Shown here: in pieces, positions 1 through 64,000 of the stretch | Layout of the letters: every line of letters starts with the position of its first letter | Numbering within the stretch: the first letter of the stretch is position 1 | Origin: an uncultured Bacilli bacterium | GTDB lineage: Bacteria > Bacillota_I > Bacilli_A > RF39 > UBA660 | Assembly: GCA_934141535.1 (NCBI GenBank) | Contig: CAKPCH010000006.1 | Coordinates: forward strand, 3,434 to 67,433 | Length of the DNA: 64,000 bases | Direction: 5' to 3' | Position numbers and translations under genes: made by a program | The notes under the pieces: model-generated | What the model was told of the DNA's origin: nothing | The model's database searches: none | The model's input: only the letters and a program-made list of their open reading frames with translations

Positions 1-73
1 CAAGTTTATTCATGTATATCTCCTTCTTGATGTCTTTATATTCTATCAAAAAAGGAAAAAAAGTACAATAGTA

Positions 74-613
74 CTATTTTATAAATTCATCATTTACTTT
101 ATCTATTTCTTTTATATCATCATTAGATAACTCATCATCTATATCATCCCATGGCTCTTCATCTTCTTCAACAGCTATTTTTACTTTAGTTTCTCCCACT
201 ATTTCAACACCTAACTCTTTTTCAACATCAAATGTTATATTCTTGTCATTTATGTTAACAGAAGAACAATTTGGTTGTTTTAATGTTCTTACTATTATAT
301 CAGTATCACTTGAAAGATCAGCATTTTCTTTTAATTTTACATTAAACAAATCGTTATATGATATATTCTTACTTACTACTGTAGTTTTTGAGTCATTATC
401 ATATGAATACCAAACATTCACATCATATGATCCACTTACACCTATTTTATCATTTGTCTTATAACCTTTAAATTTATGATTTATAATCCAGCATCCAAGT
501 ATTGTAGTTGGATTATTTTCTACATTTATACTATAATTATCTTTAAAATACTTTTTACCCTTGCCAATAATAGCCTTAGTTACAATTTCTTTATATAATG
601 ACACATTTATCAC
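74..613 (-). CDS. cotE: Outer spore coat morphogenetic protein CotE
   Basis: 179 aa. Long colinear matches to B. subtilis CotE as I recall it (EIVTKAIIGKGKKYF, TILGCWIINHKF, DVNVWYSY, LKQPNC, EIVGETKV) plus an acidic C-terminal tail. Sits next to miaB, as ymcB-cotE does in B. subtilis. Confidence 0.8.
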   Translation of the reverse strand: MINVSLYKEIVTKAIIGKGKKYFKDNYSINVENNPTTILGCWIINHKFKGYKTNDKIGVSGSYDVNVWYSYDNDSKTTVVSKNISYNDLFNVKLKENADLSSDTDIIVRTLKQPNCSSVNINDKNITFDVEKELGVEIVGETKVKIAVEEDEEPWDDIDDELSNDDIKEIDKVNDEFIK

Positions 614-666
614 TCCTCAATTTAATATATGACAAATTATAGTAAAAATGAATAAAAAAAGAAGAA

Positions 667-2118
667 TTAATCAACTAATTCTCCATCTAAACTCCAAGTT
701 TTAACATCAGTTATTTTTACATTAACTATTTTGCCTATATATTCCTTATCAGCCTTTACATTTACAAGCTTCATAGTATCTGTATATCCCATTAACTTAC
801 CTTCTTTTTCACTATTACCCTCTAATAATACTGGAACTATTGAACCAACATACTTTTGATTTGCTTCATTAGCAAACTTATTTACCAATTCATTAAGTTT
901 ATAAAGTCTATTATTTTTTTCTTCTTCAGTTAACTTATTTTCCATACGAGCTGCTGGTGTTCCTTCTCTTGGAGAATATATAAATGTAAATGCAGAATCA
1001 AACTTACAAGTATTTACAACATCTAACGTATCATTAAAATCATTTTCAGTTTCCCCTGGGAATGCTACTATAATATCAGTAGTTATTGAACAGTTTGGAA
1101 TTCTTTCTTTAATCTTATTAAATAACTCTATATATTGCTCTTTAGTATAACGTCTACCCATAAGTTTTAATATAGAATCACTACCAGATTGTAGTGGAAG
1201 ATGAATATATGGCATTATATTATCATAGTGCGCTATAACATCAATCATCTTATCATCAAAATCCCATGGATGCGATGTTACAAATCTAATTCTTTCTATA
1301 CCAGTTTTAGCAGTATCTTCTAACAAATCGCCCATAGTATACTCTATATTTAAATCCTTACCATAAGCATTGACATTTTGCCCCAATAAAGTTACTTCCT
1401 TATAACCATTTTTAACTAAATCCTTTACCTCATCTATTACATCTTCCGGTAACCTTGATCTTTGTTTACCTCTAGTATATGGAACTATACAATATGTACA
1501 AAACTTATCACATCCATACATAATATTAACCCAAGCTTTTACCTTAGAATCCCTTTTAACTGGAATACTTTCATAAACATCACCCTCAACACTAAAAACC
1601 TCTATCTCTTGTTTATGCTTATCAATAGATTCTTTTAATATATTAGGAAGTTTATGTAAATTATGAGTTCCAAAAACTATATCTACCCATTTATATTTAC
1701 TCTTAATACTTTCTACTACATTTTCTTCTTGAGCCATACAACCACATATACCACAAATAATATTTGGATTAGCCTCCTTTAAATGTTTAACTCTTCCTAA
1801 AAAACCAAACATCTTATTGTGAGCATTCTCCCTTATAGCACATGTATTTAAAATAATCATATCAGCCTCTTCAAAAACCTCTGTTGGCATAAATCCCATG
1901 TCCTCTAACATAGCAGCTAAAACTTCACTATCATGAACATTCATCTGACAACCATATGTTTTTAAATAATACTTTTTACCTACACCTAACTCTTTCATAT
2001 CATTAGGTATTTTATAATCATCTCTTATTATCTTAACTTCTTTTTTAGTTCTAGTTTTTGCTACCTTCAAATTTGGTAGATTCACAAAAATCACTTCCTT
2101 CGTATTAAATGATAACAT
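667..2118 (-). CDS. miaB: tRNA-i6A37 methylthiotransferase MiaB (radical SAM)
   Basis: 483 aa with UPF0004 N-domain cysteines, the radical-SAM motif CTYCIVPYTRG and a TRAM C-terminus (GKIVNVKITDV). Confidence 0.9.
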   Translation of the reverse strand: MLSFNTKEVIFVNLPNLKVAKTRTKKEVKIIRDDYKIPNDMKELGVGKKYYLKTYGCQMNVHDSEVLAAMLEDMGFMPTEVFEEADMIILNTCAIRENAHNKMFGFLGRVKHLKEANPNIICGICGCMAQEENVVESIKSKYKWVDIVFGTHNLHKLPNILKESIDKHKQEIEVFSVEGDVYESIPVKRDSKVKAWVNIMYGCDKFCTYCIVPYTRGKQRSRLPEDVIDEVKDLVKNGYKEVTLLGQNVNAYGKDLNIEYTMGDLLEDTAKTGIERIRFVTSHPWDFDDKMIDVIAHYDNIMPYIHLPLQSGSDSILKLMGRRYTKEQYIELFNKIKERIPNCSITTDIIVAFPGETENDFNDTLDVVNTCKFDSAFTFIYSPREGTPAARMENKLTEEEKNNRLYKLNELVNKFANEANQKYVGSIVPVLLEGNSEKEGKLMGYTDTMKLVNVKADKEYIGKIVNVKITDVKTWSLDGELVD

Positions 2119-2196
2119 ACTTTTTTATTTTAAGCAATAAATATTTTTTATACCTTCTATAATTTATCAGCACATTTCAAACAAAAAAGGAGATAT

Positions 2197-2574
2197 TTAA
2201 TTCTCCTTATAACTAATCATTTTATTTACTATATTTTTAACATTACTCTTTTCAAACGGTTTAGACAACATATCAACTATATCATAAGTAAAAGCCCTAT
2301 CAATAGTTTCTTTAGAATCATCTCCACTTATTATAGATACTGGAATTCTTTTAAATAAATTATTATTTTTAAAATAGTTCAATACATAAAATCCATCATA
2401 ATCAGGCATATTTAAATCAAGTAGCATAGCACATATATCTTTATCTTTAACTATTAAATCAGTTGCTTCCTTACCATTATTTGCCTTTACAACTACATAC
2501 TCGTCCTGAAGTGCATTCTCTATTAATTTTTTAACTATCAAAGAATCATCTACTACCAATATCTTTTTATTCAT
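2197..2574 (-). CDS. Stand-alone response-regulator receiver protein (CheY-like)
   Basis: 125 aa with ILVVDDS, the LLDLNMPDYDG phospho-acceptor region and a conserved K near the C-terminus. No output domain. Confidence 0.75.
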   Translation of the reverse strand: MNKKILVVDDSLIVKKLIENALQDEYVVVKANNGKEATDLIVKDKDICAMLLDLNMPDYDGFYVLNYFKNNNLFKRIPVSIISGDDSKETIDRAFTYDIVDMLSKPFEKSNVKNIVNKMISYKEN

Positions 2575-2650
2575 AACCCATCTCCCTTATTATAAGATAC
2601 TTAACAACATTATTATAACACATCTTATAAAAAAGGTAAATTACTATTTT

Positions 2651-3235
2651 TTAAACATTTTTATCACTTATATATTTTTTATATACCTTAATATTCTTTT
2701 TAATAGATTCATCTACATCTATAAAATATCTTCCATATTCCCCATCTTCATCTATTTTCTTATCTTCTAAAACTCCCTCAAGTGAAAGTATTGTCTTAAC
2801 AGACCCCATATTATAATCATAAGCAGTAAGCAATACTTTATTAAGGTTCAATTTATGTGCTTGCAAAAGACATAAAAATAAATTTATCTTATTATATCCT
2901 TTTCTTCTTTCAAGAGGTCTTATACTATATCCTATATTACCACCAGATATTAACATCTTTTTATTTAAGTTATATCTTAAATTTATCATACCAACTAATT
3001 TATTATCATTTTCCCTAATCAAGAAATATTCAAAACCTGGGCAATAATTTTTAGGTGTTGTAATCGGATTTTTTAATGATTCTAAAAACTTTAACCATTC
3101 CTCATATCTATTTAAATACTTATCTAAGCCACAAACTCCATTAATATTAGAATTATATTTAATAAATTCTTCAATATATTCTATAGCATCATCTTTTCTT
3201 AATATATTAGCCTCTTCTAAATAAAATTTTTCCAT
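2651..3235 (-). CDS. Hypothetical protein, possible GNAT-fold acetyltransferase
   Basis: 194-aa ORF with good coding character; LVGMINLRYNL...GGNIGYSIRPLERRKGY resembles a GNAT acetyl-CoA binding core. Family assignment is weak. Confidence 0.45.
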   Translation of the reverse strand: MEKFYLEEANILRKDDAIEYIEEFIKYNSNINGVCGLDKYLNRYEEWLKFLESLKNPITTPKNYCPGFEYFLIRENDNKLVGMINLRYNLNKKMLISGGNIGYSIRPLERRKGYNKINLFLCLLQAHKLNLNKVLLTAYDYNMGSVKTILSLEGVLEDKKIDEDGEYGRYFIDVDESIKKNIKVYKKYISDKNV

Positions 3236-3246
3236 AATTACATCCT

Positions 3247-3804
3247 CTATTTTTTAAATTCATCTTTAGTTATTGAATACACAATCAAATCATCTAATTC
3301 TTTAGTATACTTATTTAATTTTCTTTTTCTTAAAACTGCTTCCTTCTTCATTCCTGATTTTTGCATAACTCTACCACTTGCAGGATTTCCACCTATATGC
3401 ATAGCTTCAACAAGATACATACCTACATCAAACAAGAAAAATTCAATAACTCTTCTTAGTGCTTCAGTAGCATACCCACAATTCCAATACTTTGATCCAT
3501 AGCAATATCCTATTTCTACATTCATATCATTTTCTCTAACATGGACACCCATTATACTACCAATTACCTCATGTGTATCCTTTAACTCAACTATCCAGTT
3601 ATAAGCACCCTCTTCATATTCTTTCATCCAAATATCAACTATTTTTTTAGAATCTTCTACACTTTTATGTAAATTCCAATCAAGATACTTATTAGAGTTT
3701 TTATCACTACCCCAACTATAATACATAGCTTCAGCATCACGACTTTCAAATCTTCTTAATATTAATCTATCAGTTTCAAGTGTTACTGTACCAAGTCTTT
3801 TCAT
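3247..3804 (-). CDS. GNAT family N-acetyltransferase (RimJ/RimL-like)
   Basis: 185 aa with LETDRLILRRFESRDAEAMY and VEIGYCYGSKYWNCGYATEALRRVIEF, typical of RimL-type GNATs. Confidence 0.75.
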   Translation of the reverse strand: MKRLGTVTLETDRLILRRFESRDAEAMYYSWGSDKNSNKYLDWNLHKSVEDSKKIVDIWMKEYEEGAYNWIVELKDTHEVIGSIMGVHVRENDMNVEIGYCYGSKYWNCGYATEALRRVIEFFLFDVGMYLVEAMHIGGNPASGRVMQKSGMKKEAVLRKRKLNKYTKELDDLIVYSITKDEFKK

Positions 3805-3837
3805 AAATTCTCCTTTCTAATATTGTGATTTCGCCAA

Positions 3838-3876
3838 AAATATATAAAAAAACACGAAAACCACATCAGTGACTCC
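3838..3876 (-). terminator. Putative intrinsic terminator downstream of the NUDIX gene
   Basis: Minus strand reads AACACGgagtcactgatgtggttttCGTGTT followed by TTTTTTT. The stem is short with a long loop, so this is a weak call. Confidence 0.3.
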
Positions 3877-3957
3877 GTGTTAAACGTGTAAGATTTCTCT
3901 TTGGAAAAGCTCGTTTCCTTATTTTCCCTCACTAATTACATTATATTAGTATTAAGT

Positions 3958-4887
3958 CTATTTGTCAAGATTTTTATCAATTAATACTTGGTGCGCTAAT
4001 AAAGATAACTTATTTTCTACTTCATCTATATTATAAAATTCAGCACCCAAAGAATCATCATTTATTTTATCAATTATATTATCTTTCTTTATTTCACCCC
4101 CGTAAGATAATATATCATATATTATTCCTATATGATTAAAATATATTTCTTTTCCTTTATATTCATAAGGAAAACTGATAGAAGCAATTCCATTAAATTT
4201 ATAACTTAATACATTTATTCCAACTTCTTCTTTTAATTCCCTTATTAAAGTATCAACAGTTGATTCACCATATTCTATAGTACCACCAGGTAAATCTAAC
4301 TTTGAATCATATGGTCCACCTACTTTTTTAATAAGTAATACTTCATTATCTTTTTTTACTAATCCATATACACCAGTATGAGTCTTATACTCTTTATTAT
4401 CACCATCTAAAAAATGAAATAAATCACAAAAAGCTTTATAATGACTTTTAGAAAATAACCCCTTACTATTTAATTCTTCTATTTTATCTCTTGTCATCCA
4501 AGAAACACTTTCTACCTCTTCTTTTTGTAATACCAATTTATTTATATCAATATCTTTTTTTAAATAATATAAATCATAAAATCCAATATCATTTTTTATA
4601 GTTTTAAATAAAGTCAATTCATAAGGCTTTACATCTAGTCCTATTTCTTCTTTTACCTCAGTCACAATTCCTTCTATACTAGACTCACCACTTTTAGGAT
4701 GTCCTCCTGTTGATGCATAATGATGTTTTTTCTCATAACTTGTTAGTTGTACTAAAAACTCATGCTTACTATTTTCAATAAATACTATAACTGTTTGAAT
4801 ATATCTTCCCTTAGGTGGAAGTTCATCCTTTCTTATGGTTTCATTTGTTAAAATTCTTTTTTCATCATATAAATCCCTATATTCCAT
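3958..4887 (-). CDS. Tandem NUDIX hydrolase
   Basis: 309 aa with two Nudix boxes: GGHPKSGESSIEGIVTEVKEEIGLD and PGGTIEYGESTVDTLIRELKEEVGI. Confidence 0.8.
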   Translation of the reverse strand: MEYRDLYDEKRILTNETIRKDELPPKGRYIQTVIVFIENSKHEFLVQLTSYEKKHHYASTGGHPKSGESSIEGIVTEVKEEIGLDVKPYELTLFKTIKNDIGFYDLYYLKKDIDINKLVLQKEEVESVSWMTRDKIEELNSKGLFSKSHYKAFCDLFHFLDGDNKEYKTHTGVYGLVKKDNEVLLIKKVGGPYDSKLDLPGGTIEYGESTVDTLIRELKEEVGINVLSYKFNGIASISFPYEYKGKEIYFNHIGIIYDILSYGGEIKKDNIIDKINDDSLGAEFYNIDEVENKLSLLAHQVLIDKNLDK

Positions 4888-4939
4888 ATTCTCCTCCTTA
4901 ACTATAACGTTTTAATCACTATCAAAGTTTAAATCATTA

Positions 4940-5260
4940 TTAAATTTTAATCTTATAAGTTATTATTTCCATTAAAGTTTTAACTAAAATATCAAAAACA
5001 AATAAAATATTATTTCTTTCGCAAAATATATCTATGAATAGCTTATTTAATATAGATGTCATAAATATTTTTGATAGTGATTTTATGAGTTGTAAGTTTT
5101 CACTTGTGATAACTACATTTATAATTTTTAATTTCTTAAAAATTATAGAAATTTGTACTGCATTTTGATTATCATTTAAGATAATCTTTTCATGTTTAAA
5201 CAAGATGAATGACATTTTATCAACTCCTCTCATACACAAAGAATCAACAAAAGTATTCAA
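4940..5260 (-). CDS. Hypothetical small protein
   Basis: 106-aa ORF between the kinase and NUDIX genes with no recognisable domain. It may be spurious. Confidence 0.25.
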   Translation of the reverse strand: MNTFVDSLCMRGVDKMSFILFKHEKIILNDNQNAVQISIIFKKLKIINVVITSENLQLIKSLSKIFMTSILNKLFIDIFCERNNILFVFDILVKTLMEIITYKIKI

Positions 5261-5405
5261 GTTTTAATTTTGTAATTGCAAAAAACCACATAATTAATAT
5301 GTAGTTGTAGTCATAGATGATTAATAATAAATTGATTCTTTGCAAAACGTCTTCTTAAATATATAATATTTTTTTAAATTAGTCAATATAAAAACAAGAT
5401 TTTAT

Positions 5406-7517
5406 TTAATCTTGTTTTAAAAATTTCTTTAATACTCTTGATAATTCACTCTTATCTATTGGTTTACTTATATAATCATCAAATCCACTAGCTAAATATT
5501 TTTCCTTTTGCCCATTCATAGCATCTGCAGTCAATACTACTATAGGAGTTTTAAATTCTTTTATTTTTCTTAATGTATCCATGGTAGTTATACCATCCAT
5601 ACCGGGCATCATTTGATCTAATAATATTAAATCAAAATTATTTTGTTTAGTAACTAATTCAACACACTCTTCACCAGAAGTAACAAGAGTTGTATCAACT
5701 TCATATGCACTAAGCATCTTATTAGTAACTTTTAAATTAAGTTCATTATCATCTACTAAAAGTATTCTTTTTCCTTTTAAACTAAATACTTCAGCTTTCT
5801 TATTATTATCAATCATAGTTCTAACTTTATTATCTTCAACTATTCTTTGAGATAATATAATAGTAACTTTTGTGTATTCATTAAGTTTACTTTCTATTTC
5901 AAACTTTCCATCTAACAACTTAATTATCTTTTTAACTCTATAAAGACCTGTATTACCATCTTTTGATTCCATTATAGTTTTAAGAGTTTGTTCATCTATA
6001 CCTTTTCCAGTATCTATAACGCTTATTGCTAAATTAACATTATTATTAACTTTCTTTCCCTTAACATCAACAGATATTTTACCTTCATCTGTATACTTAA
6101 CAGAATTATTTAAAATTTGCATCAAGGCAGAAGTAATACGCTTACTATCTCCATAAAGAACAACAGGTAAATTATTGTCCAAATTAAGTTCAAAAGAAAT
6201 ATCTTTATTCCCTATATATTCTTTAGCATTCTCTTCTAACTTAGTAAATAACTTATAAATACTATATTCATTCTCTTGCTTTTTACTTAAATGCTTCTCT
6301 ATATTCTCAGCATCAAGTAACCCATCTATTATATTTAATACGTCTTTAGATGAATCATTAATATTTCTTATATCATCAAGCACACCTTCATCTAATTTTT
6401 TACTAACCAAATCATCACTTAAACCTATAATATTAGTTAAAGGTGTTCTAATATCATGAGATATTGTAGAAATAAGTTCAGTCTTAGATTTAGAAGCTAT
6501 TTTTAACTCATTCAATGCATTTTGTAACATAACATTTTGTTCTCTTATACTTTCAGCACTCGAAGTTACATTTTTAGTTAAAATAGAAACCTTATTACCT
6601 TGTCTACTTGTTAAAAAGAATATAGTACTCTCTAACCAAATATTATTTTTAACTTCCATACCTATTCTATATCTTACAGAAACACTGTCTAATTCATATT
6701 TAGCAAAGTGATCCTTTAAATTTTCTAAACATAAAGTTTCATAAAACATTTTTCTATCTGATTCATTAATATATTTATTAGTGATTTCTTTTAAAGCACT
6801 AGTATAAATACCTCTTTTTTCTTCACCAAAATATAAATTATCTTTTTTAAAATATTTCAAATCATAAGAATTATTATTTAAATTAATATTCATTTCCATA
6901 TCATATGATTTAGATGTAATTTGATTTAATTGACTTTCACGAGCTTTTATATCTGTAGCTTGAGTAAGTAATAAATGTTGTTTGTCGTGCTCTTTTGTAG
7001 AATCAATTATTTCAATAATATAATATTCATCCCTCTTAGTTTTACATGAAAAAGCCTTTAATCTAATCCACATTTGATGATTATATAAAGGATTATCATA
7101 TGTAATCATTTGACCTACATATTTATCAGTCTTATTCCAAGATTTTAATTCGTCCTTTATTATAGGTAAATCTAATAATTTAAATACTGCATTACTATCA
7201 TACTTTATCCCTAATATCTCTTCTATATTATTTGATACATATATAACATCATTATTTTTAGCATCTATCATAAAATATACAGTATCAGCATTCTCTAGTA
7301 AAGAATTAAATAGCTTCTCTTTTGATTTATAACTAGAATCACTTACCTTAAATATAGTAATATAAATAACATAAATTCCATATACTAAAATCAAACCAAA
7401 TACTAAATAATTAATAGTAGGATATTCTATAAAAATACTACTATTTGTAATACATAATATATAACTTGCAATAATTAATAATAATATAAAAATACTTAAA
7501 GCCCTCTTATCTTTCAT
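5406..7517 (-). CDS. Hybrid sensor histidine kinase/response regulator
   Basis: 703 aa with two N-terminal TM helices and a PAS-like middle. HisKA H-box SHDIRTPLTNI, an HATPase_c region (DTGKGI) and a C-terminal receiver (ILLVDDNELN...DQMMPGMDG). Confidence 0.85.
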   Translation of the reverse strand: MKDKRALSIFILLLIIASYILCITNSSIFIEYPTINYLVFGLILVYGIYVIYITIFKVSDSSYKSKEKLFNSLLENADTVYFMIDAKNNDVIYVSNNIEEILGIKYDSNAVFKLLDLPIIKDELKSWNKTDKYVGQMITYDNPLYNHQMWIRLKAFSCKTKRDEYYIIEIIDSTKEHDKQHLLLTQATDIKARESQLNQITSKSYDMEMNINLNNNSYDLKYFKKDNLYFGEEKRGIYTSALKEITNKYINESDRKMFYETLCLENLKDHFAKYELDSVSVRYRIGMEVKNNIWLESTIFFLTSRQGNKVSILTKNVTSSAESIREQNVMLQNALNELKIASKSKTELISTISHDIRTPLTNIIGLSDDLVSKKLDEGVLDDIRNINDSSKDVLNIIDGLLDAENIEKHLSKKQENEYSIYKLFTKLEENAKEYIGNKDISFELNLDNNLPVVLYGDSKRITSALMQILNNSVKYTDEGKISVDVKGKKVNNNVNLAISVIDTGKGIDEQTLKTIMESKDGNTGLYRVKKIIKLLDGKFEIESKLNEYTKVTIILSQRIVEDNKVRTMIDNNKKAEVFSLKGKRILLVDDNELNLKVTNKMLSAYEVDTTLVTSGEECVELVTKQNNFDLILLDQMMPGMDGITTMDTLRKIKEFKTPIVVLTADAMNGQKEKYLASGFDDYISKPIDKSELSRVLKKFLKQD

Positions 7518-7567
7518 AATACCTCCTAGTATAAATACATTATAACATATTTTCTTACATTTTGTAA

Positions 7568-7807
7568 TTACTTTTTATTATGCTTAATATCTTTTTTTAA
7601 GTTCCTAATCTTTTTATTTAAATCATAAATTTTTTTATTATTAATTTCTAACTCTTTATATGTTCTCTTTTTTTCATCTTTATATAAATTAAGTACTTCT
7701 TCTACATCAGTTTCAAAATTAGTTTTAAACATTAAAACTATTATAAAAACACTAGAAAATATACAATAACCTATTAACAATACTTTAAATACTACTTCTA
7801 ACTGCAC
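7568..7807 (-). CDS. Hypothetical small membrane protein
   Basis: 79-aa ORF with one N-terminal TM helix followed by a basic coiled-coil-like tail. Confidence 0.3.
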   Translation of the reverse strand: MQLEVVFKVLLIGYCIFSSVFIIVLMFKTNFETDVEEVLNLYKDEKKRTYKELEINNKKIYDLNKKIRNLKKDIKHNKK

Positions 7808-7811
7808 ACTA

Positions 7812-8063
7812 CTACTTCCTTTTTAATTTTAATAATACTCTTAAATACAATATATAAATCTCTTTTTTTAATATCATTCTTTTTTGTCTTCTTATTATAG
7901 AATAATTTCTGTCTAATACAGTATCATACTTTATATTATAATCATAATATTTCATATAATAATCTTTTTTACTTAATATAGATATTGAAATAATAAATAA
8001 TAATATAACTATCATAACTATAAACAACAAATATATACATGATTCTATATTCATAATTACCAC
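7812..8063 (-). CDS. Hypothetical small membrane protein
   Basis: 83-aa ORF with a hydrophobic N-terminus and a Tyr-rich middle. Directly upstream of the previous small ORF. Confidence 0.3.
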   Translation of the reverse strand: MVIMNIESCIYLLFIVMIVILLFIISISILSKKDYYMKYYDYNIKYDTVLDRNYSIIRRQKRMILKKEIYILYLRVLLKLKRK

Positions 8064-8153
8064 CTTTATAAATTTTATATTATTATTTACTGTTTGTCTA
8101 TGCTTAATATCAAAAAAACAGAAAATAAATTTCTGTTTTACATTCTATAAATA

Positions 8154-9797
8154 TTATTTTATTACATTCATAAGAGGCGGGATTAATTGTTTTTTACGAG
8201 ATAAACATTTTGATAAGAAATATCCCTCTTCTATATTGTCCTTATTAAATGCTAAAGAAACTAAATCTTTTGATAATTCATCGAAGAATAAATAAGATCC
8301 ATCTTTAAGAATATCTGTAACACATAATAATAATAAATCATATTCCCTATCTTTTTTAATTTTATTTAACTCACTTATATAGTCTTCTCTTTTTTCTAAT
8401 ATTTCCTCTGAATTTAGGGTTATTACTTGAGATACAGCAACCCTTTTACCATTTATATCAAATATTTTAATATCACCATCTATTATTTGAGTTAATGTTT
8501 TACCAGATAAATTAGTACCTGCTTTAAACATTTCCTTAGCATACGTATCAATATCTACATTTGCTATTTTACTTAAACGCTTTGCTACATACTTATCATA
8601 ACTTGTAGTAGTAGGACTTGTAAATTTCAATGTATCTGAAAGTATTCCACTAAGCATTATACCGGCAATAGCAGGTGGTACACTAACATGATTCTCTCCA
8701 TACATAGAATAAATTATAGTATTAGTACTTCCTACTGTCATATTTCTAAAATTAATAGGCATACTTGTCGTAATAGCACCCAATTTATGATGATCTATTA
8801 TTTCTAATATTTCAGCTTCATTAAGTCCATCAACACTTTGACTAATCTCATTATGATCAACAAGTATAACTTGTTTTCTATTCATTTCATTTATATCAGT
8901 TATTCTTATAAGACCTAAACATTTATTATCATTATCTATAACTGGGTAATTGTTAAATCCTAATTTTAAAGCTTTTTCTTTAAATTCATCATAATAATCA
9001 TTTTCATTAAACTTAACATTTCTTGAATCAGTTATTAAATTACCAGCATAATTAGAAAGTCCTATTAACTTAGCAGTATGAAATGTATCGTAACCAGTTC
9101 TTATGATATTTACCTTATTAGCAATAGCTATCTTTATGTGCTCCTCTTTTATTTCAGAATTACCTACAATTACTAATAATTTAATACCGCTATTAACAGC
9201 AGCCTCTATTAAACTATGCCTATCACCTACTATCATTATAGTAGAATTAGTAAGAGTTAAAGTATTTAAGAAAGTTGTACTTCTATATGAAGCAACAATT
9301 ATATTACCACTTATCTCATCATCAAATTTTAAAACTTCTTCTGCTTTCAACACATCTTTAATATTATTATATGAGGTATTAAGTTTAGTAAAATCTCCAT
9401 TAATTAACTCATGACCTATCATTTTAGAAGTTAATAATCCAAGAAAATGGTTATCATCATCAACAATAGGTACACCAGTAATATTTCTATTTAATATATA
9501 ATCATATGTATGATTAATAGAATCTTTACTATTTATAAAACAATCTTTATAATAATTTAAATCCTTTATTTGTAACTTAACATCTTCTAAATAACTAGGC
9601 TTTTCTATATTAAAATAATCGAGTGCAAACTTAGTTTCGTTATTTATCTCTCCTAGTATCATCGGTTTAGTATTTAGTCCTAATTGATTTTTTAAATAGG
9701 ACAAAGCAATAGCTGATGTTACTGTATCTGTATCTGGTTTTTTATGACCAAATATATAAATATCTCTCATTTTAATTCCCCACAATTCTTTTATCAA
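8154..9797 (-). CDS. CBS-domain manganese-dependent inorganic pyrophosphatase (DHH/DHHA2 family)
   Basis: 547 aa. N-terminal DHH motif (IFGHKKPDTDTVTSAIA), an inserted CBS pair and DRTGG-like region, C-terminal DHHA2 (DHHKLG...GSTNTI). The true start may be the internal Met (MRDIYIFGH). Confidence 0.75.
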   Translation of the reverse strand: MIKELWGIKMRDIYIFGHKKPDTDTVTSAIALSYLKNQLGLNTKPMILGEINNETKFALDYFNIEKPSYLEDVKLQIKDLNYYKDCFINSKDSINHTYDYILNRNITGVPIVDDDNHFLGLLTSKMIGHELINGDFTKLNTSYNNIKDVLKAEEVLKFDDEISGNIIVASYRSTTFLNTLTLTNSTIMIVGDRHSLIEAAVNSGIKLLVIVGNSEIKEEHIKIAIANKVNIIRTGYDTFHTAKLIGLSNYAGNLITDSRNVKFNENDYYDEFKEKALKLGFNNYPVIDNDNKCLGLIRITDINEMNRKQVILVDHNEISQSVDGLNEAEILEIIDHHKLGAITTSMPINFRNMTVGSTNTIIYSMYGENHVSVPPAIAGIMLSGILSDTLKFTSPTTTSYDKYVAKRLSKIANVDIDTYAKEMFKAGTNLSGKTLTQIIDGDIKIFDINGKRVAVSQVITLNSEEILEKREDYISELNKIKKDREYDLLLLCVTDILKDGSYLFFDELSKDLVSLAFNKDNIEEGYFLSKCLSRKKQLIPPLMNVIK

Positions 9798-9829
9798 TTA
9801 TATCATTTCATTTACTAAAAGTAAATATT

Positions 9830-10747
9830 TTATTCTACTGTAATTGTTACACTTTTTCTTGCTTGATTATTAGATGGATCAATTGCTATAAAAGTAATTA
9901 CATATTTACCTTTCTTACTAAAATCAACAGATCCTTCCATTTTTATATCGCACATACCACTATTATCAGTACAACTTACACCGTTCATCAAATCATATGA
10001 AGTATCATTTAAACTTATAGTTTTTGGATCATAAACAGTAAGTACTGGTGCCTCCTCATCCTTAACTATAACACTTCTTACTACTCTATTAGAATTTCCA
10101 TCATCATCTACCACTATATAATTAATATAATAAATGCCAAGATGTGAAGTATCAACACTATCTACTACCTCATTATCATGAATTATATACTTTACTACTT
10201 TATCAGTAATTACAACTCCATCTTTAGTAGTAGCACTATAAGTAACATCAGTAAATTCACCATTTAATGATACATTTGTAATATAATTACCATCACTATT
10301 AGCAAGTATTCCATCCAATTTAATCGTTGGCTTATTAACAAAACTTGTTCCATCTATTAAAACAGTATATAAATACTCACCTGACTTTTTAGAATACTCA
10401 TCACTAACTTTATATTCATTAGAAACCTTAGATATTTTTACAACTAAATCATATGAAAATTCTTTCTTTGTTTTAGGATTAATTAAATTATTATCTAAAT
10501 ATCCTAAACTCATTAATTCGCCTAATGTAACATAACTAATATTTTTACTAGTTTCTGGAAGAACTTTTGTATTTTCTAAAGTATAATCATAAGCAGCATT
10601 TAACATACTATTAATTTGACTTTTGTAAGTTATATTTTTACTTTTATTTATTGTTTTATCAACGCTTGGAAATACTAAAGTTATTATAACAGCAAGTATT
10701 ACTATAACACCTAATACCTCAATTAATGTAAAACCTTTACTTTTCAT
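9830..10747 (-). CDS. Prepilin-type N-terminal cleavage/methylation domain protein (pilin/pseudopilin-like) with Ig-like C-terminal region
   Basis: 305 aa with class III signal MKSKGFTLIEVLGVIVILAVI (G|FTLIE cleavage/methylation motif). Beta-rich extracellular region. Confidence 0.6.
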   Translation of the reverse strand: MKSKGFTLIEVLGVIVILAVIITLVFPSVDKTINKSKNITYKSQINSMLNAAYDYTLENTKVLPETSKNISYVTLGELMSLGYLDNNLINPKTKKEFSYDLVVKISKVSNEYKVSDEYSKKSGEYLYTVLIDGTSFVNKPTIKLDGILANSDGNYITNVSLNGEFTDVTYSATTKDGVVITDKVVKYIIHDNEVVDSVDTSHLGIYYINYIVVDDDGNSNRVVRSVIVKDEEAPVLTVYDPKTISLNDTSYDLMNGVSCTDNSGMCDIKMEGSVDFSKKGKYVITFIAIDPSNNQARKSVTITVE

Positions 10748-10754
10748 ATTTCAC

Positions 10755-11288
10755 CTATTTTCTATAAAATATACTTAATACTTTAGCAAATTTATATAAA
10801 ATATCATTACTCTTATTTATAGCAAATCCTTTTTCTAAAGCCTTACCACCTATAGTAAGTGAAGAAATTAATCCAACAGTAAAAAGAGTTATCAAAAGAC
10901 TATTAAAACCTGTTATGGATGCTAATTTAATAGATATAACAGCACCTGCAGAACCTGATACAATTCCACATATATCGCCAACTACATCATTACAAAAACT
11001 AGATACCTTATCAGCATTCTTCTTTAATTTAATAGCAAGACTAGCACCTTTAATCTTATTTGCAGCCATAGCATGAAAAGGAGCCTCCTTAGCACTTGCT
11101 ACTGCAACACCAATCATATCAAAAATAACACCAATTAATATAAATGTAATAGCAAGTATTATACCAACAACTATATTTAAGTTAGGTATAACAGTTTCAG
11201 ATATAAAACTAAACATAATAGAAATAACAAACGCAAGTATTACTATTTTTATAACCCAATTATAATTAACACTATTTTTTTGCTTCAT
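10755..11288 (-). CDS. Hypothetical integral membrane protein
   Basis: 177 aa with 4-5 predicted TM helices and a Gly/Ala/Ser-rich hydrophobic segment (GDICGIVSGSAGAVISI). Confidence 0.45.
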   Translation of the reverse strand: MKQKNSVNYNWVIKIVILAFVISIMFSFISETVIPNLNIVVGIILAITFILIGVIFDMIGVAVASAKEAPFHAMAANKIKGASLAIKLKKNADKVSSFCNDVVGDICGIVSGSAGAVISIKLASITGFNSLLITLFTVGLISSLTIGGKALEKGFAINKSNDILYKFAKVLSIFYRK

Positions 11289-11457
11289 AAGCTACATCAC
11301 CTTTTTTATTATTTAATACTGTATCTTTCTGATACTTTAATCCAAATATTAATAAAATTGTAAATATTATTACAAGAATATATAAACCAATAACTATAAT
11401 ATAAGTTTTTGATTTACTCTCTTTATTAATTTCTAAAAACTCTTTATCTTCTTTCAT
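11272..11457 (-). CDS. Hypothetical small membrane protein
   Basis: 61-aa ORF with a single TM helix. Overlaps the downstream gene start by 17 nt, which suggests translational coupling. Confidence 0.3.
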   Translation of the reverse strand: MKEDKEFLEINKESKSKTYIIVIGLYILVIIFTILLIFGLKYQKDTVLNNKKGDVAYEAKK

Positions 11458-11522
11458 ATTATCACCACTATAATTTTAACATACTTTATTAAAATAAACA
11501 ATAAAAGAATCATTATGATTCT

Positions 11523-12770
11523 TTAATTTAAATAAGATATAAATTCAGCTAGAGTAGTACTAGAAAAAATAGTTTTTCTAGGTACTTTAAATTTATCTGT
11601 TTTATTAGGATATGCTCTACCATCTGTTGAATATTGACCAATAAATGCCATAGTAAATCCAGCTTTCTTTAATAAAGTTATAGCCCTTTCATTAAAGTCA
11701 AAGAATGGATATGCAAAATATTTACTACCTCCCATTTTATCTTGACTTGTTTTTAAGTCAGATAAAACTTGTTCTTCAGGTAAACAAAGAATACCTCCAC
11801 CTTGAGAACCATAACCTTTACATTCATATTGATTATGCATATTATCAGTATGAGATTCTACATCCATATAATTACTTTTTAAATTATTTGGATCTACCCA
11901 ACTAGTTATAACAAATATAGTCGCATTCACTTTATAAGCATCAAGTAAATCTAAAGCATATGGATCAAATATTGTTCCATCATCTATTGTTAATACTGCA
12001 CTCTTCTCTGGTATCTTAAGACTACCATCCAAATACATTTCTAATTCATTAAGTTTTAAAGTAAAATAATTATTTTCACTTAAATATTTAAGATGTGATT
12101 CAAATTGACTTAAACTTTGACAAATAATTTGATCACATTTATAAGTATTAGGATCATATATAAAATGATATAAAAGTGTTCTTATACTTGATTTATTTTT
12201 TAAATCAGTATTATGATTTTCATACTCTTCACTAACATTATCATGTTTTATATAAACTAATCTATCATTAAAAACAACACCATAATATTCATTATCTTTT
12301 ATTAAAACAGGAAAATCATATGATTTATTTATAGTATATAATATATTCTTATCCTCATCATAAAATGTAGTCATATCACTAGTTTTTATATTAATATTAA
12401 AAGGAATATAATTCTTATATCTATAACTGAAACTAAACTCTTTCATCTGTTCTACATCATTATATGATATATAAAATCCTAAATCCTTAATTAAAAAATA
12501 TTTAGTATTCTTATCTATATCTAAAGAGTCCAAATATAGATTTACATCTTTACTTATACTACCAATCTTTTTATATTCATTATCAACTAAATCATATAAA
12601 TCAGTCTCTTTAGTAGTCTTAACAAATTGATTATAATGACCTCTAATTTCACTTATTAATTTTTCTTCTTTTTTTATAGTCTCTTTTTCTTGATATTTAT
12701 AATATGATACAAAAGATATAACACCTATTATAAATATAATTAATACTATTACAAACACTTTTTTCTTCAT
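11523..12770 (-). CDS. Polysaccharide deacetylase family protein (NodB homology domain), membrane anchored
   Basis: 415 aa with an N-terminal TM helix. C-terminal NodB-like core (AVLTIDDGTIFDPYALDLLDAYKVNATIFVI...HTDNMH). Confidence 0.7.
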   Translation of the reverse strand: MKKKVFVIVLIIFIIGVISFVSYYKYQEKETIKKEEKLISEIRGHYNQFVKTTKETDLYDLVDNEYKKIGSISKDVNLYLDSLDIDKNTKYFLIKDLGFYISYNDVEQMKEFSFSYRYKNYIPFNINIKTSDMTTFYDEDKNILYTINKSYDFPVLIKDNEYYGVVFNDRLVYIKHDNVSEEYENHNTDLKNKSSIRTLLYHFIYDPNTYKCDQIICQSLSQFESHLKYLSENNYFTLKLNELEMYLDGSLKIPEKSAVLTIDDGTIFDPYALDLLDAYKVNATIFVITSWVDPNNLKSNYMDVESHTDNMHNQYECKGYGSQGGGILCLPEEQVLSDLKTSQDKMGGSKYFAYPFFDFNERAITLLKKAGFTMAFIGQYSTDGRAYPNKTDKFKVPRKTIFSSTTLAEFISYLN

Positions 12771-12866
12771 ATATTTTTCCTTCCTACTCTATATACTACA
12801 TTAAAATTATACTATAAATATTTATAAATTTAAATCCCTAATTTAATAAAAAAGAAATAGATTTTA

Positions 12867-15062
12867 CTATCTCTTATATTTATCTATAATATTTGTTATT
12901 TTATCATATTCTTTCATTAATTCTTCAAAATGATTATTTATATATTCTATATCATTTGCTTTACTTTTCATTTCTTGTTCATATGAAATCTCTGCTAATT
13001 CTTTAAACCCTAAATATTTACTATCACTCTTTAATGCATGTACATCTATCGCATAATCTTTCATATTCTCTTCTTCTTTATTTTTCTTTAATCTTGGTAT
13101 TCTTGTTTTATTCTCTTCTTTAAAGTATTCTAATGTTTCTTCATATGTTTTTATGTCTCCTAATAGTTCTAAACTATTTGTTATATCTATATTATTTTCT
13201 TTTAAATATTTTATCTTTGTTTCTTCACTATTCTCTTCTTTTTTATCTTCTTTTAATTCTTGTCCTTTTAAATATTTATTTAATACTTTATTTAATTCAT
13301 TCTTTTCTATTGGTTTACTTAAATAATCATTAAACCCTACTTCTATATATTTATTTGATACTCCACTCATCGCATCTGCTGTTAAAGCTATTACTGGTAT
13401 ATTAAATTCTTCTATTTTCTTTAATTCTTTTAATGTTTCTACTCCACTTAATTTTGGCATCATTATATCCATAAATATTATATCGTATTTATTATTTCCT
13501 TTTATTTTCTCTATACATTCATATCCACTTGATACTTGTTCTGTTTCTATTTTTCTTTCTTTTAATAATTTACTTGCTATCTTTAAATTTAAATAGTTAT
13601 CATCTACTACTAATGCTTTTGTATTTGGAAATTCTATTCTTTCTTTTATTTCTTCTTCTTTATTTATTCCTTTTTTATTTACTATTTTTTGACTTAGGAA
13701 TATTGTAAATTTGCTTCCTTTTCCATATGTTGAATCTACTACTATTTTTCCTCCCATCATACTTACTAAATTCTTTGTTATTGCTAGTCCTAATCCTGTT
13801 CCTTCTATTGTTGTATTTCTATCTTCTTCTAATCTATTAAACTTAGTAAATAATTTATCTATCTTATCACTTTTTATTCCTCTTCCTGTATCTGTTACTG
13901 ATATTACTAATTTACATATTTCTTTTTCATTTACACAACTTATTTTAAAATCTATATATCCTTTATCTGTATATTTTGCTGCATTTGTAAGTAGGTTTAA
14001 TATTACTTGTTGTACTTTTCCTTTATCTCCATATAATACACTTGGTAAATCTTTTGCAAAATCACATCTAAGTTCTATATCTTTTTCTCCTATTTTTATT
14101 TTTGTCATATTAACTAAATTAGTTAATATTTCACTTATATTATATTCACCTTCTACTAATTCCATTTTATTTGCTTCTATTTTACTTATATCTAGTATTC
14201 CATTTACTATCTCTAATAATGTATCTGAAGCACTTACTATATCACTAGCATTCTCTTTTGCTTCTTCTAATGTTTTAGAGTCTTCAATACATTCACTAAA
14301 TCCTTTAATAGCATTTAAAGGAGTACGTATTTCATGAGACATACTACTTAAGAAATCACTTTTAGCATTATTTGCCTTCTCTGCTGTATCACGGGCTAGT
14401 TCTAATTCTTGAATCATTTTTACATCTGGATTTTCTATTGTATGATACATCAGAGTTGTTATAAATGCTTCTGCTGTTGCGGTTAATAATAAACTTGGAT
14501 TTATTATTTGTATTGTCACAACACAAATGCCTAAAAATATAAAAGCAAACAATGGTATATACTTTTTATTTTTAAGGTTTTTAAAGTTGTATACCATATT
14601 AGCCAGGCAAAATAATATTAAAATTCCTGAAACTAAATATCCAAATTGAACACAGGGACCGTATGTATATAACATTACATTCCCGTCGTATTTAGGATAT
14701 ATCGGTAATATTAAAGTTGTACATACTAATATTAAGCAAATAATAATTACAGTTGCTTTATTAAGATTTGCAAATTTATTTTTTGATACATAATAAATAT
14801 ATATAGCAAAAACATATAACCATACTACAAAGTAAACCATGATTAATTTTAATGTTAATGTCTTTAAAATTTCATGTCCTACTAAATTTAAATTTATTAT
14901 AGTACTAATTATTTCAATAAATAAACCCAATAAATTTGTAATTAAAAGTATTGAATATATTTTTGTTTCTTCATTATCCACTCTTTTTCTAAAAAAATAC
15001 ATCATTGAAGTCATTAATACATAAAAAAAACTACATAAAGAAAATATCATATTACTACTCAT
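12867..15062 (-). CDS. Hybrid sensor histidine kinase with receiver and C-terminal HPt domain
   Basis: 731 aa with a multi-TM N-terminal sensor of about 7 helices. H-box SHEIRTPLNAI, HATPase_c (DTGRGI), receiver (ALVVDDNYLN...DIMMPKLSG) and an HPt-like C-terminus (DVHALKSDSKYLG). Confidence 0.85.
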   Translation of the reverse strand: MSSNMIFSLCSFFYVLMTSMMYFFRKRVDNEETKIYSILLITNLLGLFIEIISTIINLNLVGHEILKTLTLKLIMVYFVVWLYVFAIYIYYVSKNKFANLNKATVIIICLILVCTTLILPIYPKYDGNVMLYTYGPCVQFGYLVSGILILFCLANMVYNFKNLKNKKYIPLFAFIFLGICVVTIQIINPSLLLTATAEAFITTLMYHTIENPDVKMIQELELARDTAEKANNAKSDFLSSMSHEIRTPLNAIKGFSECIEDSKTLEEAKENASDIVSASDTLLEIVNGILDISKIEANKMELVEGEYNISEILTNLVNMTKIKIGEKDIELRCDFAKDLPSVLYGDKGKVQQVILNLLTNAAKYTDKGYIDFKISCVNEKEICKLVISVTDTGRGIKSDKIDKLFTKFNRLEEDRNTTIEGTGLGLAITKNLVSMMGGKIVVDSTYGKGSKFTIFLSQKIVNKKGINKEEEIKERIEFPNTKALVVDDNYLNLKIASKLLKERKIETEQVSSGYECIEKIKGNNKYDIIFMDIMMPKLSGVETLKELKKIEEFNIPVIALTADAMSGVSNKYIEVGFNDYLSKPIEKNELNKVLNKYLKGQELKEDKKEENSEETKIKYLKENNIDITNSLELLGDIKTYEETLEYFKEENKTRIPRLKKNKEEENMKDYAIDVHALKSDSKYLGFKELAEISYEQEMKSKANDIEYINNHFEELMKEYDKITNIIDKYKR

Positions 15063-15151
15063 ACATAAATACCTCCTACTTTATACTAATTACATTATAA
15101 CATAAAAAAATGTTAAAATTATATTTTTTTAACATTTTATATACTACTACT

Positions 15152-16930
15152 CTATTTTTTGATAAGTACTTTCCCCTTAAGTAATTGATAATTTTGAGTT
15201 TCTAATTCTCGATAATCGATTTTTCCAACCTGAGTCAATGGTAACTTATCTTGAATTAAATATTCTCTTGGTAAGTATCTATCACCTAGTTCTGATTTAC
15301 ACTGCTTTTCTATATCAAGTAATATTTGTGTAGAATCTACTAATGTATCTTTTTTTAATACTATATTAGCAATAGGTATTGCTCCTCTTTCATTTTCATC
15401 ATCAAATATACCTACAACACAACAGTCCTCAACATTTGGATTTTTCTTTATTATATTTTCTATTTTAAATGGAGATACTTTAATTCCATCATATCTTACT
15501 ATTATTCTTTTTAATCTACCAGTTACAAAGACTACACCGTCTTTATTTATTTTTCCTAAATCACCTGTGTGCAACCACAATTTACCATCAGAATGAACTC
15601 TTAATGCTTCACTAGTAGCTAAACTATTATTATAATATTCTTTCATTAATGTTGGTCCATATATGCAAATTTCGCCTTCTTCATCATATTTTAATTCTTT
15701 ATCAGCTTCATTATCATATATACAAAAAGTCATTTGTGGTAATGGAATACCAACACTATTTTCAACATAACATTGAGGTAGGTTTGTACTATCTGCACAT
15801 CCACCCTCTGTTTGTCCATATCCTTCAATTACTTTGTATTGACAATTATGCTGTCTTAATATTTCATTTACTTCGTTTTTATGAGCGGCATCCATCTTAT
15901 CGCTTCCACTAGCAAGTGTTTTTAAATAGGATACATCTTTTATGGTGTCTTTTTTTTCTCTAAAATTATTCCAATCTGCAGGACCTGCTACTACATGATT
16001 TATTTTATACTTCATAACATTCTTAGCGAACTTAGAAGGTTGATAATCTGGTAACATAACTATTCTCATCTTTAACATAAATGGCAAATGTGTAGCCATA
16101 ACTATGTTATAGGCTAAAAATGGAGGAACCTGATTCAAAAATTTATCATTTGGTTTAAACTCTAAGCCACAATTTTCATACTGCATATACATTGCATTAA
16201 AGTTTTCATTAGTCAAAACTACACCCTTTGGAATTCCTGTTGTACCACTTGTGTGTAATATAATAATGCCATTATTTTCAGAATATTCATCTTTGAAATA
16301 TTTTAAACTTTTCTTACCACATTTTTCAAAATCAAACCACAATTCATGCTTGTCATCAGCAGGAATATTTTTTTTGTTTTTTAATTTATATAGTTGTTTT
16401 AATACTGGTGGTAATGAATCTGATGGTGAAGCCACTATAACTTTTTTCACAAATGTTTTACTTAAAACCTCATCTACATTATCTATAAAAACGTCAGATG
16501 CTACTAAAAGTTGTGAATTAGCTTCATTTAAATATCTAATTAAATCTTCTCCACGAGCAGTCAAATCTATAGAATTAACCATCGCACCTATTTTATTTAG
16601 TGCATAGATACATATAGTATTTTCTGGAATATTAGGAAGTGCTAAAGAAACTACATCTCCTTTTTTAACACCTTTTTCTAAAAATGCATTTGCCACAGTA
16701 TCAATTTTTCCTAAAAGTTTTCCATATGAAATTCTAGTACCAAAATAATATAATGCTTCATTATCAGAATTTTCTAAACACACTTTTTTTAAAGAATCAT
16801 ATATTGTCATTCTTGGAATTTCAAAGTTGTCTAAACTTTTATAATATTTTAACCATGGCTTATCAATTGAAGCAAATCCCGTCATTTTTTTACTTTCTTC
16901 TCTATCTATTTTATAAGTTCTATTTTCCAT
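15152..16930 (-). CDS. AMP-dependent synthetase/ligase (acyl-CoA synthetase family)
   Basis: AMP-binding motif ILHTSGTTGIPKGV and a conserved C-terminal lid. The longest ORF starts at TTG (16942). An in-frame ATG at 16930 (MENRTYK) has a GGGGGA RBS 5 nt upstream and is preferred. Confidence 0.8.
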   Translation of the reverse strand: MENRTYKIDREESKKMTGFASIDKPWLKYYKSLDNFEIPRMTIYDSLKKVCLENSDNEALYYFGTRISYGKLLGKIDTVANAFLEKGVKKGDVVSLALPNIPENTICIYALNKIGAMVNSIDLTARGEDLIRYLNEANSQLLVASDVFIDNVDEVLSKTFVKKVIVASPSDSLPPVLKQLYKLKNKKNIPADDKHELWFDFEKCGKKSLKYFKDEYSENNGIIILHTSGTTGIPKGVVLTNENFNAMYMQYENCGLEFKPNDKFLNQVPPFLAYNIVMATHLPFMLKMRIVMLPDYQPSKFAKNVMKYKINHVVAGPADWNNFREKKDTIKDVSYLKTLASGSDKMDAAHKNEVNEILRQHNCQYKVIEGYGQTEGGCADSTNLPQCYVENSVGIPLPQMTFCIYDNEADKELKYDEEGEICIYGPTLMKEYYNNSLATSEALRVHSDGKLWLHTGDLGKINKDGVVFVTGRLKRIIVRYDGIKVSPFKIENIIKKNPNVEDCCVVGIFDDENERGAIPIANIVLKKDTLVDSTQILLDIEKQCKSELGDRYLPREYLIQDKLPLTQVGKIDYRELETQNYQLLKGKVLIKK

Positions 16931-16958
16931 AATATCCCCCAATCTTAATACTATTTAA

Positions 16959-16988
16959 ATTATACTATATTTAAATAAATTAAGTCAA
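16959..16988 (-). promoter_or_regulatory. Sigma-A-like promoter for the acyl-CoA ligase gene
   Basis: Minus strand: TTGACT, 18-nt spacer, TATAAT. The predicted TSS is about 20 nt upstream of the ATG at 16930 and includes the SD. Confidence 0.45.
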
Positions 16989-17063
16989 TCAATTTAATTG
17001 TGCAAATATTATACTTTTTTAATTATTTTTTTGGTAAAAATTGTACGAAATGCCCATTTTTAT

Positions 17064-17095
17064 GTATGAAAAAAGCAAGTATAAATTTACTTGCT
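17064..17095 (-). terminator. Rho-independent terminator ending the minus-strand non-coding transcript
   Basis: Perfect 9-bp stem AAGCAAGTA/TACTTGCTT with a 6-nt loop, followed on the minus strand by TTTTTT. Confidence 0.55.
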
Positions 17096-17684
17096 TTTAA
17101 TGGCGTTAATACAGTTAATTTTACGTCTTAGGTCAAGTTGGATTTCCCTAGATTAATACTTATCGTTACCAATAAGCGGTTCCCCTTTAAACAATCCAGT
17201 ATATAGTTACCTAATATACTACTTGATTACCACTTAGTACGCACTGTAATCCCATACTAACAACATTCTAGAAGATTTCCTCACCAATTAATTTATTATT
17301 AATTCTTTTTTGCAAACGATATTTCAAATTGTACTTTATGTAAGTTCTAGCTATAAACTTACTTAAAATATTAATTCAATTATCCCTATCATTCACTCAA
17401 GACAAGCTACGCTACCCATAACTTTCGCCACAAGGTAGGTTTAATCCTATTTCGTACTAAGTCCATCAGTATTCACGTATAGGCAAAACACGATAATAGG
17501 TCTCCACGGATGGTGGGTCATTTACATATGCCATTATGGATGCCCAACTATCCTCATTTCCAGCACTCACCCCAATCTGGGCGAAAGAAGCAAGCACAAG
17601 AAGTTTCACAGGTATGCTCTTTAACGGATTTTTAGCCCCGTCTTCGTAATAAATCGATTGACTAGAATAATGTGCCATCGATAT
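17096..17684 (-). ncRNA. Candidate structured non-coding RNA of unknown class (about 600 nt)
   Basis: Region between a consensus promoter and an intrinsic terminator. No ORF of 60 aa or more in any frame except one 77-aa ORF whose start lies upstream of the predicted TSS. GC content is about 40-45 percent against about 25 percent in the flanks. It contains GNRA-like loops (GCGAAAG, GGAAAUG). Confidence 0.4.
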
Positions 17685-17689
17685 CAACA

Positions 17690-17718
17690 ATTTTAGCAAA
17701 TTTTTAGATATTTGTCAA
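17690..17718 (-). promoter_or_regulatory. Consensus sigma-A promoter driving the candidate ncRNA
   Basis: Minus strand: TTGACA (17718-17713), a 17-nt spacer, then TAAAAT (17695-17690). The TSS is predicted near 17684. Confidence 0.5.
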
Positions 17719-17752
17719 ATTCACTATATTATATGAAAAAAAGTAAAATTAA

Positions 17753-18547
17753 TTACTTTTTCCATTCACTAGCCTTTATCCAGTTTTCATATTTATATAT
17801 ATGTTCAAGTAAAAGACAAGCCCACTTTTGTGATGGATAATATTTTTTAATTGCTCGTCTTTTATTTTGTACTACATCATCTGATAATTTTTCAAGAGAA
17901 TTATTTTTAAGTTCATCTTTTGTATAATACTTACCAAAATAATATAATGAATTACTCTCATTATAATCTTTAGCTAAATCAGTTATCATAACACTTGTAG
18001 CAATATGGTGCCAATGACCATATTCACCATCTAAATTATGTGTAACTATCTTTTTCCAATGTTTAAAACCAACTATTTCCTTAAGAGATCTAGAAATTTT
18101 ATATTCTATATCTCCTCCCCAGTCACTAGCATTTCCATTTGCATCTACATCAACATAATTTAACATTAAATATTTTTGATTATATGCTTCCATAATAGAT
18201 GAAAATTCTAAAGCACGTGCTTCATCACTTCCACAAGTAACACATACTACTAAATACTTGTCTTCCATTAAATGTGCTCCACCAAATATAAATTCATCAT
18301 CTGGATGAGCAACTACCATTAAATTATCTACATCAGTCAAATCCATATTTTTTAATTCTTCATTATCAATATTAATTCTCTTCTCTTTTAATTCCTGAAT
18401 TAATTTTTCTTCTTCTATTTCTAATTTATTTATTTTTTCATTTAGATTATTATTTTCTATTGTTTGAATAATTAAAACGAAAAGTAAAATTCCAACAAAA
18501 GATATTATAGTATAACTAATAAAATCTACTATGTACTTTCTATTCAT
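17753..18547 (-). CDS. PIG-L family (LmbE-like) deacetylase, membrane anchored
   Basis: 264 aa with an N-terminal TM helix and coiled coil, followed by the LmbE motif VVAHPDDEFIFGG and a His-rich zinc site. Confidence 0.7.
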   Translation of the reverse strand: MNRKYIVDFISYTIISFVGILLFVLIIQTIENNNLNEKINKLEIEEEKLIQELKEKRINIDNEELKNMDLTDVDNLMVVAHPDDEFIFGGAHLMEDKYLVVCVTCGSDEARALEFSSIMEAYNQKYLMLNYVDVDANGNASDWGGDIEYKISRSLKEIVGFKHWKKIVTHNLDGEYGHWHHIATSVMITDLAKDYNESNSLYYFGKYYTKDELKNNSLEKLSDDVVQNKRRAIKKYYPSQKWACLLLEHIYKYENWIKASEWKK

Positions 18548-19022
18548 TGTTAATCTCCTTATCTACTAAATCTATCATATTGGAAGTATTACTTTTAAAT
18601 TTTTTAGGTTTAAATTTAGTGGTTTGTTCTATTAACTTATCAATATCATTAAAATTATCTAATTTTAATATATATCCTTCTTTTTCAAAATTATCTATTA
18701 TTTGTAATTGATGATCATTTACATGTTCATTATATTTACTTAAACGTGCTGCAGCTATTACTTTTTTATTATTCTTTAATCCTGTAATTATAGATCCTAC
18801 ACCGCCATGAGTTATTAAAATATCACATTTTTTAATCAAATCATCAAACTCATCCATTGGTATTAAATCAAATATTTTCATACTCTTTGATTTAAAATCA
18901 GAAGAACACCCAGCTTGTACAATAACTTCATCTCTTATTAGATGTTGATTTATTTTATCTTCAAGTGTTTCTAATAATCTATAAAACTTTTTATCTTGTG
19001 TACCAAGTGTTACTAAAATCAT
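18540..19022 (-). CDS. Alg13-like glycosyltransferase subunit (GT28 C-terminal domain; Cps14G/EpsF-like)
   Basis: The probable true start is the internal Met (MILVTLGTQDKKFY), which is typical of Alg13-like proteins. ITHGGVGSI motif. Meets the upstream gene at an ATGA-type junction. Confidence 0.6.
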   Translation of the reverse strand: MILVTLGTQDKKFYRLLETLEDKINQHLIRDEVIVQAGCSSDFKSKSMKIFDLIPMDEFDDLIKKCDILITHGGVGSIITGLKNNKKVIAAARLSKYNEHVNDHQLQIIDNFEKEGYILKLDNFNDIDKLIEQTTKFKPKKFKSNTSNMIDLVDKEINNE

Positions 19023-19900
19023 TAAAAAATCCAACCTCCATATACTGCTTTTGGATATAGTTCTAACATGCTTTCCCATTGAACTATAAATGTATCTGCT
19101 ATAGGATATACTAATTTACCAGCTACAGTCTTAGTAGAACTATTAGCAAACGTTTCTATAAATATAACTTTACTACCAAATAAATGTGCTATATAACACA
19201 TAGGTACTGCTGTATGTGTACCTGTTGTTACTACTACATCTGGTCTAATTCTTAAATATAATATAAAAGATTTTATTATATTAAATGAAAATATGAAAAA
19301 ATAAGTAAATAAATTTTTCTTTGTACCATATACTAAATAACTAACATTATTATATTTATCTTTTAAATTCTTATTAGATTTAGTTTTTTCAGTAATTAAA
19401 TAACTATCATATTTTTCTATTAAAGGTTTTAATTGTAATAATTCATTTAAGTGTCCACCAGTACTTGATATAAATATAACTCTTTTTTTATCTCTTTTAC
19501 TAAATACTAAGAATTTAGAAAATAAATAATTTAATACAAGGACAATAACTTGAACTATTAGTTTAGATATTTTATCATTTACACCAAATAGTGTAACTAA
19601 TATAAACATAGTTAACATATCTATTATAAGTGTTGAAAGACGTGCGAATAAAAATGAAATAAATTTATTCTTTTCAGAATAAGAAAATACAAATTTCTTA
19701 TTAGCAAAATAAGCAAAAATAACAGCACATATAAATGATATAATGTTTGCTAATTGTAATTGTAAAGCATTATTTGGATTTAAAAATGTTTTAACACATA
19801 AATAATATGTACCCAAACTTACAACTGTTGTAAATCCACCAACTATTACATATTTAATTAATTCTTCATATTTTTTATATAATTTAATTATTCTTTTCAT
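19022..19900 (-). CDS. GtrA-family membrane domain fused to Alg14-like glycosyltransferase anchor subunit
   Basis: 292 aa. The N-terminal 130 aa carry 4 TM helices of GtrA type (IKYVIVGGFTTVVSLGTYYL). The C-terminal half is Alg14-like (IFISSTGGHLNELLQL...VVVTTGTHTAVPM). Confidence 0.55.
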   Translation of the reverse strand: MKRIIKLYKKYEELIKYVIVGGFTTVVSLGTYYLCVKTFLNPNNALQLQLANIISFICAVIFAYFANKKFVFSYSEKNKFISFLFARLSTLIIDMLTMFILVTLFGVNDKISKLIVQVIVLVLNYLFSKFLVFSKRDKKRVIFISSTGGHLNELLQLKPLIEKYDSYLITEKTKSNKNLKDKYNNVSYLVYGTKKNLFTYFFIFSFNIIKSFILYLRIRPDVVVTTGTHTAVPMCYIAHLFGSKVIFIETFANSSTKTVAGKLVYPIADTFIVQWESMLELYPKAVYGGWIF

Positions 19901-20804
19901 TACTTATAACTTCCTTAACTATATATATTGGTCTATTTCTACTTTCAGTATAATTTCTATATATATACTCTCCTAATATTCCAAGTACTATATAATTAAT
20001 ACCAAATAAGAATATTATTAATATTATAAGAAAATAAAATTGATTAGCTGATATAATAAAACCTAATATTAACAACATTAATGATACTAATATATTAAAT
20101 ATACCTAATTTAAATATTATATTAAGTGGTTCTTTAGAAAAAGATAATATTCCACTTACCGCATATTTAAATAACCCTTTTGTACTCCAAGATGTTTTTC
20201 CATTTATACGCTTTTCTGGAATATAAGGTAAATAATATGTATTAAAACCTATCCAAGAAAATATTCCTTTTGAAAATCTATCATGTTCACTTAAAGTTAA
20301 TACTGTATCTATTACTTTTCTATTTAATAATCTAAAATCACTAGCACCGTTTTTTAATTTCATACCAGTAGAATTAGACATGATTTTATAAAATTGAGAT
20401 TTAAAAAATGAAATTATTTTATTTTCAATTCTTTTTTCTTGATAATATGTAACAATATCTATATTACTATCATTTTCCATTACCTTGATCATATCAAGAA
20501 CTAAATGAGGAGGTTGTTGCATATCTGCATCTATTATAACGCATGCATCCCCACTACATTCCTTTAATCCAGCATATATTCCAGCTTCTTTTCCAAAGTT
20601 TCTAGAAAAATTTATTATCTTTATTTCAAAAATTTTCTCTTTTAATAAAGATTTTAACTCTTCTAATGTATTATCTTTTGAACCATCATTTATAAATATT
20701 AATTCTACTTTATATTTATCTTTAAATGATTTAACCACATCATCATAAAATAACTTAATATTTTTACTTTCATTATAACAAGGTACTATAAATGAAACTT
20801 TCAT
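19884..20804 (-). CDS. GT2 polyprenol-phosphate hexose synthase (GtrB/Dpm1-like) with C-terminal TM helices
   Basis: 306 aa with a GT-A fold (KVSFIVPCYNE, DADMQQP, DxD) and two C-terminal TM helices, as in GtrB/CsbB. Confidence 0.75.
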   Translation of the reverse strand: MKVSFIVPCYNESKNIKLFYDDVVKSFKDKYKVELIFINDGSKDNTLEELKSLLKEKIFEIKIINFSRNFGKEAGIYAGLKECSGDACVIIDADMQQPPHLVLDMIKVMENDSNIDIVTYYQEKRIENKIISFFKSQFYKIMSNSTGMKLKNGASDFRLLNRKVIDTVLTLSEHDRFSKGIFSWIGFNTYYLPYIPEKRINGKTSWSTKGLFKYAVSGILSFSKEPLNIIFKLGIFNILVSLMLLILGFIISANQFYFLIILIIFLFGINYIVLGILGEYIYRNYTESRNRPIYIVKEVISNEKNN

Positions 20805-22309
20805 AAATCTCTACTCCTTACTAATTCTACTTTACTTCCAACAGGTATTTTATAATATAATTCAAATGTATAAAGGTGCCAATTATTAGAGAATTCATCC
20901 TTAGTTATTATTAAATCCATTTGTGGATTAGCATTCCATAAATATCTATTTGGAAGTTGTATTAATTTAATAGTTTCTTCTTTATTATTTAATTGTTCTT
21001 TAATATAATCTGCTCTTCTTATGAATAAGATATAACAAAATGAATAAAAAATCAAGAAGAAAGTTACTATGGCTCCTAAAACAAATTTATTAAATCTTAA
21101 AAATTTTACATTTTCTAATATTTTTAAATTTAGAGAATCTATTATTAGGAATGCGCAAATAAATAACATGATATTTGAAAGATATGAAGTTCTTCCACCA
21201 CATAAAGGAGATAACATCATAGCTCCATTATTTATCAAGGCTATTAGGAAGAAAAATAATATTTTCTTTTTATCAACTTTAGAATACTTTATTACAAGTG
21301 CTACTAACAATATTAAAAATAATACCCAATAAATACATAAATACCACCTATGACAATCTAACAATATTCCAAAATATTTTGGACTTCTTCTAAAAACTAC
21401 ATAATATAAATTAGTGAAAGAAGTTAATACAGGTATTATACTTGAAAATAATATTAATATATATTTTTTTATTCCTTTTATATTATCTTTTATTAATACT
21501 ATAGATATAAATACTAAAATAAGAGTTAAATAACTATTTTTTACAAATACTTCATTTAATTGTCTTGGGAATGTAGAAATAATTTTTTCAATTAAAGTCA
21601 TATTGTTAAATGCATCCATAGTATTTAATCTATTAAGAGTACCTGGACTATTTAACATTAAATAAAGGCCTATTAAAGAAGTAAACATAGAAATAAGCAT
21701 TAATATATTTATCTTCTTATTTTTAATATATTGATATACTATTACTAATATATAAACAGTTATTATACCAACAGTTACATTTTCTACAAACATTGAATTT
21801 ATAAAACTTAATATAGGTATTATTATATAAAATATTTTGTTATATTTTATATCTGAATCATTAAATATATTTCTATTTATATATATTAAAAATATTAAAA
21901 ATATCATAGGTATAAAATAAGTAGTATTACCAGTTATCCATACATATACTTGAGAAAAAGTTTCTTCATCTACTAATAATAATGATTCTAATATAAATAC
22001 TAGAAAGAATGATTTCTTTTTTGAATTAACCATTTTATTTATAAAATAGTATAAGAATGTCATACCACATGCATTAACTATTACCCAAATAGGTTTATAA
22101 TATACAAATACTAAGTCAAATACTCTACTAAAAAATCTTCCTTCAAATGAGTTATAACTATCAACAGCTATCTTAATCATTGTACTAATCTTTCCATCAT
22201 AAAGTATATTATTCCAATCATCACCAGTATATGGAACTAAAAAACCTAATATAAGGAAAAAGATAAATACTAATGCACAATAAAATTTTATGTCTTTCCC
22301 TTTTTTCAC
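20801..22309 (-). CDS. Polytopic membrane protein, candidate GT-C glycosyltransferase or polymerase
   Basis: 502 aa with about 12 TM helices. Lies directly upstream of the GtrB-like and GtrA-like genes and is translationally coupled (4-nt overlap). Confidence 0.5.
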   Translation of the reverse strand: MKKGKDIKFYCALVFIFFLILGFLVPYTGDDWNNILYDGKISTMIKIAVDSYNSFEGRFFSRVFDLVFVYYKPIWVIVNACGMTFLYYFINKMVNSKKKSFFLVFILESLLLVDEETFSQVYVWITGNTTYFIPMIFLIFLIYINRNIFNDSDIKYNKIFYIIIPILSFINSMFVENVTVGIITVYILVIVYQYIKNKKINILMLISMFTSLIGLYLMLNSPGTLNRLNTMDAFNNMTLIEKIISTFPRQLNEVFVKNSYLTLILVFISIVLIKDNIKGIKKYILILFSSIIPVLTSFTNLYYVVFRRSPKYFGILLDCHRWYLCIYWVLFLILLVALVIKYSKVDKKKILFFFLIALINNGAMMLSPLCGGRTSYLSNIMLFICAFLIIDSLNLKILENVKFLRFNKFVLGAIVTFFLIFYSFCYILFIRRADYIKEQLNNKEETIKLIQLPNRYLWNANPQMDLIITKDEFSNNWHLYTFELYYKIPVGSKVELVRSRDL

Positions 22310-22330
22310 AAAACTTCACCTCTTACTAAA

Positions 22331-24832
22331 CTACTTTATATTTTCTAATTTATAAATAATATTAGCTATTCTTTTATTAAAATGTTTTAAATATAAATTT
22401 TTAAATGTAGGAGCTTTTAAATATTTATTATTTTTATAATTTGGAAAATTTAAATTAATTTTATTTATTACTAAATCTACACCCTTACAAAATTCTTGTT
22501 TATCTTTAAAATGCGCTAAACGTTTAACAAATGTAGCAAACAAATATCTAACACAAGAATATTCTAATTCATCTTTATATAATTCATATAATTTATTATC
22601 TTTATACCATTTTATTATTCCATCAAAATTTGAAACATAATCATATAATCTCTTATCTACTGTATGTGTTATAGCGCCCTCTCTTTGAACATAATTTATT
22701 AAATAATCATCTATTGTTCCTATTGAATTAATAGATGGATATAATCTATAAATAAATTCAACATCCTCAAACCATACTTTATCTTTAAAATTTATATCAT
22801 CTTTAAATAATCTTTTATTATATAATTTATTCCAAACAGCAGGATATAAATACGTCATAGCTTTTTTTACTTCATCTTTAGATTTAATATCTTTTTCTAA
22901 ATTGGTTAAAGTAGGAACTATTTTCTTATCATATATATAATTAGTATTACAAACTACCATATCAAAATCTTCTTCTATAGCTTTATTATATAATTTTTCA
23001 TACATATCATAATTAACATAATCATCACTATCTAAGAATGCTATATAATCTCCTGTTGCCTTAGTAAGTCCATAATTTCTAGCTGAAGATAAACCACCAT
23101 TTTCTTTTTTATATGCTTTAATATTTTTATATTTTTTAGCATACCTATCTATTATATCTTGACTAGAATCTTTAGTACCATCATTTACAACTATTATTTC
23201 TATATCACTTAATGTTTGATTAACTAAACTATCTAAACATTTATCTATATATTTTTCTACATTATAAACTGGTACAATAACACTAATTTTAGGATTCTTT
23301 GATTTTTTTAACATTTTAACCTCTTTAACTTTCTCTTTATTTACTACATATTTTAATTTATCATGTCTAACAAAATGAAGTAAGTATCCACTTATAAATG
23401 AAAGTGGTATTGTTACTATTAACTCATCTAATACATGTCCACTAAAATAAGATATACCTAAACATACATATATTGATATAACAAGCATAGTAGTTTTTAA
23501 TCTTAATCTATTTTTAGATAACATATATAAACCTGAATAAGTAGCAATTATTATATAAGGGCCAAATAAAAGTATTATACCTACTATTCCTATAGTATAA
23601 TAATGAACAGTAAAATCACTTTCTATATATATTTGTGAATTTCTATATCTAGAATATCCTTCACCAAAATATTTATCAAATTTATTATTATTTAATGAAT
23701 ATATTTTCTTTGTCATAAGACTTTCTAATTTACGATTGCCTCCTCTTTCACTATATGGAAGCTTCATAACATCTATCCAAAAGTCAATATCTTTAGTATA
23801 TGGATATAATTCATAAATATATGTTTTAGGTATTGAATAATAATCAAAGTACTTCTCTATAAATTCTTTTTTCTCTTCTTTAGTTTCTAATTTATATAAA
23901 GTTTCATTAATTACATCTTTATCTTTCATACCATTTTCTATTTTTTCATAGTCTGTATGAGTATATCTTAATATTAAAGGCGAATTGAGTGTTATAAGTA
24001 TTAAAAGTGAAAAACTAATTATATACATAAATACTTTTTTAAATGTTATTTCTACTTTATTCTTATCTATAATAGCAAAGAATATCCAAGCAATAAACAT
24101 AACAACACCAACTATAGCCCATCCATAAACTGCTACTCTAGTACCTATCATGATCATTGAAAGACATAAAGTAAGTGAAGATATATATGCTTTTTTACAA
24201 GAAAATCTTACAGCATAATATATATTTATAGGAAGTATTAATATAGCAAGAGCACTTATCTGATTAGCCATATAAAAATATCCTTTGCTTGCTAACTGTT
24301 CAAAAGTATAATTATCATTTAAAAACCAATCAAATATATTACCAGATATAAACTTAGGTTCACCATATGAAACAAGTGATATTTTAAATATATTTGTTAT
24401 AATTATTTCAAGTGAAAATATTAAAGATAATGTAATTATACTCTTCTTAAATGTTTCTTCTGTTATTTTTGCCTTATATACTATATATATTAACATAAGA
24501 GGTAATAAAAGTCTTATGTAATAAAATGCTTCTGTTATAAATGAAAAAGTCATATTTTCATTTATATTAATATTAAATTTTAGTGCATTTATCACATGTA
24601 GTATTAAGTATAAGAAAAGTGCTACTAAATAACCTACTATATACCAATGCTTCTTATCTTCCCTAGTTTTTATTAATGATATAGCAAAGAATATAAATAT
24701 AAATACTATTCTTATTATTGTAGAAGGAGAAAACTTAAAAATATTTGTTACTGCTTCACTATATAATAAATAAAAATCTAAAAATGGTTGTATTATTAAA
24801 AATATAAAAAGTGCTTTATCTATTTTTTTCAT
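22331..24832 (-). CDS. Fusion protein: Wzy/O-antigen-ligase-like polytopic membrane domain plus C-terminal GT2 glycosyltransferase
   Basis: 833 aa. Residues 1-500 are multi-TM. From about residue 510 there is a GT2 core (KISVIVPVYNVEKYIDKCLDSLVNQT...DSDD). Confidence 0.65.
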   Translation of the reverse strand: MKKIDKALFIFLIIQPFLDFYLLYSEAVTNIFKFSPSTIIRIVFIFIFFAISLIKTREDKKHWYIVGYLVALFLYLILHVINALKFNININENMTFSFITEAFYYIRLLLPLMLIYIVYKAKITEETFKKSIITLSLIFSLEIIITNIFKISLVSYGEPKFISGNIFDWFLNDNYTFEQLASKGYFYMANQISALAILILPINIYYAVRFSCKKAYISSLTLCLSMIMIGTRVAVYGWAIVGVVMFIAWIFFAIIDKNKVEITFKKVFMYIISFSLLILITLNSPLILRYTHTDYEKIENGMKDKDVINETLYKLETKEEKKEFIEKYFDYYSIPKTYIYELYPYTKDIDFWIDVMKLPYSERGGNRKLESLMTKKIYSLNNNKFDKYFGEGYSRYRNSQIYIESDFTVHYYTIGIVGIILLFGPYIIIATYSGLYMLSKNRLRLKTTMLVISIYVCLGISYFSGHVLDELIVTIPLSFISGYLLHFVRHDKLKYVVNKEKVKEVKMLKKSKNPKISVIVPVYNVEKYIDKCLDSLVNQTLSDIEIIVVNDGTKDSSQDIIDRYAKKYKNIKAYKKENGGLSSARNYGLTKATGDYIAFLDSDDYVNYDMYEKLYNKAIEEDFDMVVCNTNYIYDKKIVPTLTNLEKDIKSKDEVKKAMTYLYPAVWNKLYNKRLFKDDINFKDKVWFEDVEFIYRLYPSINSIGTIDDYLINYVQREGAITHTVDKRLYDYVSNFDGIIKWYKDNKLYELYKDELEYSCVRYLFATFVKRLAHFKDKQEFCKGVDLVINKINLNFPNYKNNKYLKAPTFKNLYLKHFNKRIANIIYKLENIK

Positions 24833-24840
24833 GTTATCTC

Positions 24841-26001
24841 CTATCTAAACAATTCATATAATTGTTCTAATATTTTTTCATTTTCTTTATTATAATCATA
24901 ATTTAAAAGATTATCTGTATATTTAGTTATAAGAGCTTTATTTGTAATAATATTCTTTAATCCTTTATAAAGCCCATCTATACTATTATCAACTATAAGT
25001 CCATTATAATCATTTTTTATAAGTTCACTTGTAGCAGAATTAGCAGTAGCTAATACAGGTACTTTAAGTGTCATAGCCTCTACTATTACAAGTCCAAAAG
25101 GCTCGTAAACTGATGACAATATAAACATATCTGAATTATTTATATACTGATAAGGATTATCTGTATATCCCATTAACTTAAAACAAAACTCTAAATTATT
25201 ATCTAATATTTTTTTAAGTAATATATCCTTCATAGGACCATCACCATATATTTTAAACTCTACATTATTAAGTAACTTTTCTTTATTAAGCATACTAACA
25301 GCATCTATTAATCTATCATATCCCTTCATAGAATGAAGTCTACCTACTGATATAAATTTAAGCTTTTTATCATCTTGTTTATTTTTTGTACTTGCTAATG
25401 TCTTAATTTTTTCAACATCTACAAAATTATTAATTACACATGTAATATTTTCTAAATGATATATGTCATTAAAATCATCCATTACACCTTTTGATACTGC
25501 TACTATTTTATTGAATTTAGAAAGTACATTTCTAAATAACTTGTCATACTTTGCATTACAATTAGCAATACTATAATTGTAGTGTAGCCAATGTATTTTA
25601 TTTTTACAATCGCCAAATTCAACAAAAAGTGCTGTAAAACCATCTTTAAATGCTATTTCTGTATCATAATATTTCTTTAATATTTTTCTTCTTTCTTTTT
25701 TAATTCTATATTTAATTAAACCAGTTTTCATAGATAACACTAATCTTATTTTTCTAAATATTAAAGAAATATTTTTACTTTTTAAAACTTCACCAATTGT
25801 ATAATCAACAGCACTAAAATATTTAGTACCATATATAACATTAACACTCTTAGGTAAATTATTAAGTCTTGTTCCATTATTATGTAAAACAAGTACATCT
25901 ACATTTAATTTACTATAATCAAGTCTATTTAATATATCTTCAAGAAGAATGGAAACTCCTCCCATTCTTCTTTCATCTACTACAAATAAAATATTTTTCA
26001 A
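24841..26001 (-). CDS. GT4 family glycosyltransferase
   Basis: 386 aa with a GT-B fold and a C-terminal EX7E-like region (SSVYEPFGLVIVEAM). Confidence 0.75.
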   Translation of the reverse strand: MKNILFVVDERRMGGVSILLEDILNRLDYSKLNVDVLVLHNNGTRLNNLPKSVNVIYGTKYFSAVDYTIGEVLKSKNISLIFRKIRLVLSMKTGLIKYRIKKERRKILKKYYDTEIAFKDGFTALFVEFGDCKNKIHWLHYNYSIANCNAKYDKLFRNVLSKFNKIVAVSKGVMDDFNDIYHLENITCVINNFVDVEKIKTLASTKNKQDDKKLKFISVGRLHSMKGYDRLIDAVSMLNKEKLLNNVEFKIYGDGPMKDILLKKILDNNLEFCFKLMGYTDNPYQYINNSDMFILSSVYEPFGLVIVEAMTLKVPVLATANSATSELIKNDYNGLIVDNSIDGLYKGLKNIITNKALITKYTDNLLNYDYNKENEKILEQLYELFR

Positions 26002-26005
26002 GTTA

Positions 26006-26959
26006 TCATGACTCCTTTAAAATATATTTTAATAATTTATAACGTTTTTTATAAAATAATTTACATACTATTTTATATTTTAAATCACTATTTTTAAAGT
26101 ATTTATTTTTATACCAATTAGGAAAATTGATAGTAATTATATTAATAATTTTATCTAGTTGATCATATTTTTTAAACTTAAAGAATCTAAGAGATGCAGC
26201 ATGTAATAAATGTACTATATATAAATTCTCTATTTCTTCTTTATATAAATCATATTTATTATTTTTTATAAATTCATATTTTAACGTATCAAGTGAATCA
26301 AATATATCTTCTAGTGAACTCTTATATTCTGTTTGATTCATAATTGAACCTTTTCTAATCATATAGTAATATAAATAATCATTTATATAGTCTATTCTTT
26401 TAGCATACATTCCAAGTGATGGAATAATAGCTATATCTTCATAATAATGATGTTCTAAAAATCTTAGATTATTATCAATTAATAAATCTTTTTTTATTAA
26501 TTGCCAGCACGCACCACAGCAATTTAATATATAAGTTTTATGGATATTATCACTTATTATATTAAATGTTTTCATTTCTTTAAATGTATCATTTTCTACT
26601 CTATAAAAGTTACAAACTACTATATCACTATTTTTTTGTTTAACTACATCAACTAATTTTTCTACCATAAACGTATCTACATAGTCATCACTATCAACAA
26701 ACATGACATAGTCACCATTTGATTTATCAATACCATAATTACGAGCTGATGCAAGTCCACCGTTTTCTTTTATATAACTTTTTATAATAGATGGATACTT
26801 CTTTTTATATTTATCTATAATTTTTTGACTAGAATCTTTTGTACCATCATTTACAATTATTAATTCAATATCTTTATATGTTTGATTAATTAAACTATCT
26901 AAACATTTTTTTAAATACTCTTCTACATTATAAACGGGTACTATTATACTTACCTTCAT
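26006..26959 (-). CDS. GT2 family glycosyltransferase
   Basis: 317 aa beginning MKVSIIVPVYNVEEYLKKCLDSLINQTY, with a DSDD motif. Confidence 0.75.
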   Translation of the reverse strand: MKVSIIVPVYNVEEYLKKCLDSLINQTYKDIELIIVNDGTKDSSQKIIDKYKKKYPSIIKSYIKENGGLASARNYGIDKSNGDYVMFVDSDDYVDTFMVEKLVDVVKQKNSDIVVCNFYRVENDTFKEMKTFNIISDNIHKTYILNCCGACWQLIKKDLLIDNNLRFLEHHYYEDIAIIPSLGMYAKRIDYINDYLYYYMIRKGSIMNQTEYKSSLEDIFDSLDTLKYEFIKNNKYDLYKEEIENLYIVHLLHAASLRFFKFKKYDQLDKIINIITINFPNWYKNKYFKNSDLKYKIVCKLFYKKRYKLLKYILKES

Positions 26960-26969
26960 AAATCCTCCA

Positions 26970-28418
26970 TCATTTTTTTAATCTAAAAGTAACTAAAAAC
27001 TTATCAATTAAAAAGTATTCTACATCGTCATGCATAATAAATAATATTCCTAAATAAACGAGTGCTCCAACTAGTACTTGAACTAAATTAGTAATAATAC
27101 CAGGTCCCATAATAATTCCAATAAATAAGACACTTAAAAGCATTACAGTACCTACTATTAAATATCTAAATATTTTTTTAACTACTCCATCAAAATTAAA
27201 ACTTTTTCTAACAAAGAAATATTGCATTAATAGTATTACAAGTTCAGTAAATGATGAAGCAATGCTTGCTCCGTATGCTCCAAATTTTCTTATTAGTAAA
27301 GCATTTAAAATAAGATTAACAAAACATCCACTAGTTACTGAAATTGTATATTTTTTTGATTCATCATTAGGTATTAAATATTGTACTCCAAATACATTAG
27401 ATAATGATGTAAATATTATTGTAGGAGCAAGACAACATATAATGTATGCTACTTTAGAAAATTCTTTTGGCAAAAACCATGGAATAAAGAAAGGTGCTAC
27501 AGCACTAAATCCTATAGCAATCGGTATTGATAAGAATAAGGCTATTTTAAACGTATTATTAGTTATAGCTTTTACTGCTTCACTATCCTTTTCACTTCTT
27601 TTTCTTACTATATTAGGTAACATAACAGTACCTATTGTAGTAACTATAAACAAAAACATATTAACTAGTTTATGAGCTTGAGTATAAAAACCTACTTCAC
27701 TTATATTCTCATACAAAAGTCCTATCATAGTTTGATCAAATACACTATAAATACTAGAAGATATTTGAGGTATAAAAAGAATAAAATTTTCTTTAAAATG
27801 TGGAATTATATCTTTAAATTTTGGAATTTTAAAATCAATTATTTTTCTAATACCTATCCATATCATAAGTGAACCTATAGTATTCATAATTATTATAAAT
27901 ACTATATATAAATATAAATCTGATTCATTATGTATTAAAAGTAATATTCCAGCTACTAAAAGTATTTTAATAATAAATCCTCTTAATGTAGTTTTCTTAA
28001 AATTCTCTAAGCCTACATAAAACCAAGTTATTTCAAACATAGATGATATAAGTAATCCACCTTGTAATAAAAAAGCAACATGGTATTTAAAATCAAATGT
28101 TAAGAAAACTATATAATATATTATTAATGAAATTAATGTACATAAAAATTGTAGAGAAAAAATTTCAGAGAACTTCTTTGATAATTTTTCTCTATCATTT
28201 GATACTTTTGCTATTTCTTTACTACCATATAAACTTATACCCATTGTTCCAAATAGTATAAACCAATAAACTATAGAATAAGTATAATTATATTTACCTA
28301 AGTTATCAGCACCCAACGTACGTGAAAGATAAGGTGCTGTTATAATTGGAGTTATAAATGTTAAAATTTGGTAAGCTACATTATATATATAATTAGTTGC
28401 TACTCTACTTTTTTTCAT
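26970..28418 (-). CDS. Polysaccharide flippase (Wzx/MOP superfamily)
   Basis: 482 aa with 12-14 TM helices and MOP-family topology. Lies inside the glycosyltransferase cluster. Confidence 0.75.
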   Translation of the reverse strand: MKKSRVATNYIYNVAYQILTFITPIITAPYLSRTLGADNLGKYNYTYSIVYWFILFGTMGISLYGSKEIAKVSNDREKLSKKFSEIFSLQFLCTLISLIIYYIVFLTFDFKYHVAFLLQGGLLISSMFEITWFYVGLENFKKTTLRGFIIKILLVAGILLLIHNESDLYLYIVFIIIMNTIGSLMIWIGIRKIIDFKIPKFKDIIPHFKENFILFIPQISSSIYSVFDQTMIGLLYENISEVGFYTQAHKLVNMFLFIVTTIGTVMLPNIVRKRSEKDSEAVKAITNNTFKIALFLSIPIAIGFSAVAPFFIPWFLPKEFSKVAYIICCLAPTIIFTSLSNVFGVQYLIPNDESKKYTISVTSGCFVNLILNALLIRKFGAYGASIASSFTELVILLMQYFFVRKSFNFDGVVKKIFRYLIVGTVMLLSVLFIGIIMGPGIITNLVQVLVGALVYLGILFIMHDDVEYFLIDKFLVTFRLKK

Positions 28419-29539
28419 AATTCACCCTCTATTACTTGATATAATTTATTAATTGATTCTTCATTATATTTTTTAGGATTAAATTTATTTTTAATTTTAA
28501 AACCTTTATCTAAAAATAATTTCATTCCATAATATATTGCTTCATCATTATTATCAACAACAATTCCATATTTATCCTTAATTATTTCATTAGCATCCGA
28601 TACATTTGTTGTAATAATAGGTACATTTAATGTCATAGCCTCTCCAAAAGTTGTTGGAAATCCTTCAAAATCGCTACTCATAACAAATGCATTAGCTGTT
28701 CTTATATAAGGAAATGGATTAGCCTTTTTACCATAAAATATAACATTCTCTTTTAATCCCTTTTTATCTACCATATCTTGATATAACTTATGATCAGCAC
28801 CATCACCAATCATTATAACTTTAAAATTATACCCATCTTTCTTTAATTTATCACAAGCACATATTATTCTACTTAATCTCTTATCATATTCAGTATGTCT
28901 ACTTACGTTAATAAATGTTATACAATTCTTATCATACATGTCATCCACTTTAACTTCACTACTTTTTAAAATCTTATTATAATCTATATAATTATGACTT
29001 AAAACTATTTTTTCTTTATCCATAGGATAAAGAGTTAAATATGCATCAATTGCACTCTTAGAAATAAATATATTCTTTTTAAATTTTCTAAACTTACAAC
29101 GTTTTAAAAATATATCAACTTTCTTTTCAACACTCATATTACCTTTAACTTGATTACTATTAGAAATAAATTTAATAATATTAGTATGCATATAAGCAGC
29201 ATTATTAGTTGAAGCTAAGAGTGCTACTTTAGCACTCACTTTATAACCAGTACCATAACAAACAGAAAAATCAAATTTTCTATAATATTTTAGTTTTATA
29301 TACATTATTTTAAACATATTAATTGCTTTTCTAAGTAAAGCAAACTTTATTCTTGATAATTTGTAATCTTCAACATGTACTTCATTTTTTACATTATTTA
29401 GTAAATCTCCTTTTTTATCTTGTAATAAAATAGTTACATCATATTTTGTATAATCTAAATTATTAACCAAATTTACTAAGCAACTCTCAACTCCACCAAT
29501 ACTTAAATCATATGTTGTAAATAATATTTTCTTTTTCAT
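28415..29539 (-). CDS. GT4/GT1-like glycosyltransferase
   Basis: 374 aa with a GT-B fold and a C-terminal motif (SSDFEGFPTTFGEAM). Confidence 0.7.
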   Translation of the reverse strand: MKKKILFTTYDLSIGGVESCLVNLVNNLDYTKYDVTILLQDKKGDLLNNVKNEVHVEDYKLSRIKFALLRKAINMFKIMYIKLKYYRKFDFSVCYGTGYKVSAKVALLASTNNAAYMHTNIIKFISNSNQVKGNMSVEKKVDIFLKRCKFRKFKKNIFISKSAIDAYLTLYPMDKEKIVLSHNYIDYNKILKSSEVKVDDMYDKNCITFINVSRHTEYDKRLSRIICACDKLKKDGYNFKVIMIGDGADHKLYQDMVDKKGLKENVIFYGKKANPFPYIRTANAFVMSSDFEGFPTTFGEAMTLNVPIITTNVSDANEIIKDKYGIVVDNNDEAIYYGMKLFLDKGFKIKNKFNPKKYNEESINKLYQVIEGEL

Positions 29540-29542
29540 ATA

Positions 29543-30595
29543 TTACCTCTCTAGTTTTAATATTCTATAAAAAAGTATTTTTTTAAATTTCTTATTTAAT
29601 AATAAACTAAAATATATTCTGTTTTTTAAAGTTAAATTAGGATAATATTTTAATATATATTTTTTATATGGAATAAGTAAATCTAATAAATCTAAATATT
29701 CTTTAGAATATTTCTTTTTTGTTTCAATAGAAGCTGTTTGATTTAAAAATAATAATACATTCCTATATTGAAAGAACAATCTTGCATAAATAACTTTATT
29801 ATATTTAGGCTCTATTTGTTTTAAAACACTTTCTAAAACTATTTTATGATCTTCAAATACTTTTTCTTTAGTATCTGTCATACTATTACCTGGTCTATCA
29901 ACCAAATAATAAGATAAAGCATCTTCTAAATACATTACTCTATTTGCATTTTCAAGTGCTAATAAATAAAGTAAATAATCAGTAAAACTAACTTTTTTAG
30001 GAAACTTTATATTTTTACATCTTTTAGTTTTATATAATTTTGAATGTGGACTTGGTTGTAGAAAATAAAACTCATTAGTTATACTATAAGTTCTATTTGG
30101 TATACAATTACACCCATCAAACTTAGATTTATCATAAACCTCTTCACTATTATCATTATAAACTAAATACTTAGATCCAACTACTATATCTAAATCATGA
30201 TTAATAGCTTTTTTATATAATAATTCAACTGCATCTTTTCTTAACCAATCATCTGGATCACATATCAAAAAATAAGGAGTAGTTATATTTTTTATAGCAT
30301 ACTCTAATACTGATCCATATCCGCCATTTTCTTTTTCAATACATTTAACTCTAGAATCATGTGAACTATACTCTTTTATAATACTTACACTATTATCTGG
30401 ACTACCATCACTTATAGCCCATATTTCTATTTCTTTAAATGTTTGATTAATTAAACTATCTAAACACTTTCTTAAATATTTTTCTACATTATAAATTGGA
30501 ACTATTATACTAACTTTTGCTTCTTCTTTATTATTGCTTTTCATTTGTTTTTCCTTTCTTTTTATGATCAAATAATATATCAGTTTTAAATACAA
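29543..30595 (-). CDS. GT2 family glycosyltransferase
   Basis: GT2 core (KVSIIVPIYNVEKYLRKCLDSLINQTF, DPDD). The true start is probably the internal Met (MKSNNKEE), which removes most of the overlap with the upstream gene. Confidence 0.7.
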   Translation of the reverse strand: MYLKLIYYLIIKRKEKQMKSNNKEEAKVSIIVPIYNVEKYLRKCLDSLINQTFKEIEIWAISDGSPDNSVSIIKEYSSHDSRVKCIEKENGGYGSVLEYAIKNITTPYFLICDPDDWLRKDAVELLYKKAINHDLDIVVGSKYLVYNDNSEEVYDKSKFDGCNCIPNRTYSITNEFYFLQPSPHSKLYKTKRCKNIKFPKKVSFTDYLLYLLALENANRVMYLEDALSYYLVDRPGNSMTDTKEKVFEDHKIVLESVLKQIEPKYNKVIYARLFFQYRNVLLFLNQTASIETKKKYSKEYLDLLDLLIPYKKYILKYYPNLTLKNRIYFSLLLNKKFKKILFYRILKLER

Positions 30596-31601
30596 AAGTC
30601 ATAAGTGCTACCATTAAAACTCCATATATAATATAACCTATTTCTCTATCTACCAAAAGCCATATAATTGAAGCAGTACTAAATAAAATTGTTATTAAAT
30701 ATATAATTAATACAGCAGTTTTAACACTACAATTTCTTCTTAGTAATTGATGATGAAAATGACTTTTATCAGGTGTACCAATACTTTCTCCTTTAAGTTT
30801 TCTTCTTATTATCGCACATAACGTATCAAGTATAGGCACTATTAATATAAATAACGGAATAATTATTGAAGATGTTATAATTGTCTTAAATCCTAAGAGA
30901 GTTATTACTGCAATCATAAACCCTAAAAACATAGATCCAGAATCACCCATAAATATTTTAGCAGGATTAAAATTATGTACTAAAAATCCTAAAGTTGAAC
31001 CAAACATTACAAAAGTTAAAACTACTGATAATCCTACTCTTCCTTGAGCATAAGCTATTATGCCTATTGTAAGAAAGAAAATAGAACTAATTCCTCCTGC
31101 AAGTCCATCTAATCCATCTATTAAGTTTACACAATTTATACATCCTAATATAAATATAATAGTTATAGGATAAGCAAATAATTTAAAATCTAAATATAAT
31201 CCAAAGAATGTAATATCTTTAAGTAAAATATTTCCATAAAAAACTACAATAACGGCTGCTATAACTTGTCCAATTAACTTAGGCAATGGTTTTAATGGAT
31301 TAATATCATCTATCATTCCAGTTATAAGTAATACAAAACTTCCTATAAGAATTGAATTCATTGTTGGTGTTTGTTCACCAAATATCATATAACCTAATAA
31401 AAATCCAGAATATATTCCAAGACCACCAAGTCTTGGCATTGGAACCTTATGTACTTTTCTTTCATTAGGCATATCCATTGCATTAACATGAAGTGCTATT
31501 TTTTTAACAAAAGGTATTATTGATACAACAAATATAAATGATATAAAACTCATTAATAATATTGTTGTAAGATTTGTTGTTTCCATCTTTTTTTCCTCCA
31601 A
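30531..31601 (-). CDS. Undecaprenyl-phosphate sugar-1-phosphate transferase (WecA/TagO-like, MraY family)
   Basis: 356 aa with about 10 TM helices and MraY/WecA motifs (NAMDMPNERKVH, IDGLDGLAGG, FMGDSGSMFLG). Probable initiating enzyme of the locus. Confidence 0.8.
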   Translation of the reverse strand: MEEKKMETTNLTTILLMSFISFIFVVSIIPFVKKIALHVNAMDMPNERKVHKVPMPRLGGLGIYSGFLLGYMIFGEQTPTMNSILIGSFVLLITGMIDDINPLKPLPKLIGQVIAAVIVVFYGNILLKDITFFGLYLDFKLFAYPITIIFILGCINCVNLIDGLDGLAGGISSIFFLTIGIIAYAQGRVGLSVVLTFVMFGSTLGFLVHNFNPAKIFMGDSGSMFLGFMIAVITLLGFKTIITSSIIIPLFILIVPILDTLCAIIRRKLKGESIGTPDKSHFHHQLLRRNCSVKTAVLIIYLITILFSTASIIWLLVDREIGYIIYGVLMVALMTFVFKTDILFDHKKKGKTNEKQ

Positions 31602-31739
31602 ACAGATATAAAATAAAATATCTTATATCACTACAAATAATTATATCACAATTATACACTTTTACAAAGAATTCGACTTTATTTTTAATATTTAGTTTAT
31701 TTTTTTTTGTAAATAAGTTATAATAATCTTGGTGATGAT

Positions 31740-32360
31740 ATGAAAAAGATAGATTTAAGTGATATAAAAGAAAATGATTTAGACAAAACTTCTTCATTTA
31801 CTGATTTAATGTCAAAAAGAGAAAAAAAGTATAGAGCTAAGCAAATAGATGAAACATTAAATAGTGATGATATTGAAGACATGGTAAATGAAAAAAAGAA
31901 AAGTACAAAAGATTTATCTAAAGAACTTGAAGAAGCAAAAAACATATATAATAAAGAATATAACATAAAAAAAGAAGAAAATACTAAAGCAGAAAACGAA
32001 GATAAAGAAGATAATTTGGGTAAAACTCAAATACTAGAATTAACTAGACAAATGAAATTTAATTTTGAAGAAAATAAACAAGAGAATAATAAAAATAAGA
32101 AAAAAGGAATTTCTATTTTAAATGTTATTGGTGAAGTTAATCTATTTTGTATTGCATACTATATCTATTTATTAGGATTTACTAATTACCAAGATGATAG
32201 AAATAATTATATGATTAATGGTGGTATAATTATATTGTTAGTCTTATTATTTGGACTATCTGTTGTAACAAATAAAAAAGTAAGTAAATTCTTTAACATA
32301 TTAAATATACTTACATTATTAGCTTTCTTAGGATTTAATGCATATACTACATTTTGTTAA
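31740..32360 (+). CDS. Hypothetical membrane protein (charged N-terminal domain plus two C-terminal TM helices)
   Basis: 206-aa plus-strand ORF followed by a clear intrinsic terminator. The N-terminal half is K/E-rich. Confidence 0.45.
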   Translation: MKKIDLSDIKENDLDKTSSFTDLMSKREKKYRAKQIDETLNSDDIEDMVNEKKKSTKDLSKELEEAKNIYNKEYNIKKEENTKAENEDKEDNLGKTQILELTRQMKFNFEENKQENNKNKKKGISILNVIGEVNLFCIAYYIYLLGFTNYQDDRNNYMINGGIIILLVLLFGLSVVTNKKVSKFFNILNILTLLAFLGFNAYTTFC

Positions 32361-32361
32361 T

Positions 32362-32388
32362 AAAAAAAAGACAATCGTCTTTTTTTTT
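32362..32388 (+). terminator. Intrinsic terminator after the plus-strand membrane-protein gene
   Basis: AAAAAAAAGACaatcGTCTTTTTTTTT: a short GC core with an extended A/T stem, then a U-tract. Confidence 0.5.
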
Positions 32389-32530
32389 GCAGAAAACCTG
32401 CTATATATAAACACCTTACCTAAGGTGAGGTGTAACAAATAACACCATTTTCATTTTTTAATATTTATTATTTTTTAAATTTTATTCACATTACATAATA
32501 ATATATTCTTAAAATTTAAATTTGTGAATC

Positions 32531-32569
32531 AAAAAAGCAAGTAATTTTTTAAAATATTACTTGCTTTTT
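32531..32569 (-). terminator. Rho-independent terminator downstream of rpe
   Basis: Perfect 10-bp stem AGCAAGTAAT/ATTACTTGCT with a 10-nt loop. Flanked by an A-run and a T-run, so it can act in both directions. Sits directly after the rpe stop. Confidence 0.6.
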
Positions 32570-32584
32570 AATAACCATTTTAAA

Positions 32585-33211
32585 CTATCTTAATGACTTT
32601 ATAGCAGTCTCATAGTCTTGTTTAGTAATATAACTTCCAACAACACATATATCAGCATTATTTACTAATTTAATAGTTTCATTGTTAATACCGCCATCTA
32701 CTTCAATTAGGAAATTATAATTTCCTTTCTCTCTTAAAGTATATAATTGATTAACTTTATTTATACTATTTTCTATAAATGTTTGTCCACCACGTCCTGG
32801 TTCAACACTCATAACAAGTACTAAATCTAAATAAGGTAAATAATCTATTATTTCTTTTACATCTGTTTTAGGTTTAATAGACATTCCTACTTTTATACCT
32901 AAATCTTTTATATATTTTATAACTCCACTAACTTCACTTACTGCTTCATAATGAAAAGTTAAAAATTCTGGATTAAGGTATGAAAACTCATCTATATATT
33001 TTTTAACATCACTAACCATTAAATGTATATCTTTAGGTTTAGTTACATAATGAGTTATATATTCAAATTCTTGTGCGGTATATGTTTTATTTTCAACAAA
33101 TATACCATCCATAACATCTAAATGTATATAATCAATATCTAAATTACTTAATTTATTAAGTTCATCTACTATTGGACTTTTTATATCTAAGAAAGATGCT
33201 GCTATTTTCAT
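32585..33211 (-). CDS. rpe: Ribulose-phosphate 3-epimerase
   Basis: 208 aa with MKIAASFLDIKSPIVDELNKL, HLDVMDG, and metal and substrate motifs (DGGIN). Confidence 0.9.
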   Translation of the reverse strand: MKIAASFLDIKSPIVDELNKLSNLDIDYIHLDVMDGIFVENKTYTAQEFEYITHYVTKPKDIHLMVSDVKKYIDEFSYLNPEFLTFHYEAVSEVSGVIKYIKDLGIKVGMSIKPKTDVKEIIDYLPYLDLVLVMSVEPGRGGQTFIENSINKVNQLYTLREKGNYNFLIEVDGGINNETIKLVNNADICVVGSYITKQDYETAIKSLR

Positions 33212-33213
33212 AA

Positions 33214-34044
33214 TTACCTCTTCTCTATAAACTTAATATAATTATCATATCTACTTTTTAATATTATATTATTTTTAACTTTATCTTTTATAGCACAGTT
33301 TTTTTCATTAATATGCATACAATCACTATATTCACAATTTTCTTTATATTTATTAAATTCTATAAAATTATCTCTTATATCTTCTTTTTTCATGTTATTT
33401 AGTGTTATAGCACTAAATCCTGGTGTATCGGCTATAAGTCCACCTAATACATTTATAAGTTCTGTATGTCTTGTTGTATGTTTTCCACGTCCAAGAGCAT
33501 ATGATACTTCTCCTGTTTCTAAATTTAAACTATTATCTAATCTATTTAATAAAGAACTTTTTCCAGCACCACTTTGTCCGGCAAATACTGTTATTTTATC
33601 TTTAAATATATCTTTTAGTTTATCACTAGTATTATCATATACTTCATAACCAATGCTCATATAATAGTCTTTTACTTTATTTATTTCTTCTAATTCTTCT
33701 TCATTTAATAAATCTAATTTTGTAAAACATATAATTGGTTTTATATTGTTATATTCTATAATAGTTAAAAGTTTATCTAATAAATTTGATGAATAATCAG
33801 GTATTTTTACACTTGTTACTATTATTGCTTGATCTATATTAGCAACACTAGGTCTTTCTAATTCATTCTTTCTAGGTAATATATTTAATATATATTTATC
33901 TTGTTCATTTATTTCTACATTATCACCTACAAGTGGTGTTATACCTAATTTTCTAAATTTACCACGTGCTTTACAAATATATAGTTTATTATCACTAATA
34001 ACAGTATAATCATTACTTATTTGTTTAATTATTTTTCCTACCAT
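33214..34044 (-). CDS. rsgA: Ribosome small-subunit-dependent GTPase A
   Basis: N-terminal OB domain, a circularly permuted GTPase (GQSGAGKSSLLN) and a C-terminal zinc finger (CEYSDCMHINEKNCAI). The start is placed at the internal Met (MVGKIIKQ) so that it abuts the prkC stop. Confidence 0.9.
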   Translation of the reverse strand: MVGKIIKQISNDYTVISDNKLYICKARGKFRKLGITPLVGDNVEINEQDKYILNILPRKNELERPSVANIDQAIIVTSVKIPDYSSNLLDKLLTIIEYNNIKPIICFTKLDLLNEEELEEINKVKDYYMSIGYEVYDNTSDKLKDIFKDKITVFAGQSGAGKSSLLNRLDNSLNLETGEVSYALGRGKHTTRHTELINVLGGLIADTPGFSAITLNNMKKEDIRDNFIEFNKYKENCEYSDCMHINEKNCAIKDKVKNNIILKSRYDNYIKFIEKR

Positions 34045-34045
34045 C

Positions 34046-35788
34046 TTATCCTCTTGCTTTATTATCAGTATTTTGTGATGTATTATCCTTAGTATCATCA
34101 GTTTTTGTTTCTTCTTTTTTTGAATTAGTTGCTATAGTAATTGTAATTGAAGTACCTATTTTAACTTCATCACCAGCACCACGAGACTGTAATATTATAG
34201 CGCCCTGCTTATAGTTATTATCAACTTCTTCTCTAAAGTTACATACTATTTTATTATCATCACAGAATTGTTGAATTAAATCTTTAGTATATGTACCATC
34301 AGTAAAATCAGGATATACTACTACTAATGTAGCATATGTAAGTTCTATTACATCATTATCTTTTTGAAGTCTTTTACCTTTTTCTACACTTTGACTAATT
34401 ATTTCATTTTCTTCATATTCATCATCTTCAGTAACTTTTGAAGGAGTTGTAATAACTCTAATACCTTCTTTTTCTAATTCGGCTTTTACTACTTCTAATT
34501 GTTTTCCTTTATAATCATCTACTACTATTGTATTTTCAAATGAAGTTACTTTAAGTGTCACAATATTTCCTTCTTTTACTTTTGATAAAGATTTAGGATT
34601 AACTGATGTTACTACATCTTCATCTAACTCGCTATCATATACATATTTAACAGAACAAACTAATCCTTTTTTAGTAATTTTTTTACATGCTTCTTTTTCA
34701 CTTAGTCCTATTAAATCATTTGGAACTTCTACCTCTTTACTACCATTTAAACTAAATATAAGAATAAATGCTAAACCTATAAAAACTATAGCAACACAAG
34801 AAATACCTGCTACTTTTAAAGCAACATTTATTTTTTTATCTTCTTTTTCTTCTTGTATACTATCTTTATTTTTTATTTCCCTAGATTCTAATTTAGTTAT
34901 AGTTTTATCTTCATCAGTATTATGTTCAGGATATTTATAAACTAATCTTGGTTCTTTTAATCTATCTTCAAAAAGACAAGTTCTAAGATCTTCATACATA
35001 TCATTTACTGAATCATATCTATTTTTAGGATTTTTAGCACATGCTTTTAATATTATATTTTCTACACTTTGTGGAATAGATGGATTAATAGCACATACAC
35101 TAGGTATTGGATCTTTCATATGTTTTATAGCTATTTCAACAGCATTATCTCCTTTAAATGGTACTTTACCTGTTAATAGTTCAAACATTAATATACCAAG
35201 TGAATATATATCACTTTTTATAGTAGAGCCTGCTCCACTTGCTTGTTCTGGTGGAAGATAATGAACTGAACCCATAACACTATTTGTTTGAGTTAATTCA
35301 TTACTATTAAGTGCCATAGCTATACCAAAATCAGTTATTTTAACTCTTCCATCTTCAAGTATTAATACATTTTGAGGTTTAATATCTCTATGTATTATGT
35401 ATGAATCATGAGCACATGCAATACCACTTGCAAGCTGTAGCATAATATCTATAGCTTCTGTTAAGTTAAGAGCACCTCTTTTTTTTATTAAACTCTTTAA
35501 TGTTTTTCCATTTACATATTCCATTACAATGAAATATTTACCATTATCTTCTCCTACATCATACATTTCTACTATATTAGGATGTCTAAGTGAACTAGCA
35601 GAATTTGCTTCTCTTTGAAACCTTCTTACGAATTTTTCATCATCTGCCAAATCTCCTCTTAATACTTTAACAGCTACTTCACGTTCTAGTATAGTATCCC
35701 AAGCTAAATATACATTAGCCATTCCACCTTCACCAATAGCTTTTATAACTTTATAACGATTATCAATTAGTTCCCCTTTATTAATCAT
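34046..35788 (-). CDS. prkC: Ser/Thr protein kinase PrkC with PASTA repeats
   Basis: 580 aa. Hanks kinase (GEGGMANVY, HRDIKPQN, DFGIA), a TM helix, then extracellular PASTA-like repeats. Conserved stp-prkC-rsgA-rpe synteny. Confidence 0.9.
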   Translation of the reverse strand: MINKGELIDNRYKVIKAIGEGGMANVYLAWDTILEREVAVKVLRGDLADDEKFVRRFQREANSASSLRHPNIVEMYDVGEDNGKYFIVMEYVNGKTLKSLIKKRGALNLTEAIDIMLQLASGIACAHDSYIIHRDIKPQNVLILEDGRVKITDFGIAMALNSNELTQTNSVMGSVHYLPPEQASGAGSTIKSDIYSLGILMFELLTGKVPFKGDNAVEIAIKHMKDPIPSVCAINPSIPQSVENIILKACAKNPKNRYDSVNDMYEDLRTCLFEDRLKEPRLVYKYPEHNTDEDKTITKLESREIKNKDSIQEEKEDKKINVALKVAGISCVAIVFIGLAFILIFSLNGSKEVEVPNDLIGLSEKEACKKITKKGLVCSVKYVYDSELDEDVVTSVNPKSLSKVKEGNIVTLKVTSFENTIVVDDYKGKQLEVVKAELEKEGIRVITTPSKVTEDDEYEENEIISQSVEKGKRLQKDNDVIELTYATLVVVYPDFTDGTYTKDLIQQFCDDNKIVCNFREEVDNNYKQGAIILQSRGAGDEVKIGTSITITIATNSKKEETKTDDTKDNTSQNTDNKARG

Positions 35789-36521
35789 GATTATCCTCCT
35801 TCAATAAACATGCAATAGAAATATTATCATTGCCTCCACGATTGTTAGCTTTAAAAACTAATTTTTCTAACTTTTCTTCTAATGATATATCTTCACTTAA
35901 AACACGAGCTATTTGTGTATCATCTAGCATATTAGTAAGTCCATCACTACATAAGAAAATACCATCTATATTAAGTTCTACATTAAATATATCCATCTCT
36001 ACATTAGTACTACTACCAAGAGCTTTCATAAGTACATTTTTCTTTGGATGATTACGTGCCTCTTCTTCTGTTAATTCACCACTCTTAAGAAGTAAATTTA
36101 CTAAAGTATGATCAACTGTTATTTTATGCATCTTTTTATTTTTATAAATATATCCAGATGAATCTCCTATATTTCCTATAAGTAAGAAAGAAGGAGTTAG
36201 GATTGATAATACTATAGTAGTACCCATACCTTGACTTTCAGGATGATCTTTAACATACTTAAATATCTCCATATTTGCTTCACTAACAGTACTTTGTATC
36301 CAATTAATAGCATCCTCTTTATTTCCTACACTACTAATATTTTTAAATCTATCACAAATTAAAGAAAGAGCGATTGATGAGGCAACTTCTCCATTTTTAT
36401 GTCCACCCATACCATCTGCTACTATTAGTAATAATTCATTTGTTTGATTAGCTACTATAGATACACTATCTTCATTACGTTCTCTTACTTTACCTTTATC
36501 AGTTATATAACAATATTGCAT
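35781..36521 (-). CDS. stp: PP2C-family Ser/Thr phosphatase Stp
   Basis: PP2C motifs (DKGKVRERNED, ADGMGGH, DGLTN). The start is placed at the Met of MQYCYITDKG, which avoids a 44-nt overlap with rlmN. Confidence 0.85.
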   Translation of the reverse strand: MQYCYITDKGKVRERNEDSVSIVANQTNELLLIVADGMGGHKNGEVASSIALSLICDRFKNISSVGNKEDAINWIQSTVSEANMEIFKYVKDHPESQGMGTTIVLSILTPSFLLIGNIGDSSGYIYKNKKMHKITVDHTLVNLLLKSGELTEEEARNHPKKNVLMKALGSSTNVEMDIFNVELNIDGIFLCSDGLTNMLDDTQIARVLSEDISLEEKLEKLVFKANNRGGNDNISIACLLKEDNHD

Positions 36522-36522
36522 A

Positions 36523-37545
36523 TTATACCTCCTCATAATGTGAACGGAGTTGTCCACAAGCACCATTTACTTTACTACCAAATTCACGTCTTATAGTAAC
36601 TCCTATATTATTTTTCTTCAATGTATCATAAAATTCAATAATTTTTTCTTGACTACTCTTTTTATATTCTATATGACTAGTTTCATTATATGGAATTAAA
36701 TTTACATAACAATTCATTCCACGTAATAAGTTAGAAAGATTTATAGCACACTCTTTTGTATCATTAATATTATCTAGCATAATATATTCAAAAGTTACTC
36801 TTCTATTTGTTTTATTAATATATTCTTTTACAGCACTTATTACTTCTTCTATAGGATAAGCCTTATTAATATTCATTATTTTATTTCTTACTTCATTATT
36901 TGGAGCATGAAGACTTATTGCTAAATTTACTTGTTTATCATAATTAGCAAACTCTTTTATTTTAGGAACTATACCACATGTAGAAACTGTTATATGTCTA
37001 GATCCTATATCAATGCCTTTATTACAATTAACTATATCTATAAATTTTATTACATTATCATAATTATCAAAAGGTTCACCAATTCCCATTAAAACTATGT
37101 GAGAAATTCTTTGTTTTATTTCTTCTTCTACCATTAATATTTGTAAAACCATTTCATGAACTTCTAGATTTCTTCTTTTTTTAAGTCTTCCACTTTCACA
37201 AAATTTACATCCCATATTACATCCTACTTGAGTAGAGATACAAATACTTGTCCCATAATCATGATACATAAGAACTGCCTCTACGTGCTCATTATCTTCT
37301 AATTTAAATAAAAATTTAGCAACGTCCTTATCTTCTTGTTTCTTGACTATTTCAAGTCTATCAAACCTAAAGTTTTCTTTCATAAGTTTTATTGTATCTT
37401 TAGATACGTTTCTCATATCATCAAAATTAGTAATTCTTTTTTTATAAACCCAATCAAATACCTGAGTTGCTTTAAATTTTTTATCATTAATAGATTCAAA
37501 GTAATTTTCTAATTCTTTTAACGTTATATCATAAATATTTTTCAT
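36523..37545 (-). CDS. rlmN: 23S rRNA/tRNA m2A methyltransferase RlmN (radical SAM)
   Basis: 340 aa with the CNMGCKFC radical-SAM cluster and a conserved C-terminal Cys (GACGQL). Confidence 0.9.
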   Translation of the reverse strand: MKNIYDITLKELENYFESINDKKFKATQVFDWVYKKRITNFDDMRNVSKDTIKLMKENFRFDRLEIVKKQEDKDVAKFLFKLEDNEHVEAVLMYHDYGTSICISTQVGCNMGCKFCESGRLKKRRNLEVHEMVLQILMVEEEIKQRISHIVLMGIGEPFDNYDNVIKFIDIVNCNKGIDIGSRHITVSTCGIVPKIKEFANYDKQVNLAISLHAPNNEVRNKIMNINKAYPIEEVISAVKEYINKTNRRVTFEYIMLDNINDTKECAINLSNLLRGMNCYVNLIPYNETSHIEYKKSSQEKIIEFYDTLKKNNIGVTIRREFGSKVNGACGQLRSHYEEV

Positions 37546-37613
37546 AATCTACACCTTTAATAATTATATCAAATATTTGTAAAAAATAATAGACAATTTT
37601 AAGCATTTGAAAT

Positions 37614-37650
37614 ATAAAAAAACACATTCTTTAATTTGAATGTGTTTTAA
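37614..37650 (-). terminator. Intrinsic terminator after the zinc-ribbon membrane protein gene
   Basis: 9-bp stem AACACATTC/GAATGTGTT with an 8-nt loop and flanking T-run and A-run. It separates this gene from the rlmN operon. Confidence 0.55.
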
Positions 37651-37652
37651 AA

Positions 37653-38375
37653 TTATAATTGTTTACCACAGTTCGTACAGAATCTAGCATTCTCTAAAAT
37701 GGGTGCTCCACAATTTGTACAAAACATAGGACGTTGAACTTGTGGTTCTTGATTGCTTTGTACTGGTTGTTGAGTTCCTAAAGTAGGAATAGGTGCTTGT
37801 TCTACAGCAGCAACTGTATTCATATTATAATTATTAGTTGGTTGAACTTGTACTTCAGGTTGTACTGGTACTTGTGACATTGTTGGTTGAACGGGTTGAA
37901 TTGGTTGAACAAATCCTGTTTGTGGTCCTACATTTGGACTAGTTGGTTCATTTACTTCTCTATTTTGTGTATCATTACCTTCATAAACTGCATCATCTGA
38001 AAAAGCTAAGATTGCTCTAAATATTGGAGATAAAAGTGTTAAACCTACACCAAATCCTGTTGATTTGCCAAATTTTTTAGCTAATTCTATATTAATTTTA
38101 AATACTGCATATATATTAGCAAATGGTAAAAATAGTAAAGCAATATACCACATTGGTAATTCTACTATTTCTAATTCTATAATAACATTATAAATAGGTA
38201 CTATTGATTCCCAACCTTTTTTACCTGCTTTCTTAAAAATCTTCCAATTACAAACTATTGTAAAAACTGAAATAGCCATTGAAATTACCCAAGTAAAAGC
38301 CCCTACACCAGCAAGTATTGAAGCACTTTTTACACTGTCATAACCATAATCCCCATAATAACTATAATCGTACAT
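37653..38375 (-). CDS. Membrane protein with Pro/Gln-rich linker and C-terminal zinc-ribbon
   Basis: 240 aa with 3-4 TM helices, a low-complexity linker (PVQPEVQVQP) and a C-terminal CxxC...CxxC (CTNCGAPILENARFCTNCG). Confidence 0.55.
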   Translation of the reverse strand: MYDYSYYGDYGYDSVKSASILAGVGAFTWVISMAISVFTIVCNWKIFKKAGKKGWESIVPIYNVIIELEIVELPMWYIALLFLPFANIYAVFKINIELAKKFGKSTGFGVGLTLLSPIFRAILAFSDDAVYEGNDTQNREVNEPTSPNVGPQTGFVQPIQPVQPTMSQVPVQPEVQVQPTNNYNMNTVAAVEQAPIPTLGTQQPVQSNQEPQVQRPMFCTNCGAPILENARFCTNCGKQL

Positions 38376-38452
38376 ATTATCACTCCTTCTAGTATATATA
38401 CATTATACAATATTTTACAAAACTTTACAATAAATAATATATTTTAGAATAA

Positions 38453-39286
38453 CTAAAGTCTTCTTCCTCCACCGCCATGGAATGTACCACTACTTCCTCT
38501 ACTTATACTTGATCCACCTGAACTAGATGAGCTAGAACCACTTGATTCATTAATTCTAACAGAAGTAGTATGTGTTGTTATAAATCTATCATTTCTATTA
38601 CTTATAACTAAACTATTCTTTTTTAAATATACATTAGCACTTATAGCTTTTTTTACCATTTTATTCTTATTTATTAATATTAAAATAACTATTATAGATA
38701 TAACAAGCGATATAATAATAGGTACTAGTAAATCACTAAATGTAAATTTTTTACTACTTAAAAGTTCTCCATCTTCACCAATATATGTACCTTTATTTGA
38801 ATCAGCAACACCTAATGAAGCATAAGTTTTAGAATCACTAATAAATGAATTAAAAGCACTATAATAACTATCATAAATAGTATCAGCTATATTATCAAGC
38901 ATATTATTTATTCTAATATCATCATAAACTCTTATAGCTTCTCCAGTAGTAAGAATATATATATCCTTATAACCAAAAGTAAAATCTATAACAAATAAAA
39001 TACCATCTTTATTAGTCCCTAAACCAAAATTATTATAATCATAAAAATCCTCAGCATATGCTTTAGTAGTACTTTTCGTATGATATTTAACAGTTACTAA
39101 AACCATATCCATGTTATATGTGCTAATAAATTGATCTGCTTCCTCTTTTAAAGAATTTTCCTCTTCTTCTGTTAATACTTGAGCATAATCATATACATGT
39201 CTTGTAGTATCAAGTTCTACAGCACTTATCTTATTTATTCCTATAAACATTAAAACAATTAAAAATATAAATCTTATTTTTCTCAT
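38453..39286 (-). CDS. TPM-domain protein (YgcG-like) with TM helix and Gly/Ser-rich tail
   Basis: 277 aa with a signal peptide and a TPM-like domain (YDYAQVLTEEEENSLKEEADQF...VLVTV). A TM helix is followed by GSSSSSSGGSSISRGSSGTFHGGGGRR. Confidence 0.7.
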   Translation of the reverse strand: MRKIRFIFLIVLMFIGINKISAVELDTTRHVYDYAQVLTEEEENSLKEEADQFISTYNMDMVLVTVKYHTKSTTKAYAEDFYDYNNFGLGTNKDGILFVIDFTFGYKDIYILTTGEAIRVYDDIRINNMLDNIADTIYDSYYSAFNSFISDSKTYASLGVADSNKGTYIGEDGELLSSKKFTFSDLLVPIIISLVISIIVILILINKNKMVKKAISANVYLKKNSLVISNRNDRFITTHTTSVRINESSGSSSSSSGGSSISRGSSGTFHGGGGRRL

Positions 39287-40320
39287 GACATCACCACTAA
39301 ATTAATTCCTGTTATAATTAAAGTTAGTAAAATAAACATAATTACAAAAATTAATACTGCTTTCTTTTTATCTATAGGAATATTACCTAATAATTTACCA
39401 GTTTGACCATTCATAGCAAACGTATATATTTTATCTTTATACTTTATATTTAACATCCAAACAGGTAAAAGTACATAATTACAATTTGTCTTTTTTAATG
39501 TTATATCATTTTTTACAGGAACTACTGTATTATACCCAACTATATCATTATTTAATTGTTCAATAAATGAATTTTTAGCACGCTTTTCTGCTTCAGTTTC
39601 TGCTTCATTTTCATTTACATCATACTTTTCAGATAAGAAGCCTGATAAATATGAAAGATTAAAATCTTTTAAATCTTTATAATCAAAAGGTTCTATAGAA
39701 TTCATTATATCATTTTCAAATCTTTTAGATCCATCTACTGGTATTCTTTCAAAAGACATACTACCAGTACGGGTTGCTAAAAAAGTATCTGTTTTAGTAT
39801 AACTATAATTACCACTTCTCCAAGTAGTAATTTTCTTACAATCTGCTTCTATTGTACCTGCACTATCATAATCATATAACCAAAAAGGAATATATATACC
39901 ACTCATTTCATTAATATTTTTAGTATTATTAAATTCTTTTGGCATTAATATTTTACCTTTTCCAAGTTTTTTAAAAGCTTCAATAGCATCTTCTTTAGTA
40001 TATTTAAAAGGTATTAAATATTTAGGAGAAAATTCACCTTGAAGTTTATTTTTTAATATTGCAGTATTCTTACAATATATACATGATGTTGTACTTACAT
40101 TTGGAGACGCTACTATTAAAGCACCACAATTGTTACATACATATTCATTTAAACTATCTATAGATTCATCTATTACTTTTTTACTTTTTTTATTATAAGC
40201 ATCTATTTCTTCTAAATTAAATTCTCCCCTACAATATTCACAAACCCAACTTTGTGTATGAGGATTAAATTTTAATACTGAATCACAATTTGGACACTTA
40301 TGATCTATTGCACTATTCAT
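39283..40320 (-). CDS. Double zinc-ribbon protein with C-terminal TM anchor
   Basis: 345 aa with two N-terminal CxxC-x-CxxC ribbons (CPNCDS...CEYC; CNNCGA...CIYC) and a C-terminal TM helix. Overlaps the TPM gene by 4 nt. Confidence 0.55.
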   Translation of the reverse strand: MNSAIDHKCPNCDSVLKFNPHTQSWVCEYCRGEFNLEEIDAYNKKSKKVIDESIDSLNEYVCNNCGALIVASPNVSTTSCIYCKNTAILKNKLQGEFSPKYLIPFKYTKEDAIEAFKKLGKGKILMPKEFNNTKNINEMSGIYIPFWLYDYDSAGTIEADCKKITTWRSGNYSYTKTDTFLATRTGSMSFERIPVDGSKRFENDIMNSIEPFDYKDLKDFNLSYLSGFLSEKYDVNENEAETEAEKRAKNSFIEQLNNDIVGYNTVVPVKNDITLKKTNCNYVLLPVWMLNIKYKDKIYTFAMNGQTGKLLGNIPIDKKKAVLIFVIMFILLTLIITGINLVVMS

Positions 40321-40389
40321 CTTACCACCTACTCTATTAAGAGTATACCATAAAAAAAGACAAGTATCACTACTTTTGTCTTCTTTTTA

Positions 40390-40671
40390 TTATTTTTTTT
40401 CTTTTATCTTTTCTAATACAAAGTACTTACACTCATAACTACATAAATCTTTTATATAATTATCTTTAAATTTTATATCATTAATTTTATTACACATTTT
40501 ATTTAATTTAGTACAGAAACCTTTTAATCTTAATTTACCATAAGACCAATCACCTATTATATAATCATAATCATTAAAATAGTCTGTATATTTTTCTTTA
40601 ACTGATTCTAAATCAAATCCATCTTTGTAATTTTCTATTAAATTATATTTATTATTTTCTATTTCTATCAT
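40390..40671 (-). CDS. Hypothetical small cytoplasmic protein
   Basis: 93-aa ORF translationally coupled to the upstream gene (4-nt overlap). Rich in acidic, Tyr and Cys residues. Confidence 0.4.
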   Translation of the reverse strand: MIEIENNKYNLIENYKDGFDLESVKEKYTDYFNDYDYIIGDWSYGKLRLKGFCTKLNKMCNKINDIKFKDNYIKDLCSYECKYFVLEKIKEKK

Positions 40672-42380
40672 TTGTACACCTTCTTAAATGCATAACTAAC
40701 TTCTTTATATTTACTTAAACTTGATGATGAATTCCAAGTTATAAATCCACCTGTCAAACCATTATCATAGAGTGCTTGTATTTGTTCAGATATCTTATCT
40801 GCATCATAAACTATATATGGTGCTCTTATAGTGTTATAAGTTTGAATCCAAGTTCTTACAACTGCTGGAGTTGGTATAATACTTTGCTTTTCACTTACTG
40901 TTTTACCCCAAGCACTTAATAATTTATAAGGAACAGTCCAAACAACTTCACTTATACCATATTCATGTGCATTAAAATGATCAGGATAAGGCATTCCACT
41001 TATAGCATCACAAACATTTGATATAGCTGGCCAAAATTGACCGTATGCTGTAACATAATTAGAAGCACTCTCTCCAAAAACATCTATTGATACATACGCT
41101 CCAACACTATGTATTTCATCAGCAGCATACATAATAAAGCTTTGTATAGCCTCTGCTTTTTCTTCACCATAAATATTATTAAAATTAATAGTACCATTCT
41201 TTTCTAAAGAACCTGTTCTATCTGGAAATCTAACATAATCAAACTGTATTTCATTAAATCCCATCTCTTTTACAGCTTCTTTAGCAAGTTCTACATTAAA
41301 TTCCCAAACACCCCTATTGTAAGCACTTGGCCAATATGAACCATTATGATTAAAAGGTTTACCATTACTACTTAATATAGCTGCTTCATTATGATCCATA
41401 ACATAATAAGAATCCTTAAAAGTAGTTATTCTACCTATCAAATAAAGACCTTTATCTTTTGCTTTCTTTACATAACTTTTATAATCTTCAAATGTATTAA
41501 AAGCTGCATTATAATTAGTCATAGAATATTCTTTCATAACAGGAGAATTATATGCTGGAGTAGTATTATCTTTAATATCAATTACTAAAGCATTAATATT
41601 ATTATTAATAGCAAAATCTATATACGAATCAATATCTTTAACAGCACCCGCATTTATATATAAAGTCCTAGCCTCATCAGGCATAACATTATCTTTAAAT
41701 TTAGGTTTATCAAATGGATAATAATCTAAGTTAACAGCATCTCCTCCACCTATATTACCCATCTTTTCCATATATTCCTGTATGTTATTTTCACTATATA
41801 CTTTTATAGCTTCTTCTTTAGTACTAACTAAATATTTAGAATAAACATAACCTTCTTTATCATTATATTTAATCTTATATCTATTAACACTCCCATCATC
41901 CTTCAAATAATCAAAACCTAATATATCTACTTTTTCACCTTTTTTTACAAAAGACTCAATTTTAGATGAAGATGCTTCTTTATATATAGTTGAACTAGTT
42001 CTTACAAACAATTCTTTTTCTTTAATAATATCACTCTCATTATCAGTTAGATTATATTCATTTATATAGTAAATATTATTATTATATTTTATTTTTTTAT
42101 AAGTGGTATCATTATCTTTTAATGTTTTATTATATACGTCAACCTTTTTACCACGAACAATACTTTCTACTTCTTTTAATTCTTCATCATAAAGTTTTAC
42201 CTCTTTAACTTCACTTGATATATAATTAACAATTGTCTTTGTTGGAGTTGATTTATTATTTATAGTAAGCACTAATAACAACGTAATTATCAAAATTAAA
42301 ATGAGTAAAAAAATTATACCCTTTTTATTTAATTTCCTACCCCTTTTCTTCATAACATCACCAATTATAGTATAACACAA
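40668..42380 (-). CDS. Membrane-anchored glycoside-hydrolase-like protein (TIM-barrel GHL-type domain)
   Basis: 570 aa with an N-terminal TM anchor after a basic stretch. The central region (YINAGAVKDIDSYIDFAINNNINALVIDIKDN...) resembles the uncharacterised glycoside hydrolase-like families. The function is inferred only. Confidence 0.5.
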   Translation of the reverse strand: MCYTIIGDVMKKRGRKLNKKGIIFLLILILIITLLLVLTINNKSTPTKTIVNYISSEVKEVKLYDEELKEVESIVRGKKVDVYNKTLKDNDTTYKKIKYNNNIYYINEYNLTDNESDIIKEKELFVRTSSTIYKEASSSKIESFVKKGEKVDILGFDYLKDDGSVNRYKIKYNDKEGYVYSKYLVSTKEEAIKVYSENNIQEYMEKMGNIGGGDAVNLDYYPFDKPKFKDNVMPDEARTLYINAGAVKDIDSYIDFAINNNINALVIDIKDNTTPAYNSPVMKEYSMTNYNAAFNTFEDYKSYVKKAKDKGLYLIGRITTFKDSYYVMDHNEAAILSSNGKPFNHNGSYWPSAYNRGVWEFNVELAKEAVKEMGFNEIQFDYVRFPDRTGSLEKNGTINFNNIYGEEKAEAIQSFIMYAADEIHSVGAYVSIDVFGESASNYVTAYGQFWPAISNVCDAISGMPYPDHFNAHEYGISEVVWTVPYKLLSAWGKTVSEKQSIIPTPAVVRTWIQTYNTIRAPYIVYDADKISEQIQALYDNGLTGGFITWNSSSSLSKYKEVSYAFKKVYK

Positions 42381-42458
42381 ATTTATCTTTTTTTACATAT
42401 TATTATTTTAAATGATTAATAATTAGAAAAATTTGCTATAATAATTGTGGTGATATAA

Positions 42459-43277
42459 ATGAATAGAAGAAAAATAAAGTGGAAAAACATATTCTTAACT
42501 CTTTTTATTTTTATTTTAATAGTCATTTTAATTATTAGTAGTATTAATATTGTAAAATGGTATAAAGATTCTAAAAAGAATGATAAACAAATAACAAAAA
42601 TATATGATGAAGTTAAGGTAGAAGAAAAAACAGATAATGATAATACTGTAATTATTGAAAGTCAAGAGGATTTAACAAATCCATATTGGGATTATATAAA
42701 GATGAATTTAATCGATGTAGATTTTAGTAAATTAAAGAGTGAAAATGATGAAGTTGCTGGTTGGATACAAGTAAATGGTACTAATATAAATTACCCTTTT
42801 GTTAAAACTTCAGATAATGATTTTTACCTTCATCATACATTTGATAAATCTTATAACAATGCTGGATGGGTATTTATGGATTATAGAAATAATAAAGATG
42901 AATTTGATAAAAATACTATTCTTTATGCTCATGGTAGATTAGATAATACAATGTTTGGATCATTAAGAAAAATACTTAAAAGTGGATGGCTAAATGATGT
43001 TAATAATCATGTAATTAAACTATCTACAGAAAAAGAAAATACTTTATGGCAAGTATTTTCTGTATATAGAATTCCTACTACAAATGATTATATACAAACT
43101 ACATTTAGTAATGATGCTGAGTTTAAAAAGTTTTTAGATCTTTTAATAAATAGAAGTTCTTATAAATTTAATGTGAGTGTTAATGAGTTTGATAAAATTT
43201 TAACACTTTCTACTTGTTATGATGATAATGATAAAGTGGTATTACATGCTAAATTAATAAAGAAAGAAGCAAAATAA
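42459..43277 (+). CDS. srtB: Class B sortase
   Basis: 272 aa with an N-terminal TM helix. Colinear similarity to S. aureus SrtB as I recall it: FMDYRN, NTILYAHG..DNTMFG, and the catalytic TLSTC near the C-terminus. Confidence 0.8.
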   Translation: MNRRKIKWKNIFLTLFIFILIVILIISSINIVKWYKDSKKNDKQITKIYDEVKVEEKTDNDNTVIIESQEDLTNPYWDYIKMNLIDVDFSKLKSENDEVAGWIQVNGTNINYPFVKTSDNDFYLHHTFDKSYNNAGWVFMDYRNNKDEFDKNTILYAHGRLDNTMFGSLRKILKSGWLNDVNNHVIKLSTEKENTLWQVFSVYRIPTTNDYIQTTFSNDAEFKKFLDLLINRSSYKFNVSVNEFDKILTLSTCYDDNDKVVLHAKLIKKEAK

Positions 43278-43305
43278 TTCTTTCTTTTATATTATATAAT
43301 TTAAA

Positions 43306-43617
43306 TTAATTTAGAATGTTTTTAATATCAATTTTTTGATATAAAACTCTAACAACAGTAATTATTTTATCATTTTCATTTATAGTGTAAAACATAAGAA
43401 AATTTTTAACCTTAACACTTCTATAAACGTTTTTTAATTTTGATGTTGAACTATATTCAGATGAACTATAAGGAAACTCTAAGATACTACGTGCACTATT
43501 AATAAAGCACTTAGATAAATTAATTGCCGCAGTACTATTTTTTAGATTATTAGAAATATAATATATAATATCATCCATATCTTTTTTTGCTATTGGCAAA
43601 AATTCTAATCTATACAT
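43306..43617 (-). CDS. Type II toxin, RelE/ParE family
   Basis: 103 aa. RelE/ParE fold features (YRLEFLPIAKKDMDDI...KNFLMFYTINENDKIITVVRVL). Sits directly downstream of a small antitoxin-like gene, 2 nt apart. Confidence 0.65.
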   Translation of the reverse strand: MYRLEFLPIAKKDMDDIIYYISNNLKNSTAAINLSKCFINSARSILEFPYSSSEYSSTSKLKNVYRSVKVKNFLMFYTINENDKIITVVRVLYQKIDIKNILN

Positions 43618-43618
43618 G

Positions 43619-43951
43619 TTACTCCTTGTTAATTATACTATTCATACTTTTTTCAATATCATCTATATTATATCTTTTTGATGTATTATTCATTTCACTT
43701 TCTGCTTCCTTTAATTTATTATAAATAACTTCATCAGATAAACCAGACTTTACCTCGAATGGTAATTTTTGTTCTCGCAATACTGCTTTTATAAATATAT
43801 TAATAGCAGTTGAAACGTTCATACCAACATTATTACAAAATTGTTCAAAATTTTTTTTATCATTTGCATCTACTCTAACATTTAACGTTAATGATTCCAT
43901 ACTATCACTCTCTTCTAATAAAAGTATACTCTTTTTTGCAAACATTGTCAA
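43619..43951 (-). CDS. Type II antitoxin, RelB/DinJ-like
   Basis: 110 aa with an RHH-like N-terminal segment (LTLNVRVDANDKKNFEQFCNNVGMNVSTAINIFIKAVLREQKLPFEV), typical of DinJ/RelB. Confidence 0.6.
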   Translation of the reverse strand: MTMFAKKSILLLEESDSMESLTLNVRVDANDKKNFEQFCNNVGMNVSTAINIFIKAVLREQKLPFEVKSGLSDEVIYNKLKEAESEMNNTSKRYNIDDIEKSMNSIINKE

Positions 43952-44054
43952 TAATTGTATACACAGTGTATTACATTATATTATTATTGTAAATATTTTT
44001 TTGTAAAAAATACAATAAAAATAGTATAAAGATTTAAATAATAAATATATTTAC

Positions 44055-45146
44055 TTATTTTTGATATCTACTTATATTTAATATTATACCAATACTTGCC
44101 ATTGATATTAATAATGAACTTCCACCATAACTTAAGAATGGCAAAGTAACCCCTGTTACAGGTATAAGTCCTACTACTACACTTAAATTAAGTATTGTTT
44201 GAAATATAAATCCAAATGTTATTCCAAAAGCTAAAAACTTACCAAACAGGTCGTTGCACTTCATACTTATTTTTAAGCAATTATAAAATACTATTATAAA
44301 TAATGTAGAAATAATAATAACGCCTAAAAATCCAAATTCTTCACTTATTATAGAAAATATAAAATCTGTTTGAGGTTCTGGTAAATAAAAATGTTTTTGA
44401 ATAGAATTACCTAGTCCAAGTCCAAAAAGTCCCCCAGGACCTATAGCATACAAACTTTGTATTATTTGAAACCCACTACCTAAAGGATCACTCCATGGAT
44501 TTAAGAAAGATAATATTCTTTTTAATCTATAGGGCGCTACTAATATAAGCCCTACTACACCTGCTATACCTAATATACCAAATCTAACAAATATTTTTAT
44601 ATTTAAACCAGCTATAAATAACATTCCTATTATAGTCATTACTATAATTACACCTGTGCCAAAATCTGGTTGTAACATTATAAGTCCAAATACAATTAAT
44701 GTAATAGCAAGTATAGGTATAACACCTTTTTTAATATCACTCATAGAATTAGGATTGTTAGATAAATATTTAGCTGTAAAAATAATGAGTGCTAATTTAC
44801 AGGCTTCACTTGGTTGTATACCAAAAGAACCTATACCAAACCAACTTCTTGAACCATTTCTAAGACTACCTATACCAGGTATTAATACTAATATTAATAA
44901 TATTATAGACATGATAAGAATTTTATTTGAATACTTAAAATATTTCTTATAGTCAAATTTACTTACAAATATCATAAGAATAATACCAATTATAAAAAAT
45001 AAACCTTGATTTTTTAAATATTTATATCCATCATTAAACTTATATGTAGCCCATACATACGAAGATGAATAAACCATAATAACACCTAAGAGTGCTAAAA
45101 GAATAACACTTATAAATAAAGCAAATTCAAATCTATTATTCTTCAC
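44055..45146 (-). CDS. SEDS-family peptidoglycan glycosyltransferase (FtsW/RodA/SpoVE)
   Basis: 363 aa with 10 TM helices and conserved SEDS motifs (GSRSWFGIGSFGIQPSE, PDFGTG, PEPQTDFIFS, LPFLSYGGSSL). Confidence 0.85.
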   Translation of the reverse strand: MKNNRFEFALFISVILLALLGVIMVYSSSYVWATYKFNDGYKYLKNQGLFFIIGIILMIFVSKFDYKKYFKYSNKILIMSIILLILVLIPGIGSLRNGSRSWFGIGSFGIQPSEACKLALIIFTAKYLSNNPNSMSDIKKGVIPILAITLIVFGLIMLQPDFGTGVIIVMTIIGMLFIAGLNIKIFVRFGILGIAGVVGLILVAPYRLKRILSFLNPWSDPLGSGFQIIQSLYAIGPGGLFGLGLGNSIQKHFYLPEPQTDFIFSIISEEFGFLGVIIISTLFIIVFYNCLKISMKCNDLFGKFLAFGITFGFIFQTILNLSVVVGLIPVTGVTLPFLSYGGSSLLISMASIGIILNISRYQK

Positions 45147-45212
45147 TTTATCACCTATATAAGTCTATTTTATTTAAAGTAAAATATTAAAAAAAGATAG
45201 AAAACTATCTTT

Positions 45213-45479
45213 TTACATATTATTAAACATATTTCCTTGGCATCCACCACAATCATTATTAACTACTACATTTTCTTCATCACATGTATATTGTGGAGTA
45301 TAAGTATGTGTATATATATGTTTATTTATAACATGAGTATGTATTGGGCAGCAATGTTTTACTTCATGATGAAATTCTTTTTCTACACATTTAGTTATTG
45401 TAGGCTCCATAATTGGTTGTTCCATTATAGGTTGTTGTCTATTACACCCACAACCACAATTTCTATTAAAAAACATCAA
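45213..45479 (-). CDS. CotD-like Cys/His-rich spore coat protein
   Basis: 88 aa, His/Cys-rich (HHEVKHCCPIHTHVINKHIYTHTYTP), recalling B. subtilis CotD. Has an N-terminal CGCGC. Confidence 0.5.
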   Translation of the reverse strand: MMFFNRNCGCGCNRQQPIMEQPIMEPTITKCVEKEFHHEVKHCCPIHTHVINKHIYTHTYTPQYTCDEENVVVNNDCGGCQGNMFNNM

Positions 45480-45548
45480 ATACCTCCTTATCTAGTTTAT
45501 CATATGAAGGTATTTATAATTTGAATAGTTAATTATACTATTTATGAT

Positions 45549-46913
45549 TTATAAATTATTATCACTTGTATTTTCTAAAATATACTTTATTTTTTCTATT
45601 ATATTATTAATATAATACAGTCTCATATCATCTAATATTTTATTTACTACTTCTATAGATATTTCTCTTTCACTTTTATTAGTAGTATCAAAAAATAATA
45701 AATTAATATTTTGATTTTTAGATAATTCTTTCATATTAAATAATGATGTATTATACTCATCAACATTCTTTTGATTTAAAAAATTTCTTTTTTCAAGTGA
45801 TATATTAGTATAATAATCTCTTTTTAAACAAGTAATACTATCAGTATAAAGTGCAAGTACTATATTTATCTTAGATTTAATAAGTGGTATATATTTATTT
45901 TTATATTTATTATATTCAATAAATGTTAATCCGTTTTTTAAATACAATCTATCTACCCATATTAATCTATCAAAAAGTGATCTATCTATAATTATTATAT
46001 CTTTATCTTTTTTTAGTGATTCATTTAATTGTCTTAATGTGTATTTAGGTATTTCAAAATTTACAACATTCGTATATTCATTTTTTAGTTTTGGATATAT
46101 TTTTGTTTTATATTTTATAGATGTTGTAAATTCTTGAATTACTTCACAATCAAATTGTGCTTTTATAAAAAAATCTTTTATATTTTTTATTAAAGTTGTT
46201 TTACCTGTTCTTGGAGTTCCTGTAAATTCTATTACATAAGGTTTAAGATCAAATACTGATTTTAATTTTTTTATTTCTAATTTTTTAAAATGTAATTTTA
46301 ATACTTTTTTATATTCTTCTTCATTATCTTTATAAATTATATTTTTTACATATTCATCATTCTTTTTGTCATAGAATATGTAATCTATTAATTCTTTTAA
46401 TTTAACAAACATTGGATGTTTAAAGTCTTCATTATATATTAAACTTTCATAAAGATTAGTAAAATACCATTTTTGATCTTCAAATCCTCTATTAAAACTA
46501 CTAAAATCATATTTATTATTTTTTTCAAAGAAAATAATCATATCTTCAAGATTACTAATTTTATCTGCACAACATATTGCCTTATGTCTTAAATCTAAAG
46601 TTTTAATAGTGTCTATAGTATATTTCTTTCTATCTTCCCAAGATAAGCTTTTATCAATTTCAGTATCGCCTAATACAAGTGATAAAATATCTTCACCAAA
46701 CAATTCTAATATATCATCTTTTGTGTATTTAGTATCTTCTATTACATCATGAAGGATACCTGCGGCAATTACATTATCATCAAATTGATATTCTTTTAAT
46801 ATATCTCCTACATCCAAAGGATGTATTATCATTGGTTTATCTTTTTCAGTTTTCCTAACTTGATTAAAATGAGCTTTTATAGCAAATTCTTTAGCTCTCT
46901 TTATTATATCCAT
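45549..46913 (-). CDS. Fusion protein: (p)ppGpp-hydrolase-like HD domain plus P-loop nucleotide/nucleoside kinase-like domain
   Basis: 454 aa. The N-terminus carries the RelA/SpoT-type HD signature (AHFNQVRKTEKDKPMIIHPLDV...AAGILHDVIEDT). The C-terminus has Walker A FTGTPRTGKTTL and Walker B-like IIIIDRSLFD. There is an AGGTGA RBS. Confidence 0.7.
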   Translation of the reverse strand: MDIIKRAKEFAIKAHFNQVRKTEKDKPMIIHPLDVGDILKEYQFDDNVIAAGILHDVIEDTKYTKDDILELFGEDILSLVLGDTEIDKSLSWEDRKKYTIDTIKTLDLRHKAICCADKISNLEDMIIFFEKNNKYDFSSFNRGFEDQKWYFTNLYESLIYNEDFKHPMFVKLKELIDYIFYDKKNDEYVKNIIYKDNEEEYKKVLKLHFKKLEIKKLKSVFDLKPYVIEFTGTPRTGKTTLIKNIKDFFIKAQFDCEVIQEFTTSIKYKTKIYPKLKNEYTNVVNFEIPKYTLRQLNESLKKDKDIIIIDRSLFDRLIWVDRLYLKNGLTFIEYNKYKNKYIPLIKSKINIVLALYTDSITCLKRDYYTNISLEKRNFLNQKNVDEYNTSLFNMKELSKNQNINLLFFDTTNKSEREISIEVVNKILDDMRLYYINNIIEKIKYILENTSDNNL

Positions 46914-46940
46914 AACGTCACCTATTTAATTATAATATTT

Positions 46941-46975
46941 AAGCACCAAAAAAGCAACGATCCTGATAAAATCAT
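46941..46975 (-). terminator. Terminator-like hairpin in the 5' leader of the HD-kinase gene (possible attenuator)
   Basis: Minus strand: AAGCAATGAT-loop-ATCAGGATCGTTGCTT followed by TTTTTT, about 30 nt upstream of the start codon and inside a 460-nt non-coding leader. Confidence 0.35.
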
Positions 46976-47374
46976 TGCTTTTGAGTTTAGAAAATTACAA
47001 CTTCGTATTATCAGTAAAAAGTGTAATCATCTACCATTGAAGTTTTCTTTCTTCTTACAATTGTAACGTTTAGAGTTGGCAGAATAACCTATAACACTTT
47101 AGTGAATGTAGTCATATAACATAAAATGTGTTATACAACTTTTTCACTAAGTGTTTATTAAAGATATTTTTTAATAGTTATTTTTTTATTATATTTACTC
47201 AATTATTTTATTTAATAATTGATATAATTTCTTAACTATTTTTTATATCATCTCTAAACTATATTAAGTATACTATATAAATTTATTTTTGTCAACATTT
47301 TTTTATCTAAAACTGATAATAAGCCATTTCAGACTACAAGCAACCTAAAATGGCTTATTTTTAATATAATTGTA

Positions 47375-47617
47375 ATGGTGTTTGTTATGAATAGATTAAA
47401 AGATTTAAGAGAAGATAATGACTTATATCAAAAAGATATTGCTAAAATACTTAATATATCTCAAACGGGATATTCAAAATATGAAACTGAGACAAATGAT
47501 ATACCTACAAATATTCTAATTAAACTTGCCCTATTCTATGAAACTAGTACAGATTACATTCTAGGATTAACAAACGAGAAAAAAATTCAATATAAAAGAA
47601 ACAATATAGTAAAATAA
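47375..47617 (+). CDS. XRE-family HTH transcriptional regulator
   Basis: 80 aa with a Cro/C1 HTH (LYQKDIAKILNISQTGYSKYE). Convergent with the HipA-like gene. Confidence 0.75.
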   Translation: MVFVMNRLKDLREDNDLYQKDIAKILNISQTGYSKYETETNDIPTNILIKLALFYETSTDYILGLTNEKKIQYKRNNIVK

Positions 47618-47647
47618 AGGCTTAAAAAAGTCTTTATTTTGTTTTTA
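47614..47647. terminator. Bidirectional terminator shared by the convergent HTH and HipA-like genes
   Basis: ATAAAGGCTTaaaaAAGTCTTTAT: a 10-bp stem with one G-U pair, an A-run before and a T-run after. Confidence 0.4.
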
Positions 47648-48803
47648 TAATGGTCTTTAATTTATTTATTCTACTTAATAATAAAGTACATAATTTATTA
47701 ATTCTTCTATCTGTCATTTTAGTAACACTTTGATATTTATGTAGTAAATTATCAAAATCTTCTTCTATTCCATCTAATTTAGATAAGTCAATTCTTTTTA
47801 TATCTTTTACTTTGGAAATAATTGAATCAAAATTATCTACTGTGTAGAAAAATCTTCCTTGACCATTTATAATTAATTCTTCATCATTATAATCTAAAAT
47901 ATTTAAAGATTGACCATTATCAAATATAGGAGCAATATCTAACCATCTTAAAGTATTAACATCTCTTATTACTCCAAAATTGTTTAAATGCCTGTCTTCA
48001 TTTAAAATTAAGTAGTCAAGAATAAACATATTTTCTAATTTTTCACGTACATCACTAATTCCTTTTTCTTCTAAAATATTAATATATTCCTCATATGCTT
48101 TTTCTTTTTCTATATTTTTATATAAGACTTGTTGTGCTGGAATTAATTCAGTATTACTATTAATAAAGCATTCACACTTAGAAACTACTTTTTCATTTAC
48201 AACATCTATAGTATATGTTACATGACAAAATCCAAGTTTTTCACATATCATACTTGCTAAAACTTCATTAAATGGTTGCATAACTTCATTTTTATAAGCT
48301 CCCTTTAATAAATACCTTTTATTATTTTCAATAATCCATGTTTTTTTTAATCTACCATCCGTAGTATTATTTGGAGATATTAAATTAATTTTTGTACTAG
48401 TGTCTAATTCATTACCAAATGTTGCATTAGTAAATTCTGAAGCATCAAAATCATGTTCAAAAAAATTTATATCATTATATTTTATATTAGAACCTGCTTG
48501 TTTTACCCAATATTGGTCAGATAGTGATAAGGCAAATGCTTTATCTAATAAGTCATCTGGTGAAGTAACATTTAATTTAGCAAGTAATAAATCTAAATCA
48601 TCTCTCCAAGATGGGATTCCCCTACCTTTAAACCAATCAGTAAGTATTGGTGTAATATCAATATTCTTAGAAAAACTATTATATATAATTAATGGAGCAT
48701 ATTCAATATTTTTAGTTTCATATATCTTAGTAAATACTTTTAATACTTCATTATATTCTGCAACTAATATTTCAGTATTTTTATTCATTAATATACATTT
48801 CAT
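47634..48803 (-). CDS. HipA-like Ser/Thr kinase (type II toxin HipA family)
   Basis: 389 aa. The C-terminal catalytic motifs match HipA_C (ILNEDRHLNNFGVI, then APIFDNG). Confidence 0.6.
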   Translation of the reverse strand: MKCILMNKNTEILVAEYNEVLKVFTKIYETKNIEYAPLIIYNSFSKNIDITPILTDWFKGRGIPSWRDDLDLLLAKLNVTSPDDLLDKAFALSLSDQYWVKQAGSNIKYNDINFFEHDFDASEFTNATFGNELDTSTKINLISPNNTTDGRLKKTWIIENNKRYLLKGAYKNEVMQPFNEVLASMICEKLGFCHVTYTIDVVNEKVVSKCECFINSNTELIPAQQVLYKNIEKEKAYEEYINILEEKGISDVREKLENMFILDYLILNEDRHLNNFGVIRDVNTLRWLDIAPIFDNGQSLNILDYNDEELIINGQGRFFYTVDNFDSIISKVKDIKRIDLSKLDGIEEDFDNLLHKYQSVTKMTDRRINKLCTLLLSRINKLKTIIKTK

Positions 48804-48899
48804 AGCTTCACCTCTATAGATATTTTACCATGATTTTATTTTATTTTCTATGAATTTATATCTATATAAATAAAATTTTAAAAACAAATAAAATAAAGT

Positions 48900-49844
48900 T
48901 TATTTAATAACATGTTTATCGGAAATAACCTCTGGATTTAAAATAATTATAGATTTAAGATTTTCGATTTCTTGTATCTGTTCTTTTAAACCTATCATTT
49001 CTTCCTTATTAGTTTTTATAGAAAGTAATTCATTATTGCTTTTTGTATTATCGTTTTCTAAATTATTTTTAAAAATTTTACCTGGTAATTCAATATGATT
49101 ATTATTCCAAAGCTCATTATTTTTCCTATCAACAATACACATATAATCTATTATATTCTCTTCAAAACCATTCATATATATAACGTTTATACTATCCGGT
49201 AGTGTTTCAACGGAATAATCATGAAAGCTTTTTGGAACTTTTCTTATTATATGTTCGCTATTTCTCATGATTGTACTTCTTAAAACACATGCTTCATAAG
49301 AAATGTTTTTATTTGTTGAAACAAACACAATTATATTTCTATAATTATTTTTTTTCAAATCTCGCAAACATTTTAAAGGTCCAACAGGTTCTCTCATACC
49401 CCATTCAATAATCATATTATATGAATTTTCTTTTCCCATTTCAATTAATTTATCAGTCATAGCACCTGCAAAAAAGTGGGTAAAATCAGCTATATCATTA
49501 CCTGGCGTATCATTTACAGTTTCTTTTCTATCTTTCCAATGTTCTTTAATACATTCTTCAATTTCTAAATATCTTGGATGATACATTCTATAATTATCTA
49601 TACCTATTTCAATTGCATTTTTTAACTCATTTTTTAAATTCATTGAAAGTACAGTTTTACCACTACCAGGTTGTCCACCTATAAAAATTGAATAAGGATT
49701 ATTTGTTGTAGAACAACCACGTTTTAAATGTTCAAATGCTAATTTACTAATTCTATCTAGTTCTACTTCTGTAAAACTAGATAATCTCATAACATCTTCT
49801 TTAGAATAACCTCTTTTTATCAAAGCTTCTAATCTACTATTCAT
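48900..49844 (-). CDS. Zeta-toxin family kinase (UDP-GlcNAc kinase-like)
   Basis: 314 aa. Walker A GGQPGSGKT and colinear matches to the streptococcal zeta toxin as I recall it (DNYRMYHPRYLEIE; FAGAMTDKLIEMG..YNMIIEWGMR). Confidence 0.85.
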   Translation of the reverse strand: MNSRLEALIKRGYSKEDVMRLSSFTEVELDRISKLAFEHLKRGCSTTNNPYSIFIGGQPGSGKTVLSMNLKNELKNAIEIGIDNYRMYHPRYLEIEECIKEHWKDRKETVNDTPGNDIADFTHFFAGAMTDKLIEMGKENSYNMIIEWGMREPVGPLKCLRDLKKNNYRNIIVFVSTNKNISYEACVLRSTIMRNSEHIIRKVPKSFHDYSVETLPDSINVIYMNGFEENIIDYMCIVDRKNNELWNNNHIELPGKIFKNNLENDNTKSNNELLSIKTNKEEMIGLKEQIQEIENLKSIIILNPEVISDKHVIK

Positions 49845-50082
49845 TAATAATTTCCTCTATTCTATTTATAGTATACATAATTATTTTTTTATAATTATTA
49901 ACTTTATTTATTTCACTACATATTCTAACCTTATCTTCATAAAAAGTAAGTTCACTAAGTAGTTTTTTTAGTTCTAAATTATTCTCTGATTTATTTATAC
50001 TTAAAGCAAATATATTTTCACAATATTCTATAATACTTTCCTTCATAACATTAATATTCATATCATCACCATTTTTATACAA
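49837..50082 (-). CDS. Candidate epsilon-like antitoxin for the zeta toxin
   Basis: 81-aa predicted helical protein directly upstream of the zeta gene and overlapping it by 8 nt. No detectable sequence signature; assigned by position only. Confidence 0.4.
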   Translation of the reverse strand: MYKNGDDMNINVMKESIIEYCENIFALSINKSENNLELKKLLSELTFYEDKVRICSEINKVNNYKKIIMYTINRIEEIINE

Positions 50083-50105
50083 TAAAGAAGATACTATATA
50101 AGTAT

Positions 50106-50411
50106 CTATTCTATATCTAAATTCATATCACCATTATTAATTTTATCTACTACATCCTTTAATTTTGGTTGCAATTCTTTCCATTCTTCATTAGCATATC
50201 CCATGTAATATACATCTTTTATTTGATCATGATTAAATAATAAATTTTGATCTGATCTAATAACACCTGCTGGATAAATACAACCTATGTAATCAAACAT
50301 CTTATCTCCTGATTCTTTTCCCTTAGCTGCAAAACCTATAATCATAACTTTTCTTGTAGCTTCTTTAAGTAAGCACACAGTACCTATTGGCAAATATTTT
50401 TCTTTATTCAT
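50106..50411 (-). CDS. DUF4176-like protein (T7SSb-associated)
   Basis: 101 aa with the N-terminal KYLPIGTVCLLKEATRKVMIIG pattern typical of DUF4176 proteins found in LXG/T7SSb toxin loci. Confidence 0.55.
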   Translation of the reverse strand: MNKEKYLPIGTVCLLKEATRKVMIIGFAAKGKESGDKMFDYIGCIYPAGVIRSDQNLLFNHDQIKDVYYMGYANEEWKELQPKLKDVVDKINNGDMNLDIE

Positions 50412-50439
50412 TATTATTCTCCCTTAACTCTTATTAAAC

Positions 50440-50817
50440 TCATAAATGTTTAGCCTCAAAAACTTCGGTTGGTTTTTCTCCTTGTAAATATAATCTATAC
50501 TCCTCGTCTGAAAAACCATACTCAATAATGTTTGATGGAATATACATCATTTTAGCTAAAGCAACAATTATAGCATTTTTTGTAAATGGACCATTCACCA
50601 ATAAATTAAATCTATCATCAACACGATAAATATACCAATTATTATTTTTATTATAGCATCCTATTGCACCTGGCTTGTTTACACAATTATTTATAAATAA
50701 ATTATCAGGTTCTATTTTCTCGTCAGGGTTTTCTAAGTTGTATAGATAAATATACCTTCCCAAAATATTTCTTATTTCTAGTTCTTCATTTTTTATTTTT
50801 AAATTTTGTTCTTCCAT
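50440..50817 (-). CDS. Candidate immunity protein for the upstream polymorphic toxin
   Basis: 125-aa cytoplasmic ORF immediately downstream of the toxin gene (18-nt gap). Assigned by position only. Confidence 0.4.
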   Translation of the reverse strand: MEEQNLKIKNEELEIRNILGRYIYLYNLENPDEKIEPDNLFINNCVNKPGAIGCYNKNNNWYIYRVDDRFNLLVNGPFTKNAIIVALAKMMYIPSNIIEYGFSDEEYRLYLQGEKPTEVFEAKHL

Positions 50818-50835
50818 ATTTTTCCTCCTCTTTTA

Positions 50836-52605
50836 TTAAAATGTTATGCTTCTTAAATCAGTAATAATTCTAGCTCTTTTTAGTGTTCCAAATGAAAATA
50901 TTGAATTCATTTGACCTGCTTCTCCATCCATTTTAACTGATAAAGTTGCCCAAGAAGCTGCTTTGCCTGAATACCCATATTTAGATTGTTGGTTTGGTTT
51001 TAAAACTTCATTTAATCCACCATTTCCACCTATTTCTGGAAGAGAATCAAATGAATTAAAATCTCTTATCATTGCTTCAGCAACTTCTTCAGAATACCCT
51101 AAATTCACTAATCGTCTGACTTTTGAAATATCATCTACAGTACCAGAGCAAACATCTATTGCCTCTATATATTTATTTCCATCAAATATACCTGCTGTTC
51201 CATTAGATGAAGACGATGGTAAACTTCTTTGTGAAGATGTTGATTCCCAATCAGTACCTAACGCATGTCCTCCATCACCGCCTACTCTACTAACTTTTAT
51301 TTTACCATCTGGGTAAGAATCTATTAAAGTTTTAAGTGATCCAATAGTCTCTGGATCATATCCAGCATGATCAGGCCATTTTAAGTTAAAATTAGCTGTC
51401 TTGTACTCAGAATTATACCCTTCGAACTTAATAAATTCAGCTGCATTTTTGCTAGTTATAAGATCGTATGTTTTTAAATTACTTTTAAAATATTTATTAT
51501 CACTATTTTCAACAACACTATATACTTGTTTACTACTCAGGCTTTCAAAACGTCTTTGTAATTCTTGAATACTTTTAGCATCAAGATTTTCCATATTATT
51601 TATATTATCATAAACTTTCTTATAATTATTATATCCTTTAATACCATTATAACCAGTACTAACTCCACCTATTGTACCTGCCATTGCAGTTTGTAATAAA
51701 GCACCAGATTTTTTATAATAATCCCAAAATCCATTATATAATAGATTCCCGTTTTCATCAACAACATCTTCTCCATAAGTAATATATTGAATACCTGAAT
51801 TTAAAACTGGTTCTGCTGCTGATACTCCAGCTCCAGCTAATGTATATCCAACTACACCAGCAAGAGAAGTAGCACCTTTTGCTGCCACTTGAACTTCTTT
51901 TAATGCCCCTCCAGATGCTGCTCCTATAACTCCTGCCACAGTTCCACAAGTAAATGCTTGATCAAAATTTGCTCCACTACTTAGTGCCATTTCTGAGGCA
52001 CTTCCTGCTGCAGTAACAGCTCCTACTGTTGCAGTTACTACCGCTCCACCTGGCACACATGAAAGAGCAATATAAGCTGCCGTTGTTCCTACCATACTAC
52101 CAGCTGTATGAACCCAACTATGGGCTATATCTTGATCTACTCCTTGAAATTTTATTGCTTCATCATAAAGTGCTTCAGTCCAATCATATGCAACTACATT
52201 ACCAGTACTTTCTTTAATTTCTAAAGCTTTATCTTCATCCCAAATAGATACAACGCCACTTGCTATAGCACCACCAGCCATAATCAGGGCATCTCCAACA
52301 TTTTCTACTAATTCCAAAACACCAAAAGTAAGAGAAGTTTGAAATGTTACTCCATAATCTCTTATTGTTTTTAGAACATTGAAAGCACTCTCATACCATT
52401 CTTCTTGATCAAGTGATTTTGCTTTTTCTATTGACTCTTCTAAATCAATTTTATTATAATCTATATCTTCATATTTATAATAATTATCTGAGTCTATTTT
52501 AGAATCACTATAAAATTTATTTTTAAATACATTATTAGTATTATTAGCTTTAACATTATAAGATTTAACGCTATTTAATTTTATTGCTGTACTTCCAAAA
52601 TTCAC
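50836..52605 (-). CDS. Polymorphic toxin-like secreted protein with Gly/Ala-zipper hydrophobic segment and C-terminal putative toxin domain
   Basis: 589 aa. GTG start at 52605 with an AAGGAA RBS 7 nt upstream. Residues 100-280 form a G/A/S/T/V-rich stretch with repeated small-xxx-small spacing. The C-terminal 200 aa are globular (KWPDHAGYDPETIG...VSRVGGDGGHALGTDWESTSSQR). Confidence 0.55.
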   Translation of the reverse strand: MNFGSTAIKLNSVKSYNVKANNTNNVFKNKFYSDSKIDSDNYYKYEDIDYNKIDLEESIEKAKSLDQEEWYESAFNVLKTIRDYGVTFQTSLTFGVLELVENVGDALIMAGGAIASGVVSIWDEDKALEIKESTGNVVAYDWTEALYDEAIKFQGVDQDIAHSWVHTAGSMVGTTAAYIALSCVPGGAVVTATVGAVTAAGSASEMALSSGANFDQAFTCGTVAGVIGAASGGALKEVQVAAKGATSLAGVVGYTLAGAGVSAAEPVLNSGIQYITYGEDVVDENGNLLYNGFWDYYKKSGALLQTAMAGTIGGVSTGYNGIKGYNNYKKVYDNINNMENLDAKSIQELQRRFESLSSKQVYSVVENSDNKYFKSNLKTYDLITSKNAAEFIKFEGYNSEYKTANFNLKWPDHAGYDPETIGSLKTLIDSYPDGKIKVSRVGGDGGHALGTDWESTSSQRSLPSSSSNGTAGIFDGNKYIEAIDVCSGTVDDISKVRRLVNLGYSEEVAEAMIRDFNSFDSLPEIGGNGGLNEVLKPNQQSKYGYSGKAASWATLSVKMDGEAGQMNSIFSFGTLKRARIITDLRSITF

Positions 52606-52619
52606 ATTATCATTCCTTA

Positions 52620-53897
52620 CTAACTATGTCCAACAAAATCCCCTATCTTTGTTTCAGTAGTTTTATATGAATCTACTTTTATACTAGAATTTTTTATATT
52701 TCCTAAGTTTATCTTAGTATCATCTTCTTTTATATCTACATTATCATTTAAATTAAAAGTACTATTATCTTTAAAATCTATATTAGTAGTTTTTGTATCA
52801 TAATTATTTATATTATTAGTTAAATTATTTAAATCTTTATTATATTTATAATTAATATTATTATCACCACTTGAATAACTAGTTACATTATTTTTTATAT
52901 TATTAAAATCATCATCAATTTCAAATAGTATATCTTTTCTTTTTGCTTGAGTTTTATTAACATTATCAGTTAAACTATTTATATCTTCTAAATCTATATT
53001 ATTTATTGAAGTTGATTTATTAGAAATAGAATTTATATTATTATTAAGCCCTTTAATATCTTCTTCTTTTAATTTATCAATAGCCGTATTATTAGTCATA
53101 TAACTATTTAAATTATTATTTATTCCTTTAATTCTTTCTTGTTTACTAAATTCTATATTATTGTTATTCTGATAACTATTATTAATATCACTTGATAATT
53201 TATTATTTACTTCTATGTTTTTATTTATTTTATTATCCACTGTATTTGATATGGATAAAGTACGATCTAAATCTTTTTTCATAACTCTCATATCATTTAA
53301 TTTCCAATTATAATTAGATACTTTTAAATCAAACTCATATCCTTTTTTTCTTGTTAATCTAAATCTTGAATTATATAATTCATTATTAATACTTCTAGTA
53401 AAATTATCTATTGTATTTAATAAATTACTAGTTAATTTTTTTATATTTTTTATCTCATTTCTTAATGTATAGATAAGATTTATATTTTCAAAATCTGTAC
53501 CAAATTTATTTATATTTATATAATTTAAACTATTATTCATAAGTGCGATTATATTATTTAAATTTCTTTTACAATCATTAATTTTATTATCGTCAAATTT
53601 AAAAGTTGTAAAGTTTCTTTTATATCCATATTTATAGCATATATTATCTATATTATTTTTAAATGTTTCTATTTCTGTATATAATCCATCTAAATAATTA
53701 AAATAATTATTTAATTTATACTTATCTTTTTTTACCTTATCTAGGAATGAATATGAATTTGTATCATTCCATGAATTTTGTGTATATGAAAGTCCTCTAT
53801 ATACATAAGATAAATCGTTTAATATATTTTTTTTATAGTATCTATATCTATCTATATTATTGTTTATATTAGGTATATTTAGTTTAAAATAAGTCAT
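52620..53897 (-). CDS. Asn-rich low-complexity protein of the T7SS substrate operon
   Basis: 425 aa, about 25 percent Asn, predicted helical/coiled-coil with no TM helix. Has an AGGTGAT RBS and is preceded by a 71-aa helical ORF. Confidence 0.45.
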   Translation of the reverse strand: MTYFKLNIPNINNNIDRYRYYKKNILNDLSYVYRGLSYTQNSWNDTNSYSFLDKVKKDKYKLNNYFNYLDGLYTEIETFKNNIDNICYKYGYKRNFTTFKFDDNKINDCKRNLNNIIALMNNSLNYININKFGTDFENINLIYTLRNEIKNIKKLTSNLLNTIDNFTRSINNELYNSRFRLTRKKGYEFDLKVSNYNWKLNDMRVMKKDLDRTLSISNTVDNKINKNIEVNNKLSSDINNSYQNNNNIEFSKQERIKGINNNLNSYMTNNTAIDKLKEEDIKGLNNNINSISNKSTSINNIDLEDINSLTDNVNKTQAKRKDILFEIDDDFNNIKNNVTSYSSGDNNINYKYNKDLNNLTNNINNYDTKTTNIDFKDNSTFNLNDNVDIKEDDTKINLGNIKNSSIKVDSYKTTETKIGDFVGHS

Positions 53898-53905
53898 TAT
53901 ATCAC

Positions 53906-54121
53906 CTACATATTACCTATTTTAGGTATTATTTTATTATTTAAATTACTGATTTGATTATTTATTTTATTATTTATTGTATTAATTGAATTAGTACAAA
54001 AAGTCTCATTGTTTATAATTATTGAATCAGCTAATATTTTTTTTACTTCATTTAAATTGTATTTAGCACTATTTAAGTTTGCTTTAACCCTTTTCATATT
54101 TCTTATTAATTCATCATTCAT
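53906..54121 (-). CDS. Small helical protein (candidate T7SS substrate chaperone/adaptor)
   Basis: 71 aa, predicted single helical hairpin, GGAGAAG RBS. Its stop overlaps the RBS of the next gene. Confidence 0.4.
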   Translation of the reverse strand: MNDELIRNMKRVKANLNSAKYNLNEVKKILADSIIINNETFCTNSINTINNKINNQISNLNNKIIPKIGNM

Positions 54122-54199
54122 ATTATCTTCTCCATTTTTAGATAAAGGTTATCTTTTTATAACAGCCCTTATCTAAAAATAGTAATAAAATTACTATTT

Positions 54200-54934
54200 T
54201 TAACTCCATCTTGAAGAGCCTAAATCATTTAATGAAGCATCTACATTACTGCTAGCTTGAGTAAATTGTTCTTTAATATCGTTTGTAGCACCTATATAAC
54301 TAGTTCCAGCTAATGCATCTAAAGCATCATTCATATCTTTAATAGCAATTGTAACTTCTGCTATAGCTCTACCCACTTGTTCTACATATGCTTTTATACT
54401 AGAAGTTTGTTCTCCAAAGAAAGCTTGATTTGCATCTATTTCTTGGAAAAGTCCTTCTGTTTTCTTTTTGATTTCACCAACAAAAGATACAACTGCCTCT
54501 TGAATAGCTGTTTTACTTGAATTATCTTTTAAACCTCTATCATCAGAATTACCTATTGTTCTTATTCTAGGTTTAATTATTTGTTCATTTTTATCTACTC
54601 TTGGTACATCTATTTTAAATCTTCCTTTACCTTCTGCCATACTTCCATCTAATGTATTTCTTTGTTGAAAATCATACCAAGATTGAGCCAAACCTGCTAT
54701 TGTATTTAAACAATTTTCAGTTAAACTAGAAGCATTTACATAAAGAGTGCAAATACGTGTTGCTAAATTTTTTTCAAAGCTTTGTTCATCCTCTCCTACC
54801 CAATTCTCTTGAAGAACATTTGCCACACTATTCCATTGTTCTCTTGTATAAATTCCTAAATTTTTATAAGCACTTGCTATTTTATCCATTAAATCATTTG
54901 CTTGCTTTACATTATAACCTATTGCGAATGCCAT
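54200..54934 (-). CDS. Extended WXG100-like protein (candidate T7SS substrate)
   Basis: 244 aa. Residues 40-55 read LQENWVGEDEQSF, which matches the EsxA W-x-G loop (AANWEGQAFSRF in S. aureus EsxA as I recall it) at the same distance from the N-terminus. A helical C-terminal extension of about 140 aa follows. Confidence 0.5.
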   Translation of the reverse strand: MAFAIGYNVKQANDLMDKIASAYKNLGIYTREQWNSVANVLQENWVGEDEQSFEKNLATRICTLYVNASSLTENCLNTIAGLAQSWYDFQQRNTLDGSMAEGKGRFKIDVPRVDKNEQIIKPRIRTIGNSDDRGLKDNSSKTAIQEAVVSFVGEIKKKTEGLFQEIDANQAFFGEQTSSIKAYVEQVGRAIAEVTIAIKDMNDALDALAGTSYIGATNDIKEQFTQASSNVDASLNDLGSSRWS

Positions 54935-54946
54935 ATTCTTACCTCC

Positions 54947-55249
54947 CTATAAAATATTAGAATTCATATGATTAATTTGTGATTTTAAATGTTGATCTTG
55001 ATTTATATAACTATACTTAACTAAATAAAGTATATCCGAATAATTTTCTATCATTTTTGATATGGTATCTATATTTTTTTTCTCTTTCTGTGGCTCAATA
55101 AAAAGAAATTCTAAACTAGTACCACTATAACATTTATCTAATTCATTAATAGTTTCTATTAATTTAGTCTTACTTGTATTAAATGAATTAAGATACATAT
55201 TATTTTTTTTTATAAGTGAATCTATATTATCAACATTAACACCTATCAT
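54947..55249 (-). CDS. Small helical protein, first gene of the substrate operon
   Basis: 100 aa with a GGGAGGA RBS. Starts just after the esaB terminator. Similar in size to WXG100/Lap-type helpers but contains no Trp. Confidence 0.4.
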   Translation of the reverse strand: MIGVNVDNIDSLIKKNNMYLNSFNTSKTKLIETINELDKCYSGTSLEFLFIEPQKEKKNIDTISKMIENYSDILYLVKYSYINQDQHLKSQINHMNSNIL

Positions 55250-55362
55250 ATAATCCTCCCAAGTAGCATGCTTTCTCTTACTCTTGCTACTATAAAAATT
55301 ATAGATTAATTATATGTCGTTTTTGTTGCTTAACCTATATTGGAATATGATATGCCTATTTT

Positions 55363-55388
55363 GGTATAAAAAAAGGCTTAAAGCCTTT
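55363..55388 (-). terminator. Intrinsic terminator immediately downstream of esaB
   Basis: Minus strand: AAAGGCTT-ta-AAGCCTTT followed by TTTTT. It separates essC-esaB from the substrate/toxin genes. Confidence 0.55.
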
Positions 55389-55389
55389 C

Positions 55390-55644
55390 TTAAATTAATA
55401 TTAATTTTTTATCATTTTTTATGTTTGTATCTCTAATTATTAATGATATATCATAAACAAGTGAAGTATCGGGATCTAATAAATAATGTTTTTTATCTAA
55501 ATCAAAATTTGAATCTGATAGTTCATATACTGATTTTAAAATAAGTTCTAAAACTTTATTTACCGTTTCATTAGTTGGAATATATATTTCATAGTACTCA
55601 TCAATATTAGGAATATATACATTAACAAGAACCTTATTCTTCAT
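55390..55644 (-). CDS. esaB: YukD/EsaB-like ubiquitin-fold protein
   Basis: About 85 aa from the Met of MKNKVLVNVYI. The beta-grasp pattern and C-terminus (IIRDTNIKNDKKLILI) match B. subtilis YukD (GITNGDRLEIL) as I recall it. Immediately downstream of essC. Confidence 0.65.
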   Translation of the reverse strand: MKNKVLVNVYIPNIDEYYEIYIPTNETVNKVLELILKSVYELSDSNFDLDKKHYLLDPDTSLVYDISLIIRDTNIKNDKKLILI

Positions 55645-58600
55645 CTTCTCTAACCTTCTTCCCAACTATCTTAATAAGTTCTGCTTCACCATTTTTAGCA
55701 ACCCATGCATATTGTTTATCGATAACCTCTTTAAATCTATTATTATAATCGTTACAACTTATAACAGTTTGTTCTATAAATCCATTTCCTACCCATATAC
55801 CATTAGAATTATTAGTAATATCAGAATACCAATTCTCAAAGCTAACTTTCTTTAATTTGAAACTAGAATCTACAAATAATAAATTAACATTTGGTAGTGT
55901 TTTTATTCCTTTAAAGAAACCATTAAATTTTTTATCATTCATACTACCTTGAAATTTTTCAAGGCCTGCTATTATACATAGTACCTTAACATTTTTTCCA
56001 TCTATTTCTTTATCTAGAAATTGTTCAAATCTAAGTATAAATTCTTCAAAATTTTTATCAGCATACGTATTAACAGTTCCACCTAACTCTACTAATTCTT
56101 GTTCTGTATCTATTAAAACTACCATGTTACCAAGTTTTCTTGTTCCATATATTATAGTTTTTAATAAATCAATGCAACTTTTAACATCTTTAGAACTAAT
56201 AATGGTTGCTTTATCATTAAAGAAATTATAACCCATTACTTTTAAATTACGTTTTATCATACCTATTGGTAAATTATTAATGTTAGTAATAGACGAATCT
56301 AAATCCTCAATTGTCAATTCTTCTTTTAGTACAGGAATACTAGGAGCACTATTTTTACTTACTTTTAATACTTGATTTATTCTATTTTTGACAAACTCAA
56401 CTAAATTATCCTGATTAGTAACTTGAGCAGTTTGAAACTCATAAACTTCTTCATTTCTATAAAGTCCTCTACCATCATATGATGCTGGATATACATTGCC
56501 TATTTTTCCTAATATATCAATATAATCACTTTTATCTGGCATATCAAGTACAAAAGTATGATTAAAATTGCGTTCTATTTTACTATATATACTATGAGAA
56601 TTCGTAGCACTTATTATAAATATTATTCCATATCTTTCTCCTTCACGAGTAAGTTTAATTAATATATCTTCCAAAGAAGAATAAGACTCCTTAAATGAAT
56701 CATAATTATTTATAATAATTAATTTTATAGGTACTCTTTTACCACTATTTTTTATATAGTTTTTATACTCTCCATTATAATCAGCAAATAACTTTTTACG
56801 TTCTTTTATTTCTTCATTAATAAGACCAATTAGTTTTAATAATTTATCTTTTTCACTAGCATATACAATATCTCCAACTTGTGGAAATTTTTCATACATT
56901 CTTAACGATTCACTACCAAAGTCTATAATATATATATTTATATCGCCTGCTAAATGTTTTATACATAAAGAATATATTATAGATGATAAAAACATTTCTC
57001 TATTTGTACCAGATGATCCATATACTAAAGTATTTGCCTCATCATTTAGTTTAAGAGTTAATATATCTTGATATTGTTTAGATGGTGCATCATACTCTCC
57101 TATAATCGCCTCAACTTCATTTGATTTAAAATTATATTTATTTATAATATCATCAACATATATATCTTTTTCTATAGCATCCAACCATAAATTTTTAGTC
57201 TTTATGTTTTCTTTATTAGCTAAAGTACATATATATTTCATTATATTTGATAATTCATCACCATTATCTACTTTTTTAACTTCCTTAGTGTTTGCTACAT
57301 TTTTAATTACTTGACCTACATTATCTATTATTGATATTGATCTGTCATATTTTTTCTTTACCTGATCAGTAGCAAAATATGGCATACCAGCATACCCAGA
57401 TTGACCTAAAACAAATATTTCATCATTACCAACCTGAAGATAAAATCTACCTGCATTAGTGATATCTGCTGCTTCCGGACGTTTTAACATTTCATGTGAA
57501 TCTGATTTGTCTTGAACTTTTAGACAAACTCTAAATTTAGTATTTGACCAAATTTGATCATTAACAACACCACTTGGTTTTTGTGTTGCAAGTATTAAAT
57601 GTACACCAAGTGATCTACCTATACGAGCAGCTGAAATTAAATCATCCATAAATTCTGGTTGCTGTGCTTTTAATTCAGCAAATTCATCGCTTATTATGAA
57701 TAAATGTGGCATAGGTTCTTTTATTTTGCCTTCTCTAAAAAATTTCTGATATTTATATATATCTATTGTACTTTCTCCTAGTTTATCTCTTACTTCATTA
57801 AATACTTTTTGTCTTCTCTTAAGTTCACTATCTATACTTACTAAAGTTCTATTTAATGAAGCTTTATCTAAGTTTGTTATAGTACCTGCAAGATGTGGTA
57901 ATCTATACCCTTGAGTTTTATTTTCAAAAGCACCTGCAAGTCCTCCACCTTTGTAATCTATTAAAATAAACGCCACTTCATCAGGACTATAATTGATTAT
58001 CATGGATAGAATATACGTTATTATAAATTCTGACTTACCACTTCCTGTTGTACCTGCTATTAAGCCATGTGGTCCATGATACTTTTCATGCAAATCAAGC
58101 CATATAGGATTTCCTTCATCATTAATACCTACTTGAGCCCTTAATGACTTCATAGGATTATTAAGCCTCCATCTATTAAGGGCATTTAATTGTTCTACCT
58201 TACCAACATTATACATTTCTAAGAATCCTAAAGATGTTGGAAGTGATCTTAAATCTTCTACAAATTCTATTGGAATATTTGATAAAGTCTTAATACAATT
58301 TATCATGTTTATATTTGGATTTATTTCTTTAGTAAAACCTTGCTCATAATAATTATCCTTTTGTGTTGAAAGAATAGCTGCATTTCCTTGAAGTGATATA
58401 AAATTGACACATTCACTAGGCAATTTACCAAGTCTATTTTCAATACAAATTATACTAAAACCTAAATTTTGCTTATTATTTAAAATTTTATCAATAATAC
58501 CTATCTTTCTTATCATAGGATAATCATCCGTAATTATTAAGTAATATGGAGAATATGTATTATTTTCCTGAACTTCATTTTCAACTACATCAGCACTATC

Positions 58601-60220
58601 TTGAAGAGCTCTGTTAATATATTCTTGTTCTAGATATGAACTAATATATTTAATATCTTCTATATTATCTGCAAAAAATCTAATTTGTTTATTATTGTTA
58701 AAGCAATGAGGACAGTCTTTATATTTTTCCCAAACTGACAAATTCTTTTTATTTATAAAAAATATTATTTTCAAATCATCATAACTATGAAATGTAAGTA
58801 ATTGTAAAAGTGCATTATCAGTAAATGCTGATGATTCAATATCTTGACCCATAATAGCAGTAACGTTTTTATTATTAAACGAATAACCTATAGGAACATT
58901 CTTAAGTATTTTAGATTCATTAATTAATTTTTCTAGTGAACTTTTTAAATTATCCTCTTCTTCCATTGTAAAATCTTCTTCATTAAAATTAACATTTAAA
59001 TCAAGAGGTAAAGACCCACTACCTACTCTTATAGTTAAAAAATCTTGTTGATCATTTCTTCTTTCCCATAAGTTTCTTTTTTTATTTATTATTATATTTT
59101 GACATTCATCAAGTGTTATTAAATTTTCTTTCAATATCTGAGTTTGTTCAACAGAGACATTATAGATTTCTTTTTTCTTTCTTTCTAAATATTGACTATA
59201 CTTCTTTTGCCTTTCTTTTTCCTGTTTTTTTTCTAATCTTTTTTGATATTTTCTTGTTAAGTTAGGCCATAAGAATGAAGATAATAACATGGCTACACTT
59301 GTTATAAGACCAGATAAAGATTGTCCTAATGTTTGTTGCCTAGAAATCAATTTAGATAATGTATTTATAAGAGTTATAACCGAAGTAATTCCCATTGTAA
59401 GTGCTGGACCGAGTGTTAATAAAAGAGGCATTTCTTGTTTTTCATGTTTCTTAGGTGGTGGTGTTACTGTGAGTTCATATGTCTCTATGAATCTTCTAAG
59501 TCTAGGTTTCTTAAAAAAATAATCTTCATCTTTATAAAAATCAATTTCCTTTACTGTATCACTATCTGGTATTGGTGATTGTACTTTCAAATCTGATTCA
59601 AAAACAGCTTCGACAAATGAATTATTTAATGTAACAAAATTAGAAGGATTATTTATAGAAATCATACCATTCATTAAAGTTATTCTTAATCCTAAAATAA
59701 AAATAGCATCCCCATTATTAAGCTTTGCAGTTAATCTTGTTAATAAATTATTGTTAACATATATATTTGATTGTTGTTTTATATTTATAATCCATTCATT
59801 GTTAATAAAATTAATTATAGCATATTCATTAAATATATAAGAATTATTATATATAATATCACTTGTTGTATCTCTACCAACTACTAATTTAGTATTATTA
59901 TTTATTTTATAATATTTAATTGTACTATCATAAAACTCTTCTATATACAAAAACATTTTAGTATTATTATACTCTAAAAAATAGAAATAGTTTGGTTTTA
60001 AAATAGTGTGATCTATATATGCATTATTAAAAATAATTTTAGTATCATCATTATTCTTCATGACCCAATTATTATCTATTGCTTCTATATTTATTATATT
60101 TGCATTATTATTTAATTCGTCAACTAACCAGAAACTTCCTTCTATTTTTTGTGGTAGTATTAATTTTTGTAACCTATTTTTATTAAATAAAACTAAACTA
60201 ATAGCACTCATAAACAGCAT
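55634..60220 (-). CDS. essC: FtsK/SpoIIIE-family type VII secretion ATPase EssC/YukB
   Basis: 1528 aa. Two N-terminal FHA-like domains, TM helices around residues 260-310, then three FtsK-type ATPase domains. The first has a canonical Walker A, HGLIAGTTGSGKSE. Confidence 0.9.
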   Translation of the reverse strand: MLFMSAISLVLFNKNRLQKLILPQKIEGSFWLVDELNNNANIINIEAIDNNWVMKNNDDTKIIFNNAYIDHTILKPNYFYFLEYNNTKMFLYIEEFYDSTIKYYKINNNTKLVVGRDTTSDIIYNNSYIFNEYAIINFINNEWIINIKQQSNIYVNNNLLTRLTAKLNNGDAIFILGLRITLMNGMISINNPSNFVTLNNSFVEAVFESDLKVQSPIPDSDTVKEIDFYKDEDYFFKKPRLRRFIETYELTVTPPPKKHEKQEMPLLLTLGPALTMGITSVITLINTLSKLISRQQTLGQSLSGLITSVAMLLSSFLWPNLTRKYQKRLEKKQEKERQKKYSQYLERKKKEIYNVSVEQTQILKENLITLDECQNIIINKKRNLWERRNDQQDFLTIRVGSGSLPLDLNVNFNEEDFTMEEEDNLKSSLEKLINESKILKNVPIGYSFNNKNVTAIMGQDIESSAFTDNALLQLLTFHSYDDLKIIFFINKKNLSVWEKYKDCPHCFNNNKQIRFFADNIEDIKYISSYLEQEYINRALQDSADVVENEVQENNTYSPYYLIITDDYPMIRKIGIIDKILNNKQNLGFSIICIENRLGKLPSECVNFISLQGNAAILSTQKDNYYEQGFTKEINPNINMINCIKTLSNIPIEFVEDLRSLPTSLGFLEMYNVGKVEQLNALNRWRLNNPMKSLRAQVGINDEGNPIWLDLHEKYHGPHGLIAGTTGSGKSEFIITYILSMIINYSPDEVAFILIDYKGGGLAGAFENKTQGYRLPHLAGTITNLDKASLNRTLVSIDSELKRRQKVFNEVRDKLGESTIDIYKYQKFFREGKIKEPMPHLFIISDEFAELKAQQPEFMDDLISAARIGRSLGVHLILATQKPSGVVNDQIWSNTKFRVCLKVQDKSDSHEMLKRPEAADITNAGRFYLQVGNDEIFVLGQSGYAGMPYFATDQVKKKYDRSISIIDNVGQVIKNVANTKEVKKVDNGDELSNIMKYICTLANKENIKTKNLWLDAIEKDIYVDDIINKYNFKSNEVEAIIGEYDAPSKQYQDILTLKLNDEANTLVYGSSGTNREMFLSSIIYSLCIKHLAGDINIYIIDFGSESLRMYEKFPQVGDIVYASEKDKLLKLIGLINEEIKERKKLFADYNGEYKNYIKNSGKRVPIKLIIINNYDSFKESYSSLEDILIKLTREGERYGIIFIISATNSHSIYSKIERNFNHTFVLDMPDKSDYIDILGKIGNVYPASYDGRGLYRNEEVYEFQTAQVTNQDNLVEFVKNRINQVLKVSKNSAPSIPVLKEELTIEDLDSSITNINNLPIGMIKRNLKVMGYNFFNDKATIISSKDVKSCIDLLKTIIYGTRKLGNMVVLIDTEQELVELGGTVNTYADKNFEEFILRFEQFLDKEIDGKNVKVLCIIAGLEKFQGSMNDKKFNGFFKGIKTLPNVNLLFVDSSFKLKKVSFENWYSDITNNSNGIWVGNGFIEQTVISCNDYNNRFKEVIDKQYAWVAKNGEAELIKIVGKKVREDEE

Positions 60221-60244
60221 ACCTCTCTATTCTACTCTATAAAG

Positions 60245-60276
60245 ATTATACAATTAAAGTTTTTATGTTTAATAAT
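60245..60276 (-). promoter_or_regulatory. Putative promoter/RBS region for essC
   Basis: Minus strand carries TTGTATAAT (a TG-containing -10) about 35 nt upstream of the AGAGAGGT RBS. Lies between the ffh terminator-like hairpin and essC. Confidence 0.3.
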
Positions 60277-60319
60277 AAATTCCAAAATAGAATATTAAAA
60301 GAGGTCTTTAAAAGATCTC

Positions 60320-61624
60320 TTAGAAAGGCATTTTCATATTACCATTTTTCATCATTTTCATCATTTTTTTCATTTGTTCAAATTGAGTAAGTAATCTATT
60401 TACTTCTTCTACACTTCTTGCAGATCCCTTAGCTATTCTTGTTTTTCTTGATGCTTTTAAAACTTCAGGATGTTGTCTTTCATAAGGTGTCATAGAAAGA
60501 ATTATTGCTTCTATATGTGCCATATCTTTTGGGTCAATTTTAACGCCTTTTAACTCTTTAGGAACACCTGGTATTAATTTAATTAAATTTTCTAGGGGTC
60601 CTAATCTTTTTATTTGTTTAAATGTACTTAAAAAGTCTTCTAAATCAAATTTACCTTGTTGCATCTTTTTAGCAGTTCTTTTAGCCTCTTCTTCATCTAT
60701 AGCATTCTCAGCCTTTTCTATCATAGTCATAATATCACCCATGCCTAGAATACGAGTAGCCATTCTATCTGGATAAAATTCATCAAGGCCATCCATTTTT
60801 TCACTTACACCAATAAATTTAATTGGTACATTAGTTAAATGTCTAATAGAAAGAGCAGCACCACCTCTTGTATCACCATCAAGTTTAGTTAATATTGCTC
60901 CAGTTAAAGGTAATTCGTTATTAAATCCTTCTATTACATTAACAGCATCTTGTCCAACCATACTATCTAAAACCAATATAATTTCATTAGGTTTTACTGT
61001 TTCATTTATTTTCTTTAATTCATCCATAAGTGCTTCATCTATATGAAGTCTACCTGCTGTATCTATTAATACATAATCATAACCTTTTTCTTTAGCATAC
61101 TTAATAGCATTACTAGCAATATCTACTGGATTACCTTTACCTTCATCATATACTTCTATATTTAATTCCTTACCAATTGTTTTTAACTGATCAATAGCAG
61201 CTGGTCTATAAACATCACATGCTACAAGTAATGGATTTTTCTTATATTTTTTTCTAAGTAACAAAGCAAGTTTACCAATAGTAGTAGTTTTACCACTTCC
61301 TTGAAGTCCTACTAACATAAGTATAGATGGATTACCTTTTATATATAAATCCTCTTTTTCTCCACCTAAAAGTTCTACTAACTCATCTTTTAATATTTTT
61401 ACAAATTGTTCACCTGGTTTTAAACTCTTACTAACCTCTTCACCAAGCGCTTTTTCTTTTACATTACTAATAAACTCTTTTACTACTTTATAATTAACAT
61501 CAGCCTCAAGAAGCGCTAATCTAATTTCTCTTGTTACTTCACTTATATTATCTTCAGTTATTTTTCCATAACCCTTTATCTTATTTACAGCACTCTGTAA
61601 TCTTTCTCCTAAACTTTCAAACAT
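60320..61624 (-). CDS. ffh: Signal recognition particle protein Ffh
   Basis: 434 aa, colinear with E. coli Ffh as I recall it (LALLEADV, LVGLQGSGKTTT, DTAGRLH, TKLDGDTRGGAALS) and a Met-rich M-domain. Confidence 0.9.
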   Translation of the reverse strand: MFESLGERLQSAVNKIKGYGKITEDNISEVTREIRLALLEADVNYKVVKEFISNVKEKALGEEVSKSLKPGEQFVKILKDELVELLGGEKEDLYIKGNPSILMLVGLQGSGKTTTIGKLALLLRKKYKKNPLLVACDVYRPAAIDQLKTIGKELNIEVYDEGKGNPVDIASNAIKYAKEKGYDYVLIDTAGRLHIDEALMDELKKINETVKPNEIILVLDSMVGQDAVNVIEGFNNELPLTGAILTKLDGDTRGGAALSIRHLTNVPIKFIGVSEKMDGLDEFYPDRMATRILGMGDIMTMIEKAENAIDEEEAKRTAKKMQQGKFDLEDFLSTFKQIKRLGPLENLIKLIPGVPKELKGVKIDPKDMAHIEAIILSMTPYERQHPEVLKASRKTRIAKGSARSVEEVNRLLTQFEQMKKMMKMMKNGNMKMPF

Positions 61625-61699
61625 ATTATCACCAATTAATATTATACAAAAAAAAGGACTAATTTGTCCATAAGTTTATTATTGATATTGTTATTAATT

Positions 61700-63274
61700 T
61701 TATTTTTTATCTATTAAATCTTTAGAAATGTAATTATCAGTACAATATTTAAATAGTTTATTATAGTATTTAATTGTTTCCTTAGACATTTCTCTTTTAT
61801 AAAGTTTTAACTTAGTATATAAATCTTGTAAATCTGAAAGTGATTTAAAATTTATTTTTTGAAAACTTCTATCTATAAAATCCTTTTCAAATTTCTCTTT
61901 ATCACTAGAAGTATAATTTACACTTTTCAAAGTATCAAAGAATAGATTTATATTTGTTGTACTTTTAATAATCTTTAATTTTTTTTCTAAACTATTCTCT
62001 TCTTTTATAAGTTTTGTTGCTGCAGTTGTTGTTTTGAGTGCTAACTTATCCATTTTCTTTTGTTCTTTATTTAATTTTGAAGTACGTTTCTTTTTTCTAA
62101 TCTTCTTTATTTTTTTTATAATTTTCTTTTGCCACTTTAAAAATATAACAAATAAGATTATTCCTATTACAACAAATATAATAGTACCTATTTTAATATA
62201 CACTTTAGCATTATATTCTATATCTTTATTTAATGTAACATTAATTGTTTTTATTAAATCCGAATCATAATAAATACTTACCTTACCTAAAGTGGAATTT
62301 TTTGGTATTAATATATTTATCTCATTTTTACCACTATATTTATAAGTAATAAGTGTAGGATCTATATCATTTTCTAAATAAAGTTTTGTATCTATATTAA
62401 CATTATAGTTATCAGTTTTACCATTTTTTATAGGTATATCAAAATTTATATTATAGTCTTTATAGCTATAATTATTAAAGAAATACTGATATAAATAAGA
62501 ATTATCACTTAATAATGAGGTATAGCCTGAATTATGAAGAGTTGTAATTATATATGTTACTCCATCTTTTTTACTATAAGATACTAAAGAAAATTCTGCT
62601 TCTTTAGTATATCCTGATTTAGATCCATTTATTATACTTGTATCTATACCATATTTAGATTCACTTAAATGAAGAGGACCTCCAAACTCTATATCTAAAT
62701 TATCTATTATGTAATAATCAGTACTTATAATTTCTTTAAATGTTTTATTTTTCAAACAATATTCCATTATTTTAGTTATATCATATGCAGTTGAATAATT
62801 ATCTTTATCTTTTCCCACAGGATTAGAAAAATTAGTATGAGTAAGACCTAATTCACGTACTTTTTGATTCATTAAGTTTACAAACTCTTCTTCTGTTTTA
62901 GTAGTAGCTCTAACTGCAGCATTAACAGCATCACTACCACTTTTAACAAGTATTCCATATAATAAATCTTTAATACTTACTTCATAACCTTCTTGAAGAC
63001 CTATTGTTGTATATTCATACATATCCCTTAAATCCTCATCTTTTATTTTAACTAAAGTATTTAAATCATCATTATTTTCTATTACTATTATAGCAGTCAT
63101 TATCTTAGTAAGACTTGCTACTCTAGTTTCTTTATAAGCATCTTTCTCATACATAATTCTATCTTCTGTTAAATTATAAACAAAAGCATTTTTTGAATTT
63201 ATATCTAATTCAATAGCACATATTTTATTAATACAAAGAAAAAAAGATATTATAAATAATATTATTTTTTTCAT
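61700..63274 (-). CDS. D-alanyl-D-alanine carboxypeptidase (S11, PBP5-like) with TM helix and C-terminal Lys-rich cytoplasmic tail
   Basis: 524 aa with a signal peptide, S-x-x-K (ASLTK), SGS and KSG motifs, a TM helix around residue 365, then a K/E-rich predicted coiled-coil tail of about 150 aa. Confidence 0.8.
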   Translation of the reverse strand: MKKIILFIISFFLCINKICAIELDINSKNAFVYNLTEDRIMYEKDAYKETRVASLTKIMTAIIVIENNDDLNTLVKIKDEDLRDMYEYTTIGLQEGYEVSIKDLLYGILVKSGSDAVNAAVRATTKTEEEFVNLMNQKVRELGLTHTNFSNPVGKDKDNYSTAYDITKIMEYCLKNKTFKEIISTDYYIIDNLDIEFGGPLHLSESKYGIDTSIINGSKSGYTKEAEFSLVSYSKKDGVTYIITTLHNSGYTSLLSDNSYLYQYFFNNYSYKDYNINFDIPIKNGKTDNYNVNIDTKLYLENDIDPTLITYKYSGKNEINILIPKNSTLGKVSIYYDSDLIKTINVTLNKDIEYNAKVYIKIGTIIFVVIGIILFVIFLKWQKKIIKKIKKIRKKKRTSKLNKEQKKMDKLALKTTTAATKLIKEENSLEKKLKIIKSTTNINLFFDTLKSVNYTSSDKEKFEKDFIDRSFQKINFKSLSDLQDLYTKLKLYKREMSKETIKYYNKLFKYCTDNYISKDLIDKK

Positions 63275-63310
63275 ATAATCTACTACTTTCTACTGTAGTA
63301 AAATGGCAAG

Positions 63311-64000
63311 TTACCTACCTTGCCATACATTTACTACATTAACATTACTTGAATGAGGTTCTGGATTTGGAAGTGGCATTTTTATAATCATTGGAACCTT
63401 AAATGCCCTACCAAAAGCTACGCACATACCAGGTTGCAAACTTTTTTGCTTTTCCATTATTTCAGCACTCATATTAGGTAACATTTTTTTAATATACTCT
63501 AAATCTCTTGGATGTGTCATTTTAAATATTAGAAAATTACTTATCTGAGATATAACTGTTTCTGAAAGTTCAACAGGACGTTGTGATACTAAATTTAATA
63601 TAAGTCCGAACTTTCTTCCCTCTTTTGCTATACGTTCAAATATATTATAACCAAGTAAGAAATTATCTTGATCTTGTTGAACATATCTATGAGATTCTTC
63701 TAATAGTATATGAAATGGTACTGCACCTCTATTTGAAAGATGCTTAGTAAAATCAAATAACATCTTAGAATATATCTTAACTATTGTTTTAGCAAGTCTA
63801 TCATCTATATCCTCTAAATTAAAATTTATAATTTGAGATTTTCTATTATTTTTAGCAACTAAGCTTGCTACATATTGAGGAAGAGTTACATAAGTTGGAT
63901 ATTCAAAATAATCTCTTGCATCACTTATAGCAATCGAATGAAGTCTAACTTTTAAAGTAATAGCTTCATCATACAATTTATTATTTCTTAAAAATCCATC
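63311..64000 (-). CDS. HerA/FtsK-like (DUF87) ATPase, C-terminal portion; 5' end lies beyond the window
   Basis: The frame stays open to the window edge. The ORF-track Met is actually TTG, and upstream codons continue without a stop. The C-terminal region (GLILNLVSQRPVELSETVISQISNFLIFKMTHPRDLEYI) resembles the DUF87/HerA ATPase C-terminus. Confidence 0.5.
   Translation of the reverse strand, partial: DGFLRNNKLYDEAITLKVRLHSIAISDARDYFEYPTYVTLPQYVASLVAKNNRKSQIINFNLEDIDDRLAKTIVKIYSKMLFDFTKHLSNRGAVPFHILLEESHRYVQQDQDNFLLGYNIFERIAKEGRKFGLILNLVSQRPVELSETVISQISNFLIFKMTHPRDLEYIKKMLPNMSAEIMEKQKSLQPGMCVAFGRAFKVPMIIKMPLPNPEPHSSNVNVVNVWQGR

What the first reader, a model, noticed from the sequence alone, without database searches (positions are those of the whole stretch)
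17064..17718. About 620-nt GC-enriched transcript with consensus promoter and terminator but no ORF: candidate large structured ncRNA
A TTGACA, 17-nt spacer, TAAAAT promoter on the minus strand is followed by about 620 nt at about 40-45 percent GC against about 25 percent in the flanks. The stretch is dense in stop codons in all frames and ends at a perfect 9-bp hairpin plus U-tract. The downstream acyl-CoA ligase has its own promoter, so this is an independent unit. I found no RNase P motif (GGAAAGUCCGG), tmRNA tag or 3' end, SRP domain IV or group II domain V. It may be an OLE-, ROOL- or GOLLD-class RNA or a new RNA. The alternative is a nearly leaderless 70-aa peptide (MAHYSSQ...) with a 370-nt structured 3' UTR.
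Basis: seen in the sequence. Interest (0 to 1): 0.65.

Follow-up and report, generated by a model that had tools for sequence, protein, structure and literature searches.

The report
OLE RNA gene, a known family
The flagged stretch is a normal, full-length copy of OLE RNA, a well-described large structured bacterial RNA that works at the cell membrane with the protein OapA, so it is a correct spot but not a new kind of RNA.

Summary
On the minus strand there is a near-consensus promoter (TTGACA, 17 nt, TGcTAAAAT), about 615 nt with no conserved ORF, and a strong terminator hairpin. Rfam identifies it as OLE RNA (RF01071): window 17084-17694, 377.7 bits against a cut-off of 50, E 2e-107, model positions 1-616 of 616.

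The OLE structure is kept in 40 homologues. 89% of cells are paired, against 37-44% when partners are slid. 118 of 151 pairs show compensatory changes.

The 70-aa ORF (MAHYSS...) is chance. In most homologues the same frame stops after 6-18 codons, and its ATG lies inside the covarying end-closing helix.

The partner gene oapA is present at 10755-11288 (-), with the invariant DxxxD motif. Relatives of this protein sit downstream of an OLE gene in 75 of 80 genomes. Here it lies 5.8 kb downstream instead of about 100 nt, because an acyl-CoA ligase, a hybrid histidine kinase, a polysaccharide deacetylase and a small membrane ORF lie in between.

The host is an uncultured low-GC Bacilli lineage from the human gut. 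Its whole clade lacks the small P11 hairpin.

Verdict: an already known RNA family, with ordinary lineage-specific variation. Interest is low.

The parts
17690..17718 (-). Sigma-70-type promoter of the ole gene. -35 TTGACA at 17718-17713, 17-nt spacer, extended -10 TGcTAAAAT at 17698-17690. The inferred transcription start is near 17684-17682.
   Evidence: 11 of 12 positions, TG present. The same TTGACA-17-TGnTAWAAT sits at the same position in L002, L005, L006, L007 and L019. The start site is inferred from spacing, not measured.
17084..17694 (-). OLE RNA (Rfam RF01071), full-length type. By my mapping of Rfam helices to the published stem names, it has P1, P2, P5-P10 and P12-P15. The P11 hairpin (model positions 424-435) is absent.
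   Evidence: 377.7 bits, cut-off 50, E 2.1e-107, model 1-616 of 616; 141 of 153 modelled pairs are canonical in this copy; covariation in 41 sequences.
17674..17678 (-). 5' strand of the end-closing helix P1 (AUGGC). It contains the ATG of the spurious 70-aa ORF.
   Evidence: it pairs with GCCAU at 17104-17100. The helix covaries: GUGGU/ACCAC in Clostridia, GUGGA/UCCAC in L074, UGGGU/ACCCA in L059.
17100..17104 (-). 3' strand of helix P1 (GCCAU).
17623..17642 (-). Hairpin with the invariant CUAAAAAU loop. This is the region P2, where OapA binding was mapped in H. halodurans.
   Evidence: loop invariant in 41 sequences. helix 1: 96% paired, 4 of 6 pairs compensatory. The OapA site is from PMC9723947.
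17557..17603 (-). P5 hairpin with a GCCCA loop. It is flanked by the conserved J4a/5 (UGUGAAAC) that forms the kink-turn bound by OapC in other species.
   Evidence: helix 2: 91% paired, 12 of 20 pairs compensatory. The kink-turn assignment is from PMC9723947 and PMC12286853 and was not tested here.
17508..17553 (-). P6 with the invariant AAUGGCAU loop region, followed by the conserved J6/7 (GUGGAGACC).
   Evidence: helices 3-4.
17446..17500 (-). P7. Its apical part carries a clade-conserved motif, GCCUAUAC, a small variable hairpin, then UGAYGGAC.
   Evidence: helix 5: 83% paired, 15 of 17 pairs compensatory.
17412..17438 (-). P8, closed by a GAAA tetraloop.
   Evidence: helix 6: 98% paired, 8 of 11 pairs compensatory.
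17303..17403 (-). P9 domain (P9 to P9.3). Loop L9.3 carries the palindrome UAGCUA at 17353-17348.
   Evidence: helices 7-11. AGCU in this clade, GGCC in others. These are the palindromes reported to covary in the intermolecular kissing loop of the OLE dimer (PMC12286853).
17105..17262 (-). 3' domain, P12 to P15. P13 (17219-17199) has a GUAA tetraloop (17210-17207) and a bulged U (17214). P14.1 has a GUAA loop (17169-17166). GGGAAAUCC forms P15.
   Evidence: helices 14-20: 86-100% paired. The GNRA loop plus a one-nucleotide bulge is the OapB recognition site (PMC7936274).
17069..17098 (-). Intrinsic terminator: an 11-bp stem, a 6-nt loop and a U tract.
   Evidence: -11.7 kcal/mol, z -6.0. Equivalent hairpins followed by T runs occur after OLE in relatives.
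10755..11288 (-). oapA, encoding the membrane protein partner of OLE RNA (177 aa). It lies 5.8 kb downstream of ole on the same strand.
   Evidence: the DVVGD (D101xxxD105) motif; weak CNNM match, E 5.7e-4; weak match to CorB 7M1U; relatives of this protein lie downstream of an OLE gene in 75 of 80 genomes. FCNDVxGD is invariant. OapA features are from PMC11332333.
11272..11457 (-). Small single-pass membrane ORF (61 aa) that overlaps the oapA start by 17 nt. It is specific to this clade.
   Evidence: homologues lie directly upstream of oapA in 8 closest loci (hmmsearch E 1e-17 to 1e-28) and in none of the other 72. It is called as a gene in metagenome assemblies. Any role in the OLE complex is an inference only.

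Best explanation
This is the ole gene, encoding OLE (ornate, large, extremophilic) RNA, in an uncultured low-GC Bacilli bacterium from the human gut.

Shown here:
- The gene has its own strong promoter and its own intrinsic terminator, giving an RNA of about 615 nt.
- Its sequence and structure match the OLE family model from end to end.
- The helices are maintained by compensatory changes.
- The genome also encodes OapA, the membrane protein that defines the OLE ribonucleoprotein.

Inferred from published work on Halalkalibacterium halodurans and Clostridium acetobutylicum OLE RNA:
- The RNA folds into a 5' multi-helix domain and a 3' four-way-junction domain.
- It pairs with a second copy through the palindromic L9.3 loop (UAGCUA here) and other bridges.
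- OapA dimers bind it and hold it at the cell membrane.
- The resulting particle helps the cell cope with stresses such as alcohols, cold, excess Mg2+ and poor carbon sources.

OapA is a distant relative of CNNM/MpfA Mg2+ transporters. The most likely mechanism is therefore that the RNA acts as a membrane-bound scaffold or sensor that controls or complements an OapA-mediated ion or homeostasis function. The exact chemistry remains unknown for the whole family.
For: Rfam match:
- RF01071, 377.7 bits against a cut-off of 50, E 2.1e-107, model 1-616 of 616, with no competing family.
- Rfam-confirmed OLE RNAs of relatives score 394-408 bits in the same clade and 518-539 bits in Clostridium and Thermosediminibacter.

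Structure:
- 141 of 153 modelled pairs are canonical in this copy.
- 89.3% of cells are paired, against 37-44% with slid partners. 118 of 151 pairs have changes on both sides. 0 of 500 shuffles reach any measure.
- the end-closing helix covaries.

Transcription unit:
- promoter and terminator are present and conserved in relatives.

OapA:
- OapA with an invariant DxxxD motif. 75 of 80 loci that encode its relatives have OLE upstream on the same strand, with a median gap of 100 nt.

Origin:
- the same locus occurs in human gut metagenome assemblies, with no gene called in the OLE gap.

Literature on how the complex works: PMC9723947, PMC7936274, PMC11332333, PMC12286853, PMC12265935.
Against: - No expression data were available, so the transcript ends are inferred.
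- The P11 hairpin is missing.
- The bit score is lower than for cultured Clostridia.
- No OapB or OapC gene was recognised in the 64-kb window. This says nothing about the rest of the genome.
- None of these points argues against family membership.
Confidence: 0.97

Rival explanations
1. The unit is a small protein gene: a nearly leaderless 70-aa peptide (MAHYSSQ...) followed by a long structured 3' UTR.
For: An ATG-started 70-codon ORF (17678-17466) exists on the transcribed strand.
Against: - In 40 homologues the same frame is closed after 6-18 codons in most, and the start codon is often absent or non-canonical.
- The conserved 'MAHYSS' only reflects the invariant RNA block UGGCACAUUAUUCUAGUC.
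- The ATG sits in the covarying P1 helix.
- Substitutions follow base-pairing, not codons.
- No gene is called here in metagenome assemblies.
Confidence: 0.01
2. The element is a cis-regulatory leader, such as a riboswitch or attenuator, that controls the downstream acyl-CoA ligase gene.
For: It lies upstream of, and on the same strand as, the AMP-binding enzyme gene (15152-16930). It ends in a terminator, as attenuators do.
Against: - The ligase has its own promoter-like site after the terminator (16988-16959).
- Homologous RNAs lie upstream of quite different genes: oapA, a deacetylase or the small membrane ORF.
- At E below 1e-10 the ligase matches only 1 of the 80 related loci, and in none of the 17 loci whose layout was read does it lie next to OLE.
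- The RNA matches a free-standing RNA gene family.
Confidence: 0.01
3. It is a decaying OLE remnant that has lost its function after being separated from oapA.
For: - oapA is 5.8 kb away rather than adjacent.
- P11 is missing.
- The Rfam score is about 150 bits below that of cultured Clostridia.
- Defective ole genes have been reported in rare organisms that lack OapA (PMC11332333).
Against: - OapA is intact, with all its invariant residues.
- The whole clade shares the P11 loss and the lower score.
- 92% of pairs are canonical in this copy.
- All the invariant sequence blocks are kept.
- The promoter and terminator are near consensus and conserved.
- The lower score is as expected for an AT-rich genome scored against a GC-rich model.
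Confidence: 0.02

Closest known systems
OLE RNA (Rfam RF01071), 'full-length' type as defined in PMC11332333. The reference members are from Halalkalibacterium halodurans and Clostridium acetobutylicum.
   Same: - End-to-end match to the family model.
- All major stems and the invariant joining regions are present.
- P13 has a GNRA loop with a one-nucleotide bulge.
- The L9.3 loop is palindromic.
- The host is in Bacillota and is an anaerobe-associated gut organism.
- oapA is on the same strand downstream.
   Different: - oapA is 5.8 kb away instead of directly adjacent, with four ORFs in between.
- The P11 hairpin is absent, a trait shared by the whole uncultured Bacilli clade.
- L9.3 carries AGCU rather than GGCC.
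- The gene stands alone with its own promoter and terminator, next to a glycosyltransferase cluster. From memory, the H. halodurans gene lies in an isoprenoid and nucleic-acid metabolism operon.
OLE variant 1 (TANB77-type) and variant 2 (RF39-type), PMC11332333
   Same: The host is an uncultured, low-GC gut organism. The closest relatives are labelled Bacilli, Tenericutes or Mollicutes.
   Different: - P7 and P8 are present, so it is not variant 2.
- The P13 GNRA loop and bulge, and a full-length P9, are present, so it is not variant 1.
   Same: They are large, highly structured, non-coding RNAs that assemble into multimers.
   Different: No match to either family at the gathering threshold anywhere in the window. 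They have unrelated sequences and structures, and they form nanocages rather than dimers (PMC12286853).

Membership tests
OLE RNA (RF01071) | Covariance-model match above the curated gathering score, over the whole model | tested here: met
   377.7 bits against 50, E 2.1e-107, model 1-616 of 616, not truncated.
OLE RNA (RF01071) | Conserved multi-stem secondary structure supported by covariation | tested here: met
   89.3% of cells paired, 118 of 151 pairs with compensatory change, 0 of 500 shuffles as high, and slid controls at 37-44%. P1 covaries.
OLE RNA (RF01071) | Highly conserved sequence blocks in joining regions and loops (UAUUCUAGUC, CUAAAAAU, GCCCAG, AAUGGCAU, GUGGAGACC, GUAGC, UGCAAAA, ACUAAGUGG, UUAAAGGGGAACC, GACCUAAG) | tested here: met
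   these positions are invariant or nearly so in 41 sequences and are all present in the window copy.
OLE RNA (RF01071) | Co-occurrence with oapA, normally in tandem directly downstream | tested here: met
   oapA is at 10755-11288 on the same strand. Co-occurrence is met. Direct adjacency is not: the gap is 5.8 kb, against a median of 100 nt in 75 loci.
OLE RNA (RF01071) | Host within Bacillota | tested here: met
   the closest OapA relatives (59-68% identity) are uncultured Bacilli, Tenericutes or Mollicutes gut MAGs; an identical locus occurs on human gut metagenome contigs. The exact order was not determined.
OLE RNA (RF01071) | [quoted passage not shown] | tested here: met
   GUAUA-U-UAG GUAA CUA UAUAC at 17219-17199. 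Binding itself cannot be tested here. No OapB gene was seen in the window.
OLE RNA (RF01071) | Kink-turn at the base of P5 for OapC (PMC9723947, PMC12286853) | tested here: inconclusive
   The conserved J4a/5 (CCUGUGAAAC) and J6/7 (GUGGAGACC) nucleotides are present. I could not verify the kink-turn geometry or pairing register from the text alone.
OLE RNA (RF01071) | Palindromic L9.3 loop that forms the dimer kissing contact (PMC12286853) | tested here: met
   UAGCUA at 17353-17348. The clade has AGCU where others have GGCC, which matches the covariation reported in the paper. Dimerisation itself cannot be tested here.
OLE RNA (RF01071) | Membrane-localised ribonucleoprotein needed for tolerance of alcohol, cold, Mg2+ and poor carbon sources | not testable with these tools
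   Known only from experiments in H. halodurans (PMC9723947, PMC10898510).
OapA (OLE-associated protein A) | Small multi-pass membrane protein with a CNNM-like fold and a DxxxD motif, encoded with ole (PMC11332333) | tested here: met
   177 aa with D101-V-V-G-D105. CNNM E 5.7e-4, below the Pfam cut-off, as expected for a distant relative; the best PDB match is CorB 7M1U (E 0.48), the structure the paper overlays on OapA. FCNDVxGD is invariant in 12 proteins. OLE lies upstream in 75 of 80 loci. NCBIfam has no model for it.
ROOL / GOLLD RNA | Covariance-model match above the gathering score | tested here: not met
   the only gathering-level matches in the window are OLE and one PGK motif.

The most novel reading that the evidence does not exclude
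In this gut Bacilli lineage the OLE particle may have a different make-up and a different job.
- ole has been uncoupled from oapA.
- ole sits at the end of a conserved cell-envelope glycan cluster (GtrA/Alg14-like, Alg13-like, LmbE-like, then a polysaccharide deacetylase).
- oapA has acquired a clade-specific, translationally coupled small membrane protein (11272-11457).

That small protein could be a new lineage-specific component of the OLE complex. If so, it would tie the complex to envelope polysaccharide synthesis, a link to cell-wall biology that PMC11332333 only hints at.
Probability: 0.1. Interest if true: 0.4.

Novelty: already known. Interest (0 to 1): 0.12.

Why it matters
It matters mainly as annotation. 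A gap that gene callers leave empty is filled with a known RNA gene, and the unannotated 177-aa membrane protein 5.8 kb away can be named OapA.

It also shows that a reader working from sequence alone can pick out a large structured RNA from its promoter, terminator, GC content and lack of an ORF.

For OLE biology it adds only small points:
- ole and oapA can be separated by several kilobases while both stay intact.
- The P11 hairpin is dispensable in a whole clade.
- The L9.3 palindrome switches to AGCU in this clade, as the dimer model predicts.

Tried and rejected
- NCBIfam scan of the OapA candidate and the 61-aa ORF gave no family. Pfam gave only a sub-threshold CNNM hit. The PDB sequence search gave only a marginal CorB hit. 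OapA identity therefore rests on the motif and on synteny, not on a named model.
- The pattern scanner did not report the terminator. Folding the region directly showed it.
- I looked for OapB, OapC or bS21 genes among the small ORFs of the window, with Pfam and with a concatenated-ORF search of the PDB. Nothing was found. This is uninformative for the rest of the genome.
- I considered that the ligase, kinase and deacetylase genes between ole and oapA might be a conserved functional module. Only the deacetylase recurs in relatives. At E below 1e-10 the histidine kinase has no counterpart, and the ligase matches only 1 of the 80 loci. I rejected the idea.
- I could not place the organism in a named order. 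Record titles say only Bacilli, Tenericutes or Mollicutes.
- I did not build my own covariance model. OLE is longer than the 400-column limit, and the Rfam model was decisive.

Full report
**1. The observation**

- The promoter is TTGACA (17718-17713), a 17-nt spacer, then TAAAAT (17695-17690) preceded by TG. It matches 11 of 12 positions and is the best promoter-like site in the region.
- The 3' end is an 11-bp perfect hairpin (17098-17071) that runs into a T tract. Its energy is -11.7 kcal/mol, z = -6.0, and none of 200 shuffles folds as well.
- GC enrichment is real but uneven. The RNA is 35% GC overall, 41.7% in the 5' half and 28.8% in the 3' half. The window is 24.4%, and the two flanking spacers are 15.5% and 17%.
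- Five reading frames are closed.
- The acyl-CoA ligase gene downstream (15152-16930; AMP-binding domain) has its own promoter-like site at 16988-16959.

**2. What it is**

A scan of the whole window against Rfam 15 gives one overwhelming hit: OLE RNA, RF01071. It covers window 17084-17694 on the minus strand at 377.7 bits (gathering score 50), E 2.1e-107, spanning model positions 1-616 of 616.
- There is no ROOL or GOLLD hit.
- Projected on this copy, 141 of 153 modelled pairs are canonical.
- The only sizeable departures from the model are a deletion of the small hairpin at model positions 424-435 (P11 by my mapping) and an 11-nt insertion in the P7 loop.

**3. Independent support from relatives**

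The 177-aa ORF at 10755-11288 (-) gave a weak CNNM hit and has the sequence DVVGD. PMC11332333 describes OapA, the membrane partner of OLE RNA, as a distant CNNM relative marked by a DxxxD motif.

Using this protein to fetch related loci from reference genomes returned 80 loci.
- An nhmmer search with the window RNA found an OLE homologue in 75 of the 80. It was always upstream of the oapA-like gene and on the same strand, with a median gap of 100 nt.
- Seven of these loci were checked with Rfam, and all are OLE. They score 394-408 bits in the same uncultured Bacilli clade and 518-539 bits in Clostridium and Thermosediminibacter.
- FCNDVxGD is invariant in 12 OapA proteins.

The window therefore holds both defining genes of the OLE ribonucleoprotein.

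**4. Structure**

I aligned the window RNA with 40 full-length homologues and counted the Rfam structure on the alignment.
- 89.3% of cells are paired, against 37-44% when the 3' partners are slid by 1-3 columns.
- 118 of 151 pairs have changes on both sides.
- None of 500 shuffles reaches any measure.

The end-closing helix is not annotated in the Rfam model. It also covaries: AUGGC/GCCAU here, GUGGU/ACCAC in Clostridia, GUGGA/UCCAC and UGGGU/ACCCA elsewhere.

Features tied to known partners are present.
- P13 has a GUAA tetraloop and a single bulged U, which is the OapB site of PMC7936274.
- The conserved J4a/5 and J6/7 nucleotides that form the OapC kink-turn (PMC9723947, PMC12286853) are kept. 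I could not verify their geometry.
- Loop L9.3 carries the palindrome UAGCUA. The clade has AGCU where others have GGCC. This is the covariation that PMC12286853 uses as evidence for the intermolecular kissing loop of the OLE dimer.
- P7 and P8 are present. By the scheme of PMC11332333 this is therefore a 'full-length' OLE, not variant 1 or variant 2.

**5. Rivals**

*Peptide.* In the 40 homologues the corresponding frame stops after 6-18 codons in most, and the start is often TTG, GTG or absent. The shared 'MAHYSS' is simply the invariant RNA block read as codons. The ATG lies in helix P1.

*Cis-regulatory leader for the ligase.* This does not fit. The ligase has its own promoter. At E below 1e-10 it matches only 1 of the 80 related loci, and in none of the 17 loci whose layout was read does it lie next to OLE.

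*Decaying remnant.* This does not fit either.
- OapA is intact.
- The P11 loss and the lower bit score are shared by the whole clade.
- The promoter and terminator are conserved in the closest relatives.

**6. Context and what is slightly unusual**

The literature says ole and oapA almost always lie in tandem (PMC9723947). Here they are 5.8 kb apart. Four ORFs lie between them:
- the acyl-CoA ligase,
- a hybrid histidine kinase (12867-15062),
- a polysaccharide deacetylase (11523-12770),
- a 61-aa single-pass membrane ORF (11272-11457) that overlaps the oapA start.

In the closest relatives the gene order is glycosyltransferases (GT2, GtrA/Alg14-like, Alg13-like, sometimes LmbE-like), then OLE, then nothing or a few genes, then oapA, then a pilin-like gene. 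The gaps range from 0.37 to 3.8 kb, and the deacetylase recurs. In 59 of 75 loci overall the gap is 200 nt or less.

The small membrane ORF is found directly upstream of oapA in eight of the closest loci and nowhere else. It is the only element here without a published counterpart that I know of.

An identical OapA, with the same gene order and no gene called in the OLE gap, occurs on human gut metagenome contigs, including a 124.5-kb Hadza contig. The host is therefore an uncultured gut member of Bacilli.

**7. How it most likely works**

Shown here: an independent RNA gene with a strong promoter and terminator, a conserved OLE fold, and an intact oapA.

Inferred from published experiments on other species:
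- The RNA dimerises, is bound by OapA dimers and is held at the membrane. OapB and OapC may also bind if the genome has them.
- The particle supports growth under alcohol, cold, Mg2+ and carbon-source stress (PMC9723947, PMC10898510, PMC11332333, PMC12286853, PMC12265935).
- OapA is related to Mg2+ transporters of the CNNM/MpfA type. The most likely role is therefore a membrane-bound RNA scaffold or sensor coupled to an OapA-dependent homeostasis function.

The biochemical activity of OLE RNA is still unknown for the whole family. Nothing in this window changes that.

**8. Verdict**

The element belongs to an already known and well-studied RNA family, and such gut lineages were covered by a GTDB-wide survey of OLE RNAs (PMC11332333). 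The separation from oapA, the clade-wide loss of P11 and the small oapA-coupled membrane ORF are modest lineage-specific details. Interest is low.

Noticed in passing
window 11272-11457 (-); L002 9707-9964, L005 9595-9951, L006 9380-9961, L007 9581-9973, L014 5943-6416, L015 5948-6415, L019 9790-10023, L026 9743-9979: A small single-pass membrane protein gene lies directly upstream of oapA, overlapping its start by 17 nt in the window. It occurs only in the closest uncultured Bacilli clade. It has a conserved N-terminal and transmembrane part (…YIIVIxLYIxVxxLxxLLxxGxKxQKD…) and a variable low-complexity tail. It has no Pfam or NCBIfam family and could be a lineage-specific partner of OapA.
   Followed up: partly
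window 11289-17083 (-): ole and oapA are separated by 5.8 kb holding an acyl-CoA ligase, a hybrid histidine kinase, a polysaccharide deacetylase and the small membrane ORF. Relatives show gaps from 0.1 to 3.8 kb. In three loci (L014, L015, L026) no OLE lies within 6-10 kb upstream of oapA.
   Followed up: yes
window 17263-17271 (-); alignment A1 columns 485-496: The small hairpin at Rfam model positions 424-435 (P11 by my mapping) is absent from every OLE of the uncultured Bacilli clade. Among the aligned sequences it is present only in about half a dozen Clostridia-type sequences (L039, L043, L050, L072, L079).
   Followed up: partly
window 17455-17490 (-), apical part of P7: A conserved motif, GCCUAUAC, a short variable hairpin, then UGAYGGAC. 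It is shared by the window clade and by two distant Clostridia-type sequences (L059, L063), and it is replaced by a short stem in several others. Its role is unknown. L7 takes part in a dimer bridge in the published cryo-EM structure.
   Followed up: no
window 47001-47090 (-): A PGK RNA motif (RF03040) at 64.8 bits against a cut-off of 50.8. It lies upstream of a gene for an HD-domain plus AAA_28 protein (45549-46913), not a phosphoglycerate kinase.
   Followed up: no
window 49800-60220 (-): A probable type VII secretion-like locus. It has a 1528-aa FtsK/SpoIIIE-family ATPase (EssC-like, 55634-60220), a DUF4176 protein (50106-50411) and several unannotated ORFs.
   Followed up: no
window 43306-43951 (-): A ParE toxin / RelB antitoxin pair.
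   Followed up: no
window 17753-26001 (-): A long cell-envelope glycan cluster lies directly upstream of ole. It includes an LmbE/PIG-L-like gene (weak match), Alg13-like (GT28 C-terminal), GtrA plus Alg14-like, GT2, DUF6056, an O-antigen-ligase-like domain fused to GT2, and GT4. The Alg13-like and Alg14-like genes lie upstream of OLE in six of the closest related loci (L005, L006, L007, L008, L019, L074).
   Followed up: partly

Follow-up and report, generated by a model that had tools for sequence, protein, structure and literature searches.

A small alarmone hydrolase joined to a deoxynucleoside-kinase-like domain, behind a PGK-motif leader, in an uncultured Bacilli bacterium

Small alarmone hydrolases (SAHs) occur either as enzymes of a single domain or within the Rel/SpoT proteins, where they make up the N-terminal half. 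The SAH of Pseudomonas aeruginosa confers protection from Tas1, a toxin that synthesises (p)ppApp. We know of no deoxynucleoside kinase (dNK) that is fused to an HD hydrolase. For Listeria Lmo0812, a placement in the MixSpo/RelH class of SAHs has been given (PMC10434055). Some SAHs serve as antitoxins of toxSAS, and stand-alone SAHs neutralise all toxSAS tested (Jimmy et al. 2020, PMC7229694). The PGK motif (Rfam RF03040) is an orphan RNA with a cis-regulatory role in AT-rich bacteria from gut metagenomes; literature searches gave nothing on this RNA. This paper describes a gene of an uncultured Bacilli bacterium in which an alarmone hydrolase is joined to a kinase-like domain, and which lies behind a copy of this RNA. 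The window is the whole stretch of 64,000 nucleotides that was analysed.

The gene, designated HD-kinase, and the parts of its product were identified as follows:

45549..46913, minus strand: HD-kinase open reading frame, 454 aa, with an ATG start
46918..46923, minus strand: ribosome-binding site AGGUGA, read from the sequence, 5 nt upstream of the ATG
46371..46913, minus strand: SAH (HD_4) domain of the RelH/MixSpo type, residues 1-181, from HD_4, the profile match to Lmo0812 and Foldseek
46248..46370, minus strand: helical linker, residues 182-222, with helices at 187-193 and 198-220 in the AF2 model (pLDDT ~86-94)
45552..46247, minus strand: P-loop kinase domain (AAA_28) with a deoxynucleoside/thymidylate-kinase fold, residues 223-454, from Pfam, Foldseek and a domain profile

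An initial annotation, made from the letters and their translation, had described the protein as a RelA/SpoT-type HD hydrolase fused to a P-loop kinase. In Pfam, both domains were found above their cut-offs, with HD_4 (PF13328) at 52.8 bits (cut-off 27.2, E 4.9e-14) and AAA_28 at 34.8 bits (cut-off 27, E 2.4e-8), while from the NCBIfam model spoT_relA only the hydrolase part was matched (residues 8-123, E 5e-22). The motifs that had been quoted for the hydrolase (H15-x-x-Q18-x-R20-K21, H31-P-L-D-V and I-L-H55-D56-V-I-E59-D60-T) and for the kinase (F-T-G-T-P-R-T-G-K238-T-T and I-I-I-D310-R-S-L-F-D) are present. HD-kinase is one intact gene in which an alarmone hydrolase is joined to a deoxynucleoside-kinase-like domain. 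Its length corresponds end to end to that of more than 1000 two-domain homologues (443-455 aa, typically ~444 aa). A frameshift or two-gene artefact, considered at the outset, was ruled out, since the homologues align over the full length with both domains present and more than 1000 of them carry the same fusion. The ribosome-binding site is also conserved, with AGGUGG as its counterpart in one homologous locus (L008), and the AF2 model of the whole protein has a pLDDT of 90.7 and a pTM of 0.89. With 454 aa and a C-terminal kinase domain, in a fusion kept across the family, the protein is not a 'small' single-domain SAH.

At 90% clustering the homologues number more than 1000, and at 50% clustering ~35 full-length representatives remain. 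The mean column identity among 57 homologues is 72%, and identities of 62-66% are maintained across many species. HD-kinase is a member of a conserved fusion family that is abundant among uncultured, AT-rich Firmicutes of the gut and rumen. In divergent members, the Walker A or the HD/ED residues are lost and the two-domain architecture persists, so that in part of the family the second domain may be regulatory and not catalytic. A single-protein scan of the genome contigs gave one distant HD match only. The homologues are named just 'HD domain-containing protein', and literature searches on SAH-kinase fusions, on HD_4 with AAA_28 and on Lmo0812 did not find the architecture, in agreement with the first impression that it belongs to no described family.

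The hydrolase domain was matched to Lmo0812 (4YF1) over residues 3-181 by the family profile (E 1e-46, 38% identity), and a Foldseek search with the AF2 model gave target-normalised TM-scores of 0.85-0.92 to 4YF1, to RelH 7QOD and to 7QOE. The residues of the hydrolase site align with those of Lmo0812 and Mesh1, comprising the metal ligands H31, H55-D56 and D117, the ED pair E59-D60, R20-K21 of HD1 and N121 of the ADKxxN motif. The metal-binding His and Asp residues, whose loss would have spoken against an HD hydrolase, are thus in place, and none of H31, H55, D56, E59, D60, D117, N121, R20 and K21 varies among 57 close homologues. Residues 1-181 form a complete SAH domain that is closest to the MixSpo/RelH group with Lmo0812, and not to the PbcSpo antitoxin group. 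As a point against a firm assignment to alarmones, enzymes of the SAH type can take other substrates; the Foldseek listings include Mesh1 structures with NADPH and with PAPS.

The linker is kept in stand-alone relatives of the kinase, in which the matches begin at about residue 181-198. For the kinase domain itself, Foldseek identified Giardia dAK (8PUU), human TMPK (1E98), dCK (1P60), 2CCG and 1OE0, with E-values from 1e-5 to 1e-4 and target-normalised TM-scores of 0.56-0.73; in a viral fold library, dNK and dTMP kinases were matched. A domain-only profile gave 8PUU at E 1e-7, Mycoplasma dGK (2JAQ) at 1e-4 and TMPK at 1e-3. The Walker A motif GxxxxGK[ST] is formed by G232-T-P-R-T-G237-K238-T239 and is invariant in the close homologues, as are columns G38, G43, K44 and T45 of the domain alignment in 18 diverse sequences. 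In the 57 close homologues and 18 diverse kinase domains, GTPRTGKT (232-239), E260/E261, D310-R311, R365 and R376 are invariant or nearly so. E261, D310-R311 and R365 align with the EP motif, the DRS motif and the lid Arg of 8PUU, and through this alignment we infer catalytic roles for E261, the DRS motif and the lid Arg, all of which are invariant.

None of the curated dNK and Thymidylate_kin profiles gave an above-threshold match in HD-kinase, where only AAA_28 passes; Thymidylate_kin was reached, at 0.0035, only in a stand-alone kinase relative. The Zeta_toxin profile (PF06414) has no match in the protein. By its profile and model matches, the kinase domain resembles deoxynucleoside/thymidylate kinases, not zeta toxins. 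A NadR-type ribosylnicotinamide kinase was also considered and set aside, with no PDB sequence match at E<=10 and weak viral fold matches only. In two proteins (P0201 and P0121), the kinase domain is joined to an HD hydrolase of a second, different family, which argues for a functional partnership of kinase and phosphohydrolase.

Upstream of the ATG, the initial annotation had noted a leader of 460 nt, which corresponds to the 461-nt intergenic region 46914-47374. The following elements were identified in it:

47267..47295, minus strand: predicted sigma-70-type promoter TTGACA-17-TATACT, the best consensus site, at 11/12 positions
47091..47266, minus strand: AT-rich 5' portion of the leader that precedes the structured motif
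46997..47093, minus strand: PGK-motif RNA (Rfam RF03040) with helices P1, P2 and P3, cmscan match 47001-47090
46983..46988, minus strand: AAACUC box, just 5' of the terminator, repeating the 3' strand of P2
46948..46982, minus strand: intrinsic terminator or attenuator, stem 46978-46971 with 46961-46954, U6 at 46953-46948

From the consensus-matched promoter, a 5' untranslated region of ~345 nt is predicted. In a second locus with the same leader (L119), the promoter is conserved as TTGACA-17-TAAACT, and positions 47304-47154 are 69% identical to 1235-1377 of that locus. In the AT-rich 5' part (47091..47266), Rfam gave nothing at E<=1. The PGK-motif RNA is on the same strand as HD-kinase and ends 88 nt before the ATG; the terminator lies between the two. 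It matches the full RF03040 model (1-92) at 64.8 bits, compared to a gathering score of 50.8 (E 2.8e-7), and reaches 77.2 bits with our own model R1. In its P1 helix, UCUGCC pairs with GGUAGA as a compensated variant of CUUAUC/GAUAAG; the P2 loop is AGAAAGAAAA and the P3 loop is CUGAUAA (47014-47008, minus strand). In an alignment of 40 sequences, 95.6% of the P1-P3 cells are paired, compared to 35-47% in slid controls, and compensatory changes occur in 12 of the 16 pairs, a result that none of 500 shuffles reached.

The terminator has the stem GCAAUGAU/AUCGUUGC with the apex UUUAUCAGG, followed by U6 ending at 46948. It folds with -15.2 kcal/mol (z = -4.4), and none of 200 shuffles folded as well. 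A simple consensus scan did not list it, presumably because pairing of the A-tract with the U-tract uses up the required T run. It is taken as real because of its folding and of the covariation in 53 distinct homologous terminators, in which 88% of the cells are paired, 168 cells are compensatory and the covariation score is 0.667 vs 0.213 for shuffled sequences. The hairpin first noticed about 30 nt upstream of the ATG is thus substantiated, its U6 ending 34 nt before the start codon. Its apex UUAUCAG (46969-46963) is the exact 7-nt complement of the P3 loop CUGAUAA. With a PGK motif and a terminator in succession, the leader suggests attenuation, as the initial annotation had surmised, and a predicted control by read-through.

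The same leader was identified in ~130 copies elsewhere, before pgk, murG, ltaS-like, fic, clpB and cotD-like genes, with pgk as the first downstream ORF in 13 of the 88 sampled. The idea that the PGK motif takes its name from genes of the HD-kinase type was rejected: of 127 pattern matches, none precedes an HD-kinase and 13 precede pgk. An AAACU[C/A/U][G/A] sequence is present downstream of 50/60 class-1 and 22/22 class-2 leaders, the AAACUC-type box of class 1 being located ~19 nt before the terminator apex. TTATCAG follows 51/60 class-1 leaders vs 6.9% of background 230-nt windows, where the apex sequences were chosen by pattern and the P3 loop, invariant even in variant motif copies, offers no variation for loop-apex covariation. 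A role of the leader as a family-wide feature of HD-kinase was also rejected. Among the HD-kinase loci examined with Rfam and model R1, it was found only in the window (L012 is the same contig) and in a 94% relative (L139) that has the same leader, HD-kinase and the start of a cotD-like gene, within which the contig ends. Since the leader is missing from most homologue loci, it is uninformative on the function of the enzyme. It is best read, from its distribution, as a lineage-wide, gene-unspecific orphan attenuator that is already catalogued in Rfam.

Downstream of HD-kinase, two further elements were identified:

45213..45476, minus strand: cotD-like small Cys/His-rich gene (Spore-coat_CotD, E 1.5e-4, Pfam)
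45189..45214, minus strand: terminator-like hairpin followed by U7, where the cotD-like gene ends (-10.4 kcal/mol, z -2.8)

The cotD-like gene starts 69 nt downstream of HD-kinase with no terminator between them, and it is 82% identical at the DNA level to the gene which directly follows the leader in L119. The hairpin at its end is conserved in position in L119 and likely closes the transcription unit. The linkage of HD-kinase and cotD-like genes recurs in L008-L011 and in L002/L004 (looser in L002), and the two genes are probably cotranscribed, as judged from their arrangement. The order in L119 had suggested a clean recent insertion of HD-kinase between the leader and the cotD-like gene. 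This was weakened by the linkage in L002 and by the clade of 79% homologues, in which HD-kinase, the cotD-like gene and, upstream, a remnant of the 3' half of the leader terminator are all kept.

Taken together, we consider it somewhat more likely than not that HD-kinase is a stand-alone bifunctional nucleotide enzyme, cotranscribed with the cotD-like gene under a lineage-wide attenuator. Residues 1-181 would act as a RelA/SpoT-family 3'-pyrophosphohydrolase of the Mn2+ type which degrades (p)ppGpp, pGpp and/or (p)ppApp, and residues 223-454 as an ATP-dependent P-loop kinase which phosphorylates a nucleoside or nucleotide. The protein would act alone, without a partner toxin, and alarmone removal would be coupled to the rebuilding of the nucleotide pool or to salvage. 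Alarmone hydrolysis yields nucleotides rather than nucleosides, so it is not obvious how a simple pathway of two steps would run through both domains. Transcription would start at the sigma-70-like promoter 47267-47295 and pass through the ~345-nt leader with the PGK-motif RNA, and RNA polymerase would then either stop at the terminator 34 nt before the ATG or continue into HD-kinase and the cotD-like gene.

A different role for the same enzyme is suggested by the genes around it. HD-kinase in the window and its nearest relatives (79-100% identity) border a T7SS-type toxin/immunity array, which contains an EssC-like ATPase, unknown proteins of 589 and 425 aa, DUF4176, a zeta toxin (48900-49844, Zeta_toxin match in Pfam, E 4e-30), a HipA-like protein, an ADP-ribosylglycohydrolase and Fic. 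Other homologues lie beside restriction-modification genes, AAA_15/21 ATPases, NERD and recombinases. Such variable settings, which many homologues share and which resemble defence or toxin islands, suit an accessory role in conflict no less than a housekeeping one. The enzyme might then be an acquired protection of the immunity type, detoxifying the (p)ppApp or (p)ppGpp that synthetase toxins produce after injection or when triggered by phage, while the kinase helps to restore the adenine/guanine pool. No cognate toxin would be needed nearby, because the enzyme would act on the product of the toxin, and the broad neutralisation of toxSAS by stand-alone SAHs (PMC7229694) is in line with this. 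We nevertheless regard this role as unlikely. No synthetase-like toxin was recognised nearby with Pfam or PADLOC, HD-kinase has its own predicted promoter and leader, and between it and the array lies a divergent XRE gene. Its strong conservation is unlike that of fast-evolving immunity genes, and some homologues are found in housekeeping operons, one after ffh and another between a UDG gene, which ends 2 nt ahead of it, and nrdD.

Clearly less probable is a switch of opposing activities, in which the kinase would phosphorylate the ribose of a nucleotide (3' or 2') and the HD domain would remove the phosphate, as in a Rel-like protein with the kinase in place of the RelA/SpoT synthetase. The order of HD_4 and kinase mirrors that of hydrolase and synthetase in the long RSH enzymes, and divergent members lose one or the other active site, like RelA/SpoT paralogues. 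The recurrent fusion of the kinase domain to phosphohydrolases (the SAH, the second HD family, or both), the confident inter-domain model, which suggests a fixed arrangement, and the acceptance of 2'/3'-phosphorylated nucleotides by Mesh1-type enzymes, as seen in the NADPH and PAPS complexes, would also be consistent with such a switch. Against this, the closest relatives of the kinase add phosphate to the 5'-OH of (deoxy)nucleosides or to 5'-NMPs, kinases of the ribose 3'-OH such as APS kinase match at the P-loop only, and the proposal as a whole is pure inference. Still more improbable is its extended form, an opposing kinase/hydrolase pair for a ribose-phosphorylated signal which evolved without a RelA/SpoT synthetase and lies behind a PGK attenuator sensing a global nucleotide signal.

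The initial annotation had placed the gene in a toxin-antitoxin frame and proposed a search for a toxSAS partner. Within ~10 kb in the window, no Pfam-recognisable RelA/SpoT synthetase was found among 20 neighbouring ORFs, and in ~10 distinct homologue neighbourhoods the precomputed Pfam hits contain neither a RelA_SpoT synthetase nor any common partner gene. A toxin-antitoxin fusion or module, with the kinase as a toxin or the HD domain as the antitoxin to a toxic alarmone synthetase encoded nearby, is hardly credible on these results, for although SAH antitoxins of toxSAS are described and the region is rich in TA-like pairs (RelB/ParE, the zeta toxin with a small upstream ORF, the HipA-like gene with an XRE gene), the hydrolase is of the MixSpo/RelH and not the PbcSpo type, HD-kinase has no Zeta_toxin or PADLOC match, and the family is strongly conserved, with housekeeping operons among its contexts.

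The family fuses a complete SAH to a nucleoside-kinase-like domain. The fusion points to an undescribed link of stringent-response nucleotides with nucleotide salvage, or to protection against alarmone toxins, in organisms that have not yet been grown. If the protein should combine an ordinary SAH with an ordinary dNK, the result would be a useful annotation and no surprise. From the locus, the orphan PGK RNA motif gains a wider set of downstream genes, and the 7-nt complementarity between its loop and the terminator apex is a mutable feature that could guide the search for a ligand or mechanism.

Compared to the described systems, HD-kinase has the whole SAH fold and all catalytic residues of the HD1-HD6 type in common with the RelH/MixSpo enzymes (Listeria Lmo0812, 4YF1; C. 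glutamicum RelH, 7QOD; Leptospira, 7QOE). These are single-domain proteins of ~185 aa, to which HD-kinase adds the helical linker and a kinase domain of 230 aa. With the SAH antitoxins of the ATfaRel type (PMC7229694), it shares the catalytic domain, which could in principle neutralise any alarmone-making toxin; however, those antitoxins belong to PbcSpo, whereas HD-kinase is MixSpo-like, fused to a kinase and present in variable neighbourhoods without an adjacent toxSAS. For the dNK/TMPK family (8PUU, 2JAQ, human dCK, TMPK), the fold is the same, and the P-loop, the Glu after strand 2, the D-R-S motif and the lid Arg align, but the sequence likeness is marginal (E 1e-7 to 0.1, family profile) and Pfam assigns AAA_28 instead of dNK. 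The P-loop segment locally resembles NTPases of the SRP54/FtsY type. The leader has the full model of the PGK motif, the three covarying helices, the site in a 5' untranslated region and the following terminator in common with RF03040, while in the window it precedes the unit of HD-kinase and the cotD-like gene instead of pgk. Such leaders have a conserved 3' extension beyond the 92-nt Rfam model, which consists of the AAACUC box and the terminator with its P3-complementary apex. In the long RSH enzymes (Rel/SpoT), as in HD-kinase, an N-terminal HD_4 hydrolase is followed by a second nucleotide-binding catalytic domain, and divergent paralogues have likewise lost one of the two active sites; there, the second domain is the RelA/SpoT synthetase with a nucleotidyltransferase fold, whereas HD-kinase has a P-loop kinase in its place, without TGS or ACT domains.

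The signature motifs quoted in the initial annotation are all present in one ORF, the HD-kinase gene, which starts with an ATG preceded 5 nt upstream by AGGUGA. The annotation as a RelA/SpoT-type hydrolase joined to a P-loop kinase agrees with the Pfam matches, which lie above the cut-offs for both HD_4 (residues 7-125, E 4.9e-14, 52.8 bits versus 27.2) and AAA_28 (residues 228-327, E 2.4e-8, 34.8 bits versus 27). The NCBIfam model spoT_relA was matched in the hydrolase part only. The gene and its upstream elements are as follows:

45549-46913, minus strand: HD-kinase ORF, 454 aa, ATG start
47001-47090, minus strand: PGK RNA (RF03040), 64.8 bits versus a gathering score of 50.8
47295-47267, minus strand: best promoter-like site, TTGACA-17-TATACT
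47318-47359: perfect 12-bp inverted repeat with an 18-nt spacer (AATAAGCCATTT ... AAATGGCTTATT)

The fusion is real and conserved. In a search of 5.8 billion proteins, 1166 relatives were found, and the best 120 of these have lengths of 443-455 aa and align over 94-100% of the query, with both Pfam domains present in nearly all cases. The best homologues being full-length and two-domain, the gene does not resolve into two genes separated by a frameshift. When 57 homologues were aligned, columns were on average 72% identical, and the invariant residues of the hydrolase include H15, Q18, R20, K21, H31, P32, H55, D56, E59, D60, T61, D117 and N121, so that the metal-binding His and Asp are present. 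For the kinase, they include G232-T-P-R-T-G-K-T239, F262-T-T-S265, D310, R311, D315, R316, R365 and R376, with E260 and E261 nearly invariant (at least 90%). Among 1.84 billion representatives at 50% identity, 95 relatives were identified at E <= 1e-30, about 35 of them full-length two-domain proteins with identities down to 26-33%; SAHs (small alarmone hydrolases) and kinase domains of this type were also found there as stand-alone proteins.

The kinase domain is also fused to another HD hydrolase, one of PF01966 type with a distant relationship to the uncharacterised PDB entry 2PQ7. In protein P0201 this HD domain is joined to the kinase without an SAH, and in the three-domain protein P0121 (644 aa) it precedes SAH and kinase. 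Since the kinase is joined to a different HD hydrolase, it partners repeatedly with phosphohydrolases. Among divergent two-domain relatives, the Walker A motif has decayed in P0141, P0153, P0165, P0176, P0193 and P0247, and HD or ED residues in P0190, P0247 and P0125. Such members, with catalytic residues lost and the architecture kept, are candidate pseudoenzymes; both active sites are intact in the clade of the window.

The intergenic region between the HD-kinase gene and the divergent XRE gene measures 461 nt, in line with the 460-nt leader described initially. From the predicted promoter, the 5' UTR would measure about 345 nt. The terminator-like structure placed earlier at about 30 nt from the ATG corresponds to a hairpin with a U6 tract, whose end at 46948 is 34 nt upstream of the ATG; the folding energy of -15.2 kcal/mol (z = -4.4) was equalled by none of 200 shuffles. 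RF03040, the PGK motif, was the single cis-regulatory Rfam family found in the region, and the RNA family of the leader is already catalogued. The 5' UTR was shown to contain a PGK-motif RNA and a covarying terminator. This agrees with the attenuation hinted at in the initial annotation, with control by read-through as the probable consequence. The inverted repeat lies between the XRE start (47375, plus strand) and the HD-kinase promoter, outside the leader part homologous to locus L119, and may serve as an XRE operator or as a bidirectional terminator. A full-length OLE (ornate large extremophilic) RNA, RF01071, is located at 17084-17694 on the minus strand (377.7 bits) and is unrelated to the HD-kinase finding.

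Metagenome contigs were scanned with the pattern AGAAAGNAAACT-N(15-40)-TACTGATAATA, which is matched by at least 120 loci. In 40 non-redundant copies, 95.6% of cells in helices P1-P3 are paired and compensatory changes are seen in 12 of 16 pairs, a level reached by none of 500 shuffles, while slid controls were 35-47% paired. P1 of the window (UCUGCC/GGUAGA) departs from the common CUUAUC/GAUAAG by compensated changes. With a covariance model from the 40-copy alignment, 130 copies were detected in the collected loci; among loci with an HD-kinase homologue, the motif was detected nowhere but in the window and in L139, where a 94% homologue is arranged in the same way. The ORFs that come first after the pattern matches were grouped into BLASTP clusters, with Pfam used to check five representatives. 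Among the matches listed, phosphoglycerate kinase (13 copies), MurG (9), Fic-domain proteins (6), LtaS-like sulfatases (4) and MTS methyltransferase (4) were confirmed by Pfam, and three CotD-like ORFs were grouped by BLASTP with the Pfam-checked CotD-like protein of the window. ClpB, EssC and HU were assigned by eye only, and further ORFs encode small unknown proteins of several families. No first downstream ORF among the matches listed is an HD-kinase; given these varied genes, the leader is regarded as a gene-unspecific, lineage-wide element. At nine loci (L030, L034, L039, L055, L074, L080, L086, L104 and L106), paired leaders lie 0.3-1.3 kb apart on the same strand, each successive small transcription unit owning one copy.

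Class-1 copies continue beyond the 92-nt Rfam model in a 3' extension, for which novelty is not claimed. It consists of an AAACUC(G/A) box and, about 19 nt on, a terminator apex UUAUCAG exactly complementary to the P3 loop CUGAUAA. TTATCAG occurs within 230 nt after 51 of 60 class-1 leaders, as compared to 6.9% of background 230-nt windows. The stems of 53 distinct terminators are diverse in sequence yet paired in 88% of cells, with 168 compensatory cells and a covariation score of 0.667 versus 0.213 in shuffles, and the terminator therefore belongs to the conserved element. The P3 loop does not vary, even among variant copies, so the putative loop-apex contact offers no covariation signal to read. 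Class-2 copies (loci including L019, L021, L023, L028, L038, L044, L046 and L052) carry a 5' ACUAGACUCUAUG element and a long extended P3 retaining the CUGAUAA loop, followed by AAACUCG and a generic terminator without the complementary apex; thus the loop must serve beyond the apex contact. They score just 37-56 bits with the class-1 covariance model and precede, by about 0.4-0.55 kb at 20 loci, a family of approximately 125-aa proteins of unknown function. Through these details, an orphan RNA gains features that can be tested.

In L119, the same promoter, leader, motif and terminator were found at 69-83% DNA identity to the window, with a cotD-like gene 48 nt past the terminator; its window counterpart sits behind the HD-kinase gene, which is contained in a 1439-nt indel between leader and cotD-like gene. 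More distant leaders at L081 and L091 likewise precede cotD-like genes. In L008-L011, with 79% homologues, the HD-kinase gene is followed, after the same spacer, by a cotD-like ORF that is truncated, and upstream just the 3' half of the terminator is left, joined to island DNA. From these remnants, the order leader-HD-kinase-cotD-like is older than the split of the window and 79% clades. In L002/L004, 2.7 kb separate the HD-kinase gene from a cotD-like gene further downstream. In the window, no terminator was found between the two genes and one follows the cotD-like gene; from the sequence, both would form one transcription unit gated by the leader terminator. In L008 (5406-8740) and L080 (112-2566, minus strand; halves 2.2 kb apart), the cotD-like gene is broken after about 40 codons by DNA with a large serine recombinase, in L008 also with a Fic gene. 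'Skin'-like intervening elements of the sporulation stage are known in other spore genes, and these interruptions resemble them.

The 20 ORFs around the gene include, by Pfam, an EssC-like FtsK/FHA ATPase, DUF4176, zeta toxin, HipA-like, XRE, RelB/ParE, sortase, FtsW and CotD-like proteins. Directly upstream of the leader, a T7SS-like toxin/immunity array (47634-60220, minus strand) also encodes 589-aa and 425-aa proteins without a Pfam or PADLOC match; a toxin-antitoxin pair lies on the other side:

55634-60220, minus strand: EssC-like FtsK/FHA ATPase, array member
50106-50411, minus strand: DUF4176, array member
48900-50082, minus strand: small ORF and zeta toxin, array members
47634-48803, minus strand: HipA-like kinase, matching PADLOC candidate PDC-M03A
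43306-43951, minus strand: RelB/ParE-type pair, just downstream of ftsW

In L142-L145 (FtsW 83% identical), ftsW has the context rny-spoU-rimM-trmD-...-PDZ-ftsW, with HD-kinase, cotD-like and T7SS genes absent nearby, so the window arrangement is a local rearrangement.

Homologues are located 3' of ffh and 5' of a P-type ATPase gene; 2 nt 3' of a UDG gene and 5' of nrdD; amid DUF4176, ADP-ribosylglycohydrolase, zeta toxin, Fic and recombinase; 3' of DUF6339; 3' of a LysM amidase, adjoining a restriction-modification system; 3' of Fic and 5' of an HTH-CYTH protein; and 5' of a NERD protein. We rather favour a reading in which the HD domain would hydrolyse the 3'-pyrophosphate of (p)ppGpp, pGpp or (p)ppApp, the kinase would phosphorylate a nucleoside or nucleotide, both together may reset or salvage nucleotide pools, and expression would depend on signal-responsive read-through of the attenuator. 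Many homologue neighbourhoods are variable and island-like, which makes acquired protection against alarmone-making toxins a serious rival, though an unlikely one. Quite improbable is that kinase and phosphohydrolase act in opposition on a new phosphorylated nucleotide. The toxin-antitoxin element considered initially is very improbable: a Pfam scan of the 20 flanking ORFs found no RelA_SpoT synthetase, no toxSAS (toxic small alarmone synthetase) partner was detected among window ORFs and homologue neighbourhoods, the neighbourhoods examined share no partner gene, and PADLOC has no model matching the protein. The remaining share falls to something else, including a regulatory pseudo-kinase.

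Hydrolase and kinase each belong to known superfamilies. The initial annotation knew no described family with this architecture, and a literature search found no description of an SAH-kinase fusion; the best 120 of the 1166 relatives are named solely 'HD domain-containing protein [Bacilli bacterium]'. The fusion is thus counted as new as an architecture only, which a stringent-response specialist would find worth a bench test, not startling.

An AlphaFold2 model from the alignment (pLDDT 90.7, pTM 0.89) was compared to the PDB by Foldseek. The C-terminal part matches deoxynucleoside and thymidylate kinases (Giardia dAK 8PUU, human TMPK, dCK and Drosophila dNK). A kinase-only profile from 18 diverse sequences matched Giardia dAK (E 1e-7), Mycoplasma dGK (1e-4) and TMPK (1e-3), aligning E261 with the 'EP' glutamate, D310-R311 with the DRS motif and R365 with the lid arginine. 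The P-loop segment locally resembles SRP54/FtsY, which is read as P-loop-class similarity because fold and distal motifs are kinase-like. PHROGs labels one half 'phosphohydrolase' and the other 'thymidylate kinase'. A dNK-fold kinase domain with the full set of kinase motifs was thereby shown, as was an SAH domain whose active site is complete. The N-terminal part matches small alarmone hydrolases, with Listeria Lmo0812 (4YF1) at 38% identity and TM 0.86-0.92, besides C. glutamicum RelH, Leptospira SAH, Mesh1 and Rel/SpoT hydrolase domains. Lmo0812 matches the family profile at E 1e-46 over residues 3-181, the entire SAH protein. In a published phylogeny, Lmo0812 falls in the MixSpo/RelH subfamily (PMC10434055), and the toxSAS antitoxin ATfaRel is PbcSpo (PMC10434055; PMC7229694).

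Follow-up and report, generated by a model that had tools for sequence, protein, structure and literature searches.

[quoted passage not shown] All nine open reading frames (ORFs) of the original prediction were confirmed at its coordinates and sizes, and the adjoining of ffh and essC is likewise confirmed, ffh lying 99 bp upstream. The features of the locus, with the evidence for each in parentheses, are as follows.

55634..60220, minus strand: essC, T7SS FtsK/SpoIIIE-type membrane ATPase, 1528 aa (TIGR03928, FtsK_SpoIIIE)
55390..55665, minus strand: yukD/esaB-like ubiquitin-fold gene, 91 aa from TTG (family-level Pfam YukD)
55369..55391, minus strand: terminator-like hairpin and T-run (sequence reading and folding energy)
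54947..55249, minus strand: predicted WXG100-related, Lap1-like helical protein, 100 aa (family HMM and alignment)
54200..54934, minus strand: predicted double helical hairpin in a single chain, 244 aa (AF2, hhalign, matches in locus L030)
53906..54121, minus strand: helical helper, 71 aa, Lap2/DUF5344-like candidate (weak DUF5344 match, conserved position)
52620..53897, minus strand: 425-aa protein with a WXG-like helical N-terminus and an Asn-rich variable tail (hhalign to family F12)
50836..52605, minus strand: putative polymorphic toxin, 589 aa (N-terminus shared and C-terminus variable among homologs)
50440..50817, minus strand: immunity candidate, 125 aa (homologs follow toxins with the same C-terminus)
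50106..50411, minus strand: DUF4176 chaperone-family gene (Pfam PF13780, E 2.4e-25)

The operon is compact, its genes lying close together and some of them overlapping, and since its largest noncoding gap is 140 bp, no small membrane ORF is hidden in it.

The identities that had been proposed for EssC, the YukD-like gene, and the DUF4176 gene hold up against profile libraries (TIGR03928, YukD matches at the level of the family, and PF13780, respectively). EssC matches the model T7_EssCb_Firm (TIGR03928) with 970.9 bits for a cutoff of 778.4, over model positions 5–1294 of 1296, and Pfam FtsK_SpoIIIE at 1e-38; its architecture comprises an FHA-like N-terminal region, whose score of 20.6 bits falls marginally below the cutoff of 20.7, two predicted transmembrane helices (around residues 264 and 305), and three ATPase domains. 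The first of these, D1, carries a canonical Walker A motif (GTTGSGKS at 723) and a canonical Walker B motif, and its region is 79–91% identical over the clade. The top PDB match is Bacillus subtilis YukB (9qks, E 1.6e-119), in an alignment that starts only at residue 305, and an exact sequence look-up of the window EssC returned no record. The FHA domains of T7SSb EssC proteins bind EssB; the canonical FHA arginine is not conserved in the present EssC clade, and the retention of an FHA-like N-terminus is a point against any partner-free reading of this ATPase.

The 91-aa YukD-like ORF overlaps the 3′ end of essC, and its true start is probably a conserved ATG that would give a protein of about 84 aa. 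The window copy alone returns weak ubiquitin-like matches, and a profile search of the family against the PDB yielded no YukD match, so that membership in YukD rests on the Pfam matches of relatives (PF08817, matched by 5 of 20 family members, best E 3.2e-9). The gene adjoins 31 of the 34 essC genes that were compared, either overlapping them or lying at most 23 nt away. Directly after it, and before the substrate genes, the internal terminator that had been proposed is visible as a hairpin with a 10-bp stem and a T-run (−9.6 kcal/mol, z −2.2), on which a consensus terminator scan made no call.

Four of the proteins encoded beyond this hairpin are helical, and although no scanned ORF of the window matches WXG100 in Pfam or NCBIfam, links at the level of families, motifs, and predicted folds suggest that WXG100 homologs are among them. 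The 100-aa protein, first taken for a helper, carries a YxxxD export motif and is, on the sequence evidence, probably related to WXG100: it has no Pfam match itself, but the HMM of its family matches the Pfam-WXG100-positive 96-aa proteins of locus L032 (E 2.5e-7 and 3.6e-6). A YSG at 41–43 replaces WXG and YxxxD lies at 81–85, and in the alignment of the family (A10), in full-length numbering, G43 and Y81 are invariant and D85 is found in seven of eight members. The 244-aa protein carries WVG at 45–47 and FFG at 172–174, with Y213 and W243 invariant, and is best read as a single chain that joins two WXG100 hairpins, a reading based on its AF2 model, on hhalign to family F11, and on collinear matches to genes of L030, a locus in which the hairpins are split between separate genes of about 100 aa. 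The WVG turn sits in a confident AF2 hairpin, which, together with these collinear matches, is consistent with the earlier view of this protein as WXG100-like. Weaker signals come from three of nine family members that match WXG100 weakly, from a weak hhalign match to the double-WXG family F9 (probability 26%), and from a comparison with the two single Pfam-positive WXG100 proteins of L028, in which the WXG motifs were aligned without significance. This protein is probably the EsxA equivalent.

The first 200 or so residues of the 425-aa protein are helical and WXG-like, with SWND at 42–45, and look like a second fused pair of WXG100 hairpins: by sequence comparison, they are homologous to family F12 of other loci (hhalign probability 92%, E 5e-7), and their halves correspond to two separate L030 genes, of 89 aa and 97 aa. 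The variable tail of this protein is 21% Asn and is missing from the L004 and L006 copies. As for the 71-aa helper, it matches DUF5344 weakly (E 0.027) and keeps its position in seven loci. Pfam-positive WXG100 genes occur in the relatives L010, L028, and L032. The claim that the locus has no canonical EsxA goes too far: the window has no protein of about 100 aa that matches Pfam WXG100, but it does encode an apparent 100-aa WXG100 relative and apparent fused pairs.

As far as sequences tell, the 589-aa protein has the features of a polymorphic toxin whose gene covaries with that of its putative immunity protein. Among its 23 homologs, residues 1–330 are common and the sequences diverge beyond (one C-terminus matching Pfam TNT); homologous C-termini are followed by homologous genes of 112–125 aa and other C-termini by unrelated genes. 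In particular, homologs of the 125-aa protein, with 81.6% and 40.6% identity, follow two toxins with the same C-terminal domain (in L022 and L023). The toxin and immunity calls of the original prediction are consistent with this pattern of a conserved first part of about 330 residues, a variable C-terminus, and matching downstream genes. The same C-terminal domain also recurs as the C-terminus of 42 representative clusters, one of them with a weak LXG N-terminus (P0231, a distant carrier of the domain, 22.6 bits for a cutoff of 26.5), and a relative, P0002, has a helical extension of about 270 aa fused to its N-terminus. The 589-aa protein has no Pfam, NCBIfam, or PDB match, and LXG (PF04740) matches neither it nor the 425-aa protein. 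AF2 predicts helices at residues 66–335 (pLDDT 70–80) and gives a pLDDT below 50 for the C-terminal domain; Foldseek returned no significant match for the model. The idea that read-through or frameshifting joins the 425-aa and 589-aa genes was discarded, each having its own stop, ribosome-binding site (RBS), and start, in frames that differ in the window. Likewise rejected was an identity of the toxin C-terminus as TNT/NADase (PF14021): it has no Pfam or PDB match, alone or as a 16-member profile, and hhalign to a Pfam-TNT-positive C-terminus gave a probability of only 2%. Its motifs SR.G, QR..P, and GG.GQ, in which R, R, and Q are invariant, bear what we take to be a motif-level resemblance to TNT. 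Downstream of the toxin and immunity genes lies the DUF4176 gene; in streptococci, DUF4176 binds and stabilizes LXG toxins (PMC12482557).

From a comparative perspective, the window was set beside 32 related loci, inspected over about 10 kb on each side of essC. The window and these loci hold 34 essC genes, 35–99% identical, from uncultured gut Bacilli, and the compact EssC–YukD unit recurs in all 32 loci fetched. Family clustering left EssC and YukD as the sole shared neighbors, with no shared transmembrane protein; the flanks are housekeeping genes that differ from locus to locus (ffh; rpsF-ssb-rpsR; infB-rbfA; rplM-rpsI; murA; secE-nusG; ABC/FtsX; VanZ; SpoU). L028 consists of EssC, an 83-aa gene, two Pfam-positive WXG100 genes of about 98 aa, and nothing more, and L011 has two EssC–YukD pairs and no further core gene. 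The clade, in which at least 120 clusters of full-length EssC of about 1520 aa were counted, is represented by metagenome-assembled genomes (MAGs) only and is abundant in metagenomes from the gut of humans, mice, rabbits, and ruminants; with 24% GC, its genomes are AT-rich, and they are labeled Bacilli, Tenericutes, or Mycoplasmatota. Genetic code 4, considered for ORF-poor stretches in some loci, was set aside, these stretches being giant ORFs that run off the ends of the loci.

The membrane partners of EssC were sought by eye (ORFs of at least 75 aa at 30–49 kb and of at least 100 aa at 1–30 kb) and by an HMM scan of 30 window ORFs (20 with Pfam; NCBIfam, a library with T7SS models, on 10 locus ORFs and 10 others). 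Neither approach found EssB, EsaA, or EssA in the 64-kb window, in agreement with what had been claimed for its vicinity, and neither these proteins nor any other shared membrane protein occur within 10 kb at the 32 related loci; precomputed Pfam annotations of 11 loci contain no YukC, EssA, or EsaA. Near distant relatives, the genes considered as possible membrane partners proved to encode VanZ, SpoU, an ABC/FtsX fusion, and phospholipase C, and large polytopic neighbors are limited to the ABC/FtsX fusion (L012) and housekeeping transporters. The sole PP2C/PrkC pair of the window belongs, by reading, to a cluster of housekeeping genes, rsgA-prkC-prpC-rlmN, at a distance of about 20 kb. The organism has cell wall genes (FtsW, sortase, D-Ala-D-Ala carboxypeptidase), and the locus has no EsaA-like conduit through the cell wall, a point against the sufficiency of EssC and YukD.

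Taken together, the lack of EssB, EsaA, and EssA in the window and at 32 loci favors a streamlined system over an ordinary split locus, in which EssB/EsaA/EssA-like or nonhomologous membrane partners would be needed and encoded elsewhere, and the compactness would be one of gene arrangement. This alternative, which we hold to be rather unlikely, draws its strength from the essentiality of EssB, EsaA, and EssA in the T7SSb systems studied, those of Staphylococcus aureus and B. subtilis (PMC12637312), from the FHA-like N-terminal domains kept in EssC, and from the span of the inspection, about 10 kb on either side of each essC. Against it, no such gene lies close to essC at any of the 32 loci, which span many genomic contexts; all T7SS types described so far have their core genes clustered with essC (PMC11217815); EssC, YukD, and WXG genes have moved as a unit between unrelated housekeeping neighborhoods, and the two EssC–YukD pairs of L011 have no other core gene beside them. 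It is very improbable, in our view, that the locus is the decaying remnant of a former T7SSb whose membrane partners were lost in a reduced genome and whose secretion is gone. If the AT-richness of the genomes and their Tenericutes/Mycoplasmatota labels do suggest reductive evolution, the 1528-aa essC is intact with canonical D1 Walker motifs, the genes of the operon overlap and leave little space between them, both the C-termini of the toxins and the immunity genes diversify and covary, and the at least 120 intact EssC clusters with strong conservation of D1 argue for function. Finally, a conjugative or DNA-translocation role of EssC, to which its FtsK/SpoIIIE fold and weak, subthreshold TraB, TrbC, and TraD matches might point, is effectively refuted, and the secretion call with it preserved, by the full-length EssC equivalog match far above its cutoff (FtsK reaching 64 bits for a cutoff of 1566), by the adjacent YukD, WXG100-type, DUF4176, and toxin–immunity genes, and by a window devoid of relaxase, VirB4, VirD4, or other transfer genes.

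On this basis, we lean toward the reading that the locus encodes a self-contained, reduced T7SS together with one toxin cassette. EssC/YukB has been described as the component at the center of the channel, and YukD as the assembly factor of EssC/YukB (PMC12637312). In such a reduced system, EssC, presumably as a hexamer, would be both membrane channel and motor, the YukD-like protein would serve as its assembly factor, translationally coupled to it, and the machine would operate without EssB, EsaA, and EssA. The 100-aa WXG100/Lap1-like protein would carry the YxxxD export arm, and the 244-aa protein, as a single-chain WXG100 pseudodimer, would likely be the EsxA equivalent that engages the ATPase domains of EssC; with the 71-aa protein as a Lap2-like helper and another fused hairpin pair contributed by residues 1–200 of the 425-aa protein, these helical proteins may form a presecretion bundle that carries the 589-aa toxin. 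Inside the producer, the DUF4176 chaperone could hold the toxin while the 125-aa immunity protein would neutralize it; at the target, the Gly/Ala-rich helical domain of the toxin might insert in the membrane and deliver the variable C-terminal domain. The analysis shows the identities of the genes, a compact layout kept throughout a large clade, the relationship between fused and split forms, and the covariation of toxin and immunity genes; the sufficiency of EssC and YukD, the roles of the helical proteins, and the activity of the toxin are what we infer.

We regard as evenly balanced the broader proposition that EssC and the YukD-like protein form a complete minimal natural T7SS, fed by fused WXG100 pseudodimers and widespread among uncultured gut Bacilli with reduced genomes. 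If it were true, EssB, EsaA, and EssA, and in actinobacteria EccB, EccD, and EccE, would count as lineage-specific accessories rather than part of the basic mechanism, and a reduced system would address a standing question on Firmicute T7SSs, namely which component forms the channel and what the minimal parts list is. A natural EssC–YukD system would offer a two-gene machine for reconstitution and imaging, and a single-chain WXG100 pair a simple model substrate. The toxins of the clade, whose delivery domain is not of the LXG type and whose C-terminal toxin domains form an unclassified family, would point to an unstudied layer of competition between gut bacteria.

With regard to known systems, the locus resembles T7SSb in its EssC, which matches the Firmicute equivalog above cutoff and has the FHA-like N-terminus, the two transmembrane helices, and the three ATPase domains, as well as in its adjacent YukD/EsaB-like gene, DUF4176, Lap-like helpers, and apparent polymorphic toxin with a downstream immunity gene. 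However, unlike S. aureus Ess or the YukE-YukD-YukC-YukB-YueB-YueC system of B. subtilis, it lacks EssB/YukC, EsaA/YueB, and EssA/YueC, in the window as at the 32 loci; the window has no Pfam-positive EsxA of about 100 aa, the toxin has no LXG domain, and the first 300 or so residues of EssC do not align to YukB. The toxin cassette recalls the LXG/Lap modules of Streptococcus intermedius (Tel) and Streptococcus suis (LXG1-CT3), with small helical partners upstream, DUF4176 downstream, and a toxin with a middle “pretoxin” region and a variable C-terminal part, ahead of an immunity gene. An aromatic-xxx-D export motif lies near the end of helix 2 in both cases (Y81–D85 here, F77–D81 in LapD1), and the FxxxD of Lap1 is required for export (PMC9600955). 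Here, in contrast, the toxin is encoded apart from its targeting (LXG-like) domain, as two polypeptides with an RBS each, where P0002 has a fused helical extension instead, and no locus protein reaches Pfam LXG, DUF3130, or DUF3958. EspB, the ESX-1 substrate of T7SSa, combines PE-like and PPE-like hairpins with WxG and YxxxD in a single chain, with no sequence similarity to the present proteins, and the fold match to it is not specific, as generic helical bundles (apolipoprotein, Dps) score equally.

Beyond T7SSa and T7SSb, Garrett, Higginson, and Palmer (2024) described eight further variants, some of them simple, so that systems without EssB, EsaA, or EssA are already known (PMC11217815). 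These T7SSc–j share with the present loci a core of TsxC (ATPase), TsxB (ubiquitin-like), and TsxA (WXG100, in the window as putative relatives) and substrates encoded beside small WXG100-related partners (PMC11217815). The “relatively simple” T7SSg consists of TsgA1, A2, B, C, and L (PMC11217815), and the two WXG100 genes of L028 recall its A1/A2 arrangement; TsgC, however, has no FHA, when the window EssC has an FHA-like region, and always occurs with the DUF5050 propeller TsgL and Tad genes. T7SSf differs by its PPM phosphatase TsfF, DUF6382-FHA protein TsfJ, and AAA+ protein TsfV, and the flanks of the examined loci contain none of the T7SSg and T7SSf marker families. That survey, which draws on RefSeq when the present clade is known from MAGs only, does not describe fused double-hairpin WXG proteins (PMC11217815), and we found no description of a compact EssC–YukD variant in the literature. 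The original suggestion of a streamlined system not described for T7SSb has to be set in this context, simple variants outside T7SSa and T7SSb having already been published (PMC11217815). Overall, the locus is most likely a streamlined T7SS variant beyond the published T7SSa–j, that is, one more variant rather than a new category.

Within the window, which has a GC content of 24% and carries nearly every gene on the minus strand, the ORF list of the original prediction was reproduced exactly from position 60220 down to 50106, and the EssC ATPase identity that it had assigned to the 1,528-aa ORF proved well founded. Indeed, this ORF matches the NCBIfam model TIGR03928 (T7_EssCb_Firm) at 970.9 bits, above the cutoff of 778.4, over model positions 5–1294 of 1296, when the FtsK model (NCBIfam) reaches 64 bits for a cutoff of 1566. 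In Pfam, it is matched by FtsK_SpoIIIE (1e-38) and by FHA at 20.6 bits, marginally below the 20.7 cutoff; Walker A and Walker B are canonical in D1, and D2 is degenerate. Its closest solved structure is Bacillus subtilis YukB (9qks, E 1.6e-119), and since the alignment begins only at residue 305, the FHA/transmembrane part appears highly divergent. The adjacent 91-aa gene shows weak ubiquitin-like matches in its window copy (Pfam PI3K_rbd and TUG-UBL1), and a PDB search with the profile of its family gave no match. Because 5 of 20 relatives, scanned singly, match Pfam YukD (best E 3.2e-9) and the other Pfam matches among them are mostly to ubiquitin-like families, this gene is, judging from its family, a divergent YukD/EsaB, which supports the claim that such a ubiquitin-fold gene lies beside essC. 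The start of ffh is found 99 bp upstream of essC, and the final gene of the locus belongs to DUF4176 (Pfam, E 2.4e-25). As for the internal terminator that had been proposed, the widest non-coding gap of the locus (140 bp, 3′ of the 91-aa gene) does contain a 10-bp hairpin with a T-run (−9.6 kcal/mol, z −2.2), but this structure was not listed by a simple terminator scan.

No look-alike of EssB, EsaA, or EssA is present in the 64-kb window, which bears out the absence originally noted within 20 kb. Translations were read for ORFs of at least 75 aa in 30–49 kb and of at least 100 aa in 1–30 kb, and HMM scans covered 30 ORFs: the ten of the locus with both Pfam and NCBIfam, ten in the flanks with Pfam, and another ten, membrane or unassigned, with NCBIfam, which includes the T7SS models. 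The neighbors are a zeta toxin with a small partner, a HipA-like/XRE pair, an HD-domain protein, FtsW, a sortase, rsgA-prkC-prpC-rlmN, a polysaccharide synthesis cluster, histidine kinases, a D-Ala-D-Ala carboxypeptidase, and ffh. Neither relaxase nor type IV secretion genes occur in the window, which rules out a conjugative reading of the ATPase.

This compactness is no accident of one genome but a trait of a large clade, since related loci share EssC and the YukD-like gene without YukC, EssA, or EsaA. Scanning GTDB with one genome for each species returned 21 loci (EssC identity 35 to 77%), all hosted by uncultured gut MAGs labeled Bacilli, Erysipelotrichaceae, Tenericutes, or Clostridiales, and a protein search added no fewer than 120 other clusters, formed at 90% identity, of ~1,520-aa EssC (42–99% identity), exclusively metagenomic and named by NCBI as EssC of “Bacilli bacterium” or “Mycoplasmatota bacterium.” Eleven more loci (L022–L032) were added by exact look-up, with precomputed Pfam tables. 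Clustering of every ORF from the window and from the 21 loci of the GTDB scan showed only two families, EssC and YukD-like, to be common throughout, and no family with predicted transmembrane helices to be shared. Across all 32 loci, HMMs placed the YukD-like gene overlapping essC or at most 23 nt from it for 31 of 34 essC genes, the exceptions being a 2-kb fragment and two loci of higher GC, the most distant of the set. The flanks vary and consist of ordinary housekeeping genes (ffh; rpsF-ssb-rpsR; infB-rbfA; rplM-rpsI; murA; thiI; secE-nusG; an ABC/FtsX fusion; VanZ; SpoU). In the barest locus, from a spore-former (L028), EssC and an 83-aa gene are accompanied by two WXG100 genes of ~98 aa, both Pfam-positive, amid housekeeping genes, and another locus (L011) carries two EssC–YukD pairs without other core gene. 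These pairs (1407-6249 and 9960-14114) stand ~4 kb apart on one 14-kb contig, and a zinc phospholipase C-like gene follows the first.

A split locus, with EssB, EsaA, and EssA encoded elsewhere in the genome, is the alternative that best survives these observations. None of the three was found at any of the 32 related loci, and this inspection reaches only ~10 kb to either side of every essC, which leaves room for distant partners; we regard such a split as unlikely, if not strongly so, and favor the compact EssC–YukD machine.

The 244-aa protein of the locus belongs to a family of 57 clusters, all lacking a Pfam domain, among 5.8 billion proteins. The family displays an invariant W-x-G at 45–47, a second turn with aromatic-F-G at 172–174, and invariant Y213 and W243 (full-length numbering). 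AlphaFold2 (35-sequence alignment; pLDDT 86, pTM 0.80) predicts two helix-turn-helix units with these two motifs at the turns, so that the protein is modeled as two WXG100-like hairpins in a single chain. By hhalign, the family matches F11 (probability 96.7%, E 4.5e-10), a family of 212–227-aa genes located right after yukD in L007, L009, L014, and L020. Further loci encode at this position a protein of 205 aa that has two WXG motifs and that in one case reaches Pfam WXG100 (34 bits), and L030 has there separate 101-aa and 116-aa genes, which match profile positions 4–93 and 146–236 of the 244-aa family, in order (E 9.2e-5 and 2.8e-6, database of ~650 proteins). Likewise, over its first ~200 residues the 425-aa protein shows homology to another family, F12 (probability 92%), whose profile positions 3–83 and 87–173 are matched by 89-aa and 97-aa genes of L030 (E 2e-10 and 3e-5). 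Canonical WXG100 proteins being ~100 aa long, fusion is a simpler direction than splitting. In L030 (15904-17857), separate genes of 89–116 aa, in conserved order, thus correspond to the 244-aa protein and to the N-terminal domain of the 425-aa protein, and an IS66 transposase lies between yukD and the split WXG genes. In L022, 100% identical 204-aa double-WXG genes occur on both sides of essC (1800-2414 and 8903-9517), one of them between infB and rbfA.

In the 100-aa protein, YSG replaces WXG and Y81-x-x-x-D85 is conserved; its family HMM matches Pfam-positive WXG100 proteins of L032 (E 2.5e-7). The tyrosine motif corresponds in position to the FxxxD of Lap1 proteins, which is needed for LXG toxin export (PMC9600955). 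The 71-aa protein weakly matches Pfam DUF5344, a Lap-type family encoded beside LXG toxins. Since WXG100-class proteins, diverged and fused, appear to be present, the original statement that EsxA is absent holds for a conventional EsxA but not for the class, and should read “no conventional EsxA.”

The 23 homologs of the 589-aa protein share residues 1–330, rich in invariant glycines, and diverge beyond; one bears Pfam TNT at its C-terminus. The C-terminal domain of the window toxin (386–589; window 50836-51450) recurs C-terminally in 42 representative clusters, whose lengths differ widely and one of which has a sub-threshold LXG N-terminus. The 125-aa gene has homologs (82% and 41% identity) after the genes of the two toxins that share this domain, in L022 and L023, and where the C-terminus differs, the gene behind the toxin is unrelated. 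This covariation is a classic toxin–immunity signature and bears out the proposed toxin and immunity candidate. The 589-aa protein has no LXG domain, and its gene is separate from that of the 425-aa protein, with its own ribosome-binding site; in one relative (P0002), a ~270-aa helical extension is fused N-terminally to a toxin of this type. AlphaFold2 gives a multi-helix bundle at 66–335 (pLDDT 70–80) and fails on the C-terminal domain, and fold and sequence searches with the toxin returned no assignment. In the C-terminal family (P0201–P0241 included), R, R, E, and Q are invariant and a helical insert spans ~70 residues; no Pfam model covers its 42 representative clusters. Its SR.G, QR..P, and GG.GQ motifs look TNT-like by eye, but all HMM and profile tests for a TNT identity were negative. 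DUF4176 proteins bind and stabilize the pre-toxin and toxin regions of LXG toxins (PMC12482557), a role consistent with where the gene lies here.

Directly after the DUF4176 gene, four loci carry a Zeta_toxin gene (Pfam 4e-30) with a 73–81-aa upstream partner, including L022, whose essC identity is just 39%; this pair seems to travel with the toxin cassette.

Zeta_toxin gene and its small upstream partner in four loci
Window, 48900-50082
L004, 20338-21484
L022, 13349-14435
L023, 7878-9057

Together with this module, a HipA-like kinase (sub-threshold HipA_C and HipA_2) and a divergently oriented XRE-family HTH gene (window 47375-48803) mark the stretch downstream of the T7SS as variable and toxin–antitoxin-rich. 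Giant ORFs of about 1,600 to >2,850 aa, each extending past the end of its locus, immediately follow the T7SS genes in L005 (17707-24552), L008 (10394-18067), L014 (19766-24541), L015 (8459-17014), and L024 (17934-24563, with an ADPrib_exo_Tox domain), and may be very large T7SS substrates. A conserved 85–88-aa Cys/His-rich protein, CotD-like by eye, is encoded near the T7SS region (window 45213-45479; L003 20198-20455). A ~580–620-aa protein, HerA/DUF87-like ATPase by eye, is found in the window (63311-63976, a partial copy without Pfam match), L001 (6208-7962), L003 (5344-7092), and L016 (15400-17271); in close relatives its gene is separated from the T7SS genes by a few kb, and in the distant L016 it comes directly after the double-WXG gene, probably a shared synteny.

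For B. subtilis, the central channel component is reported to be YukB, with YukD acting as its assembly factor (PMC12637312). Gene identities, the compact layout, the fused-versus-split relation, and the toxin–immunity covariation are established at the sequence level; for the mechanism as a whole, we infer as most likely that EssC, assisted by YukD, would form the membrane motor and channel, that EssC would recognize a toxin-carrying helical bundle made up of the fused WXG pair, the 100-aa protein with its YxxxD, the 71-aa helper, and the 425-aa protein, and that the producer would be shielded by DUF4176 and the immunity protein.

With regard to known systems, EssC is T7SSb-like by HMM, but the three defining components EssB, EsaA, and EssA were looked for and not found at the locus, which is why we do not file it as T7SSb. 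The T7SSc–j variants, described from RefSeq genomes by Garrett, Higginson and Palmer 2024 (PMC11217815), have the ATPase and a WXG100 protein in common, usually along with a YukD-like protein; being MAG-only, the present clade falls outside that survey, and a literature search for a compact EssC–YukD variant found no description. The “relatively simple” T7SSg combines an ATPase without FHA domains with a DUF5050 propeller and Tad genes, and T7SSf includes a phosphatase together with an FHA protein and an AAA+ ATPase (PMC11217815); compared by components, the loci studied here have none of these extras. [quoted passage not shown]
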